DNA of 50,821 bases, taken from Candidatus Fermentithermobacillaceae bacterium. Its GTDB lineage: Bacteria > Bacillota > Sulfobacillia > Fermentithermobacillales > Fermentithermobacillaceae. The stretch's first letter is position 1, and each line of letters begins with the position of its first letter. The notes beneath the pieces are model-generated. The model saw only the letters and a list, made by a program, of their open reading frames with translations, was not told where the DNA came from and did not search any database. Of the stretch, positions 1 through 50,821 are shown piece after piece. The translations under genes were made by a program, and so were the position numbers. The stretch is from positions 1 through 50,821 of the forward strand of contig DUSU01000099.1 of the NCBI GenBank assembly GCA_012842425.1, read 5' to 3'.

Positions 1-238
1 AGAGAAGAAAGAGCCAAGAGATAGCCCTCAGCGCAAGGGTACGTAGACTCGCCTCGCTGGTGTCACCCAACCTTGTCCTTTTCTTCCCGGTCTGTCACGT
101 AGCATAGCCTATTCGGCAACAGCCTCCGATACAATACTTGTCGGCGCAGGTGAGTACGAAGAGAACCTGATAATCAACGGAAAGAAGATCGTACTCCTGT
201 CCACGGACGGTGCCGAAGCAACCATCATAAAGCCTGCT

Positions 239-2947
239 GTGAAAGACGAAGATACGATCCATATTACTGGCAACACAGATGGGGTCCAGATCGGTAGTGA
301 GGATTACGGGTTCACAATCATAGGGGCCGATGGACCTCCGGGTATCGAGAGGGCTGCAATCTACCTGCAAGGACCTCACTCTAACACACATATCGAAGGT
401 AACGTCATTGAAGCCAACGGGGATTCAGCGATCCTCACCGAGTGGGGTGCTGCGGTTTCCGGCCTTGTGATAACTGGGAACGAGATCTCCGGTAAGACCT
501 TCGCCGGAGACCATCCTGCAGGACAGGGCACGCAAGAGCAGTACACGCTACCGAACGTCCCACGTGCACTCGTGTACATTGGTGGGACGAATAAAGCCAA
601 CATCACCTTCACTCACAACCAAGTCACCGGTGTGGCCGGAGGACGAAACGAGAAAGGCAAGCCCCAGGGCAATGCCGTTGTCAACATCGATTCTGTCGGT
701 GCGCTGATTGCGCATAACTCCTTCTCAGGCCATACAGCCTGGACAGGAGCTAGCCTCCGAGCCAGGGGGACCGACACGGTCATCAGAGACAACGTGTTCT
801 CCAGCGGCCCCTTGCTAGGCGTCCATGTGTTCCTCGGTAACGGCACTGTTGTGGGCGGGGCCGATGCTGTGGTGGCATCGAACACCTTTGACCGTGCCGC
901 TCACGTCGTGGGTGGATCCCAGGTGTTCAGCAATATCCAGAGCGCTGTTGATGCCGCCTCATCCGGAGATACGGTTAAGGTTGCAGCCGGAACATACCTG
1001 GAGAATGTGGTCATTCGCGGAGGTAAGGATAAACTGAGACTGACCGGAGCAGGGTCTGAGAAGACGACCATTGCGCCTGTGTCTGGCCGTGCAGTTGCTC
1101 TGCAGGGCTACCCGGAAGGGCGTCCCATCAGTCGTATCGAGATTGAAGGCTTTACACTCAAGCCGGTCGACGGTGCTCCCTTGATTGCCCTTTCATCTAC
1201 CCCGGACAACAATCCTTACACCAAGGACCTGGTTCTTCGTGATATCGTGATTGCTCAAGGGCAATTGGGCATCATCCTAAACGCAGTCGACGGTGTCACA
1301 CTCGAAGATGTGCATCTGAGCAACGTCGCTGGTGAAGCGGGTGCGCTAGAACTGAGTGGTGTCAGTGGGTTTACAGCCACAGGATGCACGTTTGAGAATA
1401 ACAAAGTCGCTATTAGGCTGCAGCCCACTGGTGAAGGTGACATCGGACAAGGATACGGACCAAACGGTGTTATCGTGATCACTCAATCCACCTTCCAGGG
1501 GAACGAGATCGACATCGACAACCAGGACGACGAAGTCAAGATTGATGCTTCGCTCAACTGGTGGGGAGACAAGAGGGGCCCCGACGGTGATAAGTTACTG
1601 GGTGAGGTCAAGTCTGTTCCTTGGTACGTAGATGCCAATATGACCACGCAATCTGACCAACTAGCGCTCACCTGTCAGATCGACGGCAATGGCAGTGTCA
1701 CTTTAAGGCTGGGTGACAATGAGTACAAGCACGACGAAGACGTATTATGGAACTATGGAGACGAGGTGCAGCTTGTCGCAACGCCAGGTTCGGGCTGGAG
1801 ATTCTCCAGGTGGGAAGGCGACATCAGCGGGGCCCCGGCTACTTCACGCGAGATTGCCATCGTTATGGATGGTAACAAGGCTGTCACGGCCGTATTCACG
1901 AGAATACCCACTGACCCGGGTCCAGGGACAGGTGGTCCTCCCAGCGGGCCAGTTGAGCCTCCTGTCATCGCTCCGTCGGTAACCGGAACGGTAGAAGCCG
2001 AGGTCGGCGGGACGGTTGAACTCGAAGACGGAAGCGCAGCGGTGGAACTGCCTGCCAACGCGGTTCCGGAAGACGTGACCGTGACGTTGGCTCCTGTGAC
2101 CGAGGTCACCCAGCCTACTACTGGCATGGTCATGATAGCCGGAAAGGTCTTCGAGATTACGGCTGAGACCGAAGACGGGGAGCTCGTCACCCAGTTCTCC
2201 GAGCCCATAACCCTCACGTTCAAACTGACTCAGGAGGAACTGGAGGAAGCCGGGGTGGACGTTGACGACCTCAAGGTCTTCTACTGGGATGAGAAGGCGG
2301 GAGCATGGATAGCTCTACCCACCAGGGTTGATCCTGAGACGGGTACGGTCACGGCTGTAACCGACCACTTCACGGTGTTCGCCGTCATGGCCAAGCCCGA
2401 CATGCCCGCGCTCAGCGACATAGAAGGTCACTGGGGTGAGAAGGATATCCTGAGGCTGGTAAGCCTTGGAGTTGTAGGCGGCTACGAAGACGGCACGTTC
2501 CGTCCCGAGGCCGGGATCACCAGGCAGGAATTCGCGAAGATGGTGGTACTGGCGGCAGGTCTTGAGCCTGATGTCGAACCCGAGCTTACCTTCGCGGATA
2601 CAGATGAGATCGCAGAGTGGGCGAGAGGGTACGTGTCTGCGGCTGTGAAGGCCGGGATCATCACCGGAGTAGGCGACAACCGCTTTGCTCCGACAGACCC
2701 GGTGACCAGGGCTCAGGCAGCCACGATGATAATGAGGTCGCTCGGCGAGGTAGAGACGGCTCTCGAACTCACGTTTGCGGATGCCGAGACGATCCCCGAG
2801 TGGGCCAAGGCGGCGATCTTGGGTGCCGTGGAGAAGGGTATCGTGACCGGGTTTGAAGACAACACCTTCAAGCCTGACCTTAGCGCCACAAGGGTTCAGG
2901 CTGCGAAGATGCTTTCGAAACTCACCGTGGTGAGGTTCGAAGACTAG
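239..2947 (+). CDS. SLH-domain cell-surface protein with right-handed beta-helix repeats, a Listeria-Bacteroides-type repeat and three C-terminal SLH domains
   Basis: 902-aa ORF. It has periodic beta-helix-like turns (ITGNEISG, FTHNQVTG, IAHNSFSG, IRDNVFSS, FQGNEIDI). GWRFSRWEGDISG...KAVTAVF fits the Listeria-Bacteroides repeat pattern, followed by a P/G-rich linker. Three tandem SLH-like units close the protein (GHWGEKDILRLVSLGVVGGYEDGTFRP; FADTDEIAEWARGYVSAAVKAGIITG; FADAETIPEWAKAAILGAVEKGIVTGFEDNTFKP). The 5' end is unresolved (see finding). Confidence 0.8.
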   Translation: MKDEDTIHITGNTDGVQIGSEDYGFTIIGADGPPGIERAAIYLQGPHSNTHIEGNVIEANGDSAILTEWGAAVSGLVITGNEISGKTFAGDHPAGQGTQEQYTLPNVPRALVYIGGTNKANITFTHNQVTGVAGGRNEKGKPQGNAVVNIDSVGALIAHNSFSGHTAWTGASLRARGTDTVIRDNVFSSGPLLGVHVFLGNGTVVGGADAVVASNTFDRAAHVVGGSQVFSNIQSAVDAASSGDTVKVAAGTYLENVVIRGGKDKLRLTGAGSEKTTIAPVSGRAVALQGYPEGRPISRIEIEGFTLKPVDGAPLIALSSTPDNNPYTKDLVLRDIVIAQGQLGIILNAVDGVTLEDVHLSNVAGEAGALELSGVSGFTATGCTFENNKVAIRLQPTGEGDIGQGYGPNGVIVITQSTFQGNEIDIDNQDDEVKIDASLNWWGDKRGPDGDKLLGEVKSVPWYVDANMTTQSDQLALTCQIDGNGSVTLRLGDNEYKHDEDVLWNYGDEVQLVATPGSGWRFSRWEGDISGAPATSREIAIVMDGNKAVTAVFTRIPTDPGPGTGGPPSGPVEPPVIAPSVTGTVEAEVGGTVELEDGSAAVELPANAVPEDVTVTLAPVTEVTQPTTGMVMIAGKVFEITAETEDGELVTQFSEPITLTFKLTQEELEEAGVDVDDLKVFYWDEKAGAWIALPTRVDPETGTVTAVTDHFTVFAVMAKPDMPALSDIEGHWGEKDILRLVSLGVVGGYEDGTFRPEAGITRQEFAKMVVLAAGLEPDVEPELTFADTDEIAEWARGYVSAAVKAGIITGVGDNRFAPTDPVTRAQAATMIMRSLGEVETALELTFADAETIPEWAKAAILGAVEKGIVTGFEDNTFKPDLSATRVQAAKMLSKLTVVRFED

Positions 2948-2982
2948 AGATAGGACCTAGACGGTTCGAGCATGAGCGCGCT

Positions 2983-3018
2983 GCCTCAGGTGGGAGATAT
3001 CTCACCTGAGGCTTTCTT
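2983..3018 (+). terminator. Rho-independent terminator after the SLH gene
   Basis: GCCTCAGGTGGGAGAT / ATCTCACCTGAGGC inverted repeat with one bulged G (2983-3012), followed by TTTCTT. It begins 36 nt after the TAG stop. Confidence 0.65.
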
Positions 3019-3352
3019 GTGCGCAGGGCTGGTGCCGCCCGTAAGCTGAGGACCTCTACGGCGGACACAGCAGCAACCATAGCCGGTCTTAGCCTTGCCT
3101 GGTCCCGCTCAAGCGAAAGCTTACGAAATCTTTCGGAAGCTTGAGAAAAGCCCTGGCGAGGAGGAGACAGCCCGGGGCGGCAATAACTAGGAGACAGAAA
3201 CACAGGACAGCCATCACACAGCCATCACGAAGAGGCAACGATCAAGGGCAAGAAGGGGAAGGGCTTGGATATCGCTCCATGAGCAAAACCGGGCAACGCG
3301 GCAAGAGAGCGATCAGATATCGGAGGCTTAGAGATCCGAGGGGGTATTTCTT

Positions 3353-4144
3353 ATGCCTGCTACATCTAGCGAAGCCGAAACTAGGGGCGATCCTCCGGCG
3401 GACCGGTTCCGCTACACCGACCTCCACTGCCACATACTGCCCGGGATGGATGACGGCGTTTCAAGTTGGGATGAAGCCATCGCCCTGGCCAAGAACGCAG
3501 TGAAGAGCGGCGCTTTTCGAGTTGTCGCCACACCCCATGTGATGCGGGGCGTGTATGCCCCAAGGCCCGGCGACATCAAAGAAAAGGTTCTCGAACTCAA
3601 GTCTCGCCTCCGCGACTCTGGTATTTCCTTGGCCGTAACTCCGGGTTCTGAAGTATACCTTGCCTCCGGGACGGCTCGCGAGTACCGGGCGGGCAAACTG
3701 CAGACCATCGGCGACGCCGGTTACCTCTTGGTCGAGCTCCCGCCCCTACGTTTGCCGGCGTACGCGCGGTCTGAACTCAATGCTCTACGCGCGGCCGGCG
3801 CGGGAGTGATACTTGCCCACCCCGAAAGAAACCGGGGGCTCTGCCGGAACCTAAAGGTCCTCACGGAGCTCCTTGACTACGGCGTTCTCTTCCAGATCAA
3901 CGCCGGGAGCCTTACCGGCGCTTTCGGCAAAGAGGCGCAGGGCTGCGCCGAGTTCCTGGTGAGGGAGGGCCTCGTCCACTTCATAGGCTCAGACGCCCAT
4001 TCGGGACTGCCTGCGGGAGTCTCCGGTGTCGGAGCAGACATTTCAGAAGCTCTCGAACGGCTGGTGAGGCTTTCTCCTTCCGGCTCCGCCTTCCTGGATC
4101 AGGTTGAGGCGAGAGTTATGAGGCTATTGTCAGGGAAACTGTGA
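3353..4144 (+). CDS. CpsB/YwqE-type PHP-domain protein-tyrosine phosphatase
   Basis: 263-aa ORF carrying the hallmark DLHCHILPGMDDG near the N-terminus, plus later ATPH, AHPERN and GSDAHS metal-ligand-like motifs. GAGGGGG lies 8 nt upstream of the ATG. Confidence 0.75.
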   Translation: MPATSSEAETRGDPPADRFRYTDLHCHILPGMDDGVSSWDEAIALAKNAVKSGAFRVVATPHVMRGVYAPRPGDIKEKVLELKSRLRDSGISLAVTPGSEVYLASGTAREYRAGKLQTIGDAGYLLVELPPLRLPAYARSELNALRAAGAGVILAHPERNRGLCRNLKVLTELLDYGVLFQINAGSLTGAFGKEAQGCAEFLVREGLVHFIGSDAHSGLPAGVSGVGADISEALERLVRLSPSGSAFLDQVEARVMRLLSGKL

Positions 4145-4309
4145 GCGCGCCGCTCTCGCTGCACTGCTCTACTCTACTTGCTTCGAGTTTTCAAGATGAT
4201 TTAGGAAAACCCGGCTCTTCCTTTCCCCGATACCAAAGAAAATCCAAGCGAGCGAGGTAAATTCCCTCCGTTACTCTTTCGATACATAGGGAGCAGGGGG
4301 GGATTCCTT

Positions 4310-4825
4310 ATGTCCATTGAAGAGACAAGGACTGCTACAGATTCTTCATCAGGTGGAGAGCGCCAGATAGTGGCCTTTTCGCTAGGGCAGGAAACGTATG
4401 GTGTGGATATTGCCTCGGTCCGCGAGATCATCCCCATCCAGAAGATAGTCCCTGTTCCACGCGCTCCTGACTTCGTGGAGGGCATCATCAATCTCCGCGG
4501 GAGAATCGTCCCGGTCCTCGACCTCCGCAAGCAGTTCGGCTTTGAAGAGAAAAAGGGCGACCCGAACCAGCGTATCGTGCTGGTTGAAGCCGGACAGGAC
4601 TCGATCGGCGTTATCGTGGACTCGGTTTCTTCCGTGCTCAGGATCTCCGAGGGTTCAATCGAGCCGGCAGCCACCGTGGTGGTGGGCAATGAGATTGAGT
4701 ATATCCAGGGTATCGCCAAGGTCGGAGAAGAGCTGATCGTGCTCCTTGACCTAACCAGAATCATATCGGATGCCGAGAAGCGGACTCTTCGCGAGGCCGA
4801 TCTCCGGGCAGCCGTAGTGCAGTGA
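4310..4825 (+). CDS. cheW: Chemotaxis coupling protein CheW
   Basis: 171 aa. FSLGQETYGVDIASVREIIPIQKIVPVPRAPDFVEGIINLRGRIVPVLDLRKQFG is a typical CheW-domain core. The gene sits directly upstream of cheA. Confidence 0.9.
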   Translation: MSIEETRTATDSSSGGERQIVAFSLGQETYGVDIASVREIIPIQKIVPVPRAPDFVEGIINLRGRIVPVLDLRKQFGFEEKKGDPNQRIVLVEAGQDSIGVIVDSVSSVLRISEGSIEPAATVVVGNEIEYIQGIAKVGEELIVLLDLTRIISDAEKRTLREADLRAAVVQ

Positions 4826-4832
4826 GGACGAT

Positions 4833-7025
4833 ATGGCAGACATTCGCGATGAGTTTGGGCAAGATCTCGAGATCTTGCTGGCCGAGGTAGGAGAGCTCCT
4901 GGCCGTCACCGAAGAAAGCCTGGTCGAGCTCGAGAAGTCGCCTGATAACGCGGATATCGTCCAAGAACTCTTCCGCGTCATGCACACCATCAAGGGTGGC
5001 GCCGCGACCTTAGGGCTTCAGGAAGCGGTTGACGTAAGCCACGGTATGGAGAGCATCCTCGACCAGATACGTTCCGGGGAGAGGACACTTACCACCGAGC
5101 TCCTAAACGTGCTCTTTCAGGCGGTAGACTGGCTGAAAGAGTGGAAAGCGGCCCTTACAGAGAGACGTGAAGTCCCTCCAAACGCCGAATTGGTGGAGAT
5201 CATACGGATTGCGGCCTCTGAGGTTGCTGCGACAAGCACTGAGGGAGGGCAGTCTGACGCTGGAGTTGCGAGCGCCGGAACTGCCGGCTCCATATCTGCC
5301 GGTCACGATTCTGCGGCGCCCGCTGAGGCTTGCGATGAGACAACGAAGAGCCTGGACACGGCCGTCTCCGAGGGCAAGAATGTTTCGGTATTGACGGTCA
5401 GGTTCCGTTCCGATGCGCCTCTTCTCTCGGTGCGTTGCTTCCAGATACTCACCTTGCTCGACGACATAGTGGAAGTGGTGGCTTCGACGCCTTCACGAGA
5501 GGAAATCGAGGAGGACAAGGCCACTTCTACGCTGCTTGTTTACATAGTTGCAGACGATGGCGGCGAAGCGGCCAGGGAACTGGTCACCGCCAGCCCGGAT
5601 GTCTCAGAGGTGACGCTCGAGAAGTATCAGCATGCCGGCCGGGGTGATGCCATCAGGAATGGTGTCGCCCACGGTGAGGCGTCGGGAGCCGGAGCTCCCG
5701 GAGTCAAGTTGCCCGGGGCCGGAGCAGCGGGCGCCGACACAGCCGTAGGAACCTCGAAAGCCGGGGCATCTGGAGAGCACACGGGCGGAACCGCAAGGTC
5801 TGCTCCGGCCAAACCCGGGCAATCAAATCAGGACGCGCCGGTCCCCCGGAGGTCAGAGCTCGGAAGGACCGTAAGGGTGGATGTCGGCCTCTTGGACTTC
5901 CTCATGAACATGGTGGGCGAGCTCGTCATCGACAGGACGAGGCTCTCGCAGATAGCCACACAGCTCATGAGAAACCCCGATACGGCAGCCGTCGGCAGCG
6001 AGATCGGGTCTCTCGCAGCTCACCTCCAGAGGACATCCTCGGAGCTGCAAGAAGGTATCATGCAGGCCAGGCTCCTGCCGGTGAAGAGCATCTTCTCCAA
6101 GTTCCCCAGGATGATGCGGGACCTCAGCCGTCGCTGCGGGAAAGAGATCGACTTCGAGATCGAGGGCGAAAACACCGAGCTCGACCGGACGGTCCTCGAG
6201 GCCATCGACGACCCACTTATCCACATCCTCAGAAACTCCGTGGATCACGGGATAGAGCTGCCTGAAAAACGTATCGCGGCGGGTAAGTCCCCGAGAGGGC
6301 GGGTAGTGCTGTCGGCGGTCCACGAGGAGAACCAGGTGGTTGTGAGGGTCGAGGACGACGGCGCAGGCATAGATGCGGAGAAAGTAAAGCGTTCGGCTGT
6401 CAGGAAAGGACTCATCTCAGAGGAAGTAGCCCAGAAACTCTCTGAGAAGGAGGCTCTGGAGCTCATCTTTATGCCCGGGTTCTCGACTGCCGAAGTGGCA
6501 ACCGAGGTTTCGGGACGCGGAGTCGGTATGGACGTGGTGAGAGCCAACCTTGAGAAGGTTAACGGCCAGATCGAGGTGCGCACGAAACTGGGTGAGGGCA
6601 CCGTGGTCACCCTCAGGCTACCTCTCACCCTCGCCATCATGCGGGCCCTCTTGGTGAGATGCAAGGATCAAGTCTACGCTATCCCCACATCATCGGTGGA
6701 AGAGGTCTTGTCCATGGCCGACGTCACCGTTGGAAGCATTCAGGGGAAACCCGCCATGAACGTCAGGGGAAAGGTAATCCCGCTTATCTCCCTGGAAGGT
6801 GCCCTCAGAGACGACCTCTGGTCAGGTAACGGACACAGGTATGCTCTTCTCACCAGGTCCAGCGACCAGCCGCTGGCGCTCGGCGTGGACGGACTCATTG
6901 GTGAAGAGGAGATCGTGGTCAAAGAGATGGGGCACATGCTTTCAAGGCTCAAGGGCATAGCGGGCGCGACGATACTAGCCCAAGGGGATCCTGCAGTAAT
7001 CCTGGATGTCAACAGGGTTATCTAG
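4833..7025 (+). CDS. cheA: Chemotaxis histidine kinase CheA
   Basis: 730 aa. Hpt motif HTIKGGAATLG; dimerisation region; HATPase boxes HILRNSVDHGIE, EDDGAGID and GRGVGMDVV; C-terminal CheW-like domain. Ala/Gly-rich linkers separate the domains. Confidence 0.95.
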   Translation: MADIRDEFGQDLEILLAEVGELLAVTEESLVELEKSPDNADIVQELFRVMHTIKGGAATLGLQEAVDVSHGMESILDQIRSGERTLTTELLNVLFQAVDWLKEWKAALTERREVPPNAELVEIIRIAASEVAATSTEGGQSDAGVASAGTAGSISAGHDSAAPAEACDETTKSLDTAVSEGKNVSVLTVRFRSDAPLLSVRCFQILTLLDDIVEVVASTPSREEIEEDKATSTLLVYIVADDGGEAARELVTASPDVSEVTLEKYQHAGRGDAIRNGVAHGEASGAGAPGVKLPGAGAAGADTAVGTSKAGASGEHTGGTARSAPAKPGQSNQDAPVPRRSELGRTVRVDVGLLDFLMNMVGELVIDRTRLSQIATQLMRNPDTAAVGSEIGSLAAHLQRTSSELQEGIMQARLLPVKSIFSKFPRMMRDLSRRCGKEIDFEIEGENTELDRTVLEAIDDPLIHILRNSVDHGIELPEKRIAAGKSPRGRVVLSAVHEENQVVVRVEDDGAGIDAEKVKRSAVRKGLISEEVAQKLSEKEALELIFMPGFSTAEVATEVSGRGVGMDVVRANLEKVNGQIEVRTKLGEGTVVTLRLPLTLAIMRALLVRCKDQVYAIPTSSVEEVLSMADVTVGSIQGKPAMNVRGKVIPLISLEGALRDDLWSGNGHRYALLTRSSDQPLALGVDGLIGEEEIVVKEMGHMLSRLKGIAGATILAQGDPAVILDVNRVI

Positions 7026-7103
7026 AGGATAGAGGCTGTCCCGGAGCCGCTTGGAAACTCCCAGGAGTCGTGAGGCATCGTCTTACATCTGTGTGGAGGA
7101 GTT

Positions 7104-7706
7104 ATGCAAAAAGAAGCGCTGGAGTATTCGCGGTTCCATGAGTTGGCCGTCCTTGGGCTGGAAAGGGCTAGGGCGGTCCTCTCGGCTTATACCGGGAGGC
7201 CTCTCAGGCTGGCAGCGGTGCGTAGCGATTATGTCGAGCTAAACAGAGTGCCGTTCCTCTCCGGCCCGCCCGAACAGGTAGTGCTCAGTTCTTATGTGAC
7301 TTTCGGTGGGGATATAGAAGGGCAGCTCCTGATATTCTTCAGACCCGAGTCGGTCGAGAAACTGGCAAGTCTCCTGGCGCCCCACGTCTTCGGACCCCTT
7401 GGAGGCCAAAGGAGCGCCGCCCTACTTGACTCGCTGATCGGCGAGATCGCAAACGTGGTCGGTTCGGCCGTCCTCAACGAGGTGGCGGACGGTTTCAACA
7501 TCAAAATCGTACCCGTGCCTCCTGTGATTGTCCGGGAGATGGCGGGAGCGGTCATAAGCACCGCCACGGCTTACGCGGGGTTGGATGGCGACTCGGCTTA
7601 CGTGGCCTACATGAAAGCCACGCTCGATGAGGAGAACGCGAGTTTTGAGATAGTATTCCTGCCCAGGATGGGCAATTTGCAGGGCACATCACAGAAGACG
7701 GTGTAA
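7104..7706 (+). CDS. cheC: CheC-family CheY-P phosphatase
   Basis: 200 aa, placed between cheA and cheD. The second-half site SLIGEIAN-x22-P fits the CheC consensus (D/S)-x3-E-x2-N-x22-P. The first-half site (SRFHELAV) lacks the Asn. GGAGGAG RBS before the ATG. Confidence 0.8.
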   Translation: MQKEALEYSRFHELAVLGLERARAVLSAYTGRPLRLAAVRSDYVELNRVPFLSGPPEQVVLSSYVTFGGDIEGQLLIFFRPESVEKLASLLAPHVFGPLGGQRSAALLDSLIGEIANVVGSAVLNEVADGFNIKIVPVPPVIVREMAGAVISTATAYAGLDGDSAYVAYMKATLDEENASFEIVFLPRMGNLQGTSQKTV

Positions 7707-7710
7707 TCGG

Positions 7711-8235
7711 ATGCGGAATTCCCTAGTAGTCGGCCTTGCTGAGGTTAAATGGTCGGTTTTGCCTGAGGACGTCTTGGTGGCGTTCTCGCTGGGTTCCTGC
7801 GTCGGGGTGGCGCTCTGGGACCCCGTGCTTAAGGCCGGGGCGATGGCCCACGTCATGTTGCCTTCTTCATCGAGGGGCAGGAAACCGGCAGAAAACGGTG
7901 TGGATGCCTGCCGGATTTCTCGCTTTGAGAAGCCGGGCAAGTACGCAGATACCGCAGTCGAGTACGCGGTTCGATGCCTCACTGCCATAGGGGCCGAACC
8001 GTCGAGGATGGTGGTGTGGATGGCAGGGGGAGCCCACGTCATTCCCGGGTTCACTCTGCCGACCGGTGACATCGGAGCAGCCAATATCCGGGCCGTAAGC
8101 GAAACTCTCAAGCGGCTCGGCCTTCCTGAACCAAGACAGGATGTTGGCGGGGACTACGGACGCACCATGAGGCTCTACGTTGGCGAAGGACGGGCTACCG
8201 TGTACTCGGTCTCGCGCGGCGAGAAAGAGATCTAG
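7711..8235 (+). CDS. cheD: Chemoreceptor glutamine deamidase CheD
   Basis: 174 aa. LGSCVGVALWDP (catalytic Cys context) and GAMAHVMLPSS are typical CheD motifs. Adjacent to cheC. Confidence 0.9.
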   Translation: MRNSLVVGLAEVKWSVLPEDVLVAFSLGSCVGVALWDPVLKAGAMAHVMLPSSSRGRKPAENGVDACRISRFEKPGKYADTAVEYAVRCLTAIGAEPSRMVVWMAGGAHVIPGFTLPTGDIGAANIRAVSETLKRLGLPEPRQDVGGDYGRTMRLYVGEGRATVYSVSRGEKEI

Positions 8236-8285
8236 AAGAAGACAGTCTCAATGGGCAATAGGCAATGTGGAAAGGGTGAAAAAGG

Positions 8286-8648
8286 TTGCCGAAAGTGTTG
8301 GTTGTCGACGATGCCATGTTCATGAGGTCAAAGGCATCAAAGCTGCTGTCCCAAGAAGGGTACGAAGTGGTCGAAGCATCCAACGGGGCTGAAGCAGTAG
8401 AGGCATACAAGGCCGAAAAGCCGGACCTGGTACTCATGGACATCACCATGCCCGTCATGGATGGAATCGAAGCGGTGAAGAATATCAAGGCTTACGACAG
8501 TGAAGCTAAGGTCGTAATGGTCACGGCTCTCGGCCAGAGGAGCATGGTCCTGGAGGCCATTCGGGCAGGTGCCAAGGATTTTGTCGTCAAGCCGTTCCAG
8601 GCGGACAAGCTTCTTGAGGCAGTGAAAAGACTGTGCCCGAATGCCTAA
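8286..8648 (+). CDS. cheY: Chemotaxis response regulator CheY
   Basis: 120-aa single receiver domain: VLVVDDAMFMR, LVLMDITMP (phospho-Asp context), VVMVTALG, DFVVKPF. The start could be TTG 8286 or GTG 8295. Confidence 0.9.
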   Translation: MPKVLVVDDAMFMRSKASKLLSQEGYEVVEASNGAEAVEAYKAEKPDLVLMDITMPVMDGIEAVKNIKAYDSEAKVVMVTALGQRSMVLEAIRAGAKDFVVKPFQADKLLEAVKRLCPNA

Positions 8649-9739
8649 CCGGAAGCACTCATAAGAGGGTATCTGTCCTCATCGCGGATGACTCCGTTTT
8701 CATGAGGCATATGCTGCGGCGTATTCTCGGACGGCATCCTCGGATAGAGGTTGTCGCGGAAGCCCGGGACGGGCTTGAGGCAATCGAGAAAAACCAGCAG
8801 GTTATGCCGGACGTAGTCGTCCTGGATGTGGAAATGCCCCGGGTGGACGGACTATCGGCCCTCAAGGTCATGATGGCCCAGAGGCCTGTCCCGGTAGTAA
8901 TGTTCTCATCGCTCACCCACAAGGGAGCGCAAGTTACGCTGGAAGCGCTCTCAGCGGGAGCCGTAGACTTCCTGCCCAAACCTGCTTCGGGGTTTGAGCT
9001 GGACACGGCGGCAGAGGAGCTGTGCCGGAAAGTACTGGCGGCGGCTTGCGCAAAACCCCGGGTGAGGGAAGAGCTCGTGGTCGCGAACAGAGAAGCTGTG
9101 CGCCCAAGCCAGCAAGCGGAGCCAAGCGACCTGAAGGCTCACCGCGAAGCGGGAGCTCTCGTCATCATCGGTGCTTCAGCAGGTGGCCCGCAAGCACTTG
9201 AGGAGTTGGTGCCGGACCTGCCGGGAGACCTTGAGTCGGGCGTCATAGTCTGCCAGCATATGCCCGCGGGGTTTACCGCTTCCATGGCCAGAAGGTTGGA
9301 TACGGTCTCTGCGCTTCCGGTACGGGAAGCGTCTGACGGAGAGGTGGTCCGCGCAGGGGAGATCCTTGTGGCGCCCGGAGGGTATCATCTCAGGGTTTTC
9401 CGGAGCGAAGGTGGCAAGGGCGTCAGGGTCTCCAGGGACAACGCGCCTCCCGTACACGGCGTAAGACCTGCGGTGGACGTAACGCTTGAGGACGCCGCTT
9501 CCATATACGGAAAAAGGCTAATGGTAGTCATCCTTTCGGGAATGGGAAGCGATGGGTCGCGCGGGGCAAAGAAGGCCAAAGAAAGTGGCGCCAGAGTGAT
9601 CGTGCAGGATGAGAGCACTTCGGTTGTGTGGGGTATGCCCAGAGCTTGCTATGAACTGGGGATCTCAGACAAGATGTTGCCCATTGACCAGATAGCGGGA
9701 GAGATTGCGGCGTTCTCGCACTCCGCGCTTGCGCACTGA
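8633..9739 (+). CDS. cheB: Protein-glutamate methylesterase CheB
   Basis: 368 aa. N-terminal receiver (VLIADDSVFMR, VVVLDVEMP) plus esterase domain with GASAGGPQAL, CQHMPAGFT and LSGMGSDG (Ser-His-Asp contexts). It overlaps the cheY end by 16 nt, so the start is provisional. Confidence 0.9.
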   Translation: MPECLTGSTHKRVSVLIADDSVFMRHMLRRILGRHPRIEVVAEARDGLEAIEKNQQVMPDVVVLDVEMPRVDGLSALKVMMAQRPVPVVMFSSLTHKGAQVTLEALSAGAVDFLPKPASGFELDTAAEELCRKVLAAACAKPRVREELVVANREAVRPSQQAEPSDLKAHREAGALVIIGASAGGPQALEELVPDLPGDLESGVIVCQHMPAGFTASMARRLDTVSALPVREASDGEVVRAGEILVAPGGYHLRVFRSEGGKGVRVSRDNAPPVHGVRPAVDVTLEDAASIYGKRLMVVILSGMGSDGSRGAKKAKESGARVIVQDESTSVVWGMPRACYELGISDKMLPIDQIAGEIAAFSHSALAH

Positions 9740-9778
9740 TGCGCGGCTCTTGAGCGTTGAGATCTTGAGCGTGAGTAG

Positions 9779-10621
9779 ATGACCCAAGGTGGAGAGGAAA
9801 CGGAAGTGGCCAAGGAACTCATAGATCCCAAAGATGATATTCGTGCGTACGGGGCCGATTACGTTCACTTCTGCTTGAGGCTCAAGAAGCTCAGCGGTAT
9901 TGACCTTTCCTCGTACAAGTCACGACAGATGCATCGGCGGCTCCAGAACTACCGTAACCGCCTGGGGTTTTCCGATTTCTACACCTTTTCGGTAGCCCTT
10001 CAAAAAGATGAGCAGAAGCTGAAGGGGCTACTGGACTTCATTACGATCAACGTATCGGAGTTTTTCCGCAATCCCGAGCAGTGGAGGATCCTCCGGGAAT
10101 CAGTGCTTCCAACGCTCGTGGTGTACAGGTCCGGCCAGCCTGTCAGGGTATGGAGCGCGGGGTCGTCGGCAGGGCAAGAGGCCTACTCCCTCGCCATTAG
10201 CGTGCTTGAGGCCGGCGGCGTTCCCAAGGTATTGGGCACCGACATAGACGAAGCGAGCCTCAAGAAAGCGAGGGCGGGGATTTACTCATCCGAAGAGATA
10301 AAGGGTGTCAGCAAGGTCTATCTCACAAGGTACTTCGAGCCGCACGGAGACGGATACAGGGTCCGGGAGATCCTCCGCCGAGCAGTTGCGTTTGAGCGGG
10401 GTAACCTCTTGACCGATGAGTATCCCAACGACCTCGACCTGGCAGTCTGCCGAAACGTTCTTATCTACTTCACCGACCAGGGAAAACAGCGGGTTTTGAG
10501 AGGCTTGGCCGACTCCCTGAGGCGCGGCGGGGTCTTGTTCACAGGCGCAACGGAACCTGTTTTCAACCCGGCGTCTTACGGCCTGAGCCAAATGCATCCG
10601 TTCTTCTACCAGCGTAGTTAG
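9779..10621 (+). CDS. cheR: Chemotaxis methyltransferase CheR
   Basis: 280 aa. FFRNPEQW plus the SAM-binding stretch VRVWSAGSSAGQEAYSLA and CRNVLIYF. Confidence 0.9.
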   Translation: MTQGGEETEVAKELIDPKDDIRAYGADYVHFCLRLKKLSGIDLSSYKSRQMHRRLQNYRNRLGFSDFYTFSVALQKDEQKLKGLLDFITINVSEFFRNPEQWRILRESVLPTLVVYRSGQPVRVWSAGSSAGQEAYSLAISVLEAGGVPKVLGTDIDEASLKKARAGIYSSEEIKGVSKVYLTRYFEPHGDGYRVREILRRAVAFERGNLLTDEYPNDLDLAVCRNVLIYFTDQGKQRVLRGLADSLRRGGVLFTGATEPVFNPASYGLSQMHPFFYQRS

Positions 10622-10632
10622 GAGGTAATCAT

Positions 10633-11106
10633 ATGTTGAAAGCGGGACTGGTGAATCCTTTCGTAGAGTCGGCCTATAAGTTCCTCCAGGATGAAGTCCA
10701 TATGGAGGTGACGAGAGGGCAGCTAAGACTCGAAACCTCCAAGGCCACTCAGGGCGAAATCAACGTGGCTTTGGGTGTTGCCGGAGACGCCGAGGGAATT
10801 GTCATTTACAGCATGTCGGAGAAGGTTGCCAAGGCCATTGCCTCGGCCCTCTTGGACGATGTCGTCCCGGTCTTCAACGAGCTCGCCGAGTCATCCATCG
10901 CGGAAATGGGGAACATCATCACCGGCCAAGCGGCTGCTGGGCTGGAAGAGCACGGGTATGTCTGCAAGCTCACTCCGCCCACCATCATCGCGGGGAAGGG
11001 CGTAATGATATCAACCGTAGATATCCAGCGCTTGGTCATCCCGATAGAGCTCCCTGTCGGACTCATGGAGATCTCGGTGGCGCTCCGCTATTACAACCGG
11101 AAGTAG
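10633..11106 (+). CDS. cheX: CheX-type (CheC-like, single-site) CheY-P phosphatase
   Basis: 157 aa with a single SSIAEMGN active-site-like motif (S-x3-E-x2-N) followed about 21 residues later by PP. Last gene of the che operon. Confidence 0.75.
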   Translation: MLKAGLVNPFVESAYKFLQDEVHMEVTRGQLRLETSKATQGEINVALGVAGDAEGIVIYSMSEKVAKAIASALLDDVVPVFNELAESSIAEMGNIITGQAAAGLEEHGYVCKLTPPTIIAGKGVMISTVDIQRLVIPIELPVGLMEISVALRYYNRK

Positions 11107-11239
11107 ACCCTGATACAGCCAAGACACAGCCCGGACATACAGCCAGAACGCGCAGCATTCGTGTCCAGATACATAGGGAAAAACGGAACACGGGCAGGTG
11201 TTTCTCCGTCAATCCGAGAAGGATCCATAGACATAAGGG

Positions 11240-12844
11240 TTGTCTAGCAGGTCAATTGGAACCGGATGGGAGACAAAGCGGATGCCCGGTAAGAGAGCGC
11301 GGAGAAAGCATCTGGGCCGTGGTGAGCAGCTTGAGTTCTTGGATGCTCTGGAAGGCACAAGTAGTTCGGGGACAAAACGCCCTGAGAGGGCGGACAATGA
11401 CAATGCAGCGACGCGCCCGGGGGCGGCAAGTCGCGCCCGCAGGGCCCGTAGGGAAGCGCGCGCTCAAGTGGCGGCCACCGCAGTGACCGGTGAGGTGCGC
11501 CCTAGGAGGAAGCGCAACCCTAAGTGGGGCGAGATGATCGCCATACTTCTGTTACTGGTGCTTTCGGGCATAGCCGCATACAATCAGGGACTCCTCGATG
11601 GGGCCGTTGCCTGGGTCACGGGAACTGCCGCAGTTGAGCCTGGACATACGGATACGACCGGGCAACAAGGCCCGCAAGGTGAGCCCGGGCAGACCGGCTC
11701 AAGTGGAGAGACAGATGGTTCCGGTCAGGGTGATCCCCAAGGGTCTACCGGAGGACCCGGTCAGTCGGGCGACCCATCCACGGGCGGAGAGAACGGGACC
11801 GGATCCGGCGGCTTACTTGCCCCCATGGAAATGGCTCTTTCTGCCCGCGCCCTGTATCTCACTATGGATACCGCAGGTACCCCTTCGCGGATGGCTTCCA
11901 TCATGAAGTACATGAGGTCCCACGAGGGGCTAAACTCATTTGTGATAGATATCAAGGACAACAACGGCCGCGTTCCCACCAAGCCGCCGGAGCATATCCC
12001 CGCGCGGGCCGGGAGTTATAGCCATCTACCGGGCCTCATACAGATCCTGGCCGACCTGGACTACTACATGATCGCACGTATCGTGGCTTTTCAGGATCCA
12101 TATCGCGCAGAGCAGGAACCTGAGCGCGCAATCCGCCGCGCCGACGGAAGCCTCTGGCGCGATCGCGACGGCAGGCTTTGGCTGAACCCCTACGACAAGA
12201 AGAACTGGGAGTACGTGAGAGACGTCGCCCTTTGGGCCGTCGAGATGGGCTTTCACGAGATCCAGCTCGACTACGTGCGGTTCCCCGACAGCGCAAGAGG
12301 CCTGGAGAAGTCGGGGACTGTCCTAATGCCCGGCTATGAGGAGTACGAGACCCGCGGCGACTGCATCGCTGCTTTCTTGGAGTACATGAGCGAGGCTCTC
12401 GAAGGCAAGGCATACTTGAGCGCTGACATTTTCGGCTTTGCCACCATCGCTGCCGACGACATGGGTATCGGCCACAAGTGGGAGCAGCTCGCGGATTCGG
12501 TAGACTTCATGTGCCCTATGGTCTATCCCTCTCACTACTACAACCCGGGCATCTACGGTTTCCAGGTGCCCGAAGCCCATCCTTACGAAGTGGTGTACAA
12601 GGCTATGGCCGAGGCGTTGGAGAGGTCGGAAGGTCTGAGGGCGAAGACACGTCCCTGGCTGCAGGACTTCTCCATGCGCATTAAGTACGGCCCCGAAGAA
12701 GTATCGGGCCAGATCCGCGCGACCTTCGAGCACGGCATCCGGACCTACATGCTCTGGAACCCCGCCAACAACTACACCGACGGGGTGGAGTATGTGCCTG
12801 AGGTGGAGATCCCCGAAATCCCCGGAGACCCCTCAGGCTCTTGA
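11240..12844 (+). CDS. Membrane-anchored putative glycoside-hydrolase-like TIM-barrel protein (DUF4015-like)
   Basis: 534-aa ORF. It has a very basic N-terminus, one TM helix (MIAILLLLVLSGIAAY) and a G/Q/P-rich linker. A ~330-aa domain follows with FVIDIKDNNG, IQLDYVRFPD and MCPMVYPSHY, which I recognise (no search run) as the putative glycosyl-hydrolase family DUF4015. ATG 11282 (GGGAGA 8 nt upstream) is an alternative to TTG 11240. Confidence 0.6.
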   Translation: MSSRSIGTGWETKRMPGKRARRKHLGRGEQLEFLDALEGTSSSGTKRPERADNDNAATRPGAASRARRARREARAQVAATAVTGEVRPRRKRNPKWGEMIAILLLLVLSGIAAYNQGLLDGAVAWVTGTAAVEPGHTDTTGQQGPQGEPGQTGSSGETDGSGQGDPQGSTGGPGQSGDPSTGGENGTGSGGLLAPMEMALSARALYLTMDTAGTPSRMASIMKYMRSHEGLNSFVIDIKDNNGRVPTKPPEHIPARAGSYSHLPGLIQILADLDYYMIARIVAFQDPYRAEQEPERAIRRADGSLWRDRDGRLWLNPYDKKNWEYVRDVALWAVEMGFHEIQLDYVRFPDSARGLEKSGTVLMPGYEEYETRGDCIAAFLEYMSEALEGKAYLSADIFGFATIAADDMGIGHKWEQLADSVDFMCPMVYPSHYYNPGIYGFQVPEAHPYEVVYKAMAEALERSEGLRAKTRPWLQDFSMRIKYGPEEVSGQIRATFEHGIRTYMLWNPANNYTDGVEYVPEVEIPEIPGDPSGS

Positions 12845-12887
12845 CTTGAGGTGAAGATCCGCGAGATTCCCGGAGACCTCTAAGGCT
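12799..12887 (+). repeat. Imperfect 48-bp-period tandem duplication spanning the stop codon of the preceding gene
   Basis: TGAGGTGGAGATCCCCGAAATCCCCGGAGACCCCTCAGGCT (12799-12839) versus TGAGGTGAAGATCCGCGAGATTCCCGGAGACCTCTAAGGCT (12847-12887), 35/41 identical. A third partial copy GGAGATCCC lies at 12894-12902. Confidence 0.85.
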
Positions 12888-13045
12888 TCCGGGGGAGATC
12901 CCTGACAGGATACCCCAAGGCCGCTGGGGTGAATACTCCTGAGATTACTGAGGCTCCCGAGGACACTGAGCCCCTTTGCGGCATCGGTTGCATTCAATGA
13001 GCGCCGATGCCTGAACCCGCGGGGGATAGGACTTGCGAATGCTTG

Positions 13046-13222
13046 CACCGGTGGCTTTATGCCGCGCGGACGTTTTCACCGGTGGATGTATCCCGGTGGG
13101 AAATGTCACGGGTGGAAGCGTTCTGCGGGAAATATGCACAGGTGAAAACGTCGCCTCAGGATCCGTGCACCTGTGGAAGCGTTCTGCGGGACATTTCCAC
13201 AGGTGGAGGTATTTCCCTCAGG
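13046..13222. repeat. Phased array of palindromic CACNNGTG cores, including a ~61-bp tandem duplication
   Basis: CACCGGTG 13046, CACCGGTG 13077, (CCCGGTGG 13092), CACGGGTG 13107, CACAGGTG 13137, CACCTGTG 13168, CACAGGTG 13198. Spacings are 31, 15, 15, 30, 31 and 30 bp. The 33-mers at 13112-13144 and 13173-13205 differ at 3 positions. Confidence 0.8.
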
Positions 13223-13309
13223 TTTTCGTAGGTACGCTGGGATTTTAGCACGGACAGAACTCCGCGGGTCGAGGGATGACTTCCAGCCCCAAATCCTGAG
13301 CCGCTGTTA

Positions 13310-13336
13310 ACATAACCTCTCGCCTCTACATACCAT
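13310..13336 (+). promoter_or_regulatory. Candidate mother-cell-type (sigma-K/sigma-E-like) promoter for the Cys-rich gene
   Basis: AC (13310-13311), 17 nt, then CATACCAT (13329-13336). This resembles the AC-N16-17-CATAnnnT pattern of Bacillus sigma-K promoters. It lies 28 nt upstream of the GTG. Pattern match only. Confidence 0.3.
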
Positions 13337-13363
13337 GGAGCACAGAGAAAGGAGGTTATTAGC

Positions 13364-13936
13364 GTGCTTAAGATCGGTTGTGCCTGCAAAGTGCTGGAGA
13401 CCGTCGAAAACATCCTAGACCTGCTCAAGAACCCTCGATTTGGCCTCAAGGAGATTAAGGACGAAGTCAAGGATATAGAAGAAGCCGTCGGCAATCTGGT
13501 GCCTGTTAAAGGGCCTCTCAGCACCGGTCCGTTCTCCGTTACGATTCCTTCGAAGATCAAGGTCAGCGTCCAGAACGTAGGGAGTAAGGGCTGCGTTGAC
13601 GCGGTTGTAAGGCTTTTCGACATCGAGTGCTGCCCGCCGAAGCAGATAGATTGCAAGGTCCTGAGAAACATCGGGCGTTGCTGCGCCGAGGACACATGGC
13701 TTGCCGCCCCCGAGGGCGCCCGCGTCCTTGAGGTGGTCATCTGCCCGAAGCCCGATAAGGCGTCCATAAGAGGTTTTGTAACGGTTCAACCCATGGCCGT
13801 CAACGCGTCGAACCCCGATGCATTGCTCAACTTCAGGGCTTGCGACCTGCTTCCCGTAGTATGCCCGTTCTGCAAGAAGGAGAAGGACCGCTGCGACGCC
13901 TGTGAGGAGATGGAGATCGAGCCCAATGGGGGCTAA
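13364..13936 (+). CDS. Cysteine-rich 190-aa protein, possibly CotY/CotZ/ExsY-like spore coat or exosporium protein
   Basis: GTG start 8 nt after AAAGGAGG (13348-13355). 14 Cys in 190 aa, including CC pairs and a C-terminal CPFC-x6-CDAC cluster. The N-terminal CKVLETVENILDLL and later GPFSVTIPSK...VQNVGSKGC resemble, from memory, the CotZ/CotY N-terminal region (CVREAVENIEDLQ ... FGNVGE). Confidence 0.45.
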   Translation: MLKIGCACKVLETVENILDLLKNPRFGLKEIKDEVKDIEEAVGNLVPVKGPLSTGPFSVTIPSKIKVSVQNVGSKGCVDAVVRLFDIECCPPKQIDCKVLRNIGRCCAEDTWLAAPEGARVLEVVICPKPDKASIRGFVTVQPMAVNASNPDALLNFRACDLLPVVCPFCKKEKDRCDACEEMEIEPNGG

Positions 13937-13963
13937 TCCCGGCGCTCCTAAATAGTCTCGTCC

Positions 13964-14007
13964 GAGATAGTCTAGAGATAGCTTAGAGATAGTTTCGAGA
14001 TGGATCA
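13964..14007. repeat. Four tandem 11-bp units (GAGATAGNNNN)
   Basis: GAGATAGTCTA GAGATAGCTTA GAGATAGTTTC GAGATGGATCA. Flanked by ATAGTCT (13952) on the left and three TGATGG(C/A) copies (14020-14044) on the right. Confidence 0.85.
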
Positions 14008-14064
14008 GAAACAGCTTTGTGATGGCTGATGGATCGCGTGATGGCGACCGGAGGTGGCAAATTC

Positions 14065-14111
14065 ATAGACTCCGCCTGCAGGCTTTAGGCCGGCCGGCAA
14101 GCGGAGTCTAT
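14065..14111. terminator. Hairpin between the convergent Cys-rich gene and guaB (possible bidirectional terminator)
   Basis: ATAGACTCCGC (14065-14075) pairs with GCGGAGTCTAT (14101-14111) around a 25-nt GC-rich loop, followed by TTTGG on the + strand. The T-tract is weak and the loop is large. Confidence 0.4.
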
Positions 14112-14125
14112 TTGGCTCCGGGGAC

Positions 14126-15648
<1,523 letters not shown>

Positions 15649-15668
15649 TATGTAAATTGTGTGGTTAT

Positions 15669-15697
15669 TTCACACGGCCTGTCAGAGACTGTATACT
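15669..15697 (+). promoter_or_regulatory. Candidate sigma-A promoter for the M20 amidohydrolase gene
   Basis: TTCACA (15669-15674), 17 nt, TATACT (15692-15697). 52 nt upstream of ATG 15749 and divergent from the guaB candidate. Confidence 0.35.
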
Positions 15698-15748
15698 GTT
15701 TGTGTCATCACGAACTGTCTTCTCACCACCTACCGGAGGTGCCGCTAA

Positions 15749-16942
15749 ATGAACGAGAACCCAATAAGCAAGAAACCCGAAATCGTAAAAGCCATCGACT
15801 CTCTAAGACCTGTAATTGAGGACATAGCCGTCTCTCTATACAAGCGCCCCGAGACCGGTCTGAACGAGGTGTTTGCTTCAGAAAAGCTGAGGGGCATCCT
15901 AAGCGACAACGGGTTTTCGGTGGAGGCCGGAGTGGCCGATCTCCCCACCGCTTTTGTGGCGCGCGTCGGGACCAAGCGTCCCAACATTGCGTTCATGGCC
16001 GAGTACGACGCCCTTCCGGGGATCGGGCACGGGTGCGGCCACAACCTCATGGCCGCCGTCGCAGTAGCTGCAGGCCTGGCCATGTCCCGCGTCTGCCCGC
16101 CTGACGAGTTCGGGGCTTCTTGGTCGGTGCTGGGCACCCCGGCTGAGGAAACAATCGGCGGAAAGGTCGTCATGGTCGAAAAGGGTGTTTTCAAAGATGT
16201 CGATGCAGCGTTCATCGCTCACCCGGGCCAGAGGAACAGCGTAGGAGGAGGGGTCCACTGGGCCTCGCACCCGCTGGAGATCACGTTCCACGGCAGGACT
16301 TCCCACGCAGGGGGCAATCCCGAAGCCGGGGTCAACGCCTTGGACGCCTGCGTCAACGCATACATAGCCATAAGGAATCTTAGAAACCATCTCAAAGACT
16401 CCGTCCGTATAGCCGGCATCATAACCCACGGTGGTCACGCCCAGAACATAGTCCCTGATGTCGCCCAGATGAGGTTCACTCTGCGTTCCACCGACTGGAG
16501 GTACCTCGAGAACGTGCTCATTCCCAAGGTGAAGCAGTGCGCTGAAGGAGCCGCCCACATGGTTGGTTGCACGGTGGACTTCCGTCACCACGAGATGCTT
16601 TTCAGGGACACTCTGGACTACCCGGTGCTCCAGAAGATCTGCTCCCAGAACTTCGAGTATGTAGGAGCCGAGGTGCCGCCTCCCGACCCGTCATACGCAG
16701 GCGGAGGCGTCACCGATGTTGGGAGCGTAACCTGGGTCGTGCCCGCTATCCAAATAGGTTTCAATGCGACGTCCGCGAGGGGCCACTCGGCCGAGATGGC
16801 CGATTCAACCATCACTCCGCGCGGAATCGACGCGGCGGTTATGGCCGCGAAAGTCCTGGCCCTTTCGGCCTACGATATCGTGACTCAGCCTGAGCTATTG
16901 AACGAGGCCAAAGCCTATCTCAAGGAGCGCCTGAGCAGGTAG
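15749..16942 (+). CDS. M20-family amidohydrolase / metallopeptidase (AbgB/M20D-like)
   Basis: 397 aa. ALPGIGHGCGHNLMAA is a typical M20D metal-site context. Also GTPAEE, HAGGNPEAG and a dimerisation insert. Confidence 0.8.
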   Translation: MNENPISKKPEIVKAIDSLRPVIEDIAVSLYKRPETGLNEVFASEKLRGILSDNGFSVEAGVADLPTAFVARVGTKRPNIAFMAEYDALPGIGHGCGHNLMAAVAVAAGLAMSRVCPPDEFGASWSVLGTPAEETIGGKVVMVEKGVFKDVDAAFIAHPGQRNSVGGGVHWASHPLEITFHGRTSHAGGNPEAGVNALDACVNAYIAIRNLRNHLKDSVRIAGIITHGGHAQNIVPDVAQMRFTLRSTDWRYLENVLIPKVKQCAEGAAHMVGCTVDFRHHEMLFRDTLDYPVLQKICSQNFEYVGAEVPPPDPSYAGGGVTDVGSVTWVVPAIQIGFNATSARGHSAEMADSTITPRGIDAAVMAAKVLALSAYDIVTQPELLNEAKAYLKERLSR

Positions 16943-17048
16943 ATTCTCTCTCGTGTTCCCTGAAGGAGTATTTCGGGAGACGCAGAATCAAGCATGAAGG
17001 ACTGAACAGGGGTATCAGGACAAACTTCGTTCTTTGGGGGAGTTACGG

Positions 17049-17774
17049 TTGGACCAGCCCATCCTTCGCACTGTTAACCTCCGGAAATCTTTCTTCCTGG
17101 GGCAGACGATCTACGCCGTCAACGATGTGAACCTGCAGGTTGACCAAGGCGAGTTTGTAGTGATCATGGGGCCGTCGGGAAGCGGAAAAAGCACTTTGCT
17201 TGCCCTTCTGGGAGGGTTGGACCGCCCTCAATCAGGCGATGTCATCCTGAGCGGGGAGAGGTACTCCAAACTGTCGGAGAACGGGCTCGCGAGGATCCGC
17301 CGGAACAAAGTCGGGTTCGTGTTCCAGTTCTTCAACCTGATACCTCACCTTACGGCTCTTGAGAATGTGATGCTTCCGATGAGGTTCGGAGGCAAGACAA
17401 AGCGCCAGATGGAAGACCGGGCCAAAGAGCTCTTGGATATCGTCGGTCTGAGCGCCCGAAAGGACCATAAGCCTCTGGAACTCTCAGGAGGCGAGCAGCA
17501 GCGGGTGGCTATCGCGAGGGCACTGGCCAATGAACCCGATGTGGTCCTGGCCGACGAGCCTACGGGAAACCTCGACCGGAAGACATCTTCTGAGATAGGA
17601 GAGATATTCCACAATCTAAACAGTGACAACGGGCAAACCTTCATCGTTGTGTCTCACGACCCGTCGCTCACTAAGTATGCCCACAGAGTCGTGAACATGT
17701 TGGACGGGCAGATCGTCGAGATAACCGGAGGAGGCATGGAGGGGGTCCCTCTCACTACTCCTGCATATCGCTAG
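17049..17774 (+). CDS. MacB/LolD/FtsE-type ABC transporter ATP-binding protein (ATPase-1)
   Basis: Walker [11 protein letters not shown]-loop [10 protein letters not shown], signature LSGGEQQR, Walker [10 protein letters not shown]-loop VVSHD. TTG 17049 follows GGGGGAG (17036-17042) by 6 nt. The ORF track starts at TTG 17034, which has no RBS. Confidence 0.9.
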
Positions 17775-17789
17775 GAAGGACTGCTTGAC

Positions 17790-19511
17790 ATGGTCAATAG
17801 CTACGTTCATTTGGACATCGGAAACACCGTTACCCGGGCAAAAGCCTGGAGCGCCTCTGCCCAAGGAGCACGGCTTCTGGCTTCCGCGACCATCCCCACG
17901 CCTCCGGCTCTCGAAAGCGTCGACCTCACCGAGAGCGCCTTCTTGGCGTACACGGAAGTGAAGGCCAAGGTTGAGGAGTCCGGGCAGAGGTTCGATCCTG
18001 AAGAAATCCTGGTCACGGTGAGCGCCGCCGGAGAGCCGAGAGTTGCGTGCGCCGGTGTGGTAAAGGGGATATCCGGAGAATCGGCCAAGCGCGCGGCTCT
18101 GGTCGCGGGGGCTACTGTGACCGATCTCCTCGCCGTAGATGACGGTCGCCTGGAATACCAGCGGATCCTCGACCTTAGAAGGCAGGACATCTCCATGGTG
18201 GTCATGGCCGGAGGTGTCGACGAAGAGATATTGGGACAAGGCCGTCACCAGCTCTTTAACGTGGCCAAGGTCGTTGCCGCAGGTCTGCCCGATCGAAGGG
18301 GGGCTGGGACTAAAGTTCCAGTCGTCTATGCAGCGTCGCTGGAAGGCCGCGAAGAAGTGCTCAAGATCTTCGGGGACTCAGTAGACGTGGTGTGGACCGA
18401 CAATGTGCGTTCCCGCCTCGAAGAGGAAAACCTAGAGCCCGCACGGGATGCCGTTCTGAACCTTTTCTCGACCGGGATCCGCCACGACCCACGGTTCACC
18501 GGGTTGGGCAGGTTTGGGGCTGCAAAGGTGCTTCCCACCGGACACTCAACCGGCCTCTCGGTCCGCAGGATGGCGGAAGTCCTTAAGCAAAACGTCTTAG
18601 TCATTTCGCTGGACGGAGATACCATCCAGGTATTTTCCCAGATCAGAGGGGTTTTTACCAGGACCGTGACTCCGGTAACGCGCGTACAGGCCAAAGATGT
18701 GACGAGATGGCTGCCGTCGGCGCGGTTGGGCGAGCGTCTCGACGACGTGCTGGCCAATTGGAAGGCCGCGCCGGGTACGCTTCCGGCATCGTGGGACGAC
18801 CTGGCCCTCTATCTGGCCATTCAGAAACAGGCGCTTCTTGAGGCCGTACGCGAGCACTCGGTAACCGCGATCGAACTACGCGGGATCCACAGACAGCGCC
18901 AGATCGGAGAGACCTTCCAGGTGAATGTCAAAGGAGGAGACACCCTGGTAAGGATGGAGCGAATCGGCACCGTGTGTATCACCGGTTTCTTGGCCGGGCT
19001 CCTTTCGCCGGCCGCGCTTCTCTCTCTCGTGCCGGATGCCTTTGAGCTTCACGGCGTGACAAAGGTTTACGTAGACAGGGAAGGAGTACTCGAGTCTCTG
19101 GCGGCCGTTCAAGAGGAGCCGGATCTTCTCCCCGAGTCGCTTCTTACACCTGCCGGTGTGATACTAAGTCCCGGCAGAAATGAAGAGCGCATCGGAACGA
19201 GGTGGGCCTTCATAAAGAAGGATTCCACACTCGAGCCCCTGCTTGTGAAGCCGGGAGAGATATGTCACATTCCCATACTGGCCCCGCATCCGGTGGTATT
19301 CGAACTGCATCCCTCAGGCAAGGGAGATGTGGGCGACGGAGAGGGCCGGAGATTCTCCGCTCAGGCGGTAGGTTTTGGTTCGGCCTACGTGGATGCCAGG
19401 GTGTTCGGCCGGAAAACCGATGACCGCTACCGTGAGAACAGGAACACGTACAGGGTGTTTGGAGTGTTCCCTGACGATGTTTTGAGCGGATGGGAAAGGG
19501 GGATGAAGTGA
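17790..19511 (+). CDS. GlmL/MutL-family (hydantoinase-A/reactivase-like ASKHA) protein, divergent paralog A
   Basis: 573 aa, colinear with the 605-aa paralog at 26006. Its nucleotide-binding motifs are degenerate (HLDIGNTVTRA; VMAGGVDEEI; ISLDGDTIQVFS). Confidence 0.7.
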   Translation: MVNSYVHLDIGNTVTRAKAWSASAQGARLLASATIPTPPALESVDLTESAFLAYTEVKAKVEESGQRFDPEEILVTVSAAGEPRVACAGVVKGISGESAKRAALVAGATVTDLLAVDDGRLEYQRILDLRRQDISMVVMAGGVDEEILGQGRHQLFNVAKVVAAGLPDRRGAGTKVPVVYAASLEGREEVLKIFGDSVDVVWTDNVRSRLEEENLEPARDAVLNLFSTGIRHDPRFTGLGRFGAAKVLPTGHSTGLSVRRMAEVLKQNVLVISLDGDTIQVFSQIRGVFTRTVTPVTRVQAKDVTRWLPSARLGERLDDVLANWKAAPGTLPASWDDLALYLAIQKQALLEAVREHSVTAIELRGIHRQRQIGETFQVNVKGGDTLVRMERIGTVCITGFLAGLLSPAALLSLVPDAFELHGVTKVYVDREGVLESLAAVQEEPDLLPESLLTPAGVILSPGRNEERIGTRWAFIKKDSTLEPLLVKPGEICHIPILAPHPVVFELHPSGKGDVGDGEGRRFSAQAVGFGSAYVDARVFGRKTDDRYRENRNTYRVFGVFPDDVLSGWERGMK

Positions 19512-20722
19512 TGGCCGTGTACGCTTTGAGCAGGCCGAGAGTCCTTAAGGACGCGCCGGTTAGGAGGCTCCGGATTTTCCCGTCCGTTGGCGAATCGATG
19601 GTATCCCCCGGGTCCAAGGTTGAGGCGGGTACTATACTCGGGAAGTATGCTTCCAGGCAGCGCCTTAGGTTTGTAAGGATGGAGACGGCGGGAGACAAGA
19701 TAGCCGCCACCTTGCTGGTTACTGAAGGCCAGAAAGTCAAACGCGGGGAAGTCCTCGGTTACTATTCCTACATGTTTGGCCTGGGTTACACGGAGTACAC
19801 GTCGCCCTGCGACGGCGAGATAGAGGTGATCAGCCACGCGACCGGACGTGTCGCCATAAAAGAGGAACCTTCCGAGATGGCGAGTCACCTCCCGGGGACA
19901 GTCGAGCACGTTGAGGAAGCCGTGGGCGTCCTGGTGCGTACCCGCGGCCATATGGTTGTGGGAGCCGCCGGAGCAGGCTATGCCAGGTCGGGGGCTCTTG
20001 TCAGGAAGGCCGGAGAGCCTACCGAGCAAGTGTCGCCTCAGAAGGTTAGCCCCCAAGATGCGGACCGTGTGGTCCTTGCAGGTTCTACAGTGACCAAAGA
20101 ACTCCTGGAGGCTTGCCTCAGGTCTCGCGTGGCGGCGATTATCGCGGGAAGCGCCCCCTTTAGCGTCGTGCAGTGGTACGAAAACCTTGTTCAGGAGCTG
20201 GACTGGGACGAATTCCTGGCAAGGTACTGGGCAAGGGAACTAAAGAAGAAAGACGCGGTCGTGCCGCGTCCCACCGAGATCGTCCCGGCTCTCGTGCTCA
20301 CCGAAGGGTATGGCAACATGCCTATGTCGGATGAGGCCTTCGAACTTCTCTCGTCTTTCGAGGGTAAGCCGGTTTTTGTAGACGGCGCGAGCCTTGCCGG
20401 TGTCGCGGCAGGCAGGTGGGATGCAGGCCCCTGTGTGATCATGCCCTTTGCGGGTGCCGGTGGCGAAGAAGCGACGGATGGCAGCGCGGGCAGCGGTTCG
20501 GGTGACCCGGCTGGGAGGCCCAAAGCCCTCAGAGAGCTGGCGCCGGGTGTGAGGGTCCGGGTTTATGGTCTCACCCGCGAGCCTGTAGAAGGGACTGTGG
20601 AAGGTCCGGCCCAAGAGGATTCTGCGCTTCCGGTTAGTATCCCGGTGAATTCCGTTCGTGTTGTCACCAAGGGCGGGGAGACGATTACCGTTCCGGCCGC
20701 GAACATTCAGGCCTTGGGGTGA
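19511..20722 (+). CDS. Uncharacterised cytoplasmic protein A: barrel-sandwich-hybrid (lipoyl-like) N-domain, central alpha/beta domain, KOW/SH3-like C-terminus
   Basis: ATG 19511 overlaps the upstream TGA (TGATG) and AAAGGGGGA lies 7 nt upstream. The ORF track starts at ATG 19490. Motifs shared with the paralog at 27825: LVTEGQ-V--G; YSPCDG(E/T)IE-IS; (T/M)EG(Y/F)G-MPM; G-RVR near the C-terminus. No signal peptide or TM helix. Confidence 0.75.
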   Translation: MAVYALSRPRVLKDAPVRRLRIFPSVGESMVSPGSKVEAGTILGKYASRQRLRFVRMETAGDKIAATLLVTEGQKVKRGEVLGYYSYMFGLGYTEYTSPCDGEIEVISHATGRVAIKEEPSEMASHLPGTVEHVEEAVGVLVRTRGHMVVGAAGAGYARSGALVRKAGEPTEQVSPQKVSPQDADRVVLAGSTVTKELLEACLRSRVAAIIAGSAPFSVVQWYENLVQELDWDEFLARYWARELKKKDAVVPRPTEIVPALVLTEGYGNMPMSDEAFELLSSFEGKPVFVDGASLAGVAAGRWDAGPCVIMPFAGAGGEEATDGSAGSGSGDPAGRPKALRELAPGVRVRVYGLTREPVEGTVEGPAQEDSALPVSIPVNSVRVVTKGGETITVPAANIQALG

Positions 20723-20821
20723 ACCGGAAAGCCCATAGGATCCTTTTTGAGGCGGGTATAGCGCGGCCTTGAGCATTCGTCCCCGGATCCGTCCGGCAAA
20801 GGGAAGAAAGGCGGTCTTCCC

Positions 20822-22909
20822 ATGAGGTGCCAAGATATCTTTCGCCAGAACCTCCGCCACTTAATGGCAGAGCACGGACTCAAAGTAAAGGACTTAGCCG
20901 ACATGGTCGGTCTAAGTCCTTCTTATCTTTCGCTCATACTCTCAGGCGAGCGGCAGAACCTCAGCGACTTCCACAAGGACGCCATAGCCCTGGCGCTTGG
21001 GACCACGGTCGCTGCACTGTACACACCGGGGGCCTTCGGTTTTCCCGCAGATGAAGCCGGTTTTCAGAGTGAGGAAGAAGGCCGGTTTGGAGCAATGACC
21101 GGCCGTCCGCTGAGGTCAGGCAGTGCTCCCAGACCGGGCCGGGAACTGGACCGGACGCTTGCACAGCGAAGGCGTGGAGCGCCTGAGCCCGGAACACGTG
21201 GGCCCGGTCGGGATATCGGTGCTTTCGAAGATTTCCTTAAAGCCTTGAACGTTAAGGATGACGCGCTTCTCGCCGCCTATTACAAAGAACTGAATGCCCT
21301 CTCGGATGACGAGATCGGGCGGTTCGGAGAGGTTATCCGCAGGACGCTTGCTTCATGGCAGGCAAGTTTGGCCGGCCAGCAGTCTGAGAAACCCGCCCCT
21401 GCGGACATATCCCTGACCGGGCCGCTCTCAGCCGAGGGCCGCCTCTTCGCCGGACTGATAGGTTGGCTTGCTCCTATCTTAGGAGACGTAGCGCTGGAGG
21501 TATTTGAGATAGCATTCGGATGGCCCAAAGGAAAGGCATTCCGCCTGGCGGGCGCTCTAGAGGCTGCCGGAGCGGTGATTGTGAGCCCTGCTGAGGAGGG
21601 GCGCGCAACGGTCAGTTTGGCTCCCCGTCTGGACCTGCGCCTTGCCCGGAACTGGGTACAGTCCCCGCTCAAAGAGGAGTGTCTGGGGCGGCTTGCCCGC
21701 CACCTGAGCTCTCTGCTTGAGGCCTCGCACGACGAAGAAGGCATGCGGCAAGCGTCGGAGGCAAAGGCCACCCCCTTCGGAGAGATCGGACCCGAGAAGA
21801 TAGGAGAGCTGTTCCTCGAGTCTCATGATTACCCGAGTGCCCGAGTCTGGTACGAGCGGGCGGCGGCGCAGTCCCTCGGCGCCCACTCCTGGAGGCTCGC
21901 CAAGGAGCATCTGGAAGTGGTGATGATGCTGGACGGCATCCTCGGGACTGACCCTGAGGAAAGAGCCCACACCTACCAGATGATAGCCGACGCGTGCCTG
22001 AACTTGGGCGATGTGGACGAAGCCCTCATGTACCAGGAGCACAACATTGGTTACTGGGAGAGCGCGGGCCGGAGGGCCGACGTGATAATGGGGCTTTTGA
22101 GAGCAGGCCTTATGCTGGCAAGACGCCGCGACTGGGCCAAAGCGAAAGAGTATCTCGAGCGCGCCATCAGCATCTCGTCCAATGACCTGGCGCTTCAGGC
22201 CCGGTCCCGGATCGGGTTGGCCTCTATTCTAGCGTCGAGTGGTTTGCTGAAGGCCGCGTTTGAAGAGCTTAACAAGGCGCTCGACATCGGGACCAGGCTC
22301 AATGAACCGCTCATCATCGTCCGGTCGCTCCTCGGACTGGGGCGTGCGTACCTTGCGCGAGGAGACTTGCGCAGGGCATCGGTCTCGCTCAACCAGGCGT
22401 TGTCCCTGGCCGAGAGGCGCGACCCCGTAGCGAGGATTTGGGTGGGCATCGAACTCGGCCGCCTGTCTCTGGAAGAAGGCGATTACGCCAGAGCCCGGCT
22501 GGAGCTCGAGACCGCGGCGGACCTTGCGAAAGTCGGCGGCAACCTCTCCGAGGAGCACCTTGCGAGATCGTACCTAGCAGCCTGTCTCAGCCTGATGCCG
22601 GAAGAGATCGACCTCCGCGAGGCGTGGGCTCAGGCAGACGCTGCCCGGAGGTTTTTCGAGAGCACGGGCGACTTAAGGCGGCTCGTCGTTGCCCAGGTGG
22701 CCTGCGCGCAGGTCTTCGCGGCGCTCGGAGACGAGGGCCTTGCGGTGAAGTACTTCGACCAGGCGGCGCGAGCGGGCAGGGACTCAGAAGACCCGGCCCT
22801 CGAGGCCTACGCATGCCGGGCCTATGGTGAATATCTGGAGAGACTCGGCGACGAGCTGGCTCCCGTAATGATCGAGCGGGCGAGGTGGGCCAGGGCCAAG
22901 CTGAAGTAG
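20822..22909 (+). CDS. XRE-family HTH transcription regulator with a long C-terminal TPR-like domain
   Basis: 695 aa. N-terminal Cro/C1-type HTH (FRQNLRHLMAEHGLKVKDLADMVGLSPSYLSLILSGERQ), an Arg/Pro/Gly-rich linker, then ~400 aa of helical repeats with a TPR-like A/L/Y/G pattern (YERAAAQ, ALMYQEHNIGYWE, AKEYLERAISI, LGRAYLARGDLRRA, YARARLELETAADLA, GLAVKYFDQAARAG). Confidence 0.8.
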   Translation: MRCQDIFRQNLRHLMAEHGLKVKDLADMVGLSPSYLSLILSGERQNLSDFHKDAIALALGTTVAALYTPGAFGFPADEAGFQSEEEGRFGAMTGRPLRSGSAPRPGRELDRTLAQRRRGAPEPGTRGPGRDIGAFEDFLKALNVKDDALLAAYYKELNALSDDEIGRFGEVIRRTLASWQASLAGQQSEKPAPADISLTGPLSAEGRLFAGLIGWLAPILGDVALEVFEIAFGWPKGKAFRLAGALEAAGAVIVSPAEEGRATVSLAPRLDLRLARNWVQSPLKEECLGRLARHLSSLLEASHDEEGMRQASEAKATPFGEIGPEKIGELFLESHDYPSARVWYERAAAQSLGAHSWRLAKEHLEVVMMLDGILGTDPEERAHTYQMIADACLNLGDVDEALMYQEHNIGYWESAGRRADVIMGLLRAGLMLARRRDWAKAKEYLERAISISSNDLALQARSRIGLASILASSGLLKAAFEELNKALDIGTRLNEPLIIVRSLLGLGRAYLARGDLRRASVSLNQALSLAERRDPVARIWVGIELGRLSLEEGDYARARLELETAADLAKVGGNLSEEHLARSYLAACLSLMPEEIDLREAWAQADAARRFFESTGDLRRLVVAQVACAQVFAALGDEGLAVKYFDQAARAGRDSEDPALEAYACRAYGEYLERLGDELAPVMIERARWARAKLK

Positions 22910-23186
22910 ACGCAATACCCTTTTTCGGAGTCCACCCAACATTCCGCTTAACACTGTTTCCGCAAATTGTATGACAATGCCATGACCTCGTCGTTCTGCG
23001 ATTTTCCTTACCTACCTGCGACACTCTCGCCTCTCAATATTCAGACGTATTGCTGGCGGCAATTGTGCAGCGCTGAAGTGATGACCAACGTCAGACCGCT
23101 TGCTCATAGCAAATCCGCTCCCGGTCAGGTCTCACCGGATCCCCATATAATAGTAACTGGGAGATGAAAGACGGAGGGAGTGTCTC

Positions 23187-24608
23187 ATGGATTTCATCCG
23201 CCTTGCTGTACGAGACGTTCGAAGGAACGGATCGCGTACCGGTCTCGCGATCGCAGCCACTGCCCTTGCCACTGTAATCCTCGTGCTCTCCAGGCTCGTC
23301 CCCCAAGGTTACATGAAGTACCTCGCCTACGCCGAACGTTCTTTCGCGGATGCAGACATTTTGGTGTGGAGCGCGCCTCAACACGTCTATTCAAAGGACA
23401 CATCGCCGCTGGAATGGAGAGATTGGTCGGGAGAAGAGTGGCAGTCTTTTGCAGGATACTTCTTGCCTGAACTCAAGTCCAAAGGATATGTCTCACCCGT
23501 GGACGCGCCCGGGTGGGGGCCGCTGGATGCCGGGAGACTGTCATCGATCATTTCTCAGGTCGAAGGCGTCGAAGAGGTTCTACCCTACCTGGCGTTTCCC
23601 TGCAAAGTGAGAGTGGGTGACGGCGAGTATGTGGACGCGATCCTCCGGGGCCGGGAGTTTCGCGGGCCAGACCGGCCTCTCGCAATGGACTGGCAGGTAA
23701 AGCGGGGTAGACCCTTGGGACCTCAGGACGAAAGATCACCTAACGCTCTTGTTCCTTTGGAACCTGAAGAGGAAGGTCCGCCGGGTGCCGTTGTCCCTCT
23801 GATTGCCGACGTCATAATACCCTACGCTCCGCATCTCGAAATGGAGATCTTGCTGCCGCGCCCTCAGGCCGGCACGGCACCATCTTGGGATAATCCGGTT
23901 TCCGCGAACCTCAGACAAGTCGGGGCATACAAGGTTGAGCTGGGAGTTGTCCCCGGCGAGTTCCCGGATGAGATTAGGCCCACCGGATACTGGAAGCGCC
24001 CTGAAGTCATAGTGAGCCGGACGACCTTCTTGGACCTTGTAAGCGGAGTGCTTCCCGAGCCTCCCGTGTATCAGATGCTGGTAAAGGTGGTCCGCCATTC
24101 AGACACAAAGGTCATCGTTGAGAGGCTCCGGCAGGCGCTCGGACCCGATTACGGGGTTTATGCGATCGCGGAACTTGTCTCAACCTCCGGCGACATGAGC
24201 GGGATAAGCCTCATCGTCCCCGACATGTCTTCGCTCATGAGATGGATGACCATCACCATGGCCGGCGGCATCGTTGCGGCATCCGTCTATGTCCTTCTGG
24301 CCCTCCAGACGCGAAAGATCGGGCTCCTCAGGGCCATAGGGGCGACATCCAAAGACATCATTTTGTATGCGTTGTCTGCCGTGGCATACACGACTCTTGC
24401 CGGTATCGCCATAGGTTTCGTGCTGGGCAAGATCATCACCTTAACCGTTATCGCAGCAACAGACTTTACCTTCTTCGAATGGCTTAAGATGGCGGGCTAC
24501 GACGCCCTCTTGTCCCTGTCGGGCATAGCGATCCCACTCACCTTGGGGCTGGCGGTCGCGATCTGGGCGTCTCGAATCCCCTGTGCGGAGGTGCTTAGAC
24601 GTGAGTGA
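23187..24608 (+). CDS. MacB/FtsX-type ABC permease with a large extracytoplasmic domain
   Basis: 473 aa. N-terminal LAVRDVRRNGSRTGLAIAATALATVILV (TM1), a ~300-aa hydrophilic domain, then a C-terminal FtsX domain (IGLLRAIGATSKDI plus three TM helices). GGAGGGAG lies 7 nt before the ATG. Confidence 0.85.
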   Translation: MDFIRLAVRDVRRNGSRTGLAIAATALATVILVLSRLVPQGYMKYLAYAERSFADADILVWSAPQHVYSKDTSPLEWRDWSGEEWQSFAGYFLPELKSKGYVSPVDAPGWGPLDAGRLSSIISQVEGVEEVLPYLAFPCKVRVGDGEYVDAILRGREFRGPDRPLAMDWQVKRGRPLGPQDERSPNALVPLEPEEEGPPGAVVPLIADVIIPYAPHLEMEILLPRPQAGTAPSWDNPVSANLRQVGAYKVELGVVPGEFPDEIRPTGYWKRPEVIVSRTTFLDLVSGVLPEPPVYQMLVKVVRHSDTKVIVERLRQALGPDYGVYAIAELVSTSGDMSGISLIVPDMSSLMRWMTITMAGGIVAASVYVLLALQTRKIGLLRAIGATSKDIILYALSAVAYTTLAGIAIGFVLGKIITLTVIAATDFTFFEWLKMAGYDALLSLSGIAIPLTLGLAVAIWASRIPCAEVLRRE

Positions 24609-25356
24609 TTGGCTTGGACCTATCTTGCACTGTCATGAGATCACCAAGCTCTACCCCGTGGCAGACGGGCTGTTTGCCCTAAAAAACGTAGAGCTCGAGG
24701 TGGAAGAGGGCCAGTTTGTGGTGATAACCGGGCCGTCAGGATCGGGGAAGACCACCCTCCTCAACATCCTCGGCGGGATCGACAGGCCGACTCACGGCGA
24801 GGTGATCCTCAAGGGGCGGAAGTACTCCCGGATGAGCGAGGACGACCTGGCTCTCCTCAGAAGGCGCGATCTGGGGATGGTCTTTCAGTTCTTCAACCTC
24901 ATACCGGAACTCACGGCCGCCGAAAACATAGGTTTTCCCATGAGGCTCCTCGGATGGGAGGAGCGAGCCGTGATAGATAGGCTGACTTATCTCATGGAAG
25001 CCGTGGGGATTTCGGGCAGGGCAGACCACTACCCGATGGAGCTCTCAGGTGGGGAACAGCAGCGCGTGGCGATCGCCAGGGCGCTGGCAGTGAAGCCCGC
25101 AGTTGTGCTTGCCGACGAGCCCACCGGCAACCTTGATTCGGCGAGGTCCAGGGAGATCATGGAGCTCTTCGCCAAGTTCAACAGAGAGGAGCGACAAACG
25201 TTCGTGGTGGTCACCCATGAGCGCGGGTTTGAGGAGTATGCCGATCTTGTCCTAAGGCTTTCAGACGGAAGAGTGGCGGAGAGGGTGGTGAAAAATGGTC
25301 AGCGTGGCGCGGAAGGAAAAACTGAGCGTCCCTCCTGTGCCGTTACACCTTCTTAA
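24601..25356 (+). CDS. MacB/LolD/FtsE-type ABC transporter ATP-binding protein (ATPase-2)
   Basis: [40 protein letters not shown]. About 60% identical by eye to ATPase-1. GTG 24601 follows GGAGGTG (24587-24593) by 7 nt and overlaps the upstream stop (GTGAGTGA). The ORF track starts at 24583. Confidence 0.9.
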   Translation: MSDWLGPILHCHEITKLYPVADGLFALKNVELEVEEGQFVVITGPSGSGKTTLLNILGGIDRPTHGEVILKGRKYSRMSEDDLALLRRRDLGMVFQFFNLIPELTAAENIGFPMRLLGWEERAVIDRLTYLMEAVGISGRADHYPMELSGGEQQRVAIARALAVKPAVVLADEPTGNLDSARSREIMELFAKFNREERQTFVVVTHERGFEEYADLVLRLSDGRVAERVVKNGQRGAEGKTERPSCAVTPS

Positions 25357-25987
25357 GACCATAGCGGTCAGGCGGATCGCGACCTACAAAGCGATTGTCG
25401 TAATCGTTTCGCTGTCAACCGCCCTGGCAGTGGCCGCATCTTTCGTCGTGACCGCGATGACGGAGACAATGATCTGGGCGATGGAGTCCAGGGTAGTGGA
25501 TAGGCAGGCCGACAGCGGGAGGCTTGCGGTGGCGATGGTCCGCCGGGCGAGCCGGGCGGCCTTTCTTCCCTGGCACGTTGTATCGCTGGCAGCGGCAGTT
25601 GTAGCCCTTTCCGGCATCGCTTGCGTGCTTTCCGTGAACTTTGTCGGCAGGAAGAAGAGCCTGGGGATCCTCAAGACGCTCGGTGGAACCACAAGAGACC
25701 TGACGAGGCTCCTTGCGCTTGAGGCTGCTTATACGGCCGCTTTCGGCCTCCCGCTCGGGCTACTGGGGGGCTCCGTCATCACGACAGCGTACTTGGGTAC
25801 ACAGGCTGTGAGTCCATGGTGTTTTGTTGTGTCCATCGTTTTCGGTTTGTTGTCGCTGGCGTCCGGCGTGTACCTACCGGTCAGGCTTGTGAGAAACGCC
25901 AGCTGCGCTCAACTCCTCCTGAACAGATCGGTTTACGCGTTCTCCAACCCGTCGTGCGCCCAGTGCGGTCTTTGCGGCGGATTCTGA
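25295..25987 (+). CDS. Small FtsX-type permease with a minimal extracytoplasmic loop and a Cys-rich C-terminal tail
   Basis: 230 aa with four predicted TM helices. FtsX signature SLGILKTLGGTTRDL. Only ~45 residues separate TM1 and TM2. C-terminal tail NPSCAQCGLCGGF. It overlaps the ATPase-2 end by 62 nt, and AGGGTGGTG lies 5 nt before the ATG. Confidence 0.75.
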   Translation: MVSVARKEKLSVPPVPLHLLKTIAVRRIATYKAIVVIVSLSTALAVAASFVVTAMTETMIWAMESRVVDRQADSGRLAVAMVRRASRAAFLPWHVVSLAAAVVALSGIACVLSVNFVGRKKSLGILKTLGGTTRDLTRLLALEAAYTAAFGLPLGLLGGSVITTAYLGTQAVSPWCFVVSIVFGLLSLASGVYLPVRLVRNASCAQLLLNRSVYAFSNPSCAQCGLCGGF

Positions 25988-26005
25988 TTATGGGGAGGGA
26001 GATGG

Positions 26006-27823
26006 ATGAGAAGGATTTTGGCGGCTGATGTAGGGAGTACGACGACCAAAGTCACGCTCTTTGTGAAGGATACCGGGGGTTGGAAACTGGCCGGGAAGAT
26101 GGTTGCGCCTACCACGGTAGAGGCCCCCGACCTGGATGTCATGATAGGTCTGCGAAATGCCCTGGCCAAGCTCGAAAGGCGGACGGGGATCAAGCTCCTG
26201 GACGGGGCGAGGCTCCTGGTGCCCGGCTCGGGAGAGGACGGGGCCGACATTTTTGTGGCGACCTCGAGCGCCGGCGGCGGCCTTCAGATGATGGTGACGG
26301 GGCTAGTTGGGACCATGACGGCCGAATCGGCCCACCGGGCGGCTCTCGGAGCGGGCGCAGTGGTGTCTGACGTCGTTTCTTTGGACGACAACCGCACCCT
26401 CATCGAGCGACTGGAAGCCATCAAGGCCATGAGGCCCGACATGATACTGCTGACGGGCGGCACCGATGGCGGAAACGTAAGCGACGTGGCGGCCATCGCC
26501 GAGTACATCTCCATGGCCCGCCCTGAACCGAGGTTCGGCAAGGACTTCAAGATCCCGGTCATCTACGCGGGCAACGTGGATGCCAGGGACATGGTGGACG
26601 AAGTCTTGAGAGAAGCCAATGACGTCACGTACACGGACAACATAAGGCCTGAACTGGAGAGCGAGCGTCTGGGCCCGGCCCGAGAGGCGATCAGCCGGAT
26701 ATTCTTGGAACACGTGATGATGCGGGCCCCGGGTTACGGGACGCTCGTGAACTGGACGGACGGCGCCGTGAGGCCCACACCCGTCGCAGTGGGCGAAGCC
26801 CTCAAGTACGCAGCGGCGTATTTCGGGACGAACGTCCTCGGAGTAGATATTGGAGGCGCCACAACCGATGTATTCTCGGTAATAGAGGGCCGGCTCTACC
26901 GCACGGTGTCCGCCAACCTCGGGATGTCCTACAGCATGGCCAACGTCCTCGCCGAGGCGAAGCCGGATTCGATCCTCAGGTGGCTCCCGTGGGAGTTCGA
27001 CGAGAACATCGTCCGCAACTGGCAGTTCAACAAGATGGTGAGGCCTACGACGCTTCCTCAGACCCTCGAGGACCTCATGCTGGAGCAGGCCGTGGCCACC
27101 GAGGCTTTGCGCCTCTCCCTGGAACACCACAAATCTCTTGTGAGGGGTCTCAAGGGCGTCCACCAGAGACGCACTGTGAGCGACGTATTCTTCCAGACCG
27201 GCACAGGCGAGACCCTGGTGAAGATGATGGAGACCGGAGTCATCATAGGTTCCGGCGGAGCTCTTTCACATGCCCCAAGGTGGGGGCAAGCGGCTCTCAT
27301 CATGATAAACGCTTTCCGGCCCGAAGGAGTGACCGAACTTTGGGTTGACAACCGGTTCCTCCTCCCGCACCTGGGGGTACTGCTCGAGACGGCGAGGGAA
27401 AAAGCGGATGAGGCGATACGGGAGATCCTAACCCGCGAGACCCTCGTCCCCGTGGGTACTGTGATAGCCCCCGTCGGGCCCGCCGCGCGGGATGGAAGCG
27501 TCATAGCCGAAGTCAGGGCCGGAGGGGAATCTCAGTCCGTTACCGCGGGCGACATGAGCGCTCTCAGTGTCCCCGCCGGAGGGTGCGACGTGGAGGTTAT
27601 CCCGAAGAAGGAGTACGACGTCGGAAACGGTCCCGGGGCGGCAGTCCGGTTTGCGGTAAAGAAAGGCATGCCGCACCTTATCTTGGACGGCAGGCATAGA
27701 CCGCTGGACCTCCACAGCGACTCCCGCAGGCGGATTGAGAAGATCAAGAGATGGCACAGGGCCCTGTCGGCGTATCCGGACCAGGATGCGGCGGTAGAGA
27801 CTCTCGCTAAGGAGGTGAGCTGA
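26006..27823 (+). CDS. GlmL/MutL-family ASKHA ATPase, canonical paralog B
   Basis: 605 aa. ADVGSTTTKV, SSAGGGLQMMV, AESAHRAALGAGA, LLTGGTDGGN and VDIGGATTDVFS closely follow what I recall of clostridial GlmL (DFGSTYTKV ... SSAAGGL ... GGTDGGN). It carries a ~140-aa beta-rich C-terminal extension shared with paralog A. Confidence 0.85.
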   Translation: MRRILAADVGSTTTKVTLFVKDTGGWKLAGKMVAPTTVEAPDLDVMIGLRNALAKLERRTGIKLLDGARLLVPGSGEDGADIFVATSSAGGGLQMMVTGLVGTMTAESAHRAALGAGAVVSDVVSLDDNRTLIERLEAIKAMRPDMILLTGGTDGGNVSDVAAIAEYISMARPEPRFGKDFKIPVIYAGNVDARDMVDEVLREANDVTYTDNIRPELESERLGPAREAISRIFLEHVMMRAPGYGTLVNWTDGAVRPTPVAVGEALKYAAAYFGTNVLGVDIGGATTDVFSVIEGRLYRTVSANLGMSYSMANVLAEAKPDSILRWLPWEFDENIVRNWQFNKMVRPTTLPQTLEDLMLEQAVATEALRLSLEHHKSLVRGLKGVHQRRTVSDVFFQTGTGETLVKMMETGVIIGSGGALSHAPRWGQAALIMINAFRPEGVTELWVDNRFLLPHLGVLLETAREKADEAIREILTRETLVPVGTVIAPVGPAARDGSVIAEVRAGGESQSVTAGDMSALSVPAGGCDVEVIPKKEYDVGNGPGAAVRFAVKKGMPHLILDGRHRPLDLHSDSRRRIEKIKRWHRALSAYPDQDAAVETLAKEVS

Positions 27824-27824
27824 A

Positions 27825-29228
27825 ATGGCCTTTAGTTCCAACCTGAGGCTCCTACAGAAAGCCTTTCTAAAGAAGACCCGGAAACTCTCGGTGCCCGGCG
27901 AGGTTCTCGTTACCGAGGGACAGACGGTAAACCCCGGCGACATAATCGCCAAGACGGATCTCGTCCCCGGCGGGCCGCGGGTCATAGATATCACCGCTGA
28001 AGTAGGGAAGAAGCTCACACCCGAGGAGATCGACAAGCTCATCACCAAGAAGCCGGGCGACAAGGTCACGAAGCAAGAAGTGCTGGGGGTATACCGGCGG
28101 GGTTTCTGGGAATCCGGCAGGACCATCTATTCTCCCTGCGACGGTACCATAGAGTACATCTCAAAGACCCAGAGGCGGATTATCATCCGAGAAGACCCCC
28201 GCTCGGCTGCCCCGATGTCGGTCGTGGCGGTCGCCTCCAAACTGTCCATATGGCCTTGGACCATCAGGATGTACACCACGGCCAACGAAGGAGACGAGGT
28301 GTTTGCCGGGCAGGTCCTGGCGGCTGCCTCCAACATTGGCCAAATGGACTACGTCTACTCACCCATGACGGGTGTGGTTGAGAGGATATGCCCGAAGAGC
28401 GGCACCATCACTATTGTGCGGCCCGTAAGGCCGAGCCAGGTCAAGGCCCACCTGGGCGGTGTAGTCACGCAAGTGGTGCCCGAGTACGGGGCGGTAGTCG
28501 AAGCCACCGGCTCGTACCTTGAGGGGGTATTTGGAATCGGAGGAGAGCGGTTCGGTGAGATCGTGCTCGCGACAGACGGGCCGGACGGTGACCTCGACGA
28601 GGCGGGAGTGGATGTATCCTACAAGGGCAAGGTCCTCGTCGCCGGAAGGTTTGTGTCCCTGGAAGCCCTGAAGAAGGCGCGGATGATCGGGGTTTCCGGC
28701 ATCATCACCGGAGGCATCAACAACCTGGACTTGGTGCAGTTCCTGGGCAAGGAGATCATTGTCGGCATCACGGGCCAGGAAGATACGGACCTCACCATCA
28801 TAGTAATGGAAGGCTTCGGCCCTATGCCTATGAACGAGAAAGCCTGGAACCTCTTGGCCTCGAAGGCGGGCAAAGTCGCTTCGATAGACGGGACCACCCA
28901 CATAAGGGCCGGAGCGGTGAGGCCTCAGGTGCTCATAAGCGACGGGGTGCTGGAGCCGGATCCATCGACCGCACCCTGGCCTGAGGAGCAAGTATCCCGG
29001 GCCGACCGCCCGCTCATAACCAACCTTGCCGTTGGCGACAGGGTGAGGTGCGTGAGACGGCCGTACTTCGGGCTCTGGGGCGTCGTCCTGGACCTTCCTT
29101 CTGACCCTCTTCCGGTCGAGTCCGGTTCGCACATGGAAGTGGCGCTGGTGAGGCTCGACGACGGCAGGGAAGTCATGATTGCCGAAGCAAACTTGGAGGT
29201 CTTTAGAGAGATAGACACTCCTGCTTAG
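27825..29228 (+). CDS. Uncharacterised cytoplasmic protein B: two barrel-sandwich-hybrid-like segments, central alpha/beta domain, KOW/SH3-like C-terminus
   Basis: 467 aa. The ATG comes 1 nt after the upstream TGA (TGAaATG) and AAGGAGGTG lies 7 nt upstream. Motifs: VTEGQTVNPGDIIA, YSPCDGTIEYIS, a second GDEVFAGQVL...SPMTGVV segment, MEGFGPMPM, and a C-terminal VGDRVRCV...VALVRLDDGREVMI. Confidence 0.75.
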   Translation: MAFSSNLRLLQKAFLKKTRKLSVPGEVLVTEGQTVNPGDIIAKTDLVPGGPRVIDITAEVGKKLTPEEIDKLITKKPGDKVTKQEVLGVYRRGFWESGRTIYSPCDGTIEYISKTQRRIIIREDPRSAAPMSVVAVASKLSIWPWTIRMYTTANEGDEVFAGQVLAAASNIGQMDYVYSPMTGVVERICPKSGTITIVRPVRPSQVKAHLGGVVTQVVPEYGAVVEATGSYLEGVFGIGGERFGEIVLATDGPDGDLDEAGVDVSYKGKVLVAGRFVSLEALKKARMIGVSGIITGGINNLDLVQFLGKEIIVGITGQEDTDLTIIVMEGFGPMPMNEKAWNLLASKAGKVASIDGTTHIRAGAVRPQVLISDGVLEPDPSTAPWPEEQVSRADRPLITNLAVGDRVRCVRRPYFGLWGVVLDLPSDPLPVESGSHMEVALVRLDDGREVMIAEANLEVFREIDTPA

Positions 29229-29327
29229 GAGCGCCCGGAAGATCACACAGCGGTTAGAACAATGGACCGGTACCGCTCAGATCCAGAGGCGAGAGGTACC
29301 GGCCAGTTTGTCTCTTGGGCCCGGGCT

Positions 29328-29519
29328 CTAGATGCTGCTTTCAGGCATGATAACTGCTGCGACGAAGTAGAAGAGGACCCCGGGAAAAATGCCGGTGGCC
29401 ACGGTGAGGAAAGCGACGCCGAGCCTGACGATCGTTTCATCTACGTCGAAATACTCGGCGATGCCTCCGCATACGCCTGCGACCATCTTCTTTGTCCGCG
29501 AGCGGTAGAGCCTTTTCAT
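29328..29519 (-). CDS. PspC-domain small membrane protein
   Basis: MKRLYRSRTKKMVAGVCGGIAEYFDVDETIVRLGVAFL plus one TM helix. ATG 29519 follows GAGGAGG by 8 nt. The ORF track extends to a TTG at 29561. Confidence 0.8.
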   Translation of the reverse strand: MKRLYRSRTKKMVAGVCGGIAEYFDVDETIVRLGVAFLTVATGIFPGVLFYFVAAVIMPESSI

Positions 29520-29787
29520 TGACAGATCCTCCTCGGAATCTTCTTTCAAGGTAGACGCCAATACATCCTTATGATACGCAGAGCTATTCTTCCGGTAACA
29601 AGGTACCCCGGATCCCGTCGGATCTAAGCGGGGCTAGGGCGAAACATTAGCGGGACCCAGGCGGCAGCTCAAGGGGTTATGTCACGGGGAAATTGTTACA
29701 CAATTTATCTATTTTGTGATCCTTCTTGCCTCTGAAGAATTGTGGTGATAAGTTGAACCTAGAAGATTATTTGGCGAGGTGTAATCC

Positions 29788-30372
29788 ATGGCAGAGTCCC
29801 GCGAGAAGGTAAGTGTCCTCATAAGCCAAGCAGAACTTGAGAAGCGCGTCAAAGAACTGGCCGAGCAGATAAACCGGGATTACGAAGGCAGAGACTTGCT
29901 CCTTATCGGTGTCCTAAAGGGAAGCTTCATGTTCCTCGCCGATCTCATGAAGTACCTCCACCCCCAGACTGCCGTTGACTTCATGGGTACCTCAAGCTAC
30001 GGCGCCTCAACCCACACGTCCGGCGAAGTGAGGATAACTAAGGATTTGGAGCATAGCCCTGCCGGCCGCCATGTGCTTCTGGTCGAAGATATCGTTGATA
30101 CCGGGCTTACTCTCAGATATCTGGTGGACACCCTCCGGGCGCGCCAGCCTGCCAGCCTTAAGGTCTGCGCTCTACTGGACAAGCCGGCCAGGCGCAGGGT
30201 GAGGATCGGCCTTGACTACTACGGCTTCATAATCCCCAACGCGTTTGTGGTCGGATACGGCTTGGACTACCAGGAGAGGTACAGGGGCCTTCCTTATGTT
30301 GGAGTGCTTGAGGAGACAGGGGAAGCCGAAGGCGACTCCGGTTCTGACGATACCTCGACGAGCGAGGAGTGA
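29788..30372 (+). CDS. hpt: Hypoxanthine phosphoribosyltransferase
   Basis: 194 aa. LLIGVLKGSFMFLADL; PRPP loop VLLVEDIVDTGLTL; KVCALLDKP; GFIIPNAFVVGYGLDY. It has an unusual acidic ~20-aa C-terminal tail. Confidence 0.9.
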   Translation: MAESREKVSVLISQAELEKRVKELAEQINRDYEGRDLLLIGVLKGSFMFLADLMKYLHPQTAVDFMGTSSYGASTHTSGEVRITKDLEHSPAGRHVLLVEDIVDTGLTLRYLVDTLRARQPASLKVCALLDKPARRRVRIGLDYYGFIIPNAFVVGYGLDYQERYRGLPYVGVLEETGEAEGDSGSDDTSTSEE

Positions 30373-30908
30373 GTGTCTTGTCACCTGATGTTGGGGTAGT
30401 ACTCGGAAGCGCGTCTGACCTAGACAAAGTGAGGCCGGTCTTTGAAACGCTGGAGGAGTTCGGGATTTCCTACGACGTGGCCGTCGTGTCCGCCCATCGC
30501 ACGCCCGACCTGGTGGAGAAGTACGCCCGCAGCGTTTCCGATAGGGGAGTGAAGGTTGTGATCGCAGCCGCAGGGCTGGCGGCCGCCCTACCCGGAGCCC
30601 TTGCGGCGCTGGTGGACGTCCCTGTGGTTGGCTTGCCTCTCGGAGGCGGGCCTGTAATGGGGGTAGACGCGCTGCTTTCGGTTACCGACATGCCGCCGGG
30701 AGTCCCTGTTGCAGGGGTAGGCATCGACTCGGCCAAGAACGCGGCCCTCTTGGCCGCGAGGATACTGGCCGTTCACGATACCGGGCTCAGGACGAGACTC
30801 GAGGTCTTCCGCAAGAAGATGGCTTCCCAGACTCGGGAAAAGGCAGCCGTCATTAAGGAGAAAGGTCTTCCTGCCTGGCAGGCGCCGGATGCGGAGTGGA
30901 GCGGGTAG
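30369..30908 (+). CDS. purE: N5-carboxyaminoimidazole ribonucleotide mutase PurE
   Basis: VGVVLGSASDLD, VVSAHRTPD, IAAAGLAAALPG, PVVGLP. GTG 30369 overlaps the hpt stop. TTG 30378, 8 nt after GAGGAG, is an equally good start. Confidence 0.9.
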   Translation: MSVLSPDVGVVLGSASDLDKVRPVFETLEEFGISYDVAVVSAHRTPDLVEKYARSVSDRGVKVVIAAAGLAAALPGALAALVDVPVVGLPLGGGPVMGVDALLSVTDMPPGVPVAGVGIDSAKNAALLAARILAVHDTGLRTRLEVFRKKMASQTREKAAVIKEKGLPAWQAPDAEWSG

Positions 30909-31012
30909 GCAGTATGCCGCGTTCCTATAGGCCTTTAAAGCACTTAACTTTGGTTCCAAGGTAAGCCGGAGCCAAGATGATATTCTCGTTTCCGATTGGA
31001 GCTGAGTGGGGG

Positions 31013-32416
31013 ATGAGTGGCGAAATCCGTGAGGAATGCGGGGTGTTCGCGGTAGCGGGACACCCGCGGGCAGCTGAACTTTGTTATTACGGCCTGTATG
31101 CCCTGCAGCACCGGGGGCAGGAGTCGGCCGGGATTGCCTGGAGGCAAGGTGGCCGGCTAAGGGTTCATAAGGGGATGGGGCTTGTCTCAGACGTCTTCCC
31201 GCCTGAGAGAGTCGCTTCAATGAACGGCGATATGGCATTGGGTCACGTGCGGTACAGCACCACGGGTGAAAGCAGGATCGAGAACGCCCAGCCGCTCCTC
31301 GTGAAGATGTGGAGGGGGCAGTTCGCCCTGGCCCATAATGGGAACCTCACCAATGCCGCTCGCCTGAGGAGAGAATTGGAGCGCGAAGGTTCCATTTTCC
31401 AAACCACCTCCGACAGCGAGGTGATCCCCCATCTGGTTGCCAAGTCGGGCGATAGGGACCTGCTTGGCGCATATCGGTCGGCCTTTGAAAAGGTGCAAGG
31501 GGCTTATTCTCTCATTGCGCTCACGCCTCACGGACTTTTGGCCGCCAAGGACCCGAGAGGGTTCCGACCGCTCTGCCTCGGAGAACTGGACGGCGCGTAT
31601 GTCATCTCGTCGGAGACTTGCGGTCTTGACGCCATCGGAGCCGAGTTCATAAGGGAGATTGAGCCGGGCGAGATGATTCAGGTCTTGCTCCCTCCTGAAG
31701 GCGAGGCCGGCCGGCCTTCCGTCTGGTCGGTTGCCGGACCGAAGGGCGAAAAGCATGCTCTGTGCGTTTTCGAGTTTATCTACTTCGCGAGGCCGGATTC
31801 GGACATATATGACCTGAACGTCCACAGGGCCCGCAAGGAGCTCGGGCGCAGATTGGCCAGGAAGGGGCCCGTGGAGGCCGACCTGGTGACCGGGGTGCCC
31901 GACTCATCCCTTTCGGCAGCCTCCGGGTTTGCAGAGGAAGCCGGCATTCCTTACGAAACAGGGCTTGTGAAGAACCGTTACATCGGTCGTACATTCATAT
32001 CGCCGGAGCAGTCCCTCAGGGAGCTTGCCGTGAAGATCAAGCTGAACCCTCTGAGGAGCCTTCTGAAGGGCAAGAGGGTTGTCCTCGTGGATGACTCGAT
32101 TGTGAGGGGCACGACTTCCCGGTATATCGTGGGCCTCCTTAGGAGCGCGGGCGCGAAAGAGGTCCATGTGAGGATCAGCTCGCCGCCCTACAAATACCCC
32201 TGCTACTACGGCATAGACACGTCGTCCAAGGGCGAGCTGGCCGCTGCGTCGCAGACGGTCGAAGAGATTAGAGAGGCTATCGGGGCCGACAGCCTTGTGT
32301 TCTTGGATCTGGAAGACCTGCAAGATGTCCTGGGGACCGCAATTGACGGGTTCTGCTACTCCTGCTTCACCGGAGATTACCCGGTCCCCTTTGAAGGATG
32401 CCCAAAGGAGGACTAA
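31013..32416 (+). CDS. purF: Amidophosphoribosyltransferase PurF
   Basis: MSGEIREECGVFAV (short propeptide plus catalytic Cys), HRGQESAGIA, PRPP motif VVLVDDSIVRGTT, C-terminal Cys cluster CYSCFTGDYP. The ORF track starts at 30977, 12 codons upstream. Confidence 0.92.
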   Translation: MSGEIREECGVFAVAGHPRAAELCYYGLYALQHRGQESAGIAWRQGGRLRVHKGMGLVSDVFPPERVASMNGDMALGHVRYSTTGESRIENAQPLLVKMWRGQFALAHNGNLTNAARLRRELEREGSIFQTTSDSEVIPHLVAKSGDRDLLGAYRSAFEKVQGAYSLIALTPHGLLAAKDPRGFRPLCLGELDGAYVISSETCGLDAIGAEFIREIEPGEMIQVLLPPEGEAGRPSVWSVAGPKGEKHALCVFEFIYFARPDSDIYDLNVHRARKELGRRLARKGPVEADLVTGVPDSSLSAASGFAEEAGIPYETGLVKNRYIGRTFISPEQSLRELAVKIKLNPLRSLLKGKRVVLVDDSIVRGTTSRYIVGLLRSAGAKEVHVRISSPPYKYPCYYGIDTSSKGELAAASQTVEEIREAIGADSLVFLDLEDLQDVLGTAIDGFCYSCFTGDYPVPFEGCPKED

Positions 32417-32420
32417 CTGG

Positions 32421-33401
32421 ATGATCTATTCGAAGAAGCCGGGAGTGAACGTGGGGAGAATCGCCGAACTTGCCTCCCGGTCGTACGGAAAGGGAGTTAT
32501 CTCAGGGGTCGGTGGGTTCTCAGGCCTTTTTGACCCATCGGTCTTCGGGTTCAAAGATATGGTCCTGGCGGCGGGCGCCGATGGAGTCGGCACCAAAGTC
32601 AAGATCGCGCAGGCCCTGGATAAGCACGATACGGTTGGGATAGACCTGGTCGCCATGAACGCCGACGATGTGGTTACCTGCGGTGCCCAACCGCTTTTCT
32701 TCCTGGACTATATCGCCATCGGCAAGTCAAGGCCGGGCGTTGTCGAAGAGATCGTCAAAGGCATAGTTGAGGGTTGCGAGATGGCAGGATGTGCCCTCCT
32801 CGGAGGCGAAACGGCCACCATGCCCGCCATGTACGAGGAAGGAGAGTACGACCTTGCAGGTTTCTGCGTCGGTGGAGTTGAGCGGGGGAAGTTCATAGAC
32901 GGTTCAGGCATAGTGCCGGGCGACGTCGTCTTGGGCCTCGAATCTTCCGGGATCCACTCCAACGGCTATACGACCGCGCGCAGGGTCCTCCTTGATGAAG
33001 CCAAGATGCGCCTCGAGGACCATATCGCAGAGCTGGGCAGGACTCTCGGGGAAGAGCTCCTTGAGCCCACTCGGATATATGCAAAAGCCCTGGTGGATGC
33101 GATGAAGCGCGTAACGCTCAAGGGCATGGCCCACGTCACCGAGGGCGGAATCTTGGGCAACATCCGGAGGGTGCTTCCTCAGGGCACGGATTTCGCGAAG
33201 ACCGGCACCTGGCCGGTGCCCCCGATTTTCGATATCATCCGGAAGACCGGCAATCTCGATGATGCAGAGATGGACCGCGTGTTCAACATGGGTATCGGCA
33301 TGCTGGTTATCGTGAAACCGGAAGATGCCGGGGAGCTTACGGCGGTCCTTAAGGGGCACGGCGTACGCGCCCATCACATAGGAGAGGTAGTGACAGCATG
33401 A
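32421..33401 (+). CDS. purM: Phosphoribosylformylglycinamidine cyclo-ligase PurM
   Basis: GADGVGTKVKIA, DLVAMNADDV, GGETATMP. ATG 32421 follows AAGGAGGA by 8 nt and lies 4 nt after the purF stop. The ORF-track start at 32295 is inside purF. Confidence 0.92.
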   Translation: MIYSKKPGVNVGRIAELASRSYGKGVISGVGGFSGLFDPSVFGFKDMVLAAGADGVGTKVKIAQALDKHDTVGIDLVAMNADDVVTCGAQPLFFLDYIAIGKSRPGVVEEIVKGIVEGCEMAGCALLGGETATMPAMYEEGEYDLAGFCVGGVERGKFIDGSGIVPGDVVLGLESSGIHSNGYTTARRVLLDEAKMRLEDHIAELGRTLGEELLEPTRIYAKALVDAMKRVTLKGMAHVTEGGILGNIRRVLPQGTDFAKTGTWPVPPIFDIIRKTGNLDDAEMDRVFNMGIGMLVIVKPEDAGELTAVLKGHGVRAHHIGEVVTA

Positions 33402-34045
33402 GCGCCTCCAAACTGAAGCTGGGGGTCCTCGTGTCCGGACGTGGGACAAACCTCCAGGCCATACTGGACGGATGCGCCAGGGGGGAGATCCCGGCCGAAG
33501 TGGCCGTAGTCATCTCCAACAGGCCGGGCGTGCCCGCTCTGGAAAGGGCGCAAAAGGCGGGCGTGCCGGCTTTGACCATACCCCACGCGAGTTACGGAAA
33601 GTGGCCTGCGTGCCGGACCGCCTACGAGCGCGACCTGGTCCGAACGCTCACCGAGTGGGGAGTCCAGCTCGTTGTCTGCGCGGGGTACGACCGCTTGGCA
33701 GGAGAGACTCTCCTTGAGGCCTTCAGGGGACGTATCATTAACATCCATCCTTCTCTTTTGCCCTCTTTTCCGGGCCTCCACGCTCAGGCCGACGCCTTGT
33801 CTTACGGCGTGAAAGTGACCGGGGCAACCGTGTTTTTCGTAGATGAATCCCTCGACGGCGGTCCCATAATCACGCAGGAAGCTGTCCGCGTTGAGGAAGG
33901 GGATACGGTAGAGTCCCTTTCCGCAAGGATACTTGAGGTTGAGCACCGTATCCTGCCCCTGGCGATCACCTTGATCGCTCAGAGGAGAGCGGTCTTGGAG
34001 GGGCGAAGGGTAAGGATCCTCGATAGAACCGGAGGTGCATCGTAG
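33398..34045 (+). CDS. purN: Phosphoribosylglycinamide formyltransferase PurN
   Basis: VLVSGRGTNLQAILD, INIHPSLLPSFPG, GATVFFVDESLDGGPII. ATGA overlap with the purM stop. Confidence 0.92.
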   Translation: MSASKLKLGVLVSGRGTNLQAILDGCARGEIPAEVAVVISNRPGVPALERAQKAGVPALTIPHASYGKWPACRTAYERDLVRTLTEWGVQLVVCAGYDRLAGETLLEAFRGRIINIHPSLLPSFPGLHAQADALSYGVKVTGATVFFVDESLDGGPIITQEAVRVEEGDTVESLSARILEVEHRILPLAITLIAQRRAVLEGRRVRILDRTGGAS

Positions 34046-35601
34046 TGCGTAGGGCTATAGTCAGCGTGGCCGACAAGACAGGCATTATAGAGTTCGCCGC
34101 CCAGCTTGTGGAGATGGGGTGGGAAGTGATCTCAACCGGAGGAACGGCCCGCTTCCTAAAAGAAGGCGGAGTGACGGTCACCGAAGTCCAGGAACTCACC
34201 GGGTTTCCGGAGATCCTGGGAGGCAGGGTAAAGACCCTTCATCCGAAGATCCACGGGGGTATCTTGGCCCGACGGGACAACATATCCGACATGGCGGAGC
34301 TCAACGCCCATCAAATCACTCCCGTCGATATGGTTGTCTGCAACCTGTATCCTTTTGTGAAGACCGCCACCAGGCCGTCGGCCACTCTTGACGAAATCAT
34401 CGAGGAAATTGATATCGGCGGCCCAACGCTCCTTAGAGCCTCGGCGAAGAACTGGAACTGGGTTATCACGGTATGCAACCCTGCAAGGTACAACGAAATC
34501 GCCAGGCAGATAAGGCTTACGGGAGACGTCGACAAGCTCACCAGGCGCCAGCTGGCAGTTGAGGTGTTCAACCACACGGCCACGTACGACGCTGCCATAG
34601 CCTCTCACTTGGGCGGCCTGTGGAAGGGCTGGCCCCTGGATTTTCCCGAGGAACTGGCCTTTGGGTACAAGAAGACGTTCTCTCTAAGATACGGCGAAAA
34701 CCCGCACCAGAAGGCTGCATTCTATGAGCCCGTTATGGGGAGCGATATCCCCTCCCTGGCAGGCAGGCAGATCCAGGGCAAAGAGCTTTCCTACAACAAC
34801 ATAAACGACGCCGACAACGCCCTGAGGACTGTCTGGGACTTCCAGCCCCCGGCTTGCGTGGCGGTGAAGCACGCCACTCCTTGCGGCGTCGCGACGGGCG
34901 CCACGGCCAAAGAGGCCTTTGAGCGCGCTTTCGAAGCCGACCCCGTGTCCATTTTCGGCGGGGTCGTGGCTTTCAACTGCCCCGTCGACAAAGAGACGGC
35001 GGAAGCAATGAAAAAAGTGTTCCTCGAGATCCTTATGGCCCCCGAGTTCACGCCCGAGGCGCTGGAGGTCCTGAAGAACAAGAAGGACCTCAGGATTATC
35101 CCGATAGCCCCGGCCGGCTATGCAGGCGGGGCGAAGGCACCGGTACGCTACTCCGTAAGGTCTGCCATGGGCGGCATACTCGTGCAGGAGATCGATACTC
35201 TCTTGCCCGTGGACGAAGACTGGCAGGTAGTCTCCAAGCGGTCTCCGACAGACCGGGAGATAAGGGATCTCCGGTTTGCCATGACCGTGTGCAAGCATGT
35301 GAAATCCAACGCCATCGTACTGGCCAAGGATGCCGCGACGGTTGGCATCGGCGGCGGACAACCCAACAGGGTTGACTGCGTGCGGATCGCGGTGGAGAGG
35401 GCCAAGGAGAAGGCGCGCGGGTCGGTAATGGCCTCGGACGCTTTCTTCCCGTTCCCCGACTCTGTGATCGAGGCCGCCAAGGCCGGGGTATCGGCCATAG
35501 TGCACCCGGGCGGGTCCATCAGGGACGCCGAGTCTATAGCGGTGGCGGATGCCCACAATATCGCGATGGTCGTGAGCGGAAAGCGCCACTTCCTGCACTG
35601 A
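34045..35601 (+). CDS. purH: Bifunctional AICAR transformylase / IMP cyclohydrolase PurH
   Basis: RAIVSVADKTGI (MGS-like domain), RVKTLHPKIHGGIL, LRYGENPHQ, KHATPCG, PGGSIRD. The GTG start overlaps the purN TAG by 1 nt. Confidence 0.95.
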   Translation: MRRAIVSVADKTGIIEFAAQLVEMGWEVISTGGTARFLKEGGVTVTEVQELTGFPEILGGRVKTLHPKIHGGILARRDNISDMAELNAHQITPVDMVVCNLYPFVKTATRPSATLDEIIEEIDIGGPTLLRASAKNWNWVITVCNPARYNEIARQIRLTGDVDKLTRRQLAVEVFNHTATYDAAIASHLGGLWKGWPLDFPEELAFGYKKTFSLRYGENPHQKAAFYEPVMGSDIPSLAGRQIQGKELSYNNINDADNALRTVWDFQPPACVAVKHATPCGVATGATAKEAFERAFEADPVSIFGGVVAFNCPVDKETAEAMKKVFLEILMAPEFTPEALEVLKNKKDLRIIPIAPAGYAGGAKAPVRYSVRSAMGGILVQEIDTLLPVDEDWQVVSKRSPTDREIRDLRFAMTVCKHVKSNAIVLAKDAATVGIGGGQPNRVDCVRIAVERAKEKARGSVMASDAFFPFPDSVIEAAKAGVSAIVHPGGSIRDAESIAVADAHNIAMVVSGKRHFLH

Positions 35602-35614
35602 GGAGAGGACTCAT

Positions 35615-36961
35615 ATGAACGTTTTGGTAACCGGCTCGGGCGCCAGAGAGCACGCTCTGGCTTGGAGGATAGCCCGCAGCCCCTCCGTCCAACGCGTTTT
35701 TGTGGCGCCCGGCAACCCCGGAGTAGCCGCCATGGCTAACGCTGAGAACGTGTCCCTAGACCTGAAGCCGGAAGGGTACGGCGAGATAGCCCGGTTCTGC
35801 AGGGAAAAGGGTATTGAGCTCGTCGTCGTTGGCCCCGAGAACCACCTGGCCGACGGCCTGGCCGATTATCTGAGGGAGGCCGGCATCAGCGTGTTTGGCC
35901 CGGGCAAGCAAGGGACCATGCTGGAGGCCAGCAAGAGCTTCGGGATGGACTTCGCCCGCCGCCACGGAATCCCCCATCCGAAGTCCGAGAGTTTTGAGAC
36001 CTGCGATGAAGCCCTGGACTACGTGAGGAACATGCCCGGTCCCTGGGTCATCAAGGCCGACGGGCTTGCCCTGGGTAAGGGCGTGACGATAGCCACGGAC
36101 CGGGACGAAGCGCTTGAGACCGTTCGGAAGGTCATGAGTGAGGGAGCTTACGGAGAAGCCGGTCGCCGCGTTGTGTTCCAGGAGTTCCTAGAGGGCAGAG
36201 AGGTTACCGCCATGTGCCTCACCGACGGTGACTACATGATACCCCTCCCGCTCGCAAGGGACCACAAGCGGGTGGGTGAAGGGGACGTTGGGCCGATGAC
36301 CGGCGGCATGGGAGCGTTTTCGCCTGTCGATCTGGAGCCTTACGGGTCCGGACTGGAGGACGCCATCAAGACGGAAGTCCTGGAGAGGGCCGTGGCAGGG
36401 CTCAAGGCGGACGGGATAGACTACCGGGGCCTCTTGTACGCGGGCCTCATGATCACCCGGAGCGGTCCCAAGGTGCTCGAGTTCAACGTGCGGTTCGGCG
36501 ATCCCGAGACCCAGTGCGTGCTCCCGCGGCTGGAAGGCGACTTCGCCGAAGCTCTCCTATCCTGCGCTAAGGGAACGCTCAGGAGATATGCCTCGGGCGC
36601 TCCGGCCTCTTCTGGAGGCCCTCTCAGGGTTAGGGAAGAGGCTTGCGCGACGGTCGTTATGGCGTCCGGGGGGTATCCGGGGTCCTACCCAAAGGGTATT
36701 CCTATCTATGGCCTGACCGGAGATGAGGATGGAAGGCCGGCTCTCGCTTGTAAAGCCGGTTCCGGCGGACGAGACAGAGAGACAATCGTCTTCCACGCCG
36801 GGACGAAAGTTGACGGCGGAGTCCTGGTCACCTCGGGCGGGAGGGTCTTGAGCGTGACCGCCCTGGCTCCTTCCCTGGAAGAGGCCTTGAGACTTGCGTA
36901 TGACAAGGTTTCGTCCATAAGATTTGAGGGAGCTTTCTACCGGAGGGACATAGGAAGGTAG
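35615..36961 (+). CDS. purD: Phosphoribosylamine-glycine ligase PurD
   Basis: MNVLVTGSGAREHALAW, APGNPG, ATP-grasp VIKADGLALGKGV, GPMTGGMGAFSP, EFNVRFGDPE. Confidence 0.95.
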   Translation: MNVLVTGSGAREHALAWRIARSPSVQRVFVAPGNPGVAAMANAENVSLDLKPEGYGEIARFCREKGIELVVVGPENHLADGLADYLREAGISVFGPGKQGTMLEASKSFGMDFARRHGIPHPKSESFETCDEALDYVRNMPGPWVIKADGLALGKGVTIATDRDEALETVRKVMSEGAYGEAGRRVVFQEFLEGREVTAMCLTDGDYMIPLPLARDHKRVGEGDVGPMTGGMGAFSPVDLEPYGSGLEDAIKTEVLERAVAGLKADGIDYRGLLYAGLMITRSGPKVLEFNVRFGDPETQCVLPRLEGDFAEALLSCAKGTLRRYASGAPASSGGPLRVREEACATVVMASGGYPGSYPKGIPIYGLTGDEDGRPALACKAGSGGRDRETIVFHAGTKVDGGVLVTSGGRVLSVTALAPSLEEALRLAYDKVSSIRFEGAFYRRDIGR

Positions 36962-36969
36962 GTCTTGAG

Positions 36970-37470
36970 TTGTCTGCCAGAGTGCTGTCGAGAGTCGCGG
37001 CCTTGGCGGCGGTCTATTCGCTGCTCACGGTCCTGCCGCCCCTTAACGCGCTAGGATACGGCCCGATCCAGGTTCGAGTCGCCGAGGCCCTTACTGTCTT
37101 ACCTTTTGTGTTTCCGTGGGCGCCCTGGGGGCTTTACCTCGGGTGCATCCTGGCGAACCTCGGGAGCCCTTTTCTCGTGTGGGACCTTACGCTGGGGGCT
37201 TTTTCGAGCCTGGCCGGTGCCTTTCTCACTGGGAGGATGCCGTCTCCGCTCTTCGCGCCACTTCCTCCGGTCATCGTGAACGCCGTATTGGTGTCCATTT
37301 ACGTGGCGCCGCTTTCCGGGATGCCCTACCCGGTTGTCGCCCTCTATATTGCCGCCGGTCAGGCCGTCGCGTGTTACGGCCTCGGGTACCCGCTGCTCGC
37401 CTACATCCTCAGAAACCAGCGGCTCCGCGAGGTGTTGAGTGTAGAGCAAAGCCACGAGGGGGCTGTGTGA
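36970..37470 (+). CDS. queT: QueT-family (ECF S-component-like) queuosine-precursor transporter
   Basis: 166 aa with ~5 TM helices. IQVRVAEALTVLPF and CILANLGSP...DLTLGAFSSLAGAFL match my recollection of the QueT family. TTG start 8 nt after the purD stop. Confidence 0.6.
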   Translation: MSARVLSRVAALAAVYSLLTVLPPLNALGYGPIQVRVAEALTVLPFVFPWAPWGLYLGCILANLGSPFLVWDLTLGAFSSLAGAFLTGRMPSPLFAPLPPVIVNAVLVSIYVAPLSGMPYPVVALYIAAGQAVACYGLGYPLLAYILRNQRLREVLSVEQSHEGAV

Positions 37471-37537
37471 CCGGGCCGTCGGACTGGAGCATGCGCCTGG
37501 ACCGTGTGAGGCGCGAGACGTGTGACTTAAGACGCCG

Positions 37538-37918
37538 TCAGCGGACTACCGAATCCACTTCGCCTGTTCCGCCTTCCACCGTGATAGTCGTGTGATTGGG
37601 CACGCAGACTATTGACTGCCCCGGCCTTGAGACCCAGCCGGTTTTCCAGCATATGCCGTTGGGGCAGACGTGGGTGGGAAGCGGCAAAATGCGGACCTTC
37701 CCCTGCCCGAACTCAAGAGTTGCCGTTCCGCTCAGGATCTCTACTTCTTTCTGCTCCATCTGGGGACCGTCGATTCTAACCCTCAGGACTTCTTTTCCGT
37801 CTACGCGGACCACCGCCGTGAGATCGCTCGCGTCGCGCGGGAGGAACCTGAACCCGGCCCAGACGAGGATAGAAAGCCCTAGAGCCAGCGCGATTATTGC
37901 AGCATCACCTTTTGTCAT
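37538..37918 (-). CDS. NusG-domain-II-containing (DUF1312) small membrane-anchored protein
   Basis: MTKGDAAIIALALGLSILVW (TM) followed by CPNGICWKTGWVSRPGQSIVCVPN, the characteristic Cys pair of NusG_II proteins. ATG 37918 is preceded by GAAAGGGG. The ORF track extends to 38005. Confidence 0.7.
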   Translation of the reverse strand: MTKGDAAIIALALGLSILVWAGFRFLPRDASDLTAVVRVDGKEVLRVRIDGPQMEQKEVEILSGTATLEFGQGKVRILPLPTHVCPNGICWKTGWVSRPGQSIVCVPNHTTITVEGGTGEVDSVVR

Positions 37919-38015
37919 GACGGCGCCCCTTTCAAACGCCATTATACCAATTTGCCTCCTTCGTCTCTGCCGTGATCCGGAAGATTCTTCGCCGGAAAAC
38001 CCCAAGTTTCAACGG

Positions 38016-38044
38016 TTGAACTGGATTGTGAGTAGAGGTACAAT
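38016..38044 (+). promoter_or_regulatory. Candidate sigma-A promoter of the four-gene membrane operon
   Basis: TTGAAC (38016-38021), 17 nt, TACAAT (38039-38044). This would give a ~200-nt leader before GTG 38254. Confidence 0.45.
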
Positions 38045-38253
38045 AAAAGTTTAGCCATCCTTAGGGTTACGTCAGCAGGAATTATGCATACAAGGACGAA
38101 TATGATTTCAGCAAGGGCACGGAACTTCTCCGGACGCACCGGAGCCGTAACTTTAGACATGGCTTAGACACAGCACCTCACCCCGCACTCCTTTGTGTGT
38201 TTCCTGTGTTGTTGTTTTCGTGCCTCCAACTCACTGTTAGGAGGTGAAACAGA

Positions 38254-39084
38254 GTGTCAGAGTTTCTGCTTGCTGCTGAAGCCGTTCCACCCAAGCTGGG
38301 CATCTTCCGCCCCGTCAATAACACGGTCTTCTCGGTGCTCATAAGCATCGTCATGATCATCCTCGTGTACGTGATGATCAACAGGGCCAAGAAGGGCGAG
38401 AAGATTCCGGAGATCCGCAAGATCCCCGGCATCGAGGCGTTCGAGGAGGCCATCGGCCGCGCAACCGAGATGGGCAAGCCGGTCCACATGACCGACTACA
38501 GCACCGCTCTCGGTGACGACTCCACCTTCGCTTACTGGTCGTTCCTGGCGTACATCGCCAAGCAGTGCGCCCAGTACGACACCCGGTTCATCGCGACCGA
38601 CGCTAACTACCTGGTTAACGTCGTGAACCAGGAAATCGTTAAGCAGGCTTACTTGGAGGCCGGTAAGCCCGACGCCTACAACCCCGACGATATCAGGTTC
38701 ATCGCCGGTTCCCAGTTCGCTTGGGCGATGGGCGTCGCGGGTCTTGTCGCGCGCGAGAAGCCGGCGGCTCAGTTCCTGGTCGGTTACTTCTACGCTGAGT
38801 CTCTGATCCTCGCCGAGGCCGGAAACCTCGTGGGGGCCATCCAGGTAGCTGCTGCCAGCTCCCCTGCCCAGATCCCGTTCTTCGTCGCCGCTTGCGACTA
38901 CACCATGATTGGTGAGGAGCTTTACGCCGGCGCCGCCTATGTCTCCAGAGACCCGGTCATTATGGGTACTGTGGTTGCTCAGGACATAGTCCGCGTCTCA
39001 CTGTACGTGATCATCCTTCTCGGCGGCATCGTCCAGTGGCTGTCGCCGCAGAACAATTTCATCAGGAACTTCATCAACTTCTAG
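38254..39084 (+). CDS. Uncharacterised bitopic membrane protein (module A)
   Basis: 276 aa. GTG start 7 nt after AGGAGGTG (38239-38246). N-terminal TM (VFSVLISIVMIILVYVMI), a ~200-aa soluble domain, and a C-terminal TM (VSLYVIILLGGIVQWL). No family recognised. Confidence 0.8.
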   Translation: MSEFLLAAEAVPPKLGIFRPVNNTVFSVLISIVMIILVYVMINRAKKGEKIPEIRKIPGIEAFEEAIGRATEMGKPVHMTDYSTALGDDSTFAYWSFLAYIAKQCAQYDTRFIATDANYLVNVVNQEIVKQAYLEAGKPDAYNPDDIRFIAGSQFAWAMGVAGLVAREKPAAQFLVGYFYAESLILAEAGNLVGAIQVAAASSPAQIPFFVAACDYTMIGEELYAGAAYVSRDPVIMGTVVAQDIVRVSLYVIILLGGIVQWLSPQNNFIRNFINF

Positions 39085-39117
39085 CGCCTTTTGCACGCGA
39101 GTTGATGTTGGAAGGAG

Positions 39118-39780
39118 GTGCAGTCGGTGAGAAAAGAGATCCCGTTCGCCCTAAGCTTGATCTTCGCGGCCTTCAGGTTCTGCCTTGAGGCCTTTGAGGG
39201 TCCTTACAACTATGCTCTGGCATCCGGTGACAAACTTCTGAACGCCATGTCATGGGCGATGACCTTCATGTCCTGTGGTGCGCTTTTCCTGGGAGCGCTG
39301 AACCTTATCCGGATTCACTCCAACAACATCCGGAGGAAGAGGCCATACTGGCAGTTCAGTGTCTACCTCCTGGCTATCCTAGTGTACCAGTCCATCATGG
39401 GTCTGGCGACGCACCATACGGCTCCCGTGTATGCCTGGCCGTATAACGCTATCTACCTCCCGTTGGACGCCACGATGTTCTCGCTCCTTGCGTTCTACAT
39501 CGCTTCGGCGGCCTACAGAGCTTTCCGAGTGAGGAACGTCGATGCGGCCGTCATGCTCACGTCAGCGTTCATTCTGATGCTCGGTAACGTTCCGATTGGT
39601 GAAGTTATCTGGGGTCCTGACAAGTTCTTGGGCGGCTTCGCCGGAATCAAGAACTGGATCCTGCGCGTTCCCAACGCCGCCGGCAACAGGGCCATTACTT
39701 TGGGTATCTTCTTGGGAATCATGGCCACTCAGAGCCGTATACTCCTCGGCATCGAGAGGCGTCACCTTGGTCAAGAATAG
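39118..39780 (+). CDS. Uncharacterised polytopic membrane protein (module B)
   Basis: 220 aa with ~6 hydrophobic segments. The GTG start follows GGAAGGAGG. The C-terminal AGNRAITLGIFLGIMATQSRILLG resembles the C-terminus of the fourth gene. Confidence 0.8.
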   Translation: MQSVRKEIPFALSLIFAAFRFCLEAFEGPYNYALASGDKLLNAMSWAMTFMSCGALFLGALNLIRIHSNNIRRKRPYWQFSVYLLAILVYQSIMGLATHHTAPVYAWPYNAIYLPLDATMFSLLAFYIASAAYRAFRVRNVDAAVMLTSAFILMLGNVPIGEVIWGPDKFLGGFAGIKNWILRVPNAAGNRAITLGIFLGIMATQSRILLGIERRHLGQE

Positions 39781-39816
39781 CCTGACGCTCACTTAGGTAG
39801 CGGAAAGGAGGGAATA

Positions 39817-40671
39817 GTGTTGAAGTTCCTGGAGAGGTTCGATCAGATAAACCCCCAGATAGTATACTTGCTTATGGCGGTTGCCTTGATATTCCCGGTG
39901 CTTAAACCCATCGGATTGCCCCTGAGCATCGACCAGCAGCTCACAATGCCGGTTTACCAGTGGATCGAGAGCCTGCAGCCCGGCGACATCGTTATATTCG
40001 ATGCCGCATACGGTGGCGGTTCTGACTCGGAGCTTGGTCCCCAGCTCAAGGCTTGGTTCACCCACTGCATGATGAAGGGCGTCAAGGTGGTAGGTTTGGC
40101 GCAGTGGGAGGCCGGCGCCACTCTGGCTTACAACTCGCTGAAGGCCTTGTCGGAGCAGCTTAAGGCCGAAGGCATTCCCTGCGAGTACGGCGTCGACTGG
40201 GTCTTCCCCGGATACAAAGCCGGTGGCGGTCCCACCTGGAGATCCATGCAGGACGACTTCTGGGCCGCTTGCGGAAACGTTGACTGGGAGAAGACAGACT
40301 TCAGCCAGCTCCCGCTTTTGCAGAGGCTCAAGAAGTGGACCCCCGAGACTGTTAAGGGAATTATGTGCTTCTCTGCAGGTAGCCCGGGTATCCCCACGTT
40401 CACTCAGTACTTCGCCGATCACAAGCTGTACGTGGGTGACGTGGCGGTACAGGTCGCGGGAACCAGCAACCTGCTCCGTTCTGGTCAGGTTAAGGGTATT
40501 ATCCCCGGTCTGAGCGGCGCCGCTCAGTACGAGAAGCTGATTGGCCGTCCGGGACTCGGCGTCAAGCTCATGGACGCCCAGTCGCTGGGGCACTCGATCA
40601 TCATAATTTTGGTTATCCTTGGCAACATCGGTTACAGGCTCAAGATGCGTAACACGCAGAGGCGCGCCTAG
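39817..40671 (+). CDS. Uncharacterised bitopic membrane protein (module A')
   Basis: 284 aa, GAAAGGAGGGA RBS. Same architecture as the first gene (N-terminal TM, ~220-aa soluble domain, C-terminal TM SIIIILVILGNIGY). GDIVIFDAAYGGGSDSELGPQLKAWFTHCMMKGVKVV aligns loosely with GKPVHMTDYSTALGDDSTFAYWSFLAYIAKQCAQYDTRFI of gene 1. Confidence 0.8.
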   Translation: MLKFLERFDQINPQIVYLLMAVALIFPVLKPIGLPLSIDQQLTMPVYQWIESLQPGDIVIFDAAYGGGSDSELGPQLKAWFTHCMMKGVKVVGLAQWEAGATLAYNSLKALSEQLKAEGIPCEYGVDWVFPGYKAGGGPTWRSMQDDFWAACGNVDWEKTDFSQLPLLQRLKKWTPETVKGIMCFSAGSPGIPTFTQYFADHKLYVGDVAVQVAGTSNLLRSGQVKGIIPGLSGAAQYEKLIGRPGLGVKLMDAQSLGHSIIIILVILGNIGYRLKMRNTQRRA

Positions 40672-40704
40672 CGTCACCTGAAAGGGAAAGCGAGGTGAAA
40701 CTAA

Positions 40705-41307
40705 ATGTCTAGAACTCAAGTTTGGGTTGCGGCGCTAGCCACTTTGGCGTGTTACAGCTACCTGTACAAGGAGAACTTTTTCTTCAGGTTGGCAGAGCAC
40801 ACCATGATACCCCTGGCCGTTGCGCACGTCTTGACAACGGGTTGGCACAACACGTTCCTTCCCTACATCGAGACCCATGTCAAGGGCAAGGGCTGGTGGT
40901 GGTTCTGGATCTTCTTCGTGATGGGAGTTCTGTACTACGCCAGGTTCCTGCCGGCAAGGTGGGCATGGATAACCAGATATCCCATCTCAGTTAGTGTAGG
41001 ATGGTCGCTCGGATACTACTTCTCGCTGTTCCCGAGGCAGTACGGTGTTCAGATCGCCGACGCCGTGAGGGACCTTGGTGTGTTCGAGAACATCCTATTC
41101 TTCCTCATGTTCGCCACGTCAATGATGTACTTCTTCTTGACGGTCGGCGGCAACTCCAAACCCTTCCGCACAGCAGCGCAGTGGGGTAGATGGATCCTCA
41201 TGGTCGGTTTCGGCGCAAGCTTCGGCAACACCGTTTCCGGCCGTATCTCGCTCTTCCTTGGCAGGCTCTCGTTCCTCCTCACGGAGTGGCTGGGAGTGGC
41301 CCTGTAA
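40705..41307 (+). CDS. Uncharacterised polytopic membrane protein (module B')
   Basis: 200 aa with ~6-7 hydrophobic segments, rich in aromatic residues (GWWWFWIFFVMGVLYY). AAGCGAGGTGA RBS. C-terminal VSGRISLFLGRLSFLL. Confidence 0.8.
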   Translation: MSRTQVWVAALATLACYSYLYKENFFFRLAEHTMIPLAVAHVLTTGWHNTFLPYIETHVKGKGWWWFWIFFVMGVLYYARFLPARWAWITRYPISVSVGWSLGYYFSLFPRQYGVQIADAVRDLGVFENILFFLMFATSMMYFFLTVGGNSKPFRTAAQWGRWILMVGFGASFGNTVSGRISLFLGRLSFLLTEWLGVAL

Positions 41308-41330
41308 GAGATCGGTTTTCTGGGAGAGAA

Positions 41331-41365
41331 GAAGCCGGCGGATTAGCCGCCGGCTTCCTGTTTGT
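41331..41365 (+). terminator. Rho-independent terminator of the membrane operon
   Basis: GAAGCCGGCGG (41331-41341) pairs with CCGCCGGCTTC (41347-41357) around a 5-nt loop, followed by CTGTTTGTG. It begins 24 nt after the TAA. Confidence 0.7.
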
Positions 41366-41479
41366 GACTGCAGTGTGCCTCCCGTGCGATTCCTGAGTGA
41401 TTCCCGCGTGACTATTGTGTGCTACTCCGCGACTGCTGCGCGACCGCCGTGCGAGTAATGTGTGAGGGCTGAATGGGCA

Positions 41480-42109
41480 CTAGCTGATGCCTTCGAGCAC
41501 GAGAGAAGACCAAGACTCGAACTTGCCCAAGAGCCCGAGTTTTGATATCTCGACCCACGCCCCAAGCATTTTGTCGGTTTCTCTAACTGCAAGGATAGGC
41601 GCGGGGAGATGGACGACCGTTACGAGGCCCAAGTGGACCCTTCCTACGGCGTTCTTGTCGTCGTTTAGGAATCCCAGTACGGATATGGGTGGCTTTCCCG
41701 GGAAGCATACCTCTTCTTTGATCTCGCGCTGGGTATTGATTGTGACCAGGGCCTTGAGGTCGGCAATCCTACGTCTTCCCGGCCAGGTGATCTCTTTTGC
41801 CGGGTTCATGTGGCCTCCCACACCGATCGAAAGAAGCCCGTGGAGCCTCGACTCGCCCTGAGTTCCCAATCTTTTCATGACGAAGACCCGTCGGTCGGAC
41901 ACAAATAGGGTATAGGAGATGAGCTGCTTCATGGCCGGGTTTTCCTCAAGCTCCGGTCTCGGTCTGAAGACGCTTTTCCTGGCCAAGAACCGCCAGATCT
42001 CCGGTGAGTCTCTGCGCACTCCCCGCCACTCGCCGACCGCAGCGTACAGTTCTGCGGTTGGGACGGAGAGCACAAGTTCGTTCGGTACTGTGTGTTGTCC
42101 GGCGGTCAC
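41480..42109 (-). CDS. YmaB/COG4112-like Nudix-fold phosphoesterase
   Basis: 209 aa. KQLISYTLFV...VFVMKRL...GESRLHGLLSIGVGGHMNP...REIKEEV resembles, from memory, the YmaB-type MutT-family proteins. The GTG start abuts the upstream stop (TAAGTG). Confidence 0.5.
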   Translation of the reverse strand: MTAGQHTVPNELVLSVPTAELYAAVGEWRGVRRDSPEIWRFLARKSVFRPRPELEENPAMKQLISYTLFVSDRRVFVMKRLGTQGESRLHGLLSIGVGGHMNPAKEITWPGRRRIADLKALVTINTQREIKEEVCFPGKPPISVLGFLNDDKNAVGRVHLGLVTVVHLPAPILAVRETDKMLGAWVEISKLGLLGKFESWSSLVLEGIS

Positions 42110-42526
42110 TTAAGAACCAACCTCTTTCTCATCCAGGTTATACTTCAGTAGATCAAGTTCCTCTGTAAGCAGCCTGTCTCCTGCCGCGACAGTGAATGTG
42201 TATGTCTTTCCTATTTCAACAAGACGCCGGAAGGCCTTGTATAGATCCCTTCCTACGCGGCTTGCCGCATAGATCGAAGCGGTCAGGTGAGAGGGCTCCG
42301 CGTAGGCGAATACCTGGACGAGCACATCGCCTCCCGCGGGACGTACCCGCACCTTTACCTGTGTGTCGCCCACATAGACCTTCGGACCGCTCTCAAACGG
42401 ACGCGTCCCGTTCTGAAGAGATAGCACTATCTTTGCTGCCTGTTTGGCCTCTTCTTGACTCGGATAGCACACTGCGATGAAGGGGGACGGGAGAGGGTCA
42501 TCCGGGGTGTATTGTACGGCCCCCAC
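42110..42526 (-). CDS. Hypothetical protein (138 aa)
   Basis: The ORF is co-directional with and abuts the Nudix-like gene. No motif recognised. Coding-like composition. Confidence 0.55.
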   Translation of the reverse strand: MGAVQYTPDDPLPSPFIAVCYPSQEEAKQAAKIVLSLQNGTRPFESGPKVYVGDTQVKVRVRPAGGDVLVQVFAYAEPSHLTASIYAASRVGRDLYKAFRRLVEIGKTYTFTVAAGDRLLTEELDLLKYNLDEKEVGS

Positions 42527-42650
42527 TATTACCTTTGGGCGTCCTGCATGGAGCGCTCCTCCTCGTTTACTGCCGGAGCAGGTCGTCTACAAATACTATC
42601 ATATCTTGCTTGTCTTCATAATAACTTTTCACTAAGTGAGGTGGTGTCTT

Positions 42651-43406
42651 GTGTCCTGGAGGAGCGACCTTAGGGAAAGGATGCGTTCTACCGGCAGTGC
42701 CGGAAGGGCCATCGGCAGGCAGTTCCGAAGCAGCGCCCAGCGTGAACTCAGTAACGTAAGGGCCCTCCCACGGTGGGTTAAGGAGACGATCGTCTGCCTG
42801 TTTATCTTCGCCCTTCTTCTGGGCGCGTCAAAGGCAGATAAGGGTTTGGCTCTCCGCCTGGTCGGTTTCGCCAGGACTTCTGTCACGGCCGACATCACCT
42901 GGGAAGAGGTGAAGTCTTTTGCCGTAGGACTTCCCGTGAAACTTAAGGACCTCGCCTCGCTGGACCTCCGTAACTTCTGGTCCAGGGCGGTAACGGGGAC
43001 TCCCACCGAACTGGCCTGGCCCGTCAGCGGCGAGATCACTTCATTCTTCGGCTGGCGTCCCAATCCGGACTCGCCCGGCATGTCCCTGCACCAGGGCATA
43101 GATATTGCGGCTCCCAAGGGCACCAAAGTGGCCGTGGTGCTTGACGGAGTAGTTTCGAACGTCCGCCAGTCACCCCAGTACGGTCTTGTCGTGGAGATCG
43201 ATCACGGAGGCGGCGTCTCGACCGTATACGGCCATCTTGATTCTGCCCTGGTACAAGAAGGCGACAAACTGAGGCGCGGCGATCACCTTGGGACCGTGGG
43301 CGACAGCGGAAACGCCACCGGCAGCCACCTGCATTTCGAGGTCAGGAAGGACGGTATCGAGGTAGACCCGATGACTCTCCTGCCGCCCTTGGTGAAGGGT
43401 CCGTAG
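42651..43406 (+). CDS. Membrane-anchored M23/LytM peptidase at the SpoIVFA position
   Basis: TM helix IVCLFIFALLLGA, then an M23 domain with intact HQGIDI (HxxxD) and GNATGSHLHFEV (HxH). GTG 42651 follows GAGGTGG (42638-42644) by 6 nt. The ORF track starts at 42636. Confidence 0.8.
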   Translation: MSWRSDLRERMRSTGSAGRAIGRQFRSSAQRELSNVRALPRWVKETIVCLFIFALLLGASKADKGLALRLVGFARTSVTADITWEEVKSFAVGLPVKLKDLASLDLRNFWSRAVTGTPTELAWPVSGEITSFFGWRPNPDSPGMSLHQGIDIAAPKGTKVAVVLDGVVSNVRQSPQYGLVVEIDHGGGVSTVYGHLDSALVQEGDKLRRGDHLGTVGDSGNATGSHLHFEVRKDGIEVDPMTLLPPLVKGP

Positions 43407-43427
43407 TCCGGAGGCTCAGGAAAGGAA

Positions 43428-44354
43428 TTGGACGCAGTGTCCATCCAAGTGGCAAGGTTGGGCAACACCCGGGTCTGCTTCCACATTACATTCCTGCTCG
43501 CTGCGGTCATCTTGGTCTTCGCCGGCTATGGGCTCCACTTCCTTGTCTACGTTGGCAGCCTGGCCTTCCACGAACTGGGCCACATCTTCGCGGCGGCGCT
43601 CATGGGAGCAGAGGTCACTCAAGTTGAGGTATGGCCTTTCGGGGCCACCGCTAAGCTGGAGCGTTCGTGGCAATTGACGCCCCATGCCGACGGGATGGTG
43701 GCTTTCGCAGGTCCCTTCAACAGCGGCCTACTGGCGTCGGTGGCATCTGCCCTCCAGAGGGGCCTCATACAGTCGGGGAACCTCGTAACCCAGTCAACTT
43801 ACCCGCTTTTGGACCTCCTCGTCAAAGTGAACTTGGGTTTCTTCCTCATAAACATGATACCGTGCCTGCCCTTGGACGGAGGTCGCGTTGTGAGGTCAAG
43901 GCTTGCACTTAAGGTCGGGTACGTCGAGGCATCGCGAAAGATGACAACCTGGGGGCTCGCGGCAGGCTCTATCATCACGGTCCTCGGCTTCGTCGGGCTG
44001 GCCGCGGGGCGCAGCTGGTACGTCCTCGCCGTCGCAGGTCCCATAATCATATGGGGCGCCGCCAACGAGAGAGACAGCGCGGCCCAAGAGAAAATCATGG
44101 AGATCCTAAATCGCAGCGAGAGGCTCCGTCAAAGGCGCGCCATCCCCGTCGCGGAGATAATGGTCCCTCACGATGCCACCGTGGCCGAAGTGGTCACGAA
44201 ACTGATGCCTTCCCGCTACCACATAATACTCGTGGCCGGCCGGAACATGAAGGTCTTGGGACGCGTCACAGAGACGAAGCTCCTGGAGACCTTCTACGGA
44301 GGCGGCACGCACCTTCGCATGAGAGATATCTGGGAGAGGAACCATCCCGAGTAG
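43428..44354 (+). CDS. spoIVFB: SpoIVFB-like site-2 (M50) intramembrane metalloprotease with C-terminal CBS domain
   Basis: 308 aa. HELGH inside a TM helix, NMIPCLPLDGG second motif, and a C-terminal CBS-like region (IPVAEIMVPHDATVAEVV...ILVAGRNMKVLGRVTETKL). The start is TTG 43428 or GTG 43437. Confidence 0.8.
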   Translation: MDAVSIQVARLGNTRVCFHITFLLAAVILVFAGYGLHFLVYVGSLAFHELGHIFAAALMGAEVTQVEVWPFGATAKLERSWQLTPHADGMVAFAGPFNSGLLASVASALQRGLIQSGNLVTQSTYPLLDLLVKVNLGFFLINMIPCLPLDGGRVVRSRLALKVGYVEASRKMTTWGLAAGSIITVLGFVGLAAGRSWYVLAVAGPIIIWGAANERDSAAQEKIMEILNRSERLRQRRAIPVAEIMVPHDATVAEVVTKLMPSRYHIILVAGRNMKVLGRVTETKLLETFYGGGTHLRMRDIWERNHPE

Positions 44355-44497
44355 GGGAGCCGCAGGGCGAGATCGGACTCCTTCCGTGCTCTCAGGTGCT
44401 AGCATAGGTTATAATTCTTGTAAAGAGCTTTCGCCTCCACAATGGGTGAGAAGCGCACTGAGAGGATTGGCCGTATTCATTGCGGGACACGAGTTTT

Positions 44498-46372
44498 ATG
44501 GGTCCGTCGTGGGACGACCTGAAACGCCAACTGGGCAAGGTTGAGAAGCCTGCGAGATACGTAGGTGGGGAACTGGGAGCCGTCCGCAAGGACTTGGCTT
44601 CCGTGGATGTTGCATTTGCGCTGGCCTTCCCCGATGTCTACGAGGTCGGGGTGAGCCACCTCGGGTCACTTATCATCTATTCCATCCTGAACTCATTGGA
44701 CTTCGTAGCCTGCGAGCGAGTTTACATGCCCTGGACCGATATGGAGCAGCTCCTCAAGGATAAGGGGTGGCCTCTATTCTCCATAGAAAGCCGGGTGCCT
44801 CTGGCGAGCTTTGATATCGTGGGCTTCTCGCTGCAGTATGAACTCACGTACACCAACATCCTCGCCATGCTGGATTTGGGAGGGATCCCGCTCCGGGCAG
44901 AAGACAGGGGAGACAGTCATCCCCTTGTCATCGCAGGCGGTCCGTGTGCCATGGCTCCTGAGCCGCTGGCGGATTTCGTGGACGCCTTCGCCCTGGGTGA
45001 CGGCGAGGAACTGGTCGTGGACATAGTGCGGGTGTACAGGGATTGGAAGAAGGAAGGTGCCTCGCGGAGAGAGCTTCTCAAGAGACTTGCCGGAGTGGAA
45101 GGCGTCTACGTCCCATCGCTGTACGAAGTGGTGCGCGATGAAACGGGCACGCGCGCCGTTCCCAAGGATCTGGATGGGTTTAGGGCACCTCCCGTGGTCC
45201 GCCGGAGAGTGCTGAAGTCGCTGGAAGACGCGCCTTATCCTGACAAGCCCTTCATCCCACTCATCCCGCCCATCCACGACAGGGCGATGGTTGAGATATT
45301 CCGCGGGTGCGGCCAGGGGTGCCGGTTCTGCCAGGCCGGGATGCTGTACCGCCCGGTCAGGGAAAGAGAGCCGGAGACCGTGGATAAGCTCGCCAGGGAG
45401 GTCCTCAAGCACTCGGGGTACGACGAGGTATCGCTCGTATCGCTTTCGTCCGCCGATTACGGGTTCATCAAAGAAGCGGTGAGCCGCCTCTTACGGAAGG
45501 ACCCTTGCGGCGCGCGGGTCTCCTTGCCTTCTCTGCGGGTGGATTCGTTCTCCGTGGGCCTTGCCGAGATGCTCGGTTCATCGGCGACGAGCGGGCTTAC
45601 CTTAGCGCCTGAGGCGGGGTCGCAGCGGATGAGGGACGCCATCAACAAGCGGGTCACCGAGGAGGAAGTCCTGGAAGCGGCGGAGAGCGCCTTTTCTGCC
45701 GGATACTCCCACATTAAGCTCTATTTCATGATTGGGCTCCCCGGGGAAACCGACGAAGACGTACTGGATATTGCGCGGCTTGCCTCCCGTATCCGCGAGA
45801 TCGGGCGCAAGATGGGGAAGCGTCCGACTGTTGTCGTGTCGGTATCGGGCTTCGTGCCCAAACCCCATACTCCGTTCCAGTGGGAACCGGCGGTCCCTCC
45901 CGACGAGCTTAAGCGCCGCCAGCGTCTGCTCCGAAACGCTTTGCGCGGGCCCGGCCTGGAGTTCCGCTACCACGACGCGGAGCTTTCGGCCTTAGAAGCG
46001 GTTTTCGCCAGGGGGGACAGGAGGCTGGGCGCCGCTCTGGAGGCAGCTTTCAGGAAAGGATGCAGGTTTGACGCGTGGCCGGACCAGGTGCGTTTCGAGG
46101 CGTGGGCAGAAGCTTTTCGAGAGACGGGTATCGATCCCGCCGGTTATGCCTACAGGGAGCGCCCGAGAGATGAGGTCTTCCCTTGGGACCACCTTAGCTC
46201 GGGGGTGCGGAAGGCATTTCTATGGAGGGAGCGGGAGAAATCCCGTGAGGCGCTTACTACCTGGGACTGCCGCGAAGGCCGCTGCACGGGATGCGGTATC
46301 TGCGGCGATTTTGGCGTGGCCGTCCGTCTGGCAGGCGGGCGGAAAGGGCCGTCCTTTGAGGCAGGAAGGTGA
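44498..46372 (+). CDS. B12-binding-domain-type radical SAM protein (TIGR03960-like)
   Basis: N-terminal KPARYVGGE. Radical SAM cluster motif CGQGCRFCQAG (CxxxCxxC). C-terminal Cys cluster CREGRCTGCGIC. ATG 44498 is preferred over the ORF-track TTG 44480. Confidence 0.85.
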   Translation: MGPSWDDLKRQLGKVEKPARYVGGELGAVRKDLASVDVAFALAFPDVYEVGVSHLGSLIIYSILNSLDFVACERVYMPWTDMEQLLKDKGWPLFSIESRVPLASFDIVGFSLQYELTYTNILAMLDLGGIPLRAEDRGDSHPLVIAGGPCAMAPEPLADFVDAFALGDGEELVVDIVRVYRDWKKEGASRRELLKRLAGVEGVYVPSLYEVVRDETGTRAVPKDLDGFRAPPVVRRRVLKSLEDAPYPDKPFIPLIPPIHDRAMVEIFRGCGQGCRFCQAGMLYRPVREREPETVDKLAREVLKHSGYDEVSLVSLSSADYGFIKEAVSRLLRKDPCGARVSLPSLRVDSFSVGLAEMLGSSATSGLTLAPEAGSQRMRDAINKRVTEEEVLEAAESAFSAGYSHIKLYFMIGLPGETDEDVLDIARLASRIREIGRKMGKRPTVVVSVSGFVPKPHTPFQWEPAVPPDELKRRQRLLRNALRGPGLEFRYHDAELSALEAVFARGDRRLGAALEAAFRKGCRFDAWPDQVRFEAWAEAFRETGIDPAGYAYRERPRDEVFPWDHLSSGVRKAFLWREREKSREALTTWDCREGRCTGCGICGDFGVAVRLAGGRKGPSFEAGR

Positions 46373-46375
46373 CCG

Positions 46376-47029
46376 ATGAGAGTTCGCGCCGTATATGAAA
46401 AGGGCGATAGAGTTAGGTTTCTGGGGCACCTGGATGTCGGCCGGTGCCTGAAGCTCGCTTTGAGGCGCGCCGGTTGGCCGGTCGAGATGTCTCAAGGGTT
46501 TTCACCGAAGCCCAAGATATCTGTTTATGCGCCGCTACCGGTGGGTGTGGCCGGTCACCGGGAGTACTTCGACGCGGTCCTCAGCGGACGTCCGGATATA
46601 GGCGCGCTTGCCCGGACACTCGCCTCTTCGCTGCCCGAGGGCTTTGCCCTACACGAGTTGTACCCCGTCGGAGACGGTGAACCGCCGTTTGAGGAGACTG
46701 TGAAGGCCTCTCTCTATTCGGTGGACATGGAAGGAGTGGAGCCGGAGGCCATAAGGCGCGCGTTGGATGCGTTTCTGAAGGCGTCTCAGGTCTTGTTTGA
46801 CGTGGTGCGTCCCAATGAGGTGAAGACCGTAGACCTTAGGCCCTTTGTCCTCGGGGTCGGAGAACCCGAGGAGGCCGGCGCAGATCGCGTGGTATTGGAT
46901 ATGACGATCGCCCACGACAAGGGACGCACGGTACGCCCGCAATGGGTCATTGCCTCTCTAGCGGAGTTCGGTCTGAATGCAGATCCCAGAGAGGCCATTA
47001 TTGACAGAAGGAAGATCATATTTGAGTAA
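46376..47029 (+). CDS. Radical-SAM-linked protein (DUF2344 / TIGR03936-like)
   Basis: 217 aa. MRVRAVYEKGDRVRFLGHLDV...GFSPKPKIS is the typical N-terminus of this family as I recall it. The start lies 3 nt after the radical SAM stop. Confidence 0.75.
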   Translation: MRVRAVYEKGDRVRFLGHLDVGRCLKLALRRAGWPVEMSQGFSPKPKISVYAPLPVGVAGHREYFDAVLSGRPDIGALARTLASSLPEGFALHELYPVGDGEPPFEETVKASLYSVDMEGVEPEAIRRALDAFLKASQVLFDVVRPNEVKTVDLRPFVLGVGEPEEAGADRVVLDMTIAHDKGRTVRPQWVIASLAEFGLNADPREAIIDRRKIIFE

Positions 47030-49334
47030 CTCTTTAGATAATCCGAGCAACAGGCCCACGAACGGGCCTTCTCACGACACGTCGGGCGAGTCTTTGGTAG
47101 AGCCTTCTGACGAGAGGCCGGCGCACACACAGGACTTGGGAGACCCGGGGGACGAGGTTGGCGAGAAGAAGCCTTCCGGAAAGAAGCGTTCTTCCAGGAG
47201 ATACGTCCGGAAGCGTTCGTCCCGCAAGAAACCTGTCCCTACAGAATCTTCTGTCCCGGCACCTTCCGAGCAAGCGACTCCTGCCACGGGACCTTCCGAA
47301 GCGGCATTTCCAGAACCGGGTGAAGGCGCCACTCAGAGTACGGTGCAGTTTGAGTCCTCTGTAGAAAAACCTAATGAAGAGGTCTATGAAGGGCCCTATG
47401 TAGAGGTCCGTGCAGAGACTCATGGAGAGGCTCGAGAGACTCACGGAGACACACACGGAGACACTCATGGAGAGACCGCTCATGACGGATATGATGAACG
47501 GTTTGAGGTTTTCGAGGAGGAGTTTGTCCCCAGCCGCAAACCTGGAAAAAGAAAAGCCCCGAAGTCCCGGAAGATGGCTCCAAAGAAAGCAAACGGGGCG
47601 ATCCAGTCCCACGCCGAGCCTTCCCGTCCGAACCGCGAGATCCTGGTAAGCGCCGCGAGCGACGAGACCAGGGTGGCGGTTGTGGAGGACGGCGTTGTTG
47701 TCGAGTTTTACGTCGAGAGGCCCACCAGTCAGAAGATTGCAGGGAGCATTTTCCTAGGGCGTGCCATGAACGTTTTACCGGGCATGCAGGCTGCGTTCAT
47801 TGACATAGGCGAGGAGAAGAACGCCTTCCTTTATGTTGACGATGCCTTGCTTCCCCCGAACCTCGACGACTCAGATGAAGAGCTTCCGATAAATAGGAGA
47901 AGGAATAGGAGCATCACCGAGCTCGTGAAGCAAGGCCAGGACATCATGGTCCAGGTTGTTAAAGAGGCCATAGGGACCAAGGGTGCCCGCGTTACGTGCC
48001 ACGTCACCTTTCCCGGACGGTACCTTGTCCTAATGCCCACAGTGAACTACACCGGAGTCTCCCGCAGGATCACAGATGAGGAAGAAAGGCAGCGCCTCAG
48101 GAGGATCGCGAGATCCATAAAGCCCAAGGACATGGGGCTTATCATCCGCACGGTGGCCCTAGGGAAGTCCGAGGAAGAGCTGAAGCGCGACCTCGACTTC
48201 CTCCTCAAAGTGTGGGAGAAAGTCCAAAAGAGGGCGCGTTCTGCCAAGGCCCCCGCGCTCATCCATCAAGACCTGGGGCTGGTCTTCCGCGTCGTGAGAG
48301 ACGAGCTTAACCAGAACACAACAAGGCTCCTCGTGGACGACGTCCACACCTACGGGAAGATCCTGGACCTCTTGGACTCGGTCTCTCCCGAGATGAAAGA
48401 CCGCGTCATCTTCTACAGGGATAGGGAGTACCCGCTCTTCCAGCTCTACGGAGTGGACGCCGCAATCGACAAGGCGCTGCAGCGTCAGGTATGGCTGAAG
48501 TCCGGCGGCTACTTGGTCATCGACAGGACCGAGGCGCTCACGGTCATCGACGTGAATACCGGAAGGTTTGTCGGGAACAAGAACCTGTCCGACACCGTGT
48601 TCAAGATCAACATCGAAGCCTGCAAGGAGATCGCCAGGCAGCTCCGCCTGCGCGATATAGGCGGAATCATCGTGGTGGACTTCATCGATATGGAAGTCCC
48701 TGCGCACCGGCAGAAGCTCCTCGAGGAACTGGAGAAAGAACTCAGGCGGGACCACACAAAAACGGTGGTGGTGGGCCTCACCGGGCTCGGGCTTGTTGAG
48801 ATCACGAGGAAAAAGGTCCGCCAGAGCATCGACGCCACCATGATGAGGATGTGCCCATATTGCGGAGGAAAGGGCACCGTGATGTCCGAGGAGACGGTAG
48901 CCGCCAGAGTGCGGAGAGAGATTAGAAGAGTCCTGGCGAACTCAAGTTGCGAAGCCATTCTGGTCGAAGTGAACCCCGGCGTCGCTTCCTATTTGATAGG
49001 TCCGGGCGGCCAAAACCTCAGGGAACTCGAGAAGGAGACCGGCCGGAGCATATTCATAAGGGGCGCGGAAGGGCTGCACCTAGAGGAGATGAACGTGAAG
49101 GCTATCGGCACGAAGGAGGAGATAGCCGAGAAGGCCATCCCCGTGCACATGGGAGAGATCCTCGAGGTCGTCGTGGAAGAGCAACATGACAAGAACCCTT
49201 CCGACGGGATAGCCAGACGAGAGGGTTATGTGATCGACATCGAGAGCGCCGGAGACAAGGTGGGCCAGAAGGTTTCCGTCCAGATAACCGCCTGTCACCG
49301 CACCTACGCAAAGGCGCGGCTCATCGTTTCTTGA
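46977..49334 (+). CDS. rng: Ribonuclease E/G family endoribonuclease with a ~215-aa low-complexity N-terminal extension
   Basis: S1 domain GSIFLGRAMNVLPGMQAAFIDIG, catalytic-core GGIIVVDFIDM, Zn-link-like CPYCGGKG. The start is uncertain: ATG 46977 lies inside the upstream gene, while TTG 47022 follows GAAGGAAG by 7 nt. Confidence 0.9.
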   Translation: MQIPERPLLTEGRSYLSNSLDNPSNRPTNGPSHDTSGESLVEPSDERPAHTQDLGDPGDEVGEKKPSGKKRSSRRYVRKRSSRKKPVPTESSVPAPSEQATPATGPSEAAFPEPGEGATQSTVQFESSVEKPNEEVYEGPYVEVRAETHGEARETHGDTHGDTHGETAHDGYDERFEVFEEEFVPSRKPGKRKAPKSRKMAPKKANGAIQSHAEPSRPNREILVSAASDETRVAVVEDGVVVEFYVERPTSQKIAGSIFLGRAMNVLPGMQAAFIDIGEEKNAFLYVDDALLPPNLDDSDEELPINRRRNRSITELVKQGQDIMVQVVKEAIGTKGARVTCHVTFPGRYLVLMPTVNYTGVSRRITDEEERQRLRRIARSIKPKDMGLIIRTVALGKSEEELKRDLDFLLKVWEKVQKRARSAKAPALIHQDLGLVFRVVRDELNQNTTRLLVDDVHTYGKILDLLDSVSPEMKDRVIFYRDREYPLFQLYGVDAAIDKALQRQVWLKSGGYLVIDRTEALTVIDVNTGRFVGNKNLSDTVFKINIEACKEIARQLRLRDIGGIIVVDFIDMEVPAHRQKLLEELEKELRRDHTKTVVVGLTGLGLVEITRKKVRQSIDATMMRMCPYCGGKGTVMSEETVAARVRREIRRVLANSSCEAILVEVNPGVASYLIGPGGQNLRELEKETGRSIFIRGAEGLHLEEMNVKAIGTKEEIAEKAIPVHMGEILEVVVEEQHDKNPSDGIARREGYVIDIESAGDKVGQKVSVQITACHRTYAKARLIVS

Positions 49335-49360
49335 CATGGTTTTGGGCAGCGTGCTAGACT
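49331..49360 (+). promoter_or_regulatory. Candidate sigma-A promoter for rplU-prp-rpmA
   Basis: TTGACA (49331-49336, overlapping the rng stop), 18 nt, TAGACT (49355-49360). 44 nt upstream of the rplU TTG start. Confidence 0.4.
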
Positions 49361-49403
49361 GTAACGGTATCTTTGTAGCTATGGTTAGTAGGGGGTTTCC
49401 ACG

Positions 49404-49739
49404 TTGTACGCTATAGTTGAGACAGGCGGGAAGCAGTATAAAGTCTCTCCCGGAGAGATAGTCAGAGTCGAGAAGCTTCCGGGGACCCGCGGCGATTCCC
49501 TCGTATTTGAGAAAGTGCTGGCCGTTTCTGATAACGGGAGCTTGAGAGTGGGCAACCCCTATCTGGAAGGGACCACCGTCAAAGGGACGATCGTTCGCCA
49601 GGGCAAGGCAAGGAAGGTCCTGGTTTTCAAGTACAGGGCGAAGACGAACTACCGGCGGCGCTACGGCCACAGGCAGCAGTTCACCGAGGTAAGGGTGGAC
49701 TCTGTCGAAGGGAATGCTACGGGCACGGCTGATTCGTAA
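49404..49739 (+). CDS. rplU: 50S ribosomal protein L21
   Basis: MYAIVETGGKQYKV...VFKYRAKTNYRRRYGHRQ. TTG start 8 nt after GGGGG. Confidence 0.95.
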   Translation: MYAIVETGGKQYKVSPGEIVRVEKLPGTRGDSLVFEKVLAVSDNGSLRVGNPYLEGTTVKGTIVRQGKARKVLVFKYRAKTNYRRRYGHRQQFTEVRVDSVEGNATGTADS

Positions 49740-50061
49740 GGCCCCGCCGGGAGGTCCCGGCCGCGCAGTCCTCTGCGGCTACGTCCTAGCAGGGCACGCC
49801 GGGTACGAGAAGTATGGTTCCGACATCGTATGCGCGGCGGTTTCGGCCATAGCCCAGACAGTCCTGTTCGCTCTTCAGGATATCCTGGGCGAGGACCAAG
49901 TGGTTTGCAAGGTTGAAGAAGGCGACATGCGGGTGAGCATCACGCCGGAAAAAGCCCTCGAGGATGGGCCCAAGGCCCTCCTGAGAGCTCTAGAGATCGG
50001 GCTGACATCGATTGCCCACAGTTACCCGCAGTCCGTGAGTATTGACGACACTGGGCGTTGA
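49714..50061 (+). CDS. prp: Ribosomal-processing cysteine protease Prp (YsxB family)
   Basis: [19 protein letters not shown] carries the His/Cys dyad context of Prp. Located between rplU and rpmA. Confidence 0.85.
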
Positions 50062-50081
50062 ACGGTAAGGAGGGAAGTCGG

Positions 50082-50405
50082 ATGATGCGCATGGATCTTC
50101 AGCTGTTTGCTCATAAGAAGGGAGTAGGTAGCTCCAGGAACGGACGTGACTCCAAGCCGAAGATGCTCGGCGTCAAGACCTATGACGGAGAGTTCGTGAC
50201 GGCAGGCAGCATCATAGTCCGTCAGAGGGGCACCAGGATCCATCCCGGTCAGAACGTCGGTATGGGCAAGGACCACACCCTGTTCGCGAAGATCGACGGC
50301 TTTGTATCCTTCGGTCGCAAGGGCCGGGAAGATAGAATAGTGTCCGTGCTTGCCGGAGTACCCGAGATGGCGGCAGAGGCAGCCGGCAACGGAGACAGGG
50401 ACTGA
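50082..50405 (+). CDS. rpmA: 50S ribosomal protein L27 with an N-terminal propeptide
   Basis: [27 protein letters not shown] 50082 follows AAGGAGG (50067-50073) by 8 nt. The ORF track starts at TTG 50058. Confidence 0.93.
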
Positions 50406-50433
50406 TATTTTTTCCTGAGAACTTAGGGAGATG

Positions 50434-50459
50434 AGCGGCGGAAGATTTCCGCCGCTTTT
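50434..50459 (+). terminator. Rho-independent terminator/attenuator between rpmA and obg
   Basis: AGCGGCGGAA (50434-50443) pairs with TTCCGCCGCT (50447-50456) around a 3-nt loop, running into TTTT (50456-50459). Confidence 0.65.
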
Positions 50460-50487
50460 CACGCTCTTAGGGACGGGAGGATGAGGT

Positions 50488-50821
50488 GTGACTTCGCGGT
50501 TCATAGATAAGGTCATAGTGAACGTGAAGGCCGGCGACGGCGGCGATGGCTGCGTGTCTTTCCGCAGGGAAAAGTACATACCGAGAGGCGGTCCCAACGG
50601 CGGTGACGGTGGTGACGGCGGCAACGTAATCTTGCGGGTTGACCCGGGGATGAACACCCTGTACGACTTCCGCTACAGGCCGAACCTCAAAGCCAAGAAC
50701 GGCCGGAACGGCATGGGAGATATGCGGGCCGGCAAGAGAGGCGACGACCTCATCGTCAAAGTGCCCCCGGGTACCACGGTGCGGGACGCCGATACCGGCG
50801 AGCTGATCGCGGATCTGGTCG
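50488..50821 (+). CDS. obg: GTPase Obg, N-terminal part (runs off the window)
   Basis: The GTG start follows GGGAGG by 7 nt. [45 protein letters not shown] is the glycine-rich Obg fold. The frame is open to the window end and is not in the ORF track because it has no stop. Confidence 0.9.

Follow-up and report, generated by a model that had tools for sequence, protein, structure and literature searches.

A widespread GlmL-like ATPase and barrel-sandwich/KOW protein pair, encoded with FtsX-type ABC genes in a small group of Bacillota

In the 50,821-nucleotide stretch of Candidatus Fermentithermobacillaceae DNA analysed here (the window), genes for ABC ATPases and FtsX permeases are interleaved with two copies of a GlmL-like ATPase and of a barrel-sandwich/KOW protein, a family that we call AB (proteins A and B). 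Do these genes encode a single machine, and if so, of what kind? All nine co-directional ORFs are present in the order given by the initial annotation (Table 1), between guaB and M20 on the left and pspC, hpt and pur genes on the right. The junctions also read as it described them: the ATG of protein A overlaps the upstream stop (TGATG, 19509–19513), the ATPase-2 start overlaps the FtsX-L stop (GTGAGTGA, 24601–24608), and protein B begins at TGAaATG (27821–27827), with a Shine-Dalgarno sequence, AAGGAGG, upstream. FtsX-S and GlmL-like B (GlmL-B) are separated by 18 nt, GlmL-B and protein B by 1 nt, and the regulator and FtsX-L by 277 nt. The three proposed paralogue pairs are borne out by alignment: the ATPases are 54% identical (8e-87), the GlmL-like proteins 28% (1e-51) and proteins A and B 27% (1e-16). 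FtsX-L and FtsX-S show scarcely any resemblance in pairwise comparison.

Table 1 Genes of the nine-gene block and of the membrane module, in window coordinates
Gene	Position	Strand	Description
ATPase-1	17034..17774	+	MacB/LolD/FtsE-type ABC ATPase; without an adjacent permease of its own
GlmL-like A	17790..19511	+	Degenerate ASKHA paralogue
Protein A	19511..20722	+	Short-form AB (barrel-sandwich/KOW) protein, diverged
Regulator	20822..22909	+	XRE-type HTH and MalT-like TPR regulator; belongs to the clade-specific insert
FtsX-L	23187..24608	+	FtsX-fold permease, ectodomain of ~310 residues
ATPase-2	24583/24601..25356	+	ABC ATPase of the conserved FtsX-ABC-FtsX trio
FtsX-S	25295..25987	+	Four-TM FtsX permease, minimal outer loop
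GlmL-like B	26006..27823	+	Intact ASKHA ATPase, 600-aa subfamily, C-terminal extension of ~130 residues
Protein B	27825..29228	+	Long-form AB: two barrel-sandwich, small beta-barrel, alpha/beta and KOW domains
D	38254..39084	+	DUF6754 membrane protein (PF20539 4.1e-88)
D'	39118..39780	+	Polytopic membrane protein, no family; ~four TM segments (cluster HMM 7e-30)
m5	39817..40671	+	TM, ~220-residue alpha/beta domain, TM; no family (cluster HMM 1.6e-74)
m4	40705..41307	+	Aromatic-rich polytopic membrane protein, no family (cluster HMM 1.2e-54)

Both GlmL-like proteins match PF13941 (8.8e-117 for GlmL-B and 1.4e-43 for GlmL-like A, or GlmL-A), and share this family and the ASKHA/hydantoinase-A-branch fold with GlmL/MutL of glutamate (methylaspartate) mutase and its ornithine-degradation relative. 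Glutamate mutase operons had been taken as the sole setting of GlmL; its relatives are not confined to them, however, since NCBIfam includes an ornithine-degradation protein related to GlmL. Are the proteins reactivating chaperones for a coenzyme-B12-dependent mutase, the role usually proposed for GlmL/MutL? Their PF13941 membership and their best NCBIfam matches, GlmL and the ornithine-degradation protein, would fit. However, GlmL-B and GlmL-A score only 230 and 78 bits against the GlmL equivalog cut-off of 475 bits, and fall short of the family cut-off as well; the proteins are ~140 residues longer, with the extra 130-residue C-terminal extension. As first noted, no B12 mutase gene is found among the window ORFs scanned; nor is any mutase, glutamate mutase included, or B12-binding gene found there or among the conserved neighbours at 96 loci. 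The constant partner is instead AB, to which these GlmL-like proteins are always paired or fused, often near DUF6754-type genes. The reactivation role is largely refuted, and we consider it most improbable.

By its sequence, GlmL-B is an intact ASKHA ATPase. Across an alignment of 70 GlmL-like sequences, 187 columns are at least 90% identical, and GlmL-B retains nearly all of them, the three ASKHA nucleotide motifs included, so that its nucleotide-binding motifs are intact as in GlmL/MutL. Full-length comparison of GlmL-B with archaeal and distant bacterial homologues gives ~49% identity, and a sequence search of the PDB found no relative. The copy in module A (GlmL-A and protein A) is different: GlmL-A has lost most of the 187 columns, including DIGGATTD, TSSAGGGLQM and SANLGMSYS, and its median identity to distant homologues is ~29%, compared with ~49% for GlmL-B. 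In protein A, 19 of the 24 invariant and 13 of the 29 near-invariant family columns are preserved, with F236, E241 and E458 lost. Module A is evolving faster than module B, and catalysis has probably been lost in this first GlmL/AB copy. The duplicated module of the initial annotation thus stands in that two GlmL/AB copies are present, but they are not equal duplicates, module A being degenerate.

The barrel-sandwich and KOW content ascribed to proteins A and B is confirmed by domain and structure matches. For protein B (single-chain AF2 model, pLDDT 86; all our models are of single chains), Foldseek and PDB profile matches are confined to these domains, and neither a TM segment nor a signal peptide is predicted. 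The AB family comprises 1150 clusters at E<=1e-30; its invariant columns include no conserved His, Lys or Cys, and no catalytic fold was recognised in the alignment, Foldseek or PDB profile results. Profile and structure searches placed A and B in no characterised family, and no known relative of AB or of the membrane module described below was found in Pfam, NCBIfam, PADLOC, PDB sequences, Foldseek searches with two good models or the literature. None of the fold matches reveals a function, which counts against the proposal made below. In architecture, AB recalls NqrA/RnfC, soluble peripheral subunits of membrane redox pumps that dock on a multi-subunit membrane complex and carry an N-terminal barrel-sandwich followed by an alpha/beta domain: AB gives weak RnfC_N/NQRA_N matches and Foldseek matches to the RnfC N terminus. 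However, the likeness is confined to the barrel-sandwich domain, Fe-S and flavin motifs are lacking, and the membrane partners are unrelated to Rnf/Nqr subunits.

The association of AB with GlmL extends far beyond this organism. We sampled 80 species loci, spread over some 20 or more bacterial and archaeal phyla. Of the 80 AB genes with space for an upstream neighbour, 61 are immediately preceded by a co-directional GlmL gene; the remaining 19 have no adjacent GlmL. The pairing is present in at least 567 species of both domains, archaeal loci including Methanomethylicia, Bathyarchaeia and other Thermoproteota, and natural single-chain fusions occur (L023, 1007 aa; P0155; P0251). In these Bacillota the pair has several paralogues (L001 and L007 come from one genome; L009 has three pairs), which, like the 19 AB genes without a neighbouring GlmL, weighs against the proposal made below. 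The tightly coupled, dedicated ATPase–A/B pair postulated from the window is supported, recurs in other genomes, and is wider and older than was first seen: GlmL-AB is an ancient, strongly conserved and unstudied two-protein unit.

The usual conserved partners of this unit are four uncharacterised membrane proteins that the initial annotation missed, encoded here 9 kb downstream of the GlmL-B/protein B pair (38254–41307). Together with a frequently present small protein, s, they form a fixed gene order (s, D, D', m5, m4) that recurs beside the pair. D accompanies GlmL-AB in 35 of 85 loci, D' is found in 33 loci, always adjoining D, and m4 in 34; all four families, which are mutually unrelated, co-occur in 33–36 loci. 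The AF2 model of D (pLDDT 90) comprises a TM segment, a cytoplasmic Rossmann-like domain and a further TM segment, and DUF6754 has invariant acidic and Cys residues. D has no specific PDB relative (best E 8e-3), and the top matches of its model are generic Rossmann folds (E ~1e-2). D', m5 and m4 have no Pfam or NCBIfam match, and m5 has no PDB match. TM segments are predicted at both ends of m5, and its charge distribution indicates that both termini are intracellular; its domain would then face outward. Among 44 loci with full flanks, the module lies within 10 kb of the pair in 20 and is absent from the flanks in 24. Since pair and module are often unlinked, a looser relationship, such as that of an enzyme and a transporter, is possible.

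Such a relationship is at the heart of one alternative, in which GlmL-AB resembles hydantoinase or acetone carboxylase in being a soluble enzyme that depends on ATP, the GlmL-like protein being its ATP-using subunit and AB its second subunit, and the DUF6754 module, joined in this clade by the ABC unit, does no more than import or export substrate or product. Hydantoinase, oxoprolinase and acetone carboxylase (HyuA/HyuB) are likewise built from an ASKHA subunit of this branch, which uses ATP, and a second, larger subunit. PF13941 lies in the hydantoinase-A branch, with sub-threshold Hydantoinase_A matches besides, strong sequence conservation is typical of enzymes, the pair is frequently not linked to membrane genes, m5 resembles a tethered binding domain, D' and m4 might together make a permease, and the neighbours of the pair in this clade are guaB and hpt/pur. 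This purine context is, however, limited to one clade, and no metabolic gene is conserved around the pair across phyla. The Hydantoinase_A match is below threshold (20.1 against 22.9 bits), no HyuB-like partner was found, and AB, with a wholly different domain make-up, has neither a recognisable catalytic fold nor an invariant His, Lys or Cys. FtsX-type ABC systems, moreover, are not classical solute transporters (PMC5985334, PMC12646458). We consider a soluble enzyme unlikely. The GlmL relatives of the hydantoinase branch are, for their part, soluble enzymes or chaperones, not membrane motors, an observation that runs against our own proposal.

What, then, of the ABC genes? Both ATPases match ABC_tran in Pfam (ATPase-1, 2.3e-36; ATPase-2, 4.8e-34). 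Both ATPases are closest to LolD, FtsE and MacB, which are the best NCBIfam matches of ATPase-1, all under the equivalog cut-offs. FtsX-L matches the FtsX C-terminal domain, with a predicted TM segment at 20–38 and a TM cluster at 355–459; FtsX-S matches FtsX (2.2e-09), with TM segments predicted at 34–52, 95–113, 139–157 and 176–194. The regulator matches HTH_31, HTH_3, TPR_12 and TPR_MalT. Among type VII ABC systems (MacB, LolCDE, FtsEX, YbbAP), the FtsX-fold proteins FtsX-L, with its large ectodomain, and FtsX-S recall the LolC/LolE heterodimer in their arrangement. Unlike those systems, the block encodes neither an adaptor in the periplasm nor a hydrolase activator or carrier; in their place stand a cytoplasmic ASKHA ATPase and AB, an orphan second ATPase and the degenerate module A.

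Alternatively, the ABC/FtsX genes and the regulator might make up a module of their own, serving for instance in resistance to, or export of, peptides or bacteriocins, and its insertion beside the pair would be without functional meaning. HTH-TPR regulators often control peptide-responsive export systems, and the 277-nt gap sets the regulator apart from FtsX-L. The seven genes from ATPase-1 to FtsX-S are also missing in close relatives (48–56% protein B identity), in which the corresponding guaB/pur site holds GlmL-B and protein B alone; the synteny guaB ... pspC-hpt-pur-QueT-NusG_II-D is common to loci with and without them. FtsX lies near AB in just 3 of 80 species loci, so the linkage to ABC genes proposed at first is not general. 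It does hold in a small Bacillota group, in two genomic contexts: the five-gene unit FtsX-ABC-FtsX-GlmL-AB is intact in an unrelated context (L094/L095, where the FtsX-S orthologue is longer, ~407 aa), and again in L004 and L009. The FtsX-L subfamily, of only 28 clusters, is almost never without the pair, 9 of 10 sampled contexts carrying the five-gene unit. The insert also brings along a GlmL/AB copy, placed between ATPase-1 and the regulator, and its junctions are tight or overlapping. ATPase-2 is its most conserved gene (69–93% identity to orthologues), ATPase-1 occurs only in loci with the full nine-gene block, and the regulator was found in all the full-block loci that we sampled (L003, L086, L088, L090, L096). 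We find chance adjacency of an independent module distinctly unlikely.

To our knowledge, FtsEX is the only FtsX-type ABC complex described as acting together with a cytoplasmic actin-fold ATPase, namely FtsA. This precedent (PMC7343993) speaks for our proposal, and also for an alternative in which the GlmL-like protein resembles FtsA, MreB or PilM: it would form an actin-fold scaffold or polymer at the membrane, organise the membrane proteins and be regulated by FtsX/ABC as FtsEX regulates FtsA. The ASKHA fold, a surface-wide conservation typical of polymerising or multi-partner proteins, and the encoding beside bitopic and polytopic membrane proteins are consistent with a scaffold, and the most distant FtsX-L relative adjoins ftsE-ftsX and a PcsB-like M23 peptidase. 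That relative is, however, the only link to division genes, and FtsA itself, an FtsZ-binding protein from another ASKHA branch, lacks any AB-like partner. Sequence prediction gave no amphipathic membrane-targeting helix in GlmL-B, and the archaeal and bacterial hosts differ greatly in division and wall machineries. We know of no member of the GlmL/hydantoinase branch that polymerises. A scaffold thus seems improbable.

We propose instead, with a probability of about 0.5, that GlmL-AB works in the cytoplasm as an ATP-driven unit docking on membrane complexes. The data above show composition, conservation, fusions, synteny, topology and the decay of module A; docking, energy coupling and output are inferred. 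Its core would be a complex of the 600-aa GlmL-like ASKHA ATPase and its AB partner (barrel-sandwich, alpha/beta and KOW domains), encoded in most lineages with a dedicated membrane module made up of DUF6754, the polytopic D' and m4, and m5 with its outward-facing domain. GlmL-B would hydrolyse ATP, and AB would couple the ATP cycle to the cytoplasmic faces of the DUF6754 module generally and of the FtsX/ABC complex in this clade, these membrane complexes performing an extracytoplasmic or transport task. In the small Bacillota group, a seven-gene insert may have entered immediately upstream of GlmL-B and protein B, the ancestral pair, bringing a heterodimeric FtsX-type ABC unit (FtsX-L/ATPase-2/FtsX-S), a second ATPase, the XRE-TPR regulator and module A, the last perhaps a non-catalytic partner or regulator. 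It is about an even bet that the nine-gene block elaborates, in this one clade, a system that is widespread but uncharacterised.

The block comprises nine co-directional genes flanked by guaB/M20 and pspC/hpt-pur, in the order ATPase-1, GlmL-A, protein A, an XRE-TPR regulator, the large FtsX permease (FtsX-L), ATPase-2, the small FtsX permease (FtsX-S), GlmL-B and protein B. The window ORFs agree with the initial annotation on this layout and on its three tightest junctions: the ATG of protein A (19511) overlaps the GlmL-A stop within TGATG, the GTG of ATPase-2 overlaps the FtsX-L stop, and the ATG of protein B (27825), with AAGGAGG in front, lies 1 nt past the GlmL-B stop. The other gaps measure 15 nt (ATPase-1/GlmL-A), 99 nt (protein A/regulator), 277 nt (regulator/FtsX-L) and 18 nt (FtsX-S/GlmL-B). 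Pfam assigns ABC_tran to both ATPases, FtsX to both permeases, HTH and TPR domains to the regulator, and MutL/GlmL (PF13941) to the two GlmL-like ASKHA ATPases, GlmL-A (1.4e-43) and GlmL-B (8.8e-117). The three paralogue pairs recognized earlier are confirmed, with identities of 54% for the ATPases, 28% for the GlmL-like proteins (1e-51) and 27% for proteins A and B (1e-16). FtsX-L and FtsX-S show hardly any resemblance. No inverted repeats were found in the three intergenic regions scanned, no Rfam family scored above threshold across the whole 50.8 kb window, and Rfam called no purine riboswitch upstream of hpt and the pur operon (29562–29787). Pfam and NCBIfam searches of all nine proteins name no family for proteins A and B. 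An anti-phage defence system was considered and rejected: PADLOC matches are generic ABC/AAA and HTH only, with none for the GlmL-like proteins, proteins A and B or the FtsX proteins.

Proteins A and B belong to a barrel-sandwich/KOW family, here termed AB, and neither scores above any Pfam or NCBIfam threshold over the whole protein. The AlphaFold model of protein B, built on a 40-sequence alignment (mean pLDDT 86), divides into five domains (see table). Foldseek against the PDB and a PDB profile search gave matches confined to its barrel-sandwich parts (RNA polymerase Si3, NusG domain II, the RnfC N terminus and lipoyl/biotinyl domains) and its KOW part (Spt5/NusG, 5e-5 in the profile search); neither search found a whole-protein relative, and in Foldseek the whole-chain TM-scores were ~0.1. 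A C-terminal KOW is common to AB and NusG/Spt5, whereas an NGN domain, or a match to one, was not found in AB. The barrel-sandwich fold of biotinyl and lipoyl carriers is present, but their modifiable hairpin lysine is not kept: among 40 homologues the position of K43 in the protein B hairpin is occupied by K, R, E, T or A, and the family has no invariant Lys. A biotin/lipoyl carrier role was rejected on this ground. A PTS EIIA-like phosphorelay was set aside with no His among the invariant or near-invariant AB columns, and a periplasmic adaptor of the HlyD/YknX type with no membrane anchor and only faint BSH_YknX/BSH_RND matches. Neither protein A nor protein B has a TM segment, hydrophobic segment or signal peptide. 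Because they have no membrane anchor, both are predicted to be cytoplasmic, and they fall outside every characterised family.

GlmL-B has the PF13941 domain of canonical GlmL, the methylaspartate mutase accessory protein, and its ASKHA phosphate-1, phosphate-2 and adenosine motifs are intact (DVGSTTTK, DIGGATTD and GSGG). The GlmL-like subfamily nevertheless differs from canonical GlmL in a C-terminal extension of ~130 residues, in its score and in its context. GlmL-B reaches 230 bits against NCBIfam NF040745, for which the equivalog cut-off is 475 (GlmL-A, 78 bits), and both proteins fall below the TIGR01319 subfamily cut-off of 204 as well (176.5 bits for GlmL-B, 70.6 bits for GlmL-A). A B12 mutase adjoins the GlmL-like gene in no context examined: the scanned window ORFs contain no glmS/glmE or aminomutase beside these genes, as first noted, and none occurs among the conserved neighbour clusters or Pfam-annotated contexts of the related loci examined. 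A role as B12 reactivase, for which the shared domain would speak and the missing mutase against, is largely excluded. A rival reading takes the pair as a soluble enzyme of the hydantoinase type that has transporters dedicated to it, which would accommodate the ABC and FtsX genes; against it, no HyuB-like (Hydantoinase_B) partner was found among the neighbours. Assignment of GlmL-B as a hydantoinase or oxoprolinase was itself rejected (Hydantoinase_A, 20.1 bits against a cut-off of 22.9). The subfamily is under unusually strong constraint: 187 columns are at least 90% identical among 70 sequences, and along its entire length GlmL-B shares ~49% identity with members from archaea and from distant bacteria. 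A sequence search of the PDB with GlmL-B found no relative. With all its ASKHA nucleotide motifs, GlmL-B should hydrolyse ATP.

AB relatives occur in at least 567 species (scan of one genome per species), and an exhaustive profile search gave 1150 AB clusters at 50% identity (E≤1e-30). A sample of 80 loci spans Bacteria (Bacillota, Nitrospirota, Planctomycetota including Brocadia and Scalindua, Armatimonadota, Cloacimonadota, Latescibacterota, Elusimicrobiota, WOR-3, Eisenbacteria, Zixibacteria, Calditrichota and others) and Archaea (Methanomethylicia/Culexarchaeia, Bathyarchaeia and other Thermoproteota). The expected pairing with a GlmL-like gene recurs in these genomes, a 600-aa GlmL-like gene lying directly upstream on the same strand of 61 of the 80 AB genes with upstream room. 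In addition, single-chain GlmL-like/AB fusions of ~1000 aa exist: P0155, P0251 and one of 1007 aa in L023 (13773–16793, minus strand), which stops short of the KOW domain. These natural fusions are strong evidence, at the level of sequence, that the GlmL-like protein and AB work as one complex, AB probably being an obligate partner that is fused in some species. Plasmid and phage collections searched by tblastn contain no match to protein B, which speaks against the pair being cargo of mobile elements; a metagenome scan with protein B as query returned 4 loci only. Single Bacillota genomes bear three pairs (L001 and L007, both on CP062796.1; L009), one at the guaB/pur site and a tandem double pair elsewhere, arranged as long-form AB, a small protein (s) and short-form AB. 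The window's genome may accordingly hold further pairs beyond the 50 kb seen here.

Clustering of all ORFs in the loci revealed a fixed neighbour order, [c7]-s-GlmL-AB-D-D'-m5-m4, in which the D to m4 block may precede or follow the pair. The s protein is 110–130 aa long and D is DUF6754; of the others, D' and m4 are polytopic, and both ends of m5 form a TM helix. The window carries all four genes of this membrane module (see table), and D exceeds the Pfam gathering threshold for PF20539, 27 bits. Of the 44 loci with full flanks, 20 have the module no more than 10 kb from AB. Paralogy among the four membrane proteins was rejected by hhalign, Pfam and NCBIfam name no family for D', m5 or m4, and PDB searches gave no relative for the m5 or DUF6754 profiles and only domain-level ones for the AB profile. 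In the model of D (pLDDT 90), a Rossmann-like domain of six strands stands between two TM helices, one at each terminus; Foldseek matched the model to generic Rossmann folds only (E≥8e-3). From the charge distribution, we infer that the D domain, at residues ~45–240, faces the cytoplasm and the m5 domain the outside. Literature searches found no relevant published work on DUF6754, PF13941 or GlmL-like proteins, and among the matches listed AB and DUF6754 homologues are named just 'hypothetical' or 'DUF6754 domain-containing'.

Domains of protein B (residues) and features of the window (nucleotides)
Feature	Position	Description	Evidence
Protein B domain 1	~9–123	barrel-sandwich	AlphaFold model
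Protein B domain 2	~125–205	inserted second barrel-sandwich; not in the common 375-aa form of the AB family	
Protein B domain 3	after domain 2	five-stranded beta-barrel	AlphaFold model
Protein B domain 4	~266–375	beta-alpha-beta	AlphaFold model
Protein B domain 5	C-terminal	KOW-like barrel	AlphaFold model
Surface protein	239–2947	left flank; 902 aa, three SLH domains, beta-helix, InlB-type repeat	
Chemotaxis cluster	4833–10621	CheA, CheX-like, CheB, CheR	
DUF4015 protein	11240–12844		
QueT	36970–37470	transporter	
NusG_II-domain protein	37538–38005 (minus strand)	small, membrane-anchored	6.6e-22
D (DUF6754)	38254–39084	membrane module	cluster profile 2.5e-82; PF20539 295 bits, 4.1e-88
D'	39118–39780	membrane module	cluster profile 7e-30
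m5	39817–40671	membrane module	cluster profile 1.6e-74
m4	40705–41307	membrane module	cluster profile 1.2e-54
Two adjacent ORFs	41480–42526 (minus strand)	209 and 138 aa, between m4 and the M23 gene	Pfam/NCBIfam none
M23 peptidase, then M50 site-2 protease	42636–44354	M23 membrane-anchored; SpoIVFA/SpoIVFB-like; 1.3 kb downstream of m4	M23, 1.6e-31
Radical-SAM, DUF2344 and RNase E/G genes	44480–49334		

Several further features accompany the cassette. In diderms (L012, L017, L028, L040 and L081), DUF6754 bears a signal peptide, together with an additional domain of 150–250 residues at its N terminus that has a conserved DTPND.GG.I.L.W motif, a domain missing from Bacillota and archaeal forms. 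Relatives without the ABC genes carry a conserved two-TM protein of ~95 aa right after protein B (L084:11392–11670, L091:3132–3419 and L092:11404–11703); its identification as s was rejected, as it is a separate protein, and the window does not contain it. Shortly after the cassette, loci of unrelated phyla encode large TPR proteins (L081–L083, ~15200–17500; L061:1165–4728), one such recurrent protein being fused to a guanylate-cyclase domain (Marinimicrobia) and another occurring in a Cloacimonadota locus; they echo the XRE-TPR regulator of the window. L001, L003, L086, L090 and L092 all have QueT and the NusG_II protein where the window has them, between purD and the DUF6754 module, and the che-DUF4015-guaB order is common to L084 and L092.

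Both ABC ATPases contain GPSGSGK(S/T)T, LSGGEQQR and [10 protein letters not shown]; their top NCBIfam matches are LolD, FtsE and MacB, with all equivalog cut-offs missed. FtsX-L has TM1 at residues 20–38, an ectodomain of ~310 residues and a TM cluster at 355–459, and FtsX-S has four TM segments and an outer loop of just ~40 residues. The block has the ABC ATPase motifs and FtsX-fold permeases of type VII ABC systems (MacB/FtsX/LolCDE), but no gene for any of their described extracytoplasmic partners (adaptor, hydrolase activator or carrier). Gene order at the site is common to the relatives: guaB(-) ... GlmL-B, protein B, pspC(-), hpt, purE-D, QueT, NusG_II(-), D, D', m5, m4. The window has all seven genes from ATPase-1 to FtsX-S, as do L086, L090, L096, L088 and L003 (protein B identity 89%, 72%, 60%, 57% and 55%), whereas L091 (56%), L001/L092 (53%), L002 (49%) and L084 (48%) lack them. 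As they are present in some relatives and missing from others at the same site, the seven genes are, judged by gene order, a clade-specific insert before an ancestral pair. In L086 (5353–6781), which is the nearest metagenomic relative, FtsX-L is split into two overlapping ORFs by a frameshift or an assembly error.

Such an insert would agree with a rival explanation, in which an unrelated ABC module landed here by coincidence. The wider distribution of FtsX-L argues otherwise: its subfamily forms only 28 clusters among 5.8 billion proteins, FtsX-ABC-FtsX-GlmL-AB occurs in nine of the ten contexts examined, and L094/L095 bear this five-gene unit in an unrelated context. On these grounds, the FtsX link does not appear accidental. 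L004 also bears the unit, and in L009 the contig end truncates an FtsX gene that stands immediately before a GlmL-AB pair; c7-D-D'-m5-m4 and two further pairs come next. The ABC linkage first claimed is real within a small group of Bacillota but does not extend to the pair at large. The most distant FtsX-L member, in L093 (8001–13410; 31% identity), is without the pair; it belongs to an FtsX-FtsX pair without its own ATPase, head-to-head with a PcsB-like M23 peptidase gene, ftsX and ftsE. This context hints that the FtsX-L subfamily descended from wall-hydrolase-controlling systems.

The two GlmL/AB modules of the block are not equivalent. The duplication noted at first is genuine as regards the paralogue copies, but module A (GlmL-A and protein A) is degenerate: in GlmL-A the phosphate-2 motif has changed from DIGGATTD to SLDGDTIQ, and the TSSAGGGLQM motif and SANLGMSYS segment are also gone. 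Protein A retains 19 of 24 invariant and 13 of 29 near-invariant AB columns, having lost F236, E241 and E458. Module A, the regulator and the permeases have evolved faster than module B (GlmL-B and protein B) and ATPase-2. Given the motif loss and the faster evolution, we infer a non-catalytic role for module A, either regulatory or structural.

The recurring neighbours would expose the D domain to the cytoplasm and the m5 domain outside. On that ground we favour a mechanism in which the GlmL-like protein and AB make up a cytoplasmic unit, driven by ATP, that would dock on membrane complexes and either power or control a transmembrane event, which could be transport, envelope assembly or signalling. 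In the window's clade, a like unit would be wired to a heterodimeric FtsX-type ABC complex, and the duplicated sets suggest a pseudo-symmetric hetero-complex, which could contain two ATPases, two permeases and an active and a degenerate pair. Members of the type VII ABC family transmit force outward and do not carry solutes through the membrane (PMC5985334, PMC12646458), and such a partnership has a precedent in FtsEX and the actin-fold FtsA (PMC7343993). The rival reading of the GlmL-like proteins as an actin-like scaffold could draw on the same precedent. Characterised relatives appear to exist solely for the GlmL-like proteins, distant as they are from characterised GlmL, and for the ABC/FtsX parts, and we regard the cassette as a system of a new kind. 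In its fullest form, the docking-unit reading makes the GlmL-like protein and AB the cytoplasmic engine of an ancient, hitherto unrecognised membrane machine of Bacteria and Archaea, with DUF6754 and three unnamed families as its membrane part; it would be the first membrane complex run by an ASKHA rather than a P-loop ATPase, coupled also to a type VII ABC mechanotransmitter in the window's Bacillota clade. We give this tentative proposal a probability of roughly 0.3.

The cassette of about seven genes occurs in hundreds of species of some twenty or more phyla in both prokaryotic domains, and includes one of the best-conserved proteins of unknown role found here (archaeal and Bacillota forms are ~49% identical). 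None of its members is characterised, none has a solved structure, and the literature searched does not mention it. Should the cassette prove to be a membrane machine driven by ATP, energy coupling at the cell membrane would gain a new class, and DUF6754, with its thousands of members, a function. The local version is a natural experiment, in which a catalytic and a degenerate pair stand beside two ABC ATPases and two FtsX permeases, and its link to the better-understood type VII ABC family offers a handle for experiments.

Follow-up and report, generated by a model that had tools for sequence, protein, structure and literature searches.

What is the role of a protein that belongs to no named family and is encoded twice in one stretch of bacterial DNA, each time directly behind a gene for a GlmL-like ATPase? 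The window analyzed here, a stretch of 50,821 nt from a Candidatus Fermentithermobacillaceae bacterium (features lie on its forward strand unless stated otherwise), contains two open reading frames for such a protein, both of which are real and encode all the motif strings quoted for them in the initial annotation. The first, which we call partner protein B (27825..29228; 467 aa), comprises a hybrid barrel, an extra hybrid unit, a swiveling-type domain and a KOW barrel (AF2 pLDDT 85.6). The second, partner protein A (19511..20722; 403 aa), has a single hybrid unit and is divergent, but the two are true paralogs, as they are linked by a BLASTP match at 1e-16 with 27% identity across 226 residues and by a further segment at 4e-11. 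The reading frame of copy A opens at 19490; the start at 19511 is the better choice, since it is preceded by a GGGGGA Shine-Dalgarno sequence 7-13 nt upstream, since its ATG shares a base with the stop codon (TGA) of the preceding gene, giving TGATG, and since a database protein 99% identical to partner A is likewise 403 aa long. As proposed, neither protein has a signal peptide or a transmembrane segment; the maximal Kyte-Doolittle mean over 19 residues reaches 1.09 in B and 1.29 in A, and both N-termini are polar.

The barrel-sandwich hybrid fold that had been suspected at the N-terminus is confirmed by Pfam matches of partner B above the respective cut-offs, namely RnfC_N (31.4 bits, cut-off 25.6), Biotin_lipoyl (28.8 bits, cut-off 22.1) and PTS_EIIA_1 (29.4 bits, cut-off 27.2), as well as by the AlphaFold model, in which a hybrid barrel is seen that Foldseek matches to RpoC2 Si3, BesA and BCCP. 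Its first unit (27849..28193; aa 9-123, with model strands over E9-123) yields the PTS_EIIA_1 match and one to Biotin_lipoyl_2. A second hybrid segment had been noted in B, and indeed an insertion of ~75-90 residues is found at about residues 125-200, forming an extra unit (28203..28424; aa 127-200) with matches to RnfC_N (2e-07) and Biotin_lipoyl (1.1e-06) at residues 152-194. This unit is missing from the canonical partners of ~370 aa, and its insertion point is identical in the B and L1 clades. The pairing of motifs between the two copies has to be revised: both strings are present, but LVTEGQKVKRGEVL of A and VTEGQTVNPGDII of B, which had been aligned with each other, represent two distinct half-motifs within one domain. 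With its hybrid barrel the N-terminus resembles the N-termini of RnfC and NqrA, lipoyl and biotinyl carriers, EIIA-Glc and the adaptors HlyD, MacA and YknX. In contrast to the carriers (GcvH, BCCP, E2), it has no conserved lysine at the hairpin tip in a DKA or MKM context. A motif comparison across the family found no conserved modifiable lysine in the first unit, the sole hairpin-proximal one (IIAKTD in B) being arginine or threonine in most members (VVARTE, IVARTN), and the second unit of B has no lysine at its hairpin. Unlike HlyD, MacA and YknX, the partner lacks a membrane anchor, a long α-hairpin and a membrane-proximal domain, the helices within the modeled hybrid domain of B being only 5-7 residues long, and instead carries a swiveling-type domain and a KOW barrel.

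The central block (28434..28940; aa 204-372) was modeled separately because Foldseek searches with the full-length model matched single domains only (pLDDT 91.2). Its best structural match is RraA (E 1.3e-3, probability 1.0, TM 0.41-0.45), followed by PA domains, MccF, kynurenine formamidase and LeuD, with TM scores of only 0.3-0.45 overall; RraA, PA domains and the like we take to represent SCOP fold c.8. The family profile finds RraA only faintly (E 0.17), and there is no Pfam match to an RraA-like family, so that the likeness to RraA, PA domains and LeuD is one of fold class only. We therefore offer but a tentative, model-based assignment of this block, left unnamed in the initial annotation, as a swiveling β/β/α-type domain. 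It holds most of the invariant residues of the family (G234, G237, G239, G244, G349, G356, R366 and P367), together with E241 and E329, which are conserved at ≥90%. At the level of motifs, and not residue by residue, FGIGGE, TEGFG and TQIRAGVIRPE were matched to no motif of the RraA or PA-type families.

A low-confidence linker (aa 380-399) leads to the C-terminal barrel (29028..29204; aa 402-460), for which the predicted KOW/SH3-like fold is substantiated both by the family profile, matching the KOW domain of Spt5 at E=1.7e-5, and by a Foldseek superposition on Spt5 KOW5 with a TM score of 0.85 and an rmsd of 2.1 Å. The top match of the full-length model is also of this kind, Thermotoga maritima NusG with its inserted domain II (PDB 2xhc; E 7.7e-6), with an overall TM score of 0.12-0.15. 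While sharing the KOW barrel with NusG and Spt5, the partner differs from them in having no NGN domain, for which no Pfam match was obtained at E≤1 and whose N-terminal place is taken by the hybrid barrel, and no transcription context. Thus, structure comparison reveals hybrid and KOW domains without a confident match to any characterized full-length family. The family is indeed unnamed: no Pfam or NCBIfam model covers it, PDB sequence searches with protein B and its associated ATPase returned nothing at E≤1, and a search of one literature library found nothing on it or on the system described below.

The gene preceding partner B, MutL-long B (26006..27823), encodes a 605-aa GlmL/MutL-type ASKHA ATPase (PF13941, 8.8e-117) with intact nucleotide-binding motifs (DVGSTTTK, SSAGGGLQM, DIGGATTD). 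The closest relatives of this ATPase, though not of the partner, are GlmL/MutL (glutamate mutase component L) and Or-4 (PF13941, NF040745, NF040744, TIGR01319). It is like GlmL in its PF13941 match and its ASKHA motifs, but unlike GlmL and Or-4 in its C-terminal extension of ~130 residues and in scoring far below the curated NCBIfam cut-offs (230 vs 475, 220.6 vs 600 and 176.5 vs 204, with still lower scores for its counterpart in pair A). In contrast to GlmL operons, neither the window nor the other listed loci have mutase genes nearby, and we know of no GlmL operon with a hybrid-barrel/KOW partner.

The MutL and partner genes are translationally coupled, occasionally fused and co-duplicated as pairs. 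In pair B, a gap of 1 nt separates the MutL stop (27823) from the partner start (27825), and a strong Shine-Dalgarno sequence for the partner lies within the 3' end of the MutL gene; in pair A, the genes overlap by 1 nt, the partner again has a Shine-Dalgarno sequence, and a metatranscriptome contig crosses the junction (19284-19610). The earlier claim that the partner is always coupled to a GlmL-like gene holds for both copies in the window but not family-wide, where 60 of the 76 partner genes having enough upstream sequence directly follow a MutL gene, usually at a spacing of -4 to +20 nt. The other 16, from Armatimonadota, WOR-3 and Calditrichota, are without a MutL gene within about 10 kb. 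Three natural fusions of MutL followed by partner were found, one of 993 aa (locus L032, 13770-16751, minus strand) and two of about 1,000 aa each with an N-terminal PF13941 match (P0196 and P0281). A 1,262-aa "MutL" reading frame at locus L071 was rejected as a further fusion, its first ~640 residues being low-complexity read-through in a high-GC frame. The fused L032 protein retains IRAGVTRPQ but not FGIGGE, so there is no strict link between the FGIGGE and IRAGVIRPE motifs and an active ATPase. The branching of the MutLs follows that of the partners, with a single clade each for the MutLs that accompany partner subfamilies A, B and L1 (support 100, 99 and 100).

In the partner tree, protein B falls into a Bacillota "B" clade and has kept the family motifs FGIGGE, TEGFG (as MEGFG), IRAG-VRP and PYFG, while protein A forms a long-branch clade of four with its counterparts at loci L089-L091, part of a small group with 35 database matches. 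FGIGGE, TQIRAGVIRPE and PYFG are absent from all four of these A-type partners. Their ATPases, represented in the window by MutL-long A (17790..19511; 573 aa; PF13941, 1.4e-43), are degenerate ASKHA paralogs: in 4 of 4, other sequence stands in place of the phosphate-2, SSAGGGLQM and adenosine-type motifs, phosphate-1 is altered in the three for which this region aligns, and SSAGGGLQM is found in 54 of 54 canonical MutLs. The loss is correlated, as in all four A-type pairs the nucleotide-binding motifs of MutL and the FGIGGE, IRAGVIRPE and PYFG motifs of the partner are gone together. Judging from these motifs, copy B looks catalytically competent, whereas copy A and its MutL probably constitute a non-catalytic regulatory or scaffolding pair, since motifs invariant in the family have been lost from both.

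The family extends far beyond this lineage. At E≤1e-30 it comprises 1,197 clusters of 50% identity, and 587 matching stretches were found in species-representative genomes from many phyla of bacteria and from TACK archaea, with Nitrospira, anammox bacteria, Bathyarchaeia and abundant Bacillota of digesters among the carriers. Between archaea and bacteria, canonical MutLs are 56% and canonical partners 49% identical. The default genomic companion of the pair is a small hydrophobic protein together with a four-protein DUF6754 membrane module, in the usual order small protein, MutL, partner, DUF6754 and three further membrane proteins (M2, M3, M4). Among the 80 species-level loci whose neighborhoods were compared, all seven genes occur together in 24, and genes of the DUF6754 operon lie within 10 kb of the partner in 35. 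The operon adjoins the pair at loci L003 and L007 and at many of L009-L088. In the window, it is found 9 kb from pair B (38254..41307; 276, 220, 284 and 200 aa; PF20539, 4.1e-88), the gap of ~9 kb being filled by a pur operon, as it is at L089 and L009; the small hydrophobic protein has no homolog within the window. Elsewhere, the partner adjoins a two-component system in Armatimonadota and a GT-C glycosyltransferase in WOR-3, and in two phyla GT-C glycosyltransferase genes are embedded in the cluster or coupled to it. Conservation of the pair from Bacillota to archaea, and its usual place beside four unstudied membrane-protein genes, make it a probable part of a membrane-associated system that has not been described. 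A defense-island reading was dropped because the PADLOC library gave no match for either pair or for DUF6754.

Within the window, the pairs have other neighbors, and these speak for the original proposal of a cytoplasmic adaptor, here taken as one that physically joins the GlmL-type ATPase and the ABC ATPases of MacB/FtsE type. An ABC ATPase of MacB/LolD/FtsE type with intact motifs (17034..17774) directly precedes MutL-A; the order ABC, MutL-A, partner A is common to the window, L089, L090 and L091, with the ABC gene ending 8-15 nt before MutL-A in 4 of 4 A-type loci. Pair B is preceded by an FtsX permease of 473 aa, a second ABC ATPase of 257 aa and a small FtsX permease of 230 aa (23187..25987), an arrangement repeated at L011, at L091 and, up to the contig end, at L090. 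Between the two modules lies an XRE-HTH/TPR regulator (20822..22909); L090 and L091 have a TPR protein at the equivalent position, for which TPR families were the only ones recorded. An 86-aa reading frame behind pair B (29262-29522) is no conserved small partner but a shadow frame antisense to pspC (29328-29561, minus strand). The adaptor proposal, for which a faint match of the hybrid domain to the MacB-type pump adaptor YknX (BSH_YknX) also speaks, meets the obstacle that FtsX is nearby in just 1 of the 80 species-level loci, that ABC and FtsX genes are missing from the surroundings of the canonical family and of half the B-type loci (L001, L009, L010), and that the order ABC, MutL, partner occurs only in the small A-type clade, from which family-invariant motifs have been lost. 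Linkage to ABC and FtsX genes as a whole stays within a small clade of Bacillota. The ABC association could thus be a derived, lineage-specific use, and we consider a general adaptor function of this kind unlikely. Of the initial idea, the cytoplasmic location stands and the ABC link as a family function does not; the A and B copies of this window may have such a link, as a lineage-specific one at most.

A quite improbable alternative is that MutL-long and partner form a soluble ATP-dependent enzyme akin to the two-subunit hydantoinases, oxoprolinases and acetone carboxylases, in which the RraA-like domain provides a second active site and the membrane proteins move substrate or product. The RraA fold also serves aldolase and decarboxylase enzymes, and to the structural match with RraA are added weak Pfam matches of MutL-long to Hydantoinase_A and the placement of R366, E241 and E329 in glycine-rich loops. 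However, the partner has no Pfam match to Hydantoinase_B or any catalytic family, its invariant positions are mostly glycines, the loci examined share no recurrent metabolic genes near the cluster, and a KOW domain is unusual for an enzyme. That the pair is instead a reactivating chaperone of a cofactor-dependent enzyme, in the style of GlmL, EutA or DdrA, is very unlikely. DdrA contains a swiveling domain, for which the swiveling-type fold of the partner could stand in, and the nearest relatives of MutL-long are the GlmL and Or-4 families; but their NCBIfam cut-offs are missed widely, no DdrA or GdrA chain appears in the first 50 Foldseek matches, and genes for B12 mutases, lyases or dehydratases are found near none of the loci whose neighbors were examined. 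Finally, a lipoyl or biotinyl carrier, as implied by database names such as "glycine cleavage system H" and "biotin carboxyl carrier protein", or a periplasmic HlyD/MacA-type adaptor can be dismissed almost entirely, for in spite of the domain-level matches to Biotin_lipoyl, RnfC_N and BSH_YknX the defining features are missing, neither hairpin having a conserved lysine, the protein having no signal peptide, transmembrane segment or long α-hairpin, and the associated gene encoding a cytoplasmic ATPase.

Our characterization thus favors, with moderate confidence, the view that this uncharacterized hybrid/swivel/KOW family supplies a long GlmL/MutL-type ASKHA ATPase with its dedicated cytoplasmic partner subunit, and indicates that the database names "glutamate mutase L" for the ATPase and "lipoate-binding" or "biotin carrier" for the partner are both wrong. 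In such an assembly, the partner would bind MutL-long via its glycine-rich central domain, with FGIGGE, TEGFG, IRAGVIRPE and the invariant R366, and would modulate or transmit its ATPase cycle, while docking onto the cytoplasmic domains of the membrane partners would fall to the hybrid barrel as a flexible arm and to the KOW barrel past the disordered linker. In the Bacillota lineage studied here, the pair was duplicated and set within a MacB/FtsX-type ABC transporter locus.

A more speculative scenario, which we put forward tentatively, is that the partner serves as the transmission subunit of an ancient membrane machine of bacteria and archaea, of a class not described before and driven by an actin-fold ATPase of GlmL type and not by an ABC, AAA+, P-type or rotary one. 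It would couple the ATPase cycle to interchangeable modules, with the DUF6754 complex as the default and MacB/FtsX in some Bacillota. As GT-C glycosyltransferase genes lie in the cluster or are coupled to it in two phyla, this machine may have a role in the handling of cell-envelope glycoconjugates. The three domains, the invariant motifs, the natural fusions and the degenerate pair provide concrete handles for biochemistry, and if the pair does drive a membrane complex, it would represent a new way to energize envelope processes.

Partner B (27825-29228; 467 aa) and partner A (19490/19511-20722) are encoded co-directionally, and their proposed paralogy is confirmed by BLASTP matches across the central block (1e-16, 27% identity) and between the N-termini (4e-11). 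Every motif string quoted in the initial annotation was found in the ORF translations, and maximal 19-residue Kyte-Doolittle means of 1.09 (partner B) and 1.29 (partner A) show no hydrophobic segment in either protein, in line with its statement that both lack a signal peptide or transmembrane helix. For partner A the 19511 start is favored, as a database protein 99% identical to it comprises 403 aa. Each gene follows one for MutL-long, a GlmL/MutL-type ASKHA ATPase of about 600 residues with a C-terminal extension. MutL-B (26006-27823; PF13941, 8.8e-117) stops at 27823 and partner B starts at 27825, with AAGGAGGTGA lying within the MutL-B gene ahead of this start; the junction of MutL-A (17790-19511; PF13941, 1.4e-43) with partner A reads TGATG, with GGGGGA upstream.

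The partner is a three-domain cytoplasmic protein. In the AlphaFold2 model of partner B, built with a 68-sequence alignment (pLDDT 85.6, pTM 0.68), the N-terminus is a barrel-sandwich hybrid, for which the Pfam models RnfC_N, Biotin_lipoyl and PTS_EIIA_1 all exceed their cut-offs and Foldseek returns RpoC2 Si3, BesA and BCCP, substantiating the lipoyl-like fold suggested initially. Canonical partners (372-377 aa) have a single hybrid unit; in partner B and in two Bacillota clades a second unit is inserted, always at the same position. Neither hybrid hairpin has a lysine that is conserved across the family. At the other end, a low-confidence linker (aa 380-399) precedes a KOW barrel, and here too the expected KOW/SH3-like fold was recovered, both by the family profile against Spt5 KOW (E 1.7e-5) and by Foldseek against Spt5 KOW5 (TM 0.85, rmsd 2.1 Å). 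The central block (aa ~204-372), modelled separately (pLDDT 91.2), has RraA as its top Foldseek match (E 1.3e-3, probability 1.0, TM 0.41-0.45), followed by PA domains, MccF, kynurenine formamidase/isatin hydrolase and LeuD, all of which we take to be swivelling beta/beta/alpha folds. As none of these matches is close, the block is predicted to be a domain of this type at the level of fold class only. Its glycine-rich loops hold most family-invariant residues: FGIGGE (G234, G237 and G239 invariant, E241 at 90% or more), TEGFG with E329, and TQIRAGVIRPE with R366 and P367.

The partner has an obligate genomic partnership with MutL-long, which gene fusion and co-duplication support. In our ORF and HMM survey, counting partner genes preceded by 2.2 kb of sequence or more, MutL lies directly upstream in 60 of 76, so that the coupling described as invariable holds for both window copies but not family-wide. 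Three natural single-chain MutL-then-partner fusions exist, one of 993 aa (L032:13770-16751, reverse strand) and two further proteins (P0196, P0281). The L032 fusion is devoid of the KOW domain, and its locus also holds a separate canonical pair. The partner tree splits into four clades: a canonical one, L1 of the Bacillota, B, to which the 27825 gene belongs, and A, which holds the 19511 gene. In the MutL tree, the MutLs paired with A, B and L1 partners each form one clade (support 99-100), so each pair was duplicated as a unit. MutL-long scores below the curated cut-offs of both GlmL and Or-4, and no mutase gene was found beside it in the loci examined. The SSAGGGLQM motif, present in 54/54 canonical MutLs, has been lost from all four A-type MutLs together with the phosphate-2 and adenosine-type motifs, and phosphate-1 is altered in the three where the region aligns; all four A-type partners have lost FGIGGE, TQIRAGVIRPE and PYFG. 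Pair B retains every one of these motifs. This correlated loss is the chief argument, though an indirect one, for assigning the central loops of the partner a part in the ATPase cycle. In MutL-A, residues 396-414 (18975-19031) form a hydrophobic stretch, CITGFLAGLLSPAALLSLV (hydropathy 1.97), which replaces the canonical adenosine-type motif IGSGGxLSHAP and is similar across all A-type members. A 1,262-aa MutL-containing ORF (L071:6067-9855) begins about 640 codons too soon, in a high-GC frame rich in Gly, Arg and Pro; its early part is almost certainly non-coding, the real start lying near MDKDAIRSILATDCGSTTTK.

The default association of the pair is with DUF6754 membrane genes, which occur within 10 kb of the partner in 35 of 80 loci; 24 of the 80 hold all seven cluster genes. 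A Marinimicrobia locus (L003) reads MutL, partner, small protein, DUF6754 and three further membrane proteins, and in L007 the small protein, MutL and partner genes are transcribed divergently from the membrane operon. In the window, pspC and the pur operon separate pair B from the DUF6754 operon (38254-41307; PF20539, 4.1e-88), as in L089 and L009; this conserved Bacillota-clade synteny thus places about 9 kb between the ATPase pair and its usual membrane partner, instead of setting them side by side. The shared order (window 14126-41307) is guaB, MutL/partner module(s), pspC, pur operon, queT, a NusG_II-domain gene and the DUF6754 operon. No small-protein homolog was found within the window. 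Further pairs lie elsewhere in the genomes of relatives such as Fermentithermobacillus (L009 and L014) and MAG124 (L015 and L089). Some DUF6754 proteins (L039:11139-13850, L083:10967-12601, L087:3740-5302) carry a 250-650-aa N-terminal extension that opens with a hydrophobic signal-like segment ahead of the first transmembrane segment in the conserved region; on visual inspection the extension resembles a beta-rich extracytoplasmic domain, in which case the conserved domain would face the cytoplasm. Opp/Dpp-type peptide importer genes (SBP_bac_5, permeases, oligo_HPY ATPases) adjoin the operon at L047:13471-19699 and L087:210-3771, which may be coincidence.

The suggested link to ABC ATPases would apply at most to one Bacillota lineage and is not supported for the family as a whole. 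The ABC1-MutLA-partner A triad is constant in 4/4 A-type loci, and the full block (ABC1, MutLA, partner A, TPR regulator, FtsX, ABC2, FtsX, MutLB, partner B) repeats in L091 and, as far as the contig end, in L090; L011 has its second half (FtsX-ABC-FtsX-MutL-partner). Both window ABC ATPases are intact and of MacB/LolD/FtsE type. As FtsX occurs in only 1/80 species-level loci and is missing from 3/6 B-type loci, and no more than 35 database matches fall in the A clade, the ABC association is a derived trait of one Bacillota lineage. Contigs from four anaerobic-digester metatranscriptomes cover parts of every block gene at ≥99% identity and low depth, including partner B (e.g. 28144-28363 and 28197-28440) and the MutLA/partner A junction, and attest the presence of the sequence, not its level of expression. 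Their depth peaks (12-30 versus 1-6) at 29262-29561, where an 86-aa ORF (29262-29522, forward) is an antisense shadow of the pspC-domain gene (29328-29561, reverse). One contig (run X25) lacks 31 nt at 20879-20911, near the 5' end of the XRE/TPR regulator gene; either strain variation or an artefact of assembly could account for this.

Neither Pfam nor NCBIfam has a model that covers the partner family, and searches of the PDB by sequence and of a defence-system library gave no match. When 1.84 billion cluster representatives were searched by profile, 1,197 clusters matched at E≤1e-30, rising to 2,518 at E≤1e-10, and 587 stretches of one-genome-per-species contigs encode relatives. The best 80 of these (68 bacterial and 11 archaeal records) span at least 17 named phyla, including Bacillota, Armatimonadota, Nitrospirota, Planctomycetota (anammox), Cloacimonadota, Elusimicrobiota and WOR-3 as well as Bathyarchaeota, Methanomethylicia and Culexarchaeota. 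The partner tree tracks taxonomy (22 label changes versus 51.9 with shuffled labels), and archaeal and bacterial canonical partners share 49% identity, their MutL-longs 56%. A literature search on the partner/MutL-long/DUF6754 system found nothing, suggesting an undescribed system.

Hints of its setting come from neighbouring genes. A PMT/PMT_2-like GT-C glycosyltransferase gene lies between partner and DUF6754 operon in four Elusimicrobia-type loci (L047:11175-13400, assigned by Pfam; L067:11215-13425, L054:12346-14559 and L070:11021-13192, by phmmer), and in WOR-3 a TMEM260-like GT-C/TPR gene (L005:4825-8001, L027:6810-9992) overlaps the partner start by 1 nt, with no MutL gene nearby; these may be a clue to cell-envelope glycosylation. 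Four Armatimonadota partner genes (L038, L056, L085, L086) have no adjacent MutL. An OmpR-type response regulator gene follows in three (L038:11113-11790, L056:11110-11781, L085:11016-11687), overlapping the partner gene by 4 nt in L038 and L056; in L086 (2271-4142) a gene of response-regulator size, not scanned, and a PAS histidine kinase gene follow. Together with a Wzz-like gene, the GT-C genes of two phyla and the regulators point loosely to the cell envelope. In the mechanism we envisage, the partner would use its central domain to bind MutL-long, whose cycle it would modulate or transmit, and its hybrid arm and tethered KOW barrel to dock onto cytoplasmic domains of the membrane proteins. 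Pair A would be a derivative without catalytic activity that is attached to an ABC ATPase.

Follow-up and report, generated by a model that had tools for sequence, protein, structure and literature searches.

A conserved four-gene operon of membrane proteins without characterised relatives, and its linkage to genes for GlmL-type ATPases

Introduction

What kind of membrane system is encoded by four adjacent genes that recur together in many bacteria and yet carry no assigned function? The question is raised by a stretch of 50,821 nucleotides from a Candidatus Fermentithermobacillaceae bacterium (contig DUSU01000099.1, assembly GCA_012842425.1), referred to here in its entirety as the window. 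The four genes, termed g1 to g4, lie on the + strand towards its end, and three of the four core subunits that they encode belong to no curated family. Conservation of such breadth, with no function attached to it, leaves a gap in what is known of the basic biology of bacterial cells. A previous sequence-only reading had described the locus as a single operon of uncharacterised membrane proteins, with an alternating A-B-A'-B' architecture that arose from the tandem duplication of a two-gene module and that encodes a heteromeric membrane complex. We will deal with the operon and its individual proteins, and then consider the genes to which it is linked and the system that it may form.

The operon and its signals

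An ORF scan and a gene call made independently on this contig, which derives from a biogas-fermenter metagenome, return the same four + strand genes, with some of the starts refined. The features of the locus are as follows.

38016..38044, + strand: sigma-70-like promoter candidate TTGAAC-17-TACAAT (pattern scan)
38046..38253, + strand: 5' leader of about 200 nt (five aligned Fermentithermobacillaceae-type loci, RNAalifold)
38254..39084, + strand: g1, 276 aa, Pfam DUF6754 (PF20539, AF2, positive-inside analysis)
39127..39780, + strand: g2, 217 aa, six transmembrane (TM) helices, predicted N-in/C-in, no Pfam family (homologue alignment, hydropathy, charge)
39820..40671, + strand: g3, 283 aa, no Pfam family (AF2 model, family alignment, charge analysis)
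40705..41307, + strand: g4, 200 aa, polytopic, predicted N-out, no Pfam family (homologue alignment, hydropathy, charge)
41331..41365, + strand: intrinsic terminator GAAGCCGGCGG-ATTAG-CCGCCGGCTTC with a T-rich tail (pattern scan)

The g2 gene begins at the GTG at 39127 (MRKEIPF, as in its homologues) and not at 39118, and g3 begins at the TTG at 39820; because these two starts have been refined, the intergenic gaps are 42, 39 and 33 nt rather than the 33-36 nt first given. All four of the ribosome-binding sites (RBS) quoted earlier are present in the sequence, and the promoter candidate and the strong terminator said to bracket the genes are both recovered by pattern scan. The terminator has an 11-bp stem with 9 GC pairs, followed by CTGTTTGT. 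Matches of the promoter type are barely commoner than in shuffled sequence (3 found, 1.6 expected), and the -10 region GGTACAATAAAAG is kept in three relatives (L001-L003). Within the leader, which matches no Rfam family, there is weak evidence for a lineage-conserved block at about 38076-38125 and for a CACCTC anti-SD segment that RNAalifold predicts to pair with the RBS of g1.

A bias in codon choice had been noted for the operon as a whole. Judged by Nc and GC3 against the 41 genes of the window, it applies to g1, which is the most strongly biased of them all (GC3 0.82, Nc 38.6), and to g3 (Nc 42.1) and g4 (Nc 44.3), which lie in the more biased part of the set, but not to g2, whose Nc of 51.6 is ordinary. 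Among the annotated genes of the window none was identified as coding for a ribosomal protein. Each of the four genes has homologues across phyla and is thus real, and together they form one operon of membrane proteins without known function, as had been proposed.

The DUF6754 protein, g1

The sequence-only reading had recognised no family among the four proteins, which proves to be wrong for g1. This protein matches Pfam DUF6754 (PF20539) over almost the whole of the model, from position 11 to 249 of 257, with an E-value of 4e-88 and a score of 295.3 bits against a gathering cut-off of 27. The family is a catalogued domain of unknown function, here one of four subunits; it comprises 1991 representative clusters, and a literature search on DUF6754/PF20539 returned no relevant paper. 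The predicted topology places a short N-terminus outside, followed by TM1, a conserved six-stranded alpha/beta domain in the cytoplasm and TM2 (AF2 model: pLDDT 87.7, pTM 0.80). The cytoplasmic domain is the best-conserved part of the entire system.

Most members of the family differ from the protein of the window in carrying a long N-terminal extension. The extensions are highly variable, from about 110 to 670 aa (5th-95th percentile), include coiled-coil-like and propeller-like sequences, and by a simple pattern begin with a signal-peptide-like segment in 70 of 117 cases. Bacillota versions, that of the window included, are entirely devoid of the extension and still have all four genes. No peptidoglycan-binding or OmpA-like domains were found in the family.

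The remaining subunits, and whether the operon is a duplication

The g3 protein is predicted to consist of TM1 (N-in), an extracytoplasmic six-stranded alpha/beta domain, TM2 and a K/R-rich cytoplasmic tail, and its AF2 model is of high quality (pLDDT 93.3, pTM 0.88). The g2 protein contains an invariant motif, DATMFSLLAF.IASAAYRAFR, while g4 has six TM helices, or 6-7, and a C-terminal amphipathic helix. Hydropathy agrees with the earlier description of both as polytopic. Searches of g2, g3 and g4 against Pfam, NCBIfam and PADLOC gave no match, and the 29-35 homologues of each gave only scattered chance hits. The rhomboid, CAAX, DedA and ECF S-component families were considered for g2 and g4 and set aside, as there are no Pfam matches and the motifs of these families, by our own reading, do not fit.

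The proposal of a tandem duplication stands in part. The AlphaFold models bear out the shared layout of g1 and g3, with a soluble domain between two TM helices, and display the same order of secondary structure, namely TM, helix, six strand-helix units and TM. One profile-profile alignment of the two is colinear, with strands 1-3 in register, and scores 29.7, compared with a mean of 20.6 and a maximum of 23.3 for block shuffles and 17.7-18.8 for reversed controls. The hhalign probability is only 13.6%, rising to 24% when AF2 secondary structure is added and falling to 1-2% with other alignments; BLASTP finds no match between the two proteins, and g3 with 32 homologues does not match DUF6754 (PF20539). 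The similarity in sequence is weak and not robust, such that homology between g1 and g3 is suggestive only.

The other half of the proposal, homology between g2 and g4, is not borne out, since BLASTP finds no match and hhalign gives 0.6-7.5% in alignments that are not colinear and no better than a g2-versus-g3 cross-control. Enlarging the alignments and adding AF2 secondary structure makes the signal robust for neither pair. Two further observations speak against a simple duplication: prediction puts the domains of g1 and g3 on opposite sides of the membrane, and a free-standing two-gene module occurs in none of 80 loci.

None of the four proteins has a solved or characterised relative. Profile and sequence searches of the PDB with all four families, and with the linked ATPase and p467 described below, gave nothing at E <0.1, and Foldseek searches of the PDB with the g1 and g3 models gave no hit at E <=1e-3, the only resemblances being to generic Rossmann, TIM and SIS folds with TM-scores of <=0.35. 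No transporter signature and no conserved cofactor motif was found in g1 to g4.

Gene order and distribution

Essentially all of the 80 fetched loci, which come from diverse phyla, have the genes in the order g1-g2-g3-g4. Counted by gene copy, g2-g3-g4 directly follow g1 in 75 of 94 cases; of the remaining 19, a contig end truncates 12, another 3 are artefacts of ORF sorting at loci where none of the four genes is missing, and 4 are additional copies of g1 that accompany a full cassette. Conservation of the order beyond this genome, which the sequence-only reading had left to be checked, is thereby established in at least 20 bacterial phyla, including Bacillota, Planctomycetota, WOR-3, Cloacimonadota, Latescibacterota, Sumerlaeota, Gemmatimonadota and Armatimonadota, and g1 is encoded by at least 590 species genomes. 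Whole cassettes are often tandemly duplicated or triplicated, with three copies in L063. One locus, L040, has a g2 whose loop between TM3 and TM4, predicted to lie outside, carries an inserted g3-like domain (independent E 2e-32), a fusion-type hint both that g2 and g3 are in contact and that the domain is outside.

The surroundings of the cassette vary. In several genomes it stands alone among housekeeping genes, adjoined by core housekeeping operons, and in some loci it is followed by a TonB-dependent-receptor-like gene. The cluster of Latescibacterota is interleaved with the genes of a complete ABC importer of the Opp type (SBP5-OppB-OppC, OppD-OppF), and OppD/F genes lie 3' of g4 in three further phyla; linkage to Opp is limited to 5 of the 80 loci. 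An ABC transporter identity for the cassette itself was rejected, as g1 to g4 have no ABC_tran or permease Pfam match and ABC genes are only neighbours elsewhere. A defence island was likewise rejected: neither g1 to g4 nor the linked ATPase and p467 match an anti-phage system in PADLOC, the cassette is surrounded by housekeeping genes and it is very broadly distributed.

The linked ATPase and barrel-sandwich protein

Elsewhere in the window lie genes linked to the cassette that the sequence-only reading had overlooked.

26006..27823, + strand: GlmL/MutL-type actin-fold (ASKHA) ATPase, 605 aa (PF13941, E 9e-117)
27825..29228, + strand: p467, a 467-aa barrel-sandwich-hybrid protein of the "p378" family and partner of the ATPase (HMM match, E 2e-122)
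17790..20722, + strand: a second, more divergent pair, GlmL-like ATPase 17790-19511 and p378-like protein 19490-20722 (HMM and Pfam matches)

The first ATPase matches an HMM built from cassette-adjacent proteins of other phyla with an E-value of 1e-230. In this window the pur operon lies between the ATPase pair and g1, and the second pair is preceded by an ABC ATPase gene. In many other phyla the GlmL/MutL-type ATPase gene and the p378 gene are followed directly by g1, and an eight-gene cluster, p160-p150-GlmL-like-p378-g1-g2-g3-g4, recurs across phyla; the small proteins p150 and p160 are absent from the window. When ORFs are taken from stop to stop, p378 adjoins or overlaps g1 at several loci, L024, L041 and L078 among them. 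Of 27 loci where the cassette is flanked by at least 5 kb in each direction, the ATPase or p378 is present in 16 and the ATPase is missing in 11, and the lone cassettes among housekeeping genes have no ATPase within 10 kb. Coupling to the ATPase may therefore not be obligatory.

GlmL and MutL are accessory proteins of the B12-dependent glutamate and ornithine mutases (PF13941, NF040745, NF040744), and the ATPase at 26006-27823 belongs to the same actin-like/hydantoinase-A fold family. It differs from them in having about 130 extra C-terminal residues and membrane proteins as neighbours. It is not a GlmL equivalog, scoring 230 where the NCBIfam cut-off is 475 and 221 where it is 600, and the reading of the pair as a mutase reactivase was rejected because no mutase genes occur among the annotated neighbours. 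A literature search on PF13941 and on GlmL together with membrane returned nothing relevant.

A proposed complex and its alternatives

The conserved order, the lack of known relatives and the frequent presence of an actin-fold ATPase gene suggest that the cassette encodes a transport or cell-envelope machine not described before, and the heteromeric complex envisaged at the outset is the natural reading of that order. Family-wide counts of K and R, read by the positive-inside rule only, predict g1 to be N-out with its domain inside, g3 to be N-in/C-in with its domain outside, g2 to be N-in and g4 to be N-out. We favour, at a little under even confidence, a model in which g1 to g4 form the membrane core of a multi-subunit inner-membrane system, with an ATPase module in the cytoplasm connected through it to a module outside the membrane. 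The polytopic body would be made of g2 and g4, and the cytoplasmic domain of g1 would dock the GlmL-type ATPase and its barrel-sandwich partner (26006-29228 here). Changes driven by ATP might then be relayed across the membrane to the g3 domain, and the large secreted extension of g1, in phyla that have one, could also belong to the outer module. Transport or transmembrane transduction would be the likely task, possibly in connection with the uptake of nutrients of a peptide type. The Opp/Dpp-type importers that neighbour a few loci differ in that g1 to g4 lack homology to ABC permeases and ATPases and the operon contains no ABC ATPase.

A self-contained secondary transporter or channel, with g2 and g4 forming the pathway, g1 and g3 regulating or gating it and the ATPase a mere frequent neighbour, is an unlikely alternative but one with evidence on its side. 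It would account for the solitary cassettes and for the well-flanked loci that lack the ATPase, and tandem paralogous cassettes are typical of transporters. Set against it are the close apposition of p378 and g1, the recurrence of the eight-gene order in many phyla and the cytoplasmic location of the most conserved domain, suggestive of catalysis or of a conserved partner in the cytoplasm.

Rather improbable is a role in envelope biogenesis, anchoring or trans-envelope scaffolding, in which organising the periplasmic or outer layers would fall to the g3 domain together with the g1 extension. The variability of the secreted extensions, the adjoining core housekeeping operons and the occasional TonB-dependent-receptor-like gene would suit such a role; the retention of all four genes in Bacillota that lack the extension, and the lack of peptidoglycan-binding or OmpA-like domains, argue against it.

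An Rnf-like or Na+-NQR-like complex that carries out redox reactions or translocates ions is, in our view, very unlikely. The resemblance is architectural only, and lies in the paired 6-TM subunits of about 200 aa, in a bitopic subunit whose domain is outside, and in a barrel-sandwich-hybrid subunit on the cytoplasmic side. Sizes and topology recall NqrD/E plus NqrC, and p467 has weak matches to RnfC_N (2e-7) and NQRA_N (2.5e-4), as well as to Biotin_lipoyl and PTS_EIIA_1. However, g2 and g4 lack an Rnf-Nqr Pfam match, no Cys occupies an invariant or nearly invariant column of g2, g3 or g4, and the cluster has no Fe-S or flavin subunits. The flavinylation motif, at which FMN is attached, is SGAT, and g3 has SGAA where Thr is needed. 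That the four are unrelated membrane proteins sharing an operon without forming a complex is hardly credible: strict co-occurrence, fixed order across more than 20 phyla, whole-cassette duplication and the g3-like insertion in g2 all stand against it.

A bolder form of the favoured model is possible but doubtful. In this the cassette, the GlmL-type ATPase, the barrel-sandwich protein and the two small membrane proteins would constitute an unrecognised class of inner-membrane machine, with two related halves in opposite orientation, powered by an actin-fold ATPase and not by an ABC, P-type or AAA+ motor. Pairs of oppositely oriented paralogues encoded in one operon are exemplified by EmrE-type pairs, RnfA/RnfE and NqrD/NqrE. 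The g1 and g3 proteins likewise share a layout and are predicted to be oppositely oriented; they differ from these pairs in that a soluble domain of 200 aa would be part of what is inverted and in that their homology is suggestive only. Were the ATPase link functional, it would represent a new way to energise a membrane complex, and such a machine would be present in hundreds of mostly uncultivated species from more than 20 phyla.

Linkage ties together genes that lie 9-20 kb apart in this window and would otherwise pass for unrelated hypotheticals in an annotation. The system has cultivable carriers, in Symbiobacterium thermophilum (MAG locus L008) and in a MAG labelled Gemmatimonas (L059), which, together with the confident AlphaFold models, makes it directly testable.

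Organization of the operon

The cassette consists of four genes on the forward strand, as the sequence-only reading had proposed, and gene calling done independently on the same contig (biogas-fermenter metagenome) yields the same four. The Shine-Dalgarno strings quoted in that reading are all present in the sequence, and a pattern scan recovers both its promoter candidate and its strong terminator; the operon it observed is confirmed. Two of the starts have been refined. The longest-ORF starts of g2 (39118) and g3 (39817) overlap their own ribosome-binding sites, and both the homologues and the independent gene call favor the downstream positions, so that the gaps between successive genes become 42, 39, and 33 nt.

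Features of the operon
38016-38044, promoter-like site, TTGAAC-17-TACAAT (pattern scan)
38254-39084, + strand, g1, 276 aa
39127-39780, + strand, g2, 217 aa, beginning MRKEIPF as in homologues
39820-40671, + strand, g3, 283 aa, TTG start
40705-41307, + strand, g4, 200 aa
41331-41357, hairpin terminator (pattern scan)

A codon bias had been read into all four genes. Among 41 window genes the bias is strongest in g1 (GC3 0.82, Nc 38.6) and moderate in g3 and g4, and it is absent in g2. The annotated genes of the window include no identified ribosomal protein genes. The leader of g1, of around 200 nt (38046-38253), contains a block that is conserved upstream of g1 in Fermentithermobacillaceae-type loci (L001-L004), AGGAWTT...GACGAATATGATT..CAAGG.CAYG. 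The leader also has a CACCTC segment for which pairing with the Shine-Dalgarno sequence of g1 is predicted, and its search against Rfam matched no family; the leader may act as a lineage-specific translational control element. Downstream of the terminator, two convergent genes of 209 and 138 aa (41480-42526, - strand) match nothing in Pfam or NCBIfam, and both are also called on the matching contig L083.

Family assignment and distribution

The product of g1 belongs over its full length to Pfam DUF6754 (PF20539; E 4e-88), and the earlier statement that no family could be recognized is thus wrong for this protein. For g2, g3, and g4, no match was found in Pfam and NCBIfam, even on scanning 29-35 homologues of each, in PADLOC, or in sequence and profile searches of the PDB. 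A search of one literature library for DUF6754, PF20539, and PF13941, the last a family of linked ATPases, found no mention of them. The system fits no known kind and is catalogued solely as one DUF.

The closest relatives are found in Candidatus Fermentithermobacillaceae MAGs (Bacillota), with the g1 of L001 being 92% identical. An exhaustive search gave 1991 representative clusters related to g1, and a scan in which each species was represented by a single genome found it encoded in at least 590 genomes. A word-indexed search returned 66 g3 and 39 g4 homologues, low counts that reflect its limited sensitivity and not the rarity of these families. HMMs of all four proteins were also run against the six-frame ORFs of 80 fetched loci. 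These derive from Bacillota (including a Symbiobacterium thermophilum MAG), Planctomycetota (anammox lineages and Phycisphaerae), WOR-3, Cloacimonadota, Latescibacterota, Zixibacteria, Sumerlaeota, Fermentibacteria, Ignavibacteria, Gemmatimonadota, Armatimonadota, and others.

The 80 loci harbor 94 copies of g1, and 75 of these are directly followed by g2-g3-g4, so the four-gene order is indeed conserved elsewhere. The remaining copies are cut by contig ends (12), reflect artefacts of ORF sorting at loci that do have all four genes (3), or are extras adjoining a full cassette (4; L020, L031, L034, L071). Whole-cassette tandem copies are frequent (L005, L019, L032, L042, L043, L064), with three copies in L063. 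In other genomes the cassette is found alone among housekeeping genes, and the four genes therefore constitute the autonomous core. Two g3 genes lie in tandem at L059 (11348-13140).

Structure and predicted topology

The AlphaFold2 models of g1 (pLDDT 87.7, pTM 0.80) and g3 (pLDDT 93.3, pTM 0.88) are confident, and both proceed from a TM helix through a further helix and six strand-helix units to a long C-terminal TM helix. Foldseek searches of the two models against the PDB gave no match at E <= 1e-3; the similarities returned were all generic ones of the Rossmann, TIM, and SIS-like kinds, with a TM-score <= 0.35.

Topology was predicted from family-wide K/R counts. The N-terminus of g1 is predicted to lie outside and its domain inside (K/R 4.1 after TM1 vs 1.8 before), and g3 is predicted to be N-in and C-in with its domain outside (K/R-rich tail, 3.4). 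For g2 the prediction is N-in with 6 TM, and for g4 N-out with 6 TM and an amphipathic helix at the C-terminus. These topologies agree with three independent observations. Among the top g1 representatives, 117 have N-terminal extensions (median 294 aa), and a simple pattern detects a signal-peptide-like start in 70 of the 117; one g1 protein has a C-terminal extension with a weak carbohydrate-binding-module match; and in a planctomycete (L040, 1249-2595) the g2 protein contains an inserted alpha/beta domain resembling g3 (g3 HMM positions 36-217, independent E 2e-32), located in the loop from TM3 to TM4 that is predicted to lie outside. This insertion is also a hint of contact between g2 and g3. 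The g2 proteins of L060 and L067 have insertions of 80-90 aa at the same loop.

The proposed duplication

The cassette had been interpreted as an A-B-A'-B' tandem duplication of a two-gene module, an interpretation that is partly supported. The g1 and g3 proteins have an architecture in common and probably the same fold. BLASTP between them found nothing, and the profile-profile probability was 1.2% with the first alignments, 13.6% with 86-95 sequences taken from the loci, 24% once AF2 secondary structure was added, and only 1.7% with larger, differently weighted alignments. At relaxed settings the 13.6% alignment runs colinearly from end to end and, when we compared it with the secondary structure of the independent AF2 models, had strands 1-3 in register. 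The g1-g3 score of 29.7 compares with a block-shuffled mean of 20.6 (SD 1.0, maximum 23.3) and with reversed controls of 17.7-18.8. On the basis of these BLASTP, profile-profile, and control results, homology is graded as suggestive; if related, the two proteins are predicted to have opposite membrane orientations. The g2/g4 half of the interpretation is not supported, as profile-profile alignments (probabilities 0.6%, 7.5% but not colinear, and 0.7%) and a cross-control, in which g2 vs g3 scored as high as g2 vs g4, gave no evidence of homology. A free-standing two-gene module is found in none of the 80 loci.

Linked genes and proposed function

Clustering of the ORFs that flank the cassette in the 80 loci reveals a recurring string, p160 - p150 - GlmL/MutL-like ATPase - p378 - g1 - g2 - g3 - g4. 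Here p160 and p150 are small membrane proteins, the ATPase is an actin-fold protein of ~600 aa (PF13941), and p378 is a barrel-sandwich-hybrid family whose gene, in stop-to-stop ORF coordinates, abuts g1 or overlaps it at several loci. Of 27 loci flanked by 5 kb or more on each side, 16 carry the ATPase or p378. HMMs built from these neighbors in other loci detect two ATPase/p378 pairs in the window, with ABC ATPase and FtsX-type permease genes just upstream; p150 and p160 are absent from it.

Linked genes in the window
15749-16942, M20 peptidase, upstream of both pairs
17034-17774, ABC ATPase, preceding the second pair
17790-19511, ATPase of the second pair (HMM E 2e-67)
19490-20722, p378 of the second pair (HMM E 4e-43)
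20822-22909, HTH-TPR regulator, between the two pairs
23187-25987, FtsX-ABC-FtsX, preceding the stronger pair
26006-27823, ATPase of the stronger pair (HMM E 1e-230)
27825-29228, p378 of the stronger pair (HMM E 2e-122)

Genes for purine biosynthesis (pur), QueT, and NusG-II lie between the stronger pair and g1. The ATPase of the stronger pair scores well under the cut-offs of NCBIfam for GlmL equivalogs, and its annotated neighbors include no mutase genes.

In view of the domain insertion, the whole-cassette duplications, and their fixed co-occurrence, we are most confident that g1-g4 form a heteromeric inner-membrane complex. It is plausible, with the balance close to even, that this complex would cooperate with p378 and the GlmL-type ATPase by way of the highly conserved cytoplasmic domain of g1. 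Least certain is the output, which may be peptide-like nutrient transport or transmembrane transduction. Alternatively, the cassette could act as a stand-alone transporter or as an envelope scaffold. An Rnf/NQR-like ion pump resembles it in subunit architecture only, and every motif test for such a pump was negative. The cassette represents broadly conserved, experimentally tractable bacterial "dark matter".

Other neighbors

Two Latescibacterota loci (L021, L045) have the genes of a complete Opp-type importer interspersed among those of the cluster, in the order MutL-SBP5-OppB-OppC-p378-g1-g4-OppD-OppF, followed by a TonB-receptor-like gene (~1200 aa). Sumerlaeota, Anammoxibacter, and Gemmatimonadota loci (L028, L044, L059) have OppD/F after g4, one of them with an SBP too, and no permease-like ORF within the fetched locus. 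In the lineage of the window, a purine-biosynthesis operon (29788-36961) lies directly upstream of the cassette. The association of purine genes with g1 could be either coincidental or recurring; purF is the immediate upstream neighbor of g1 in one WOR-3 and one Latescibacterota locus (L018, L027).
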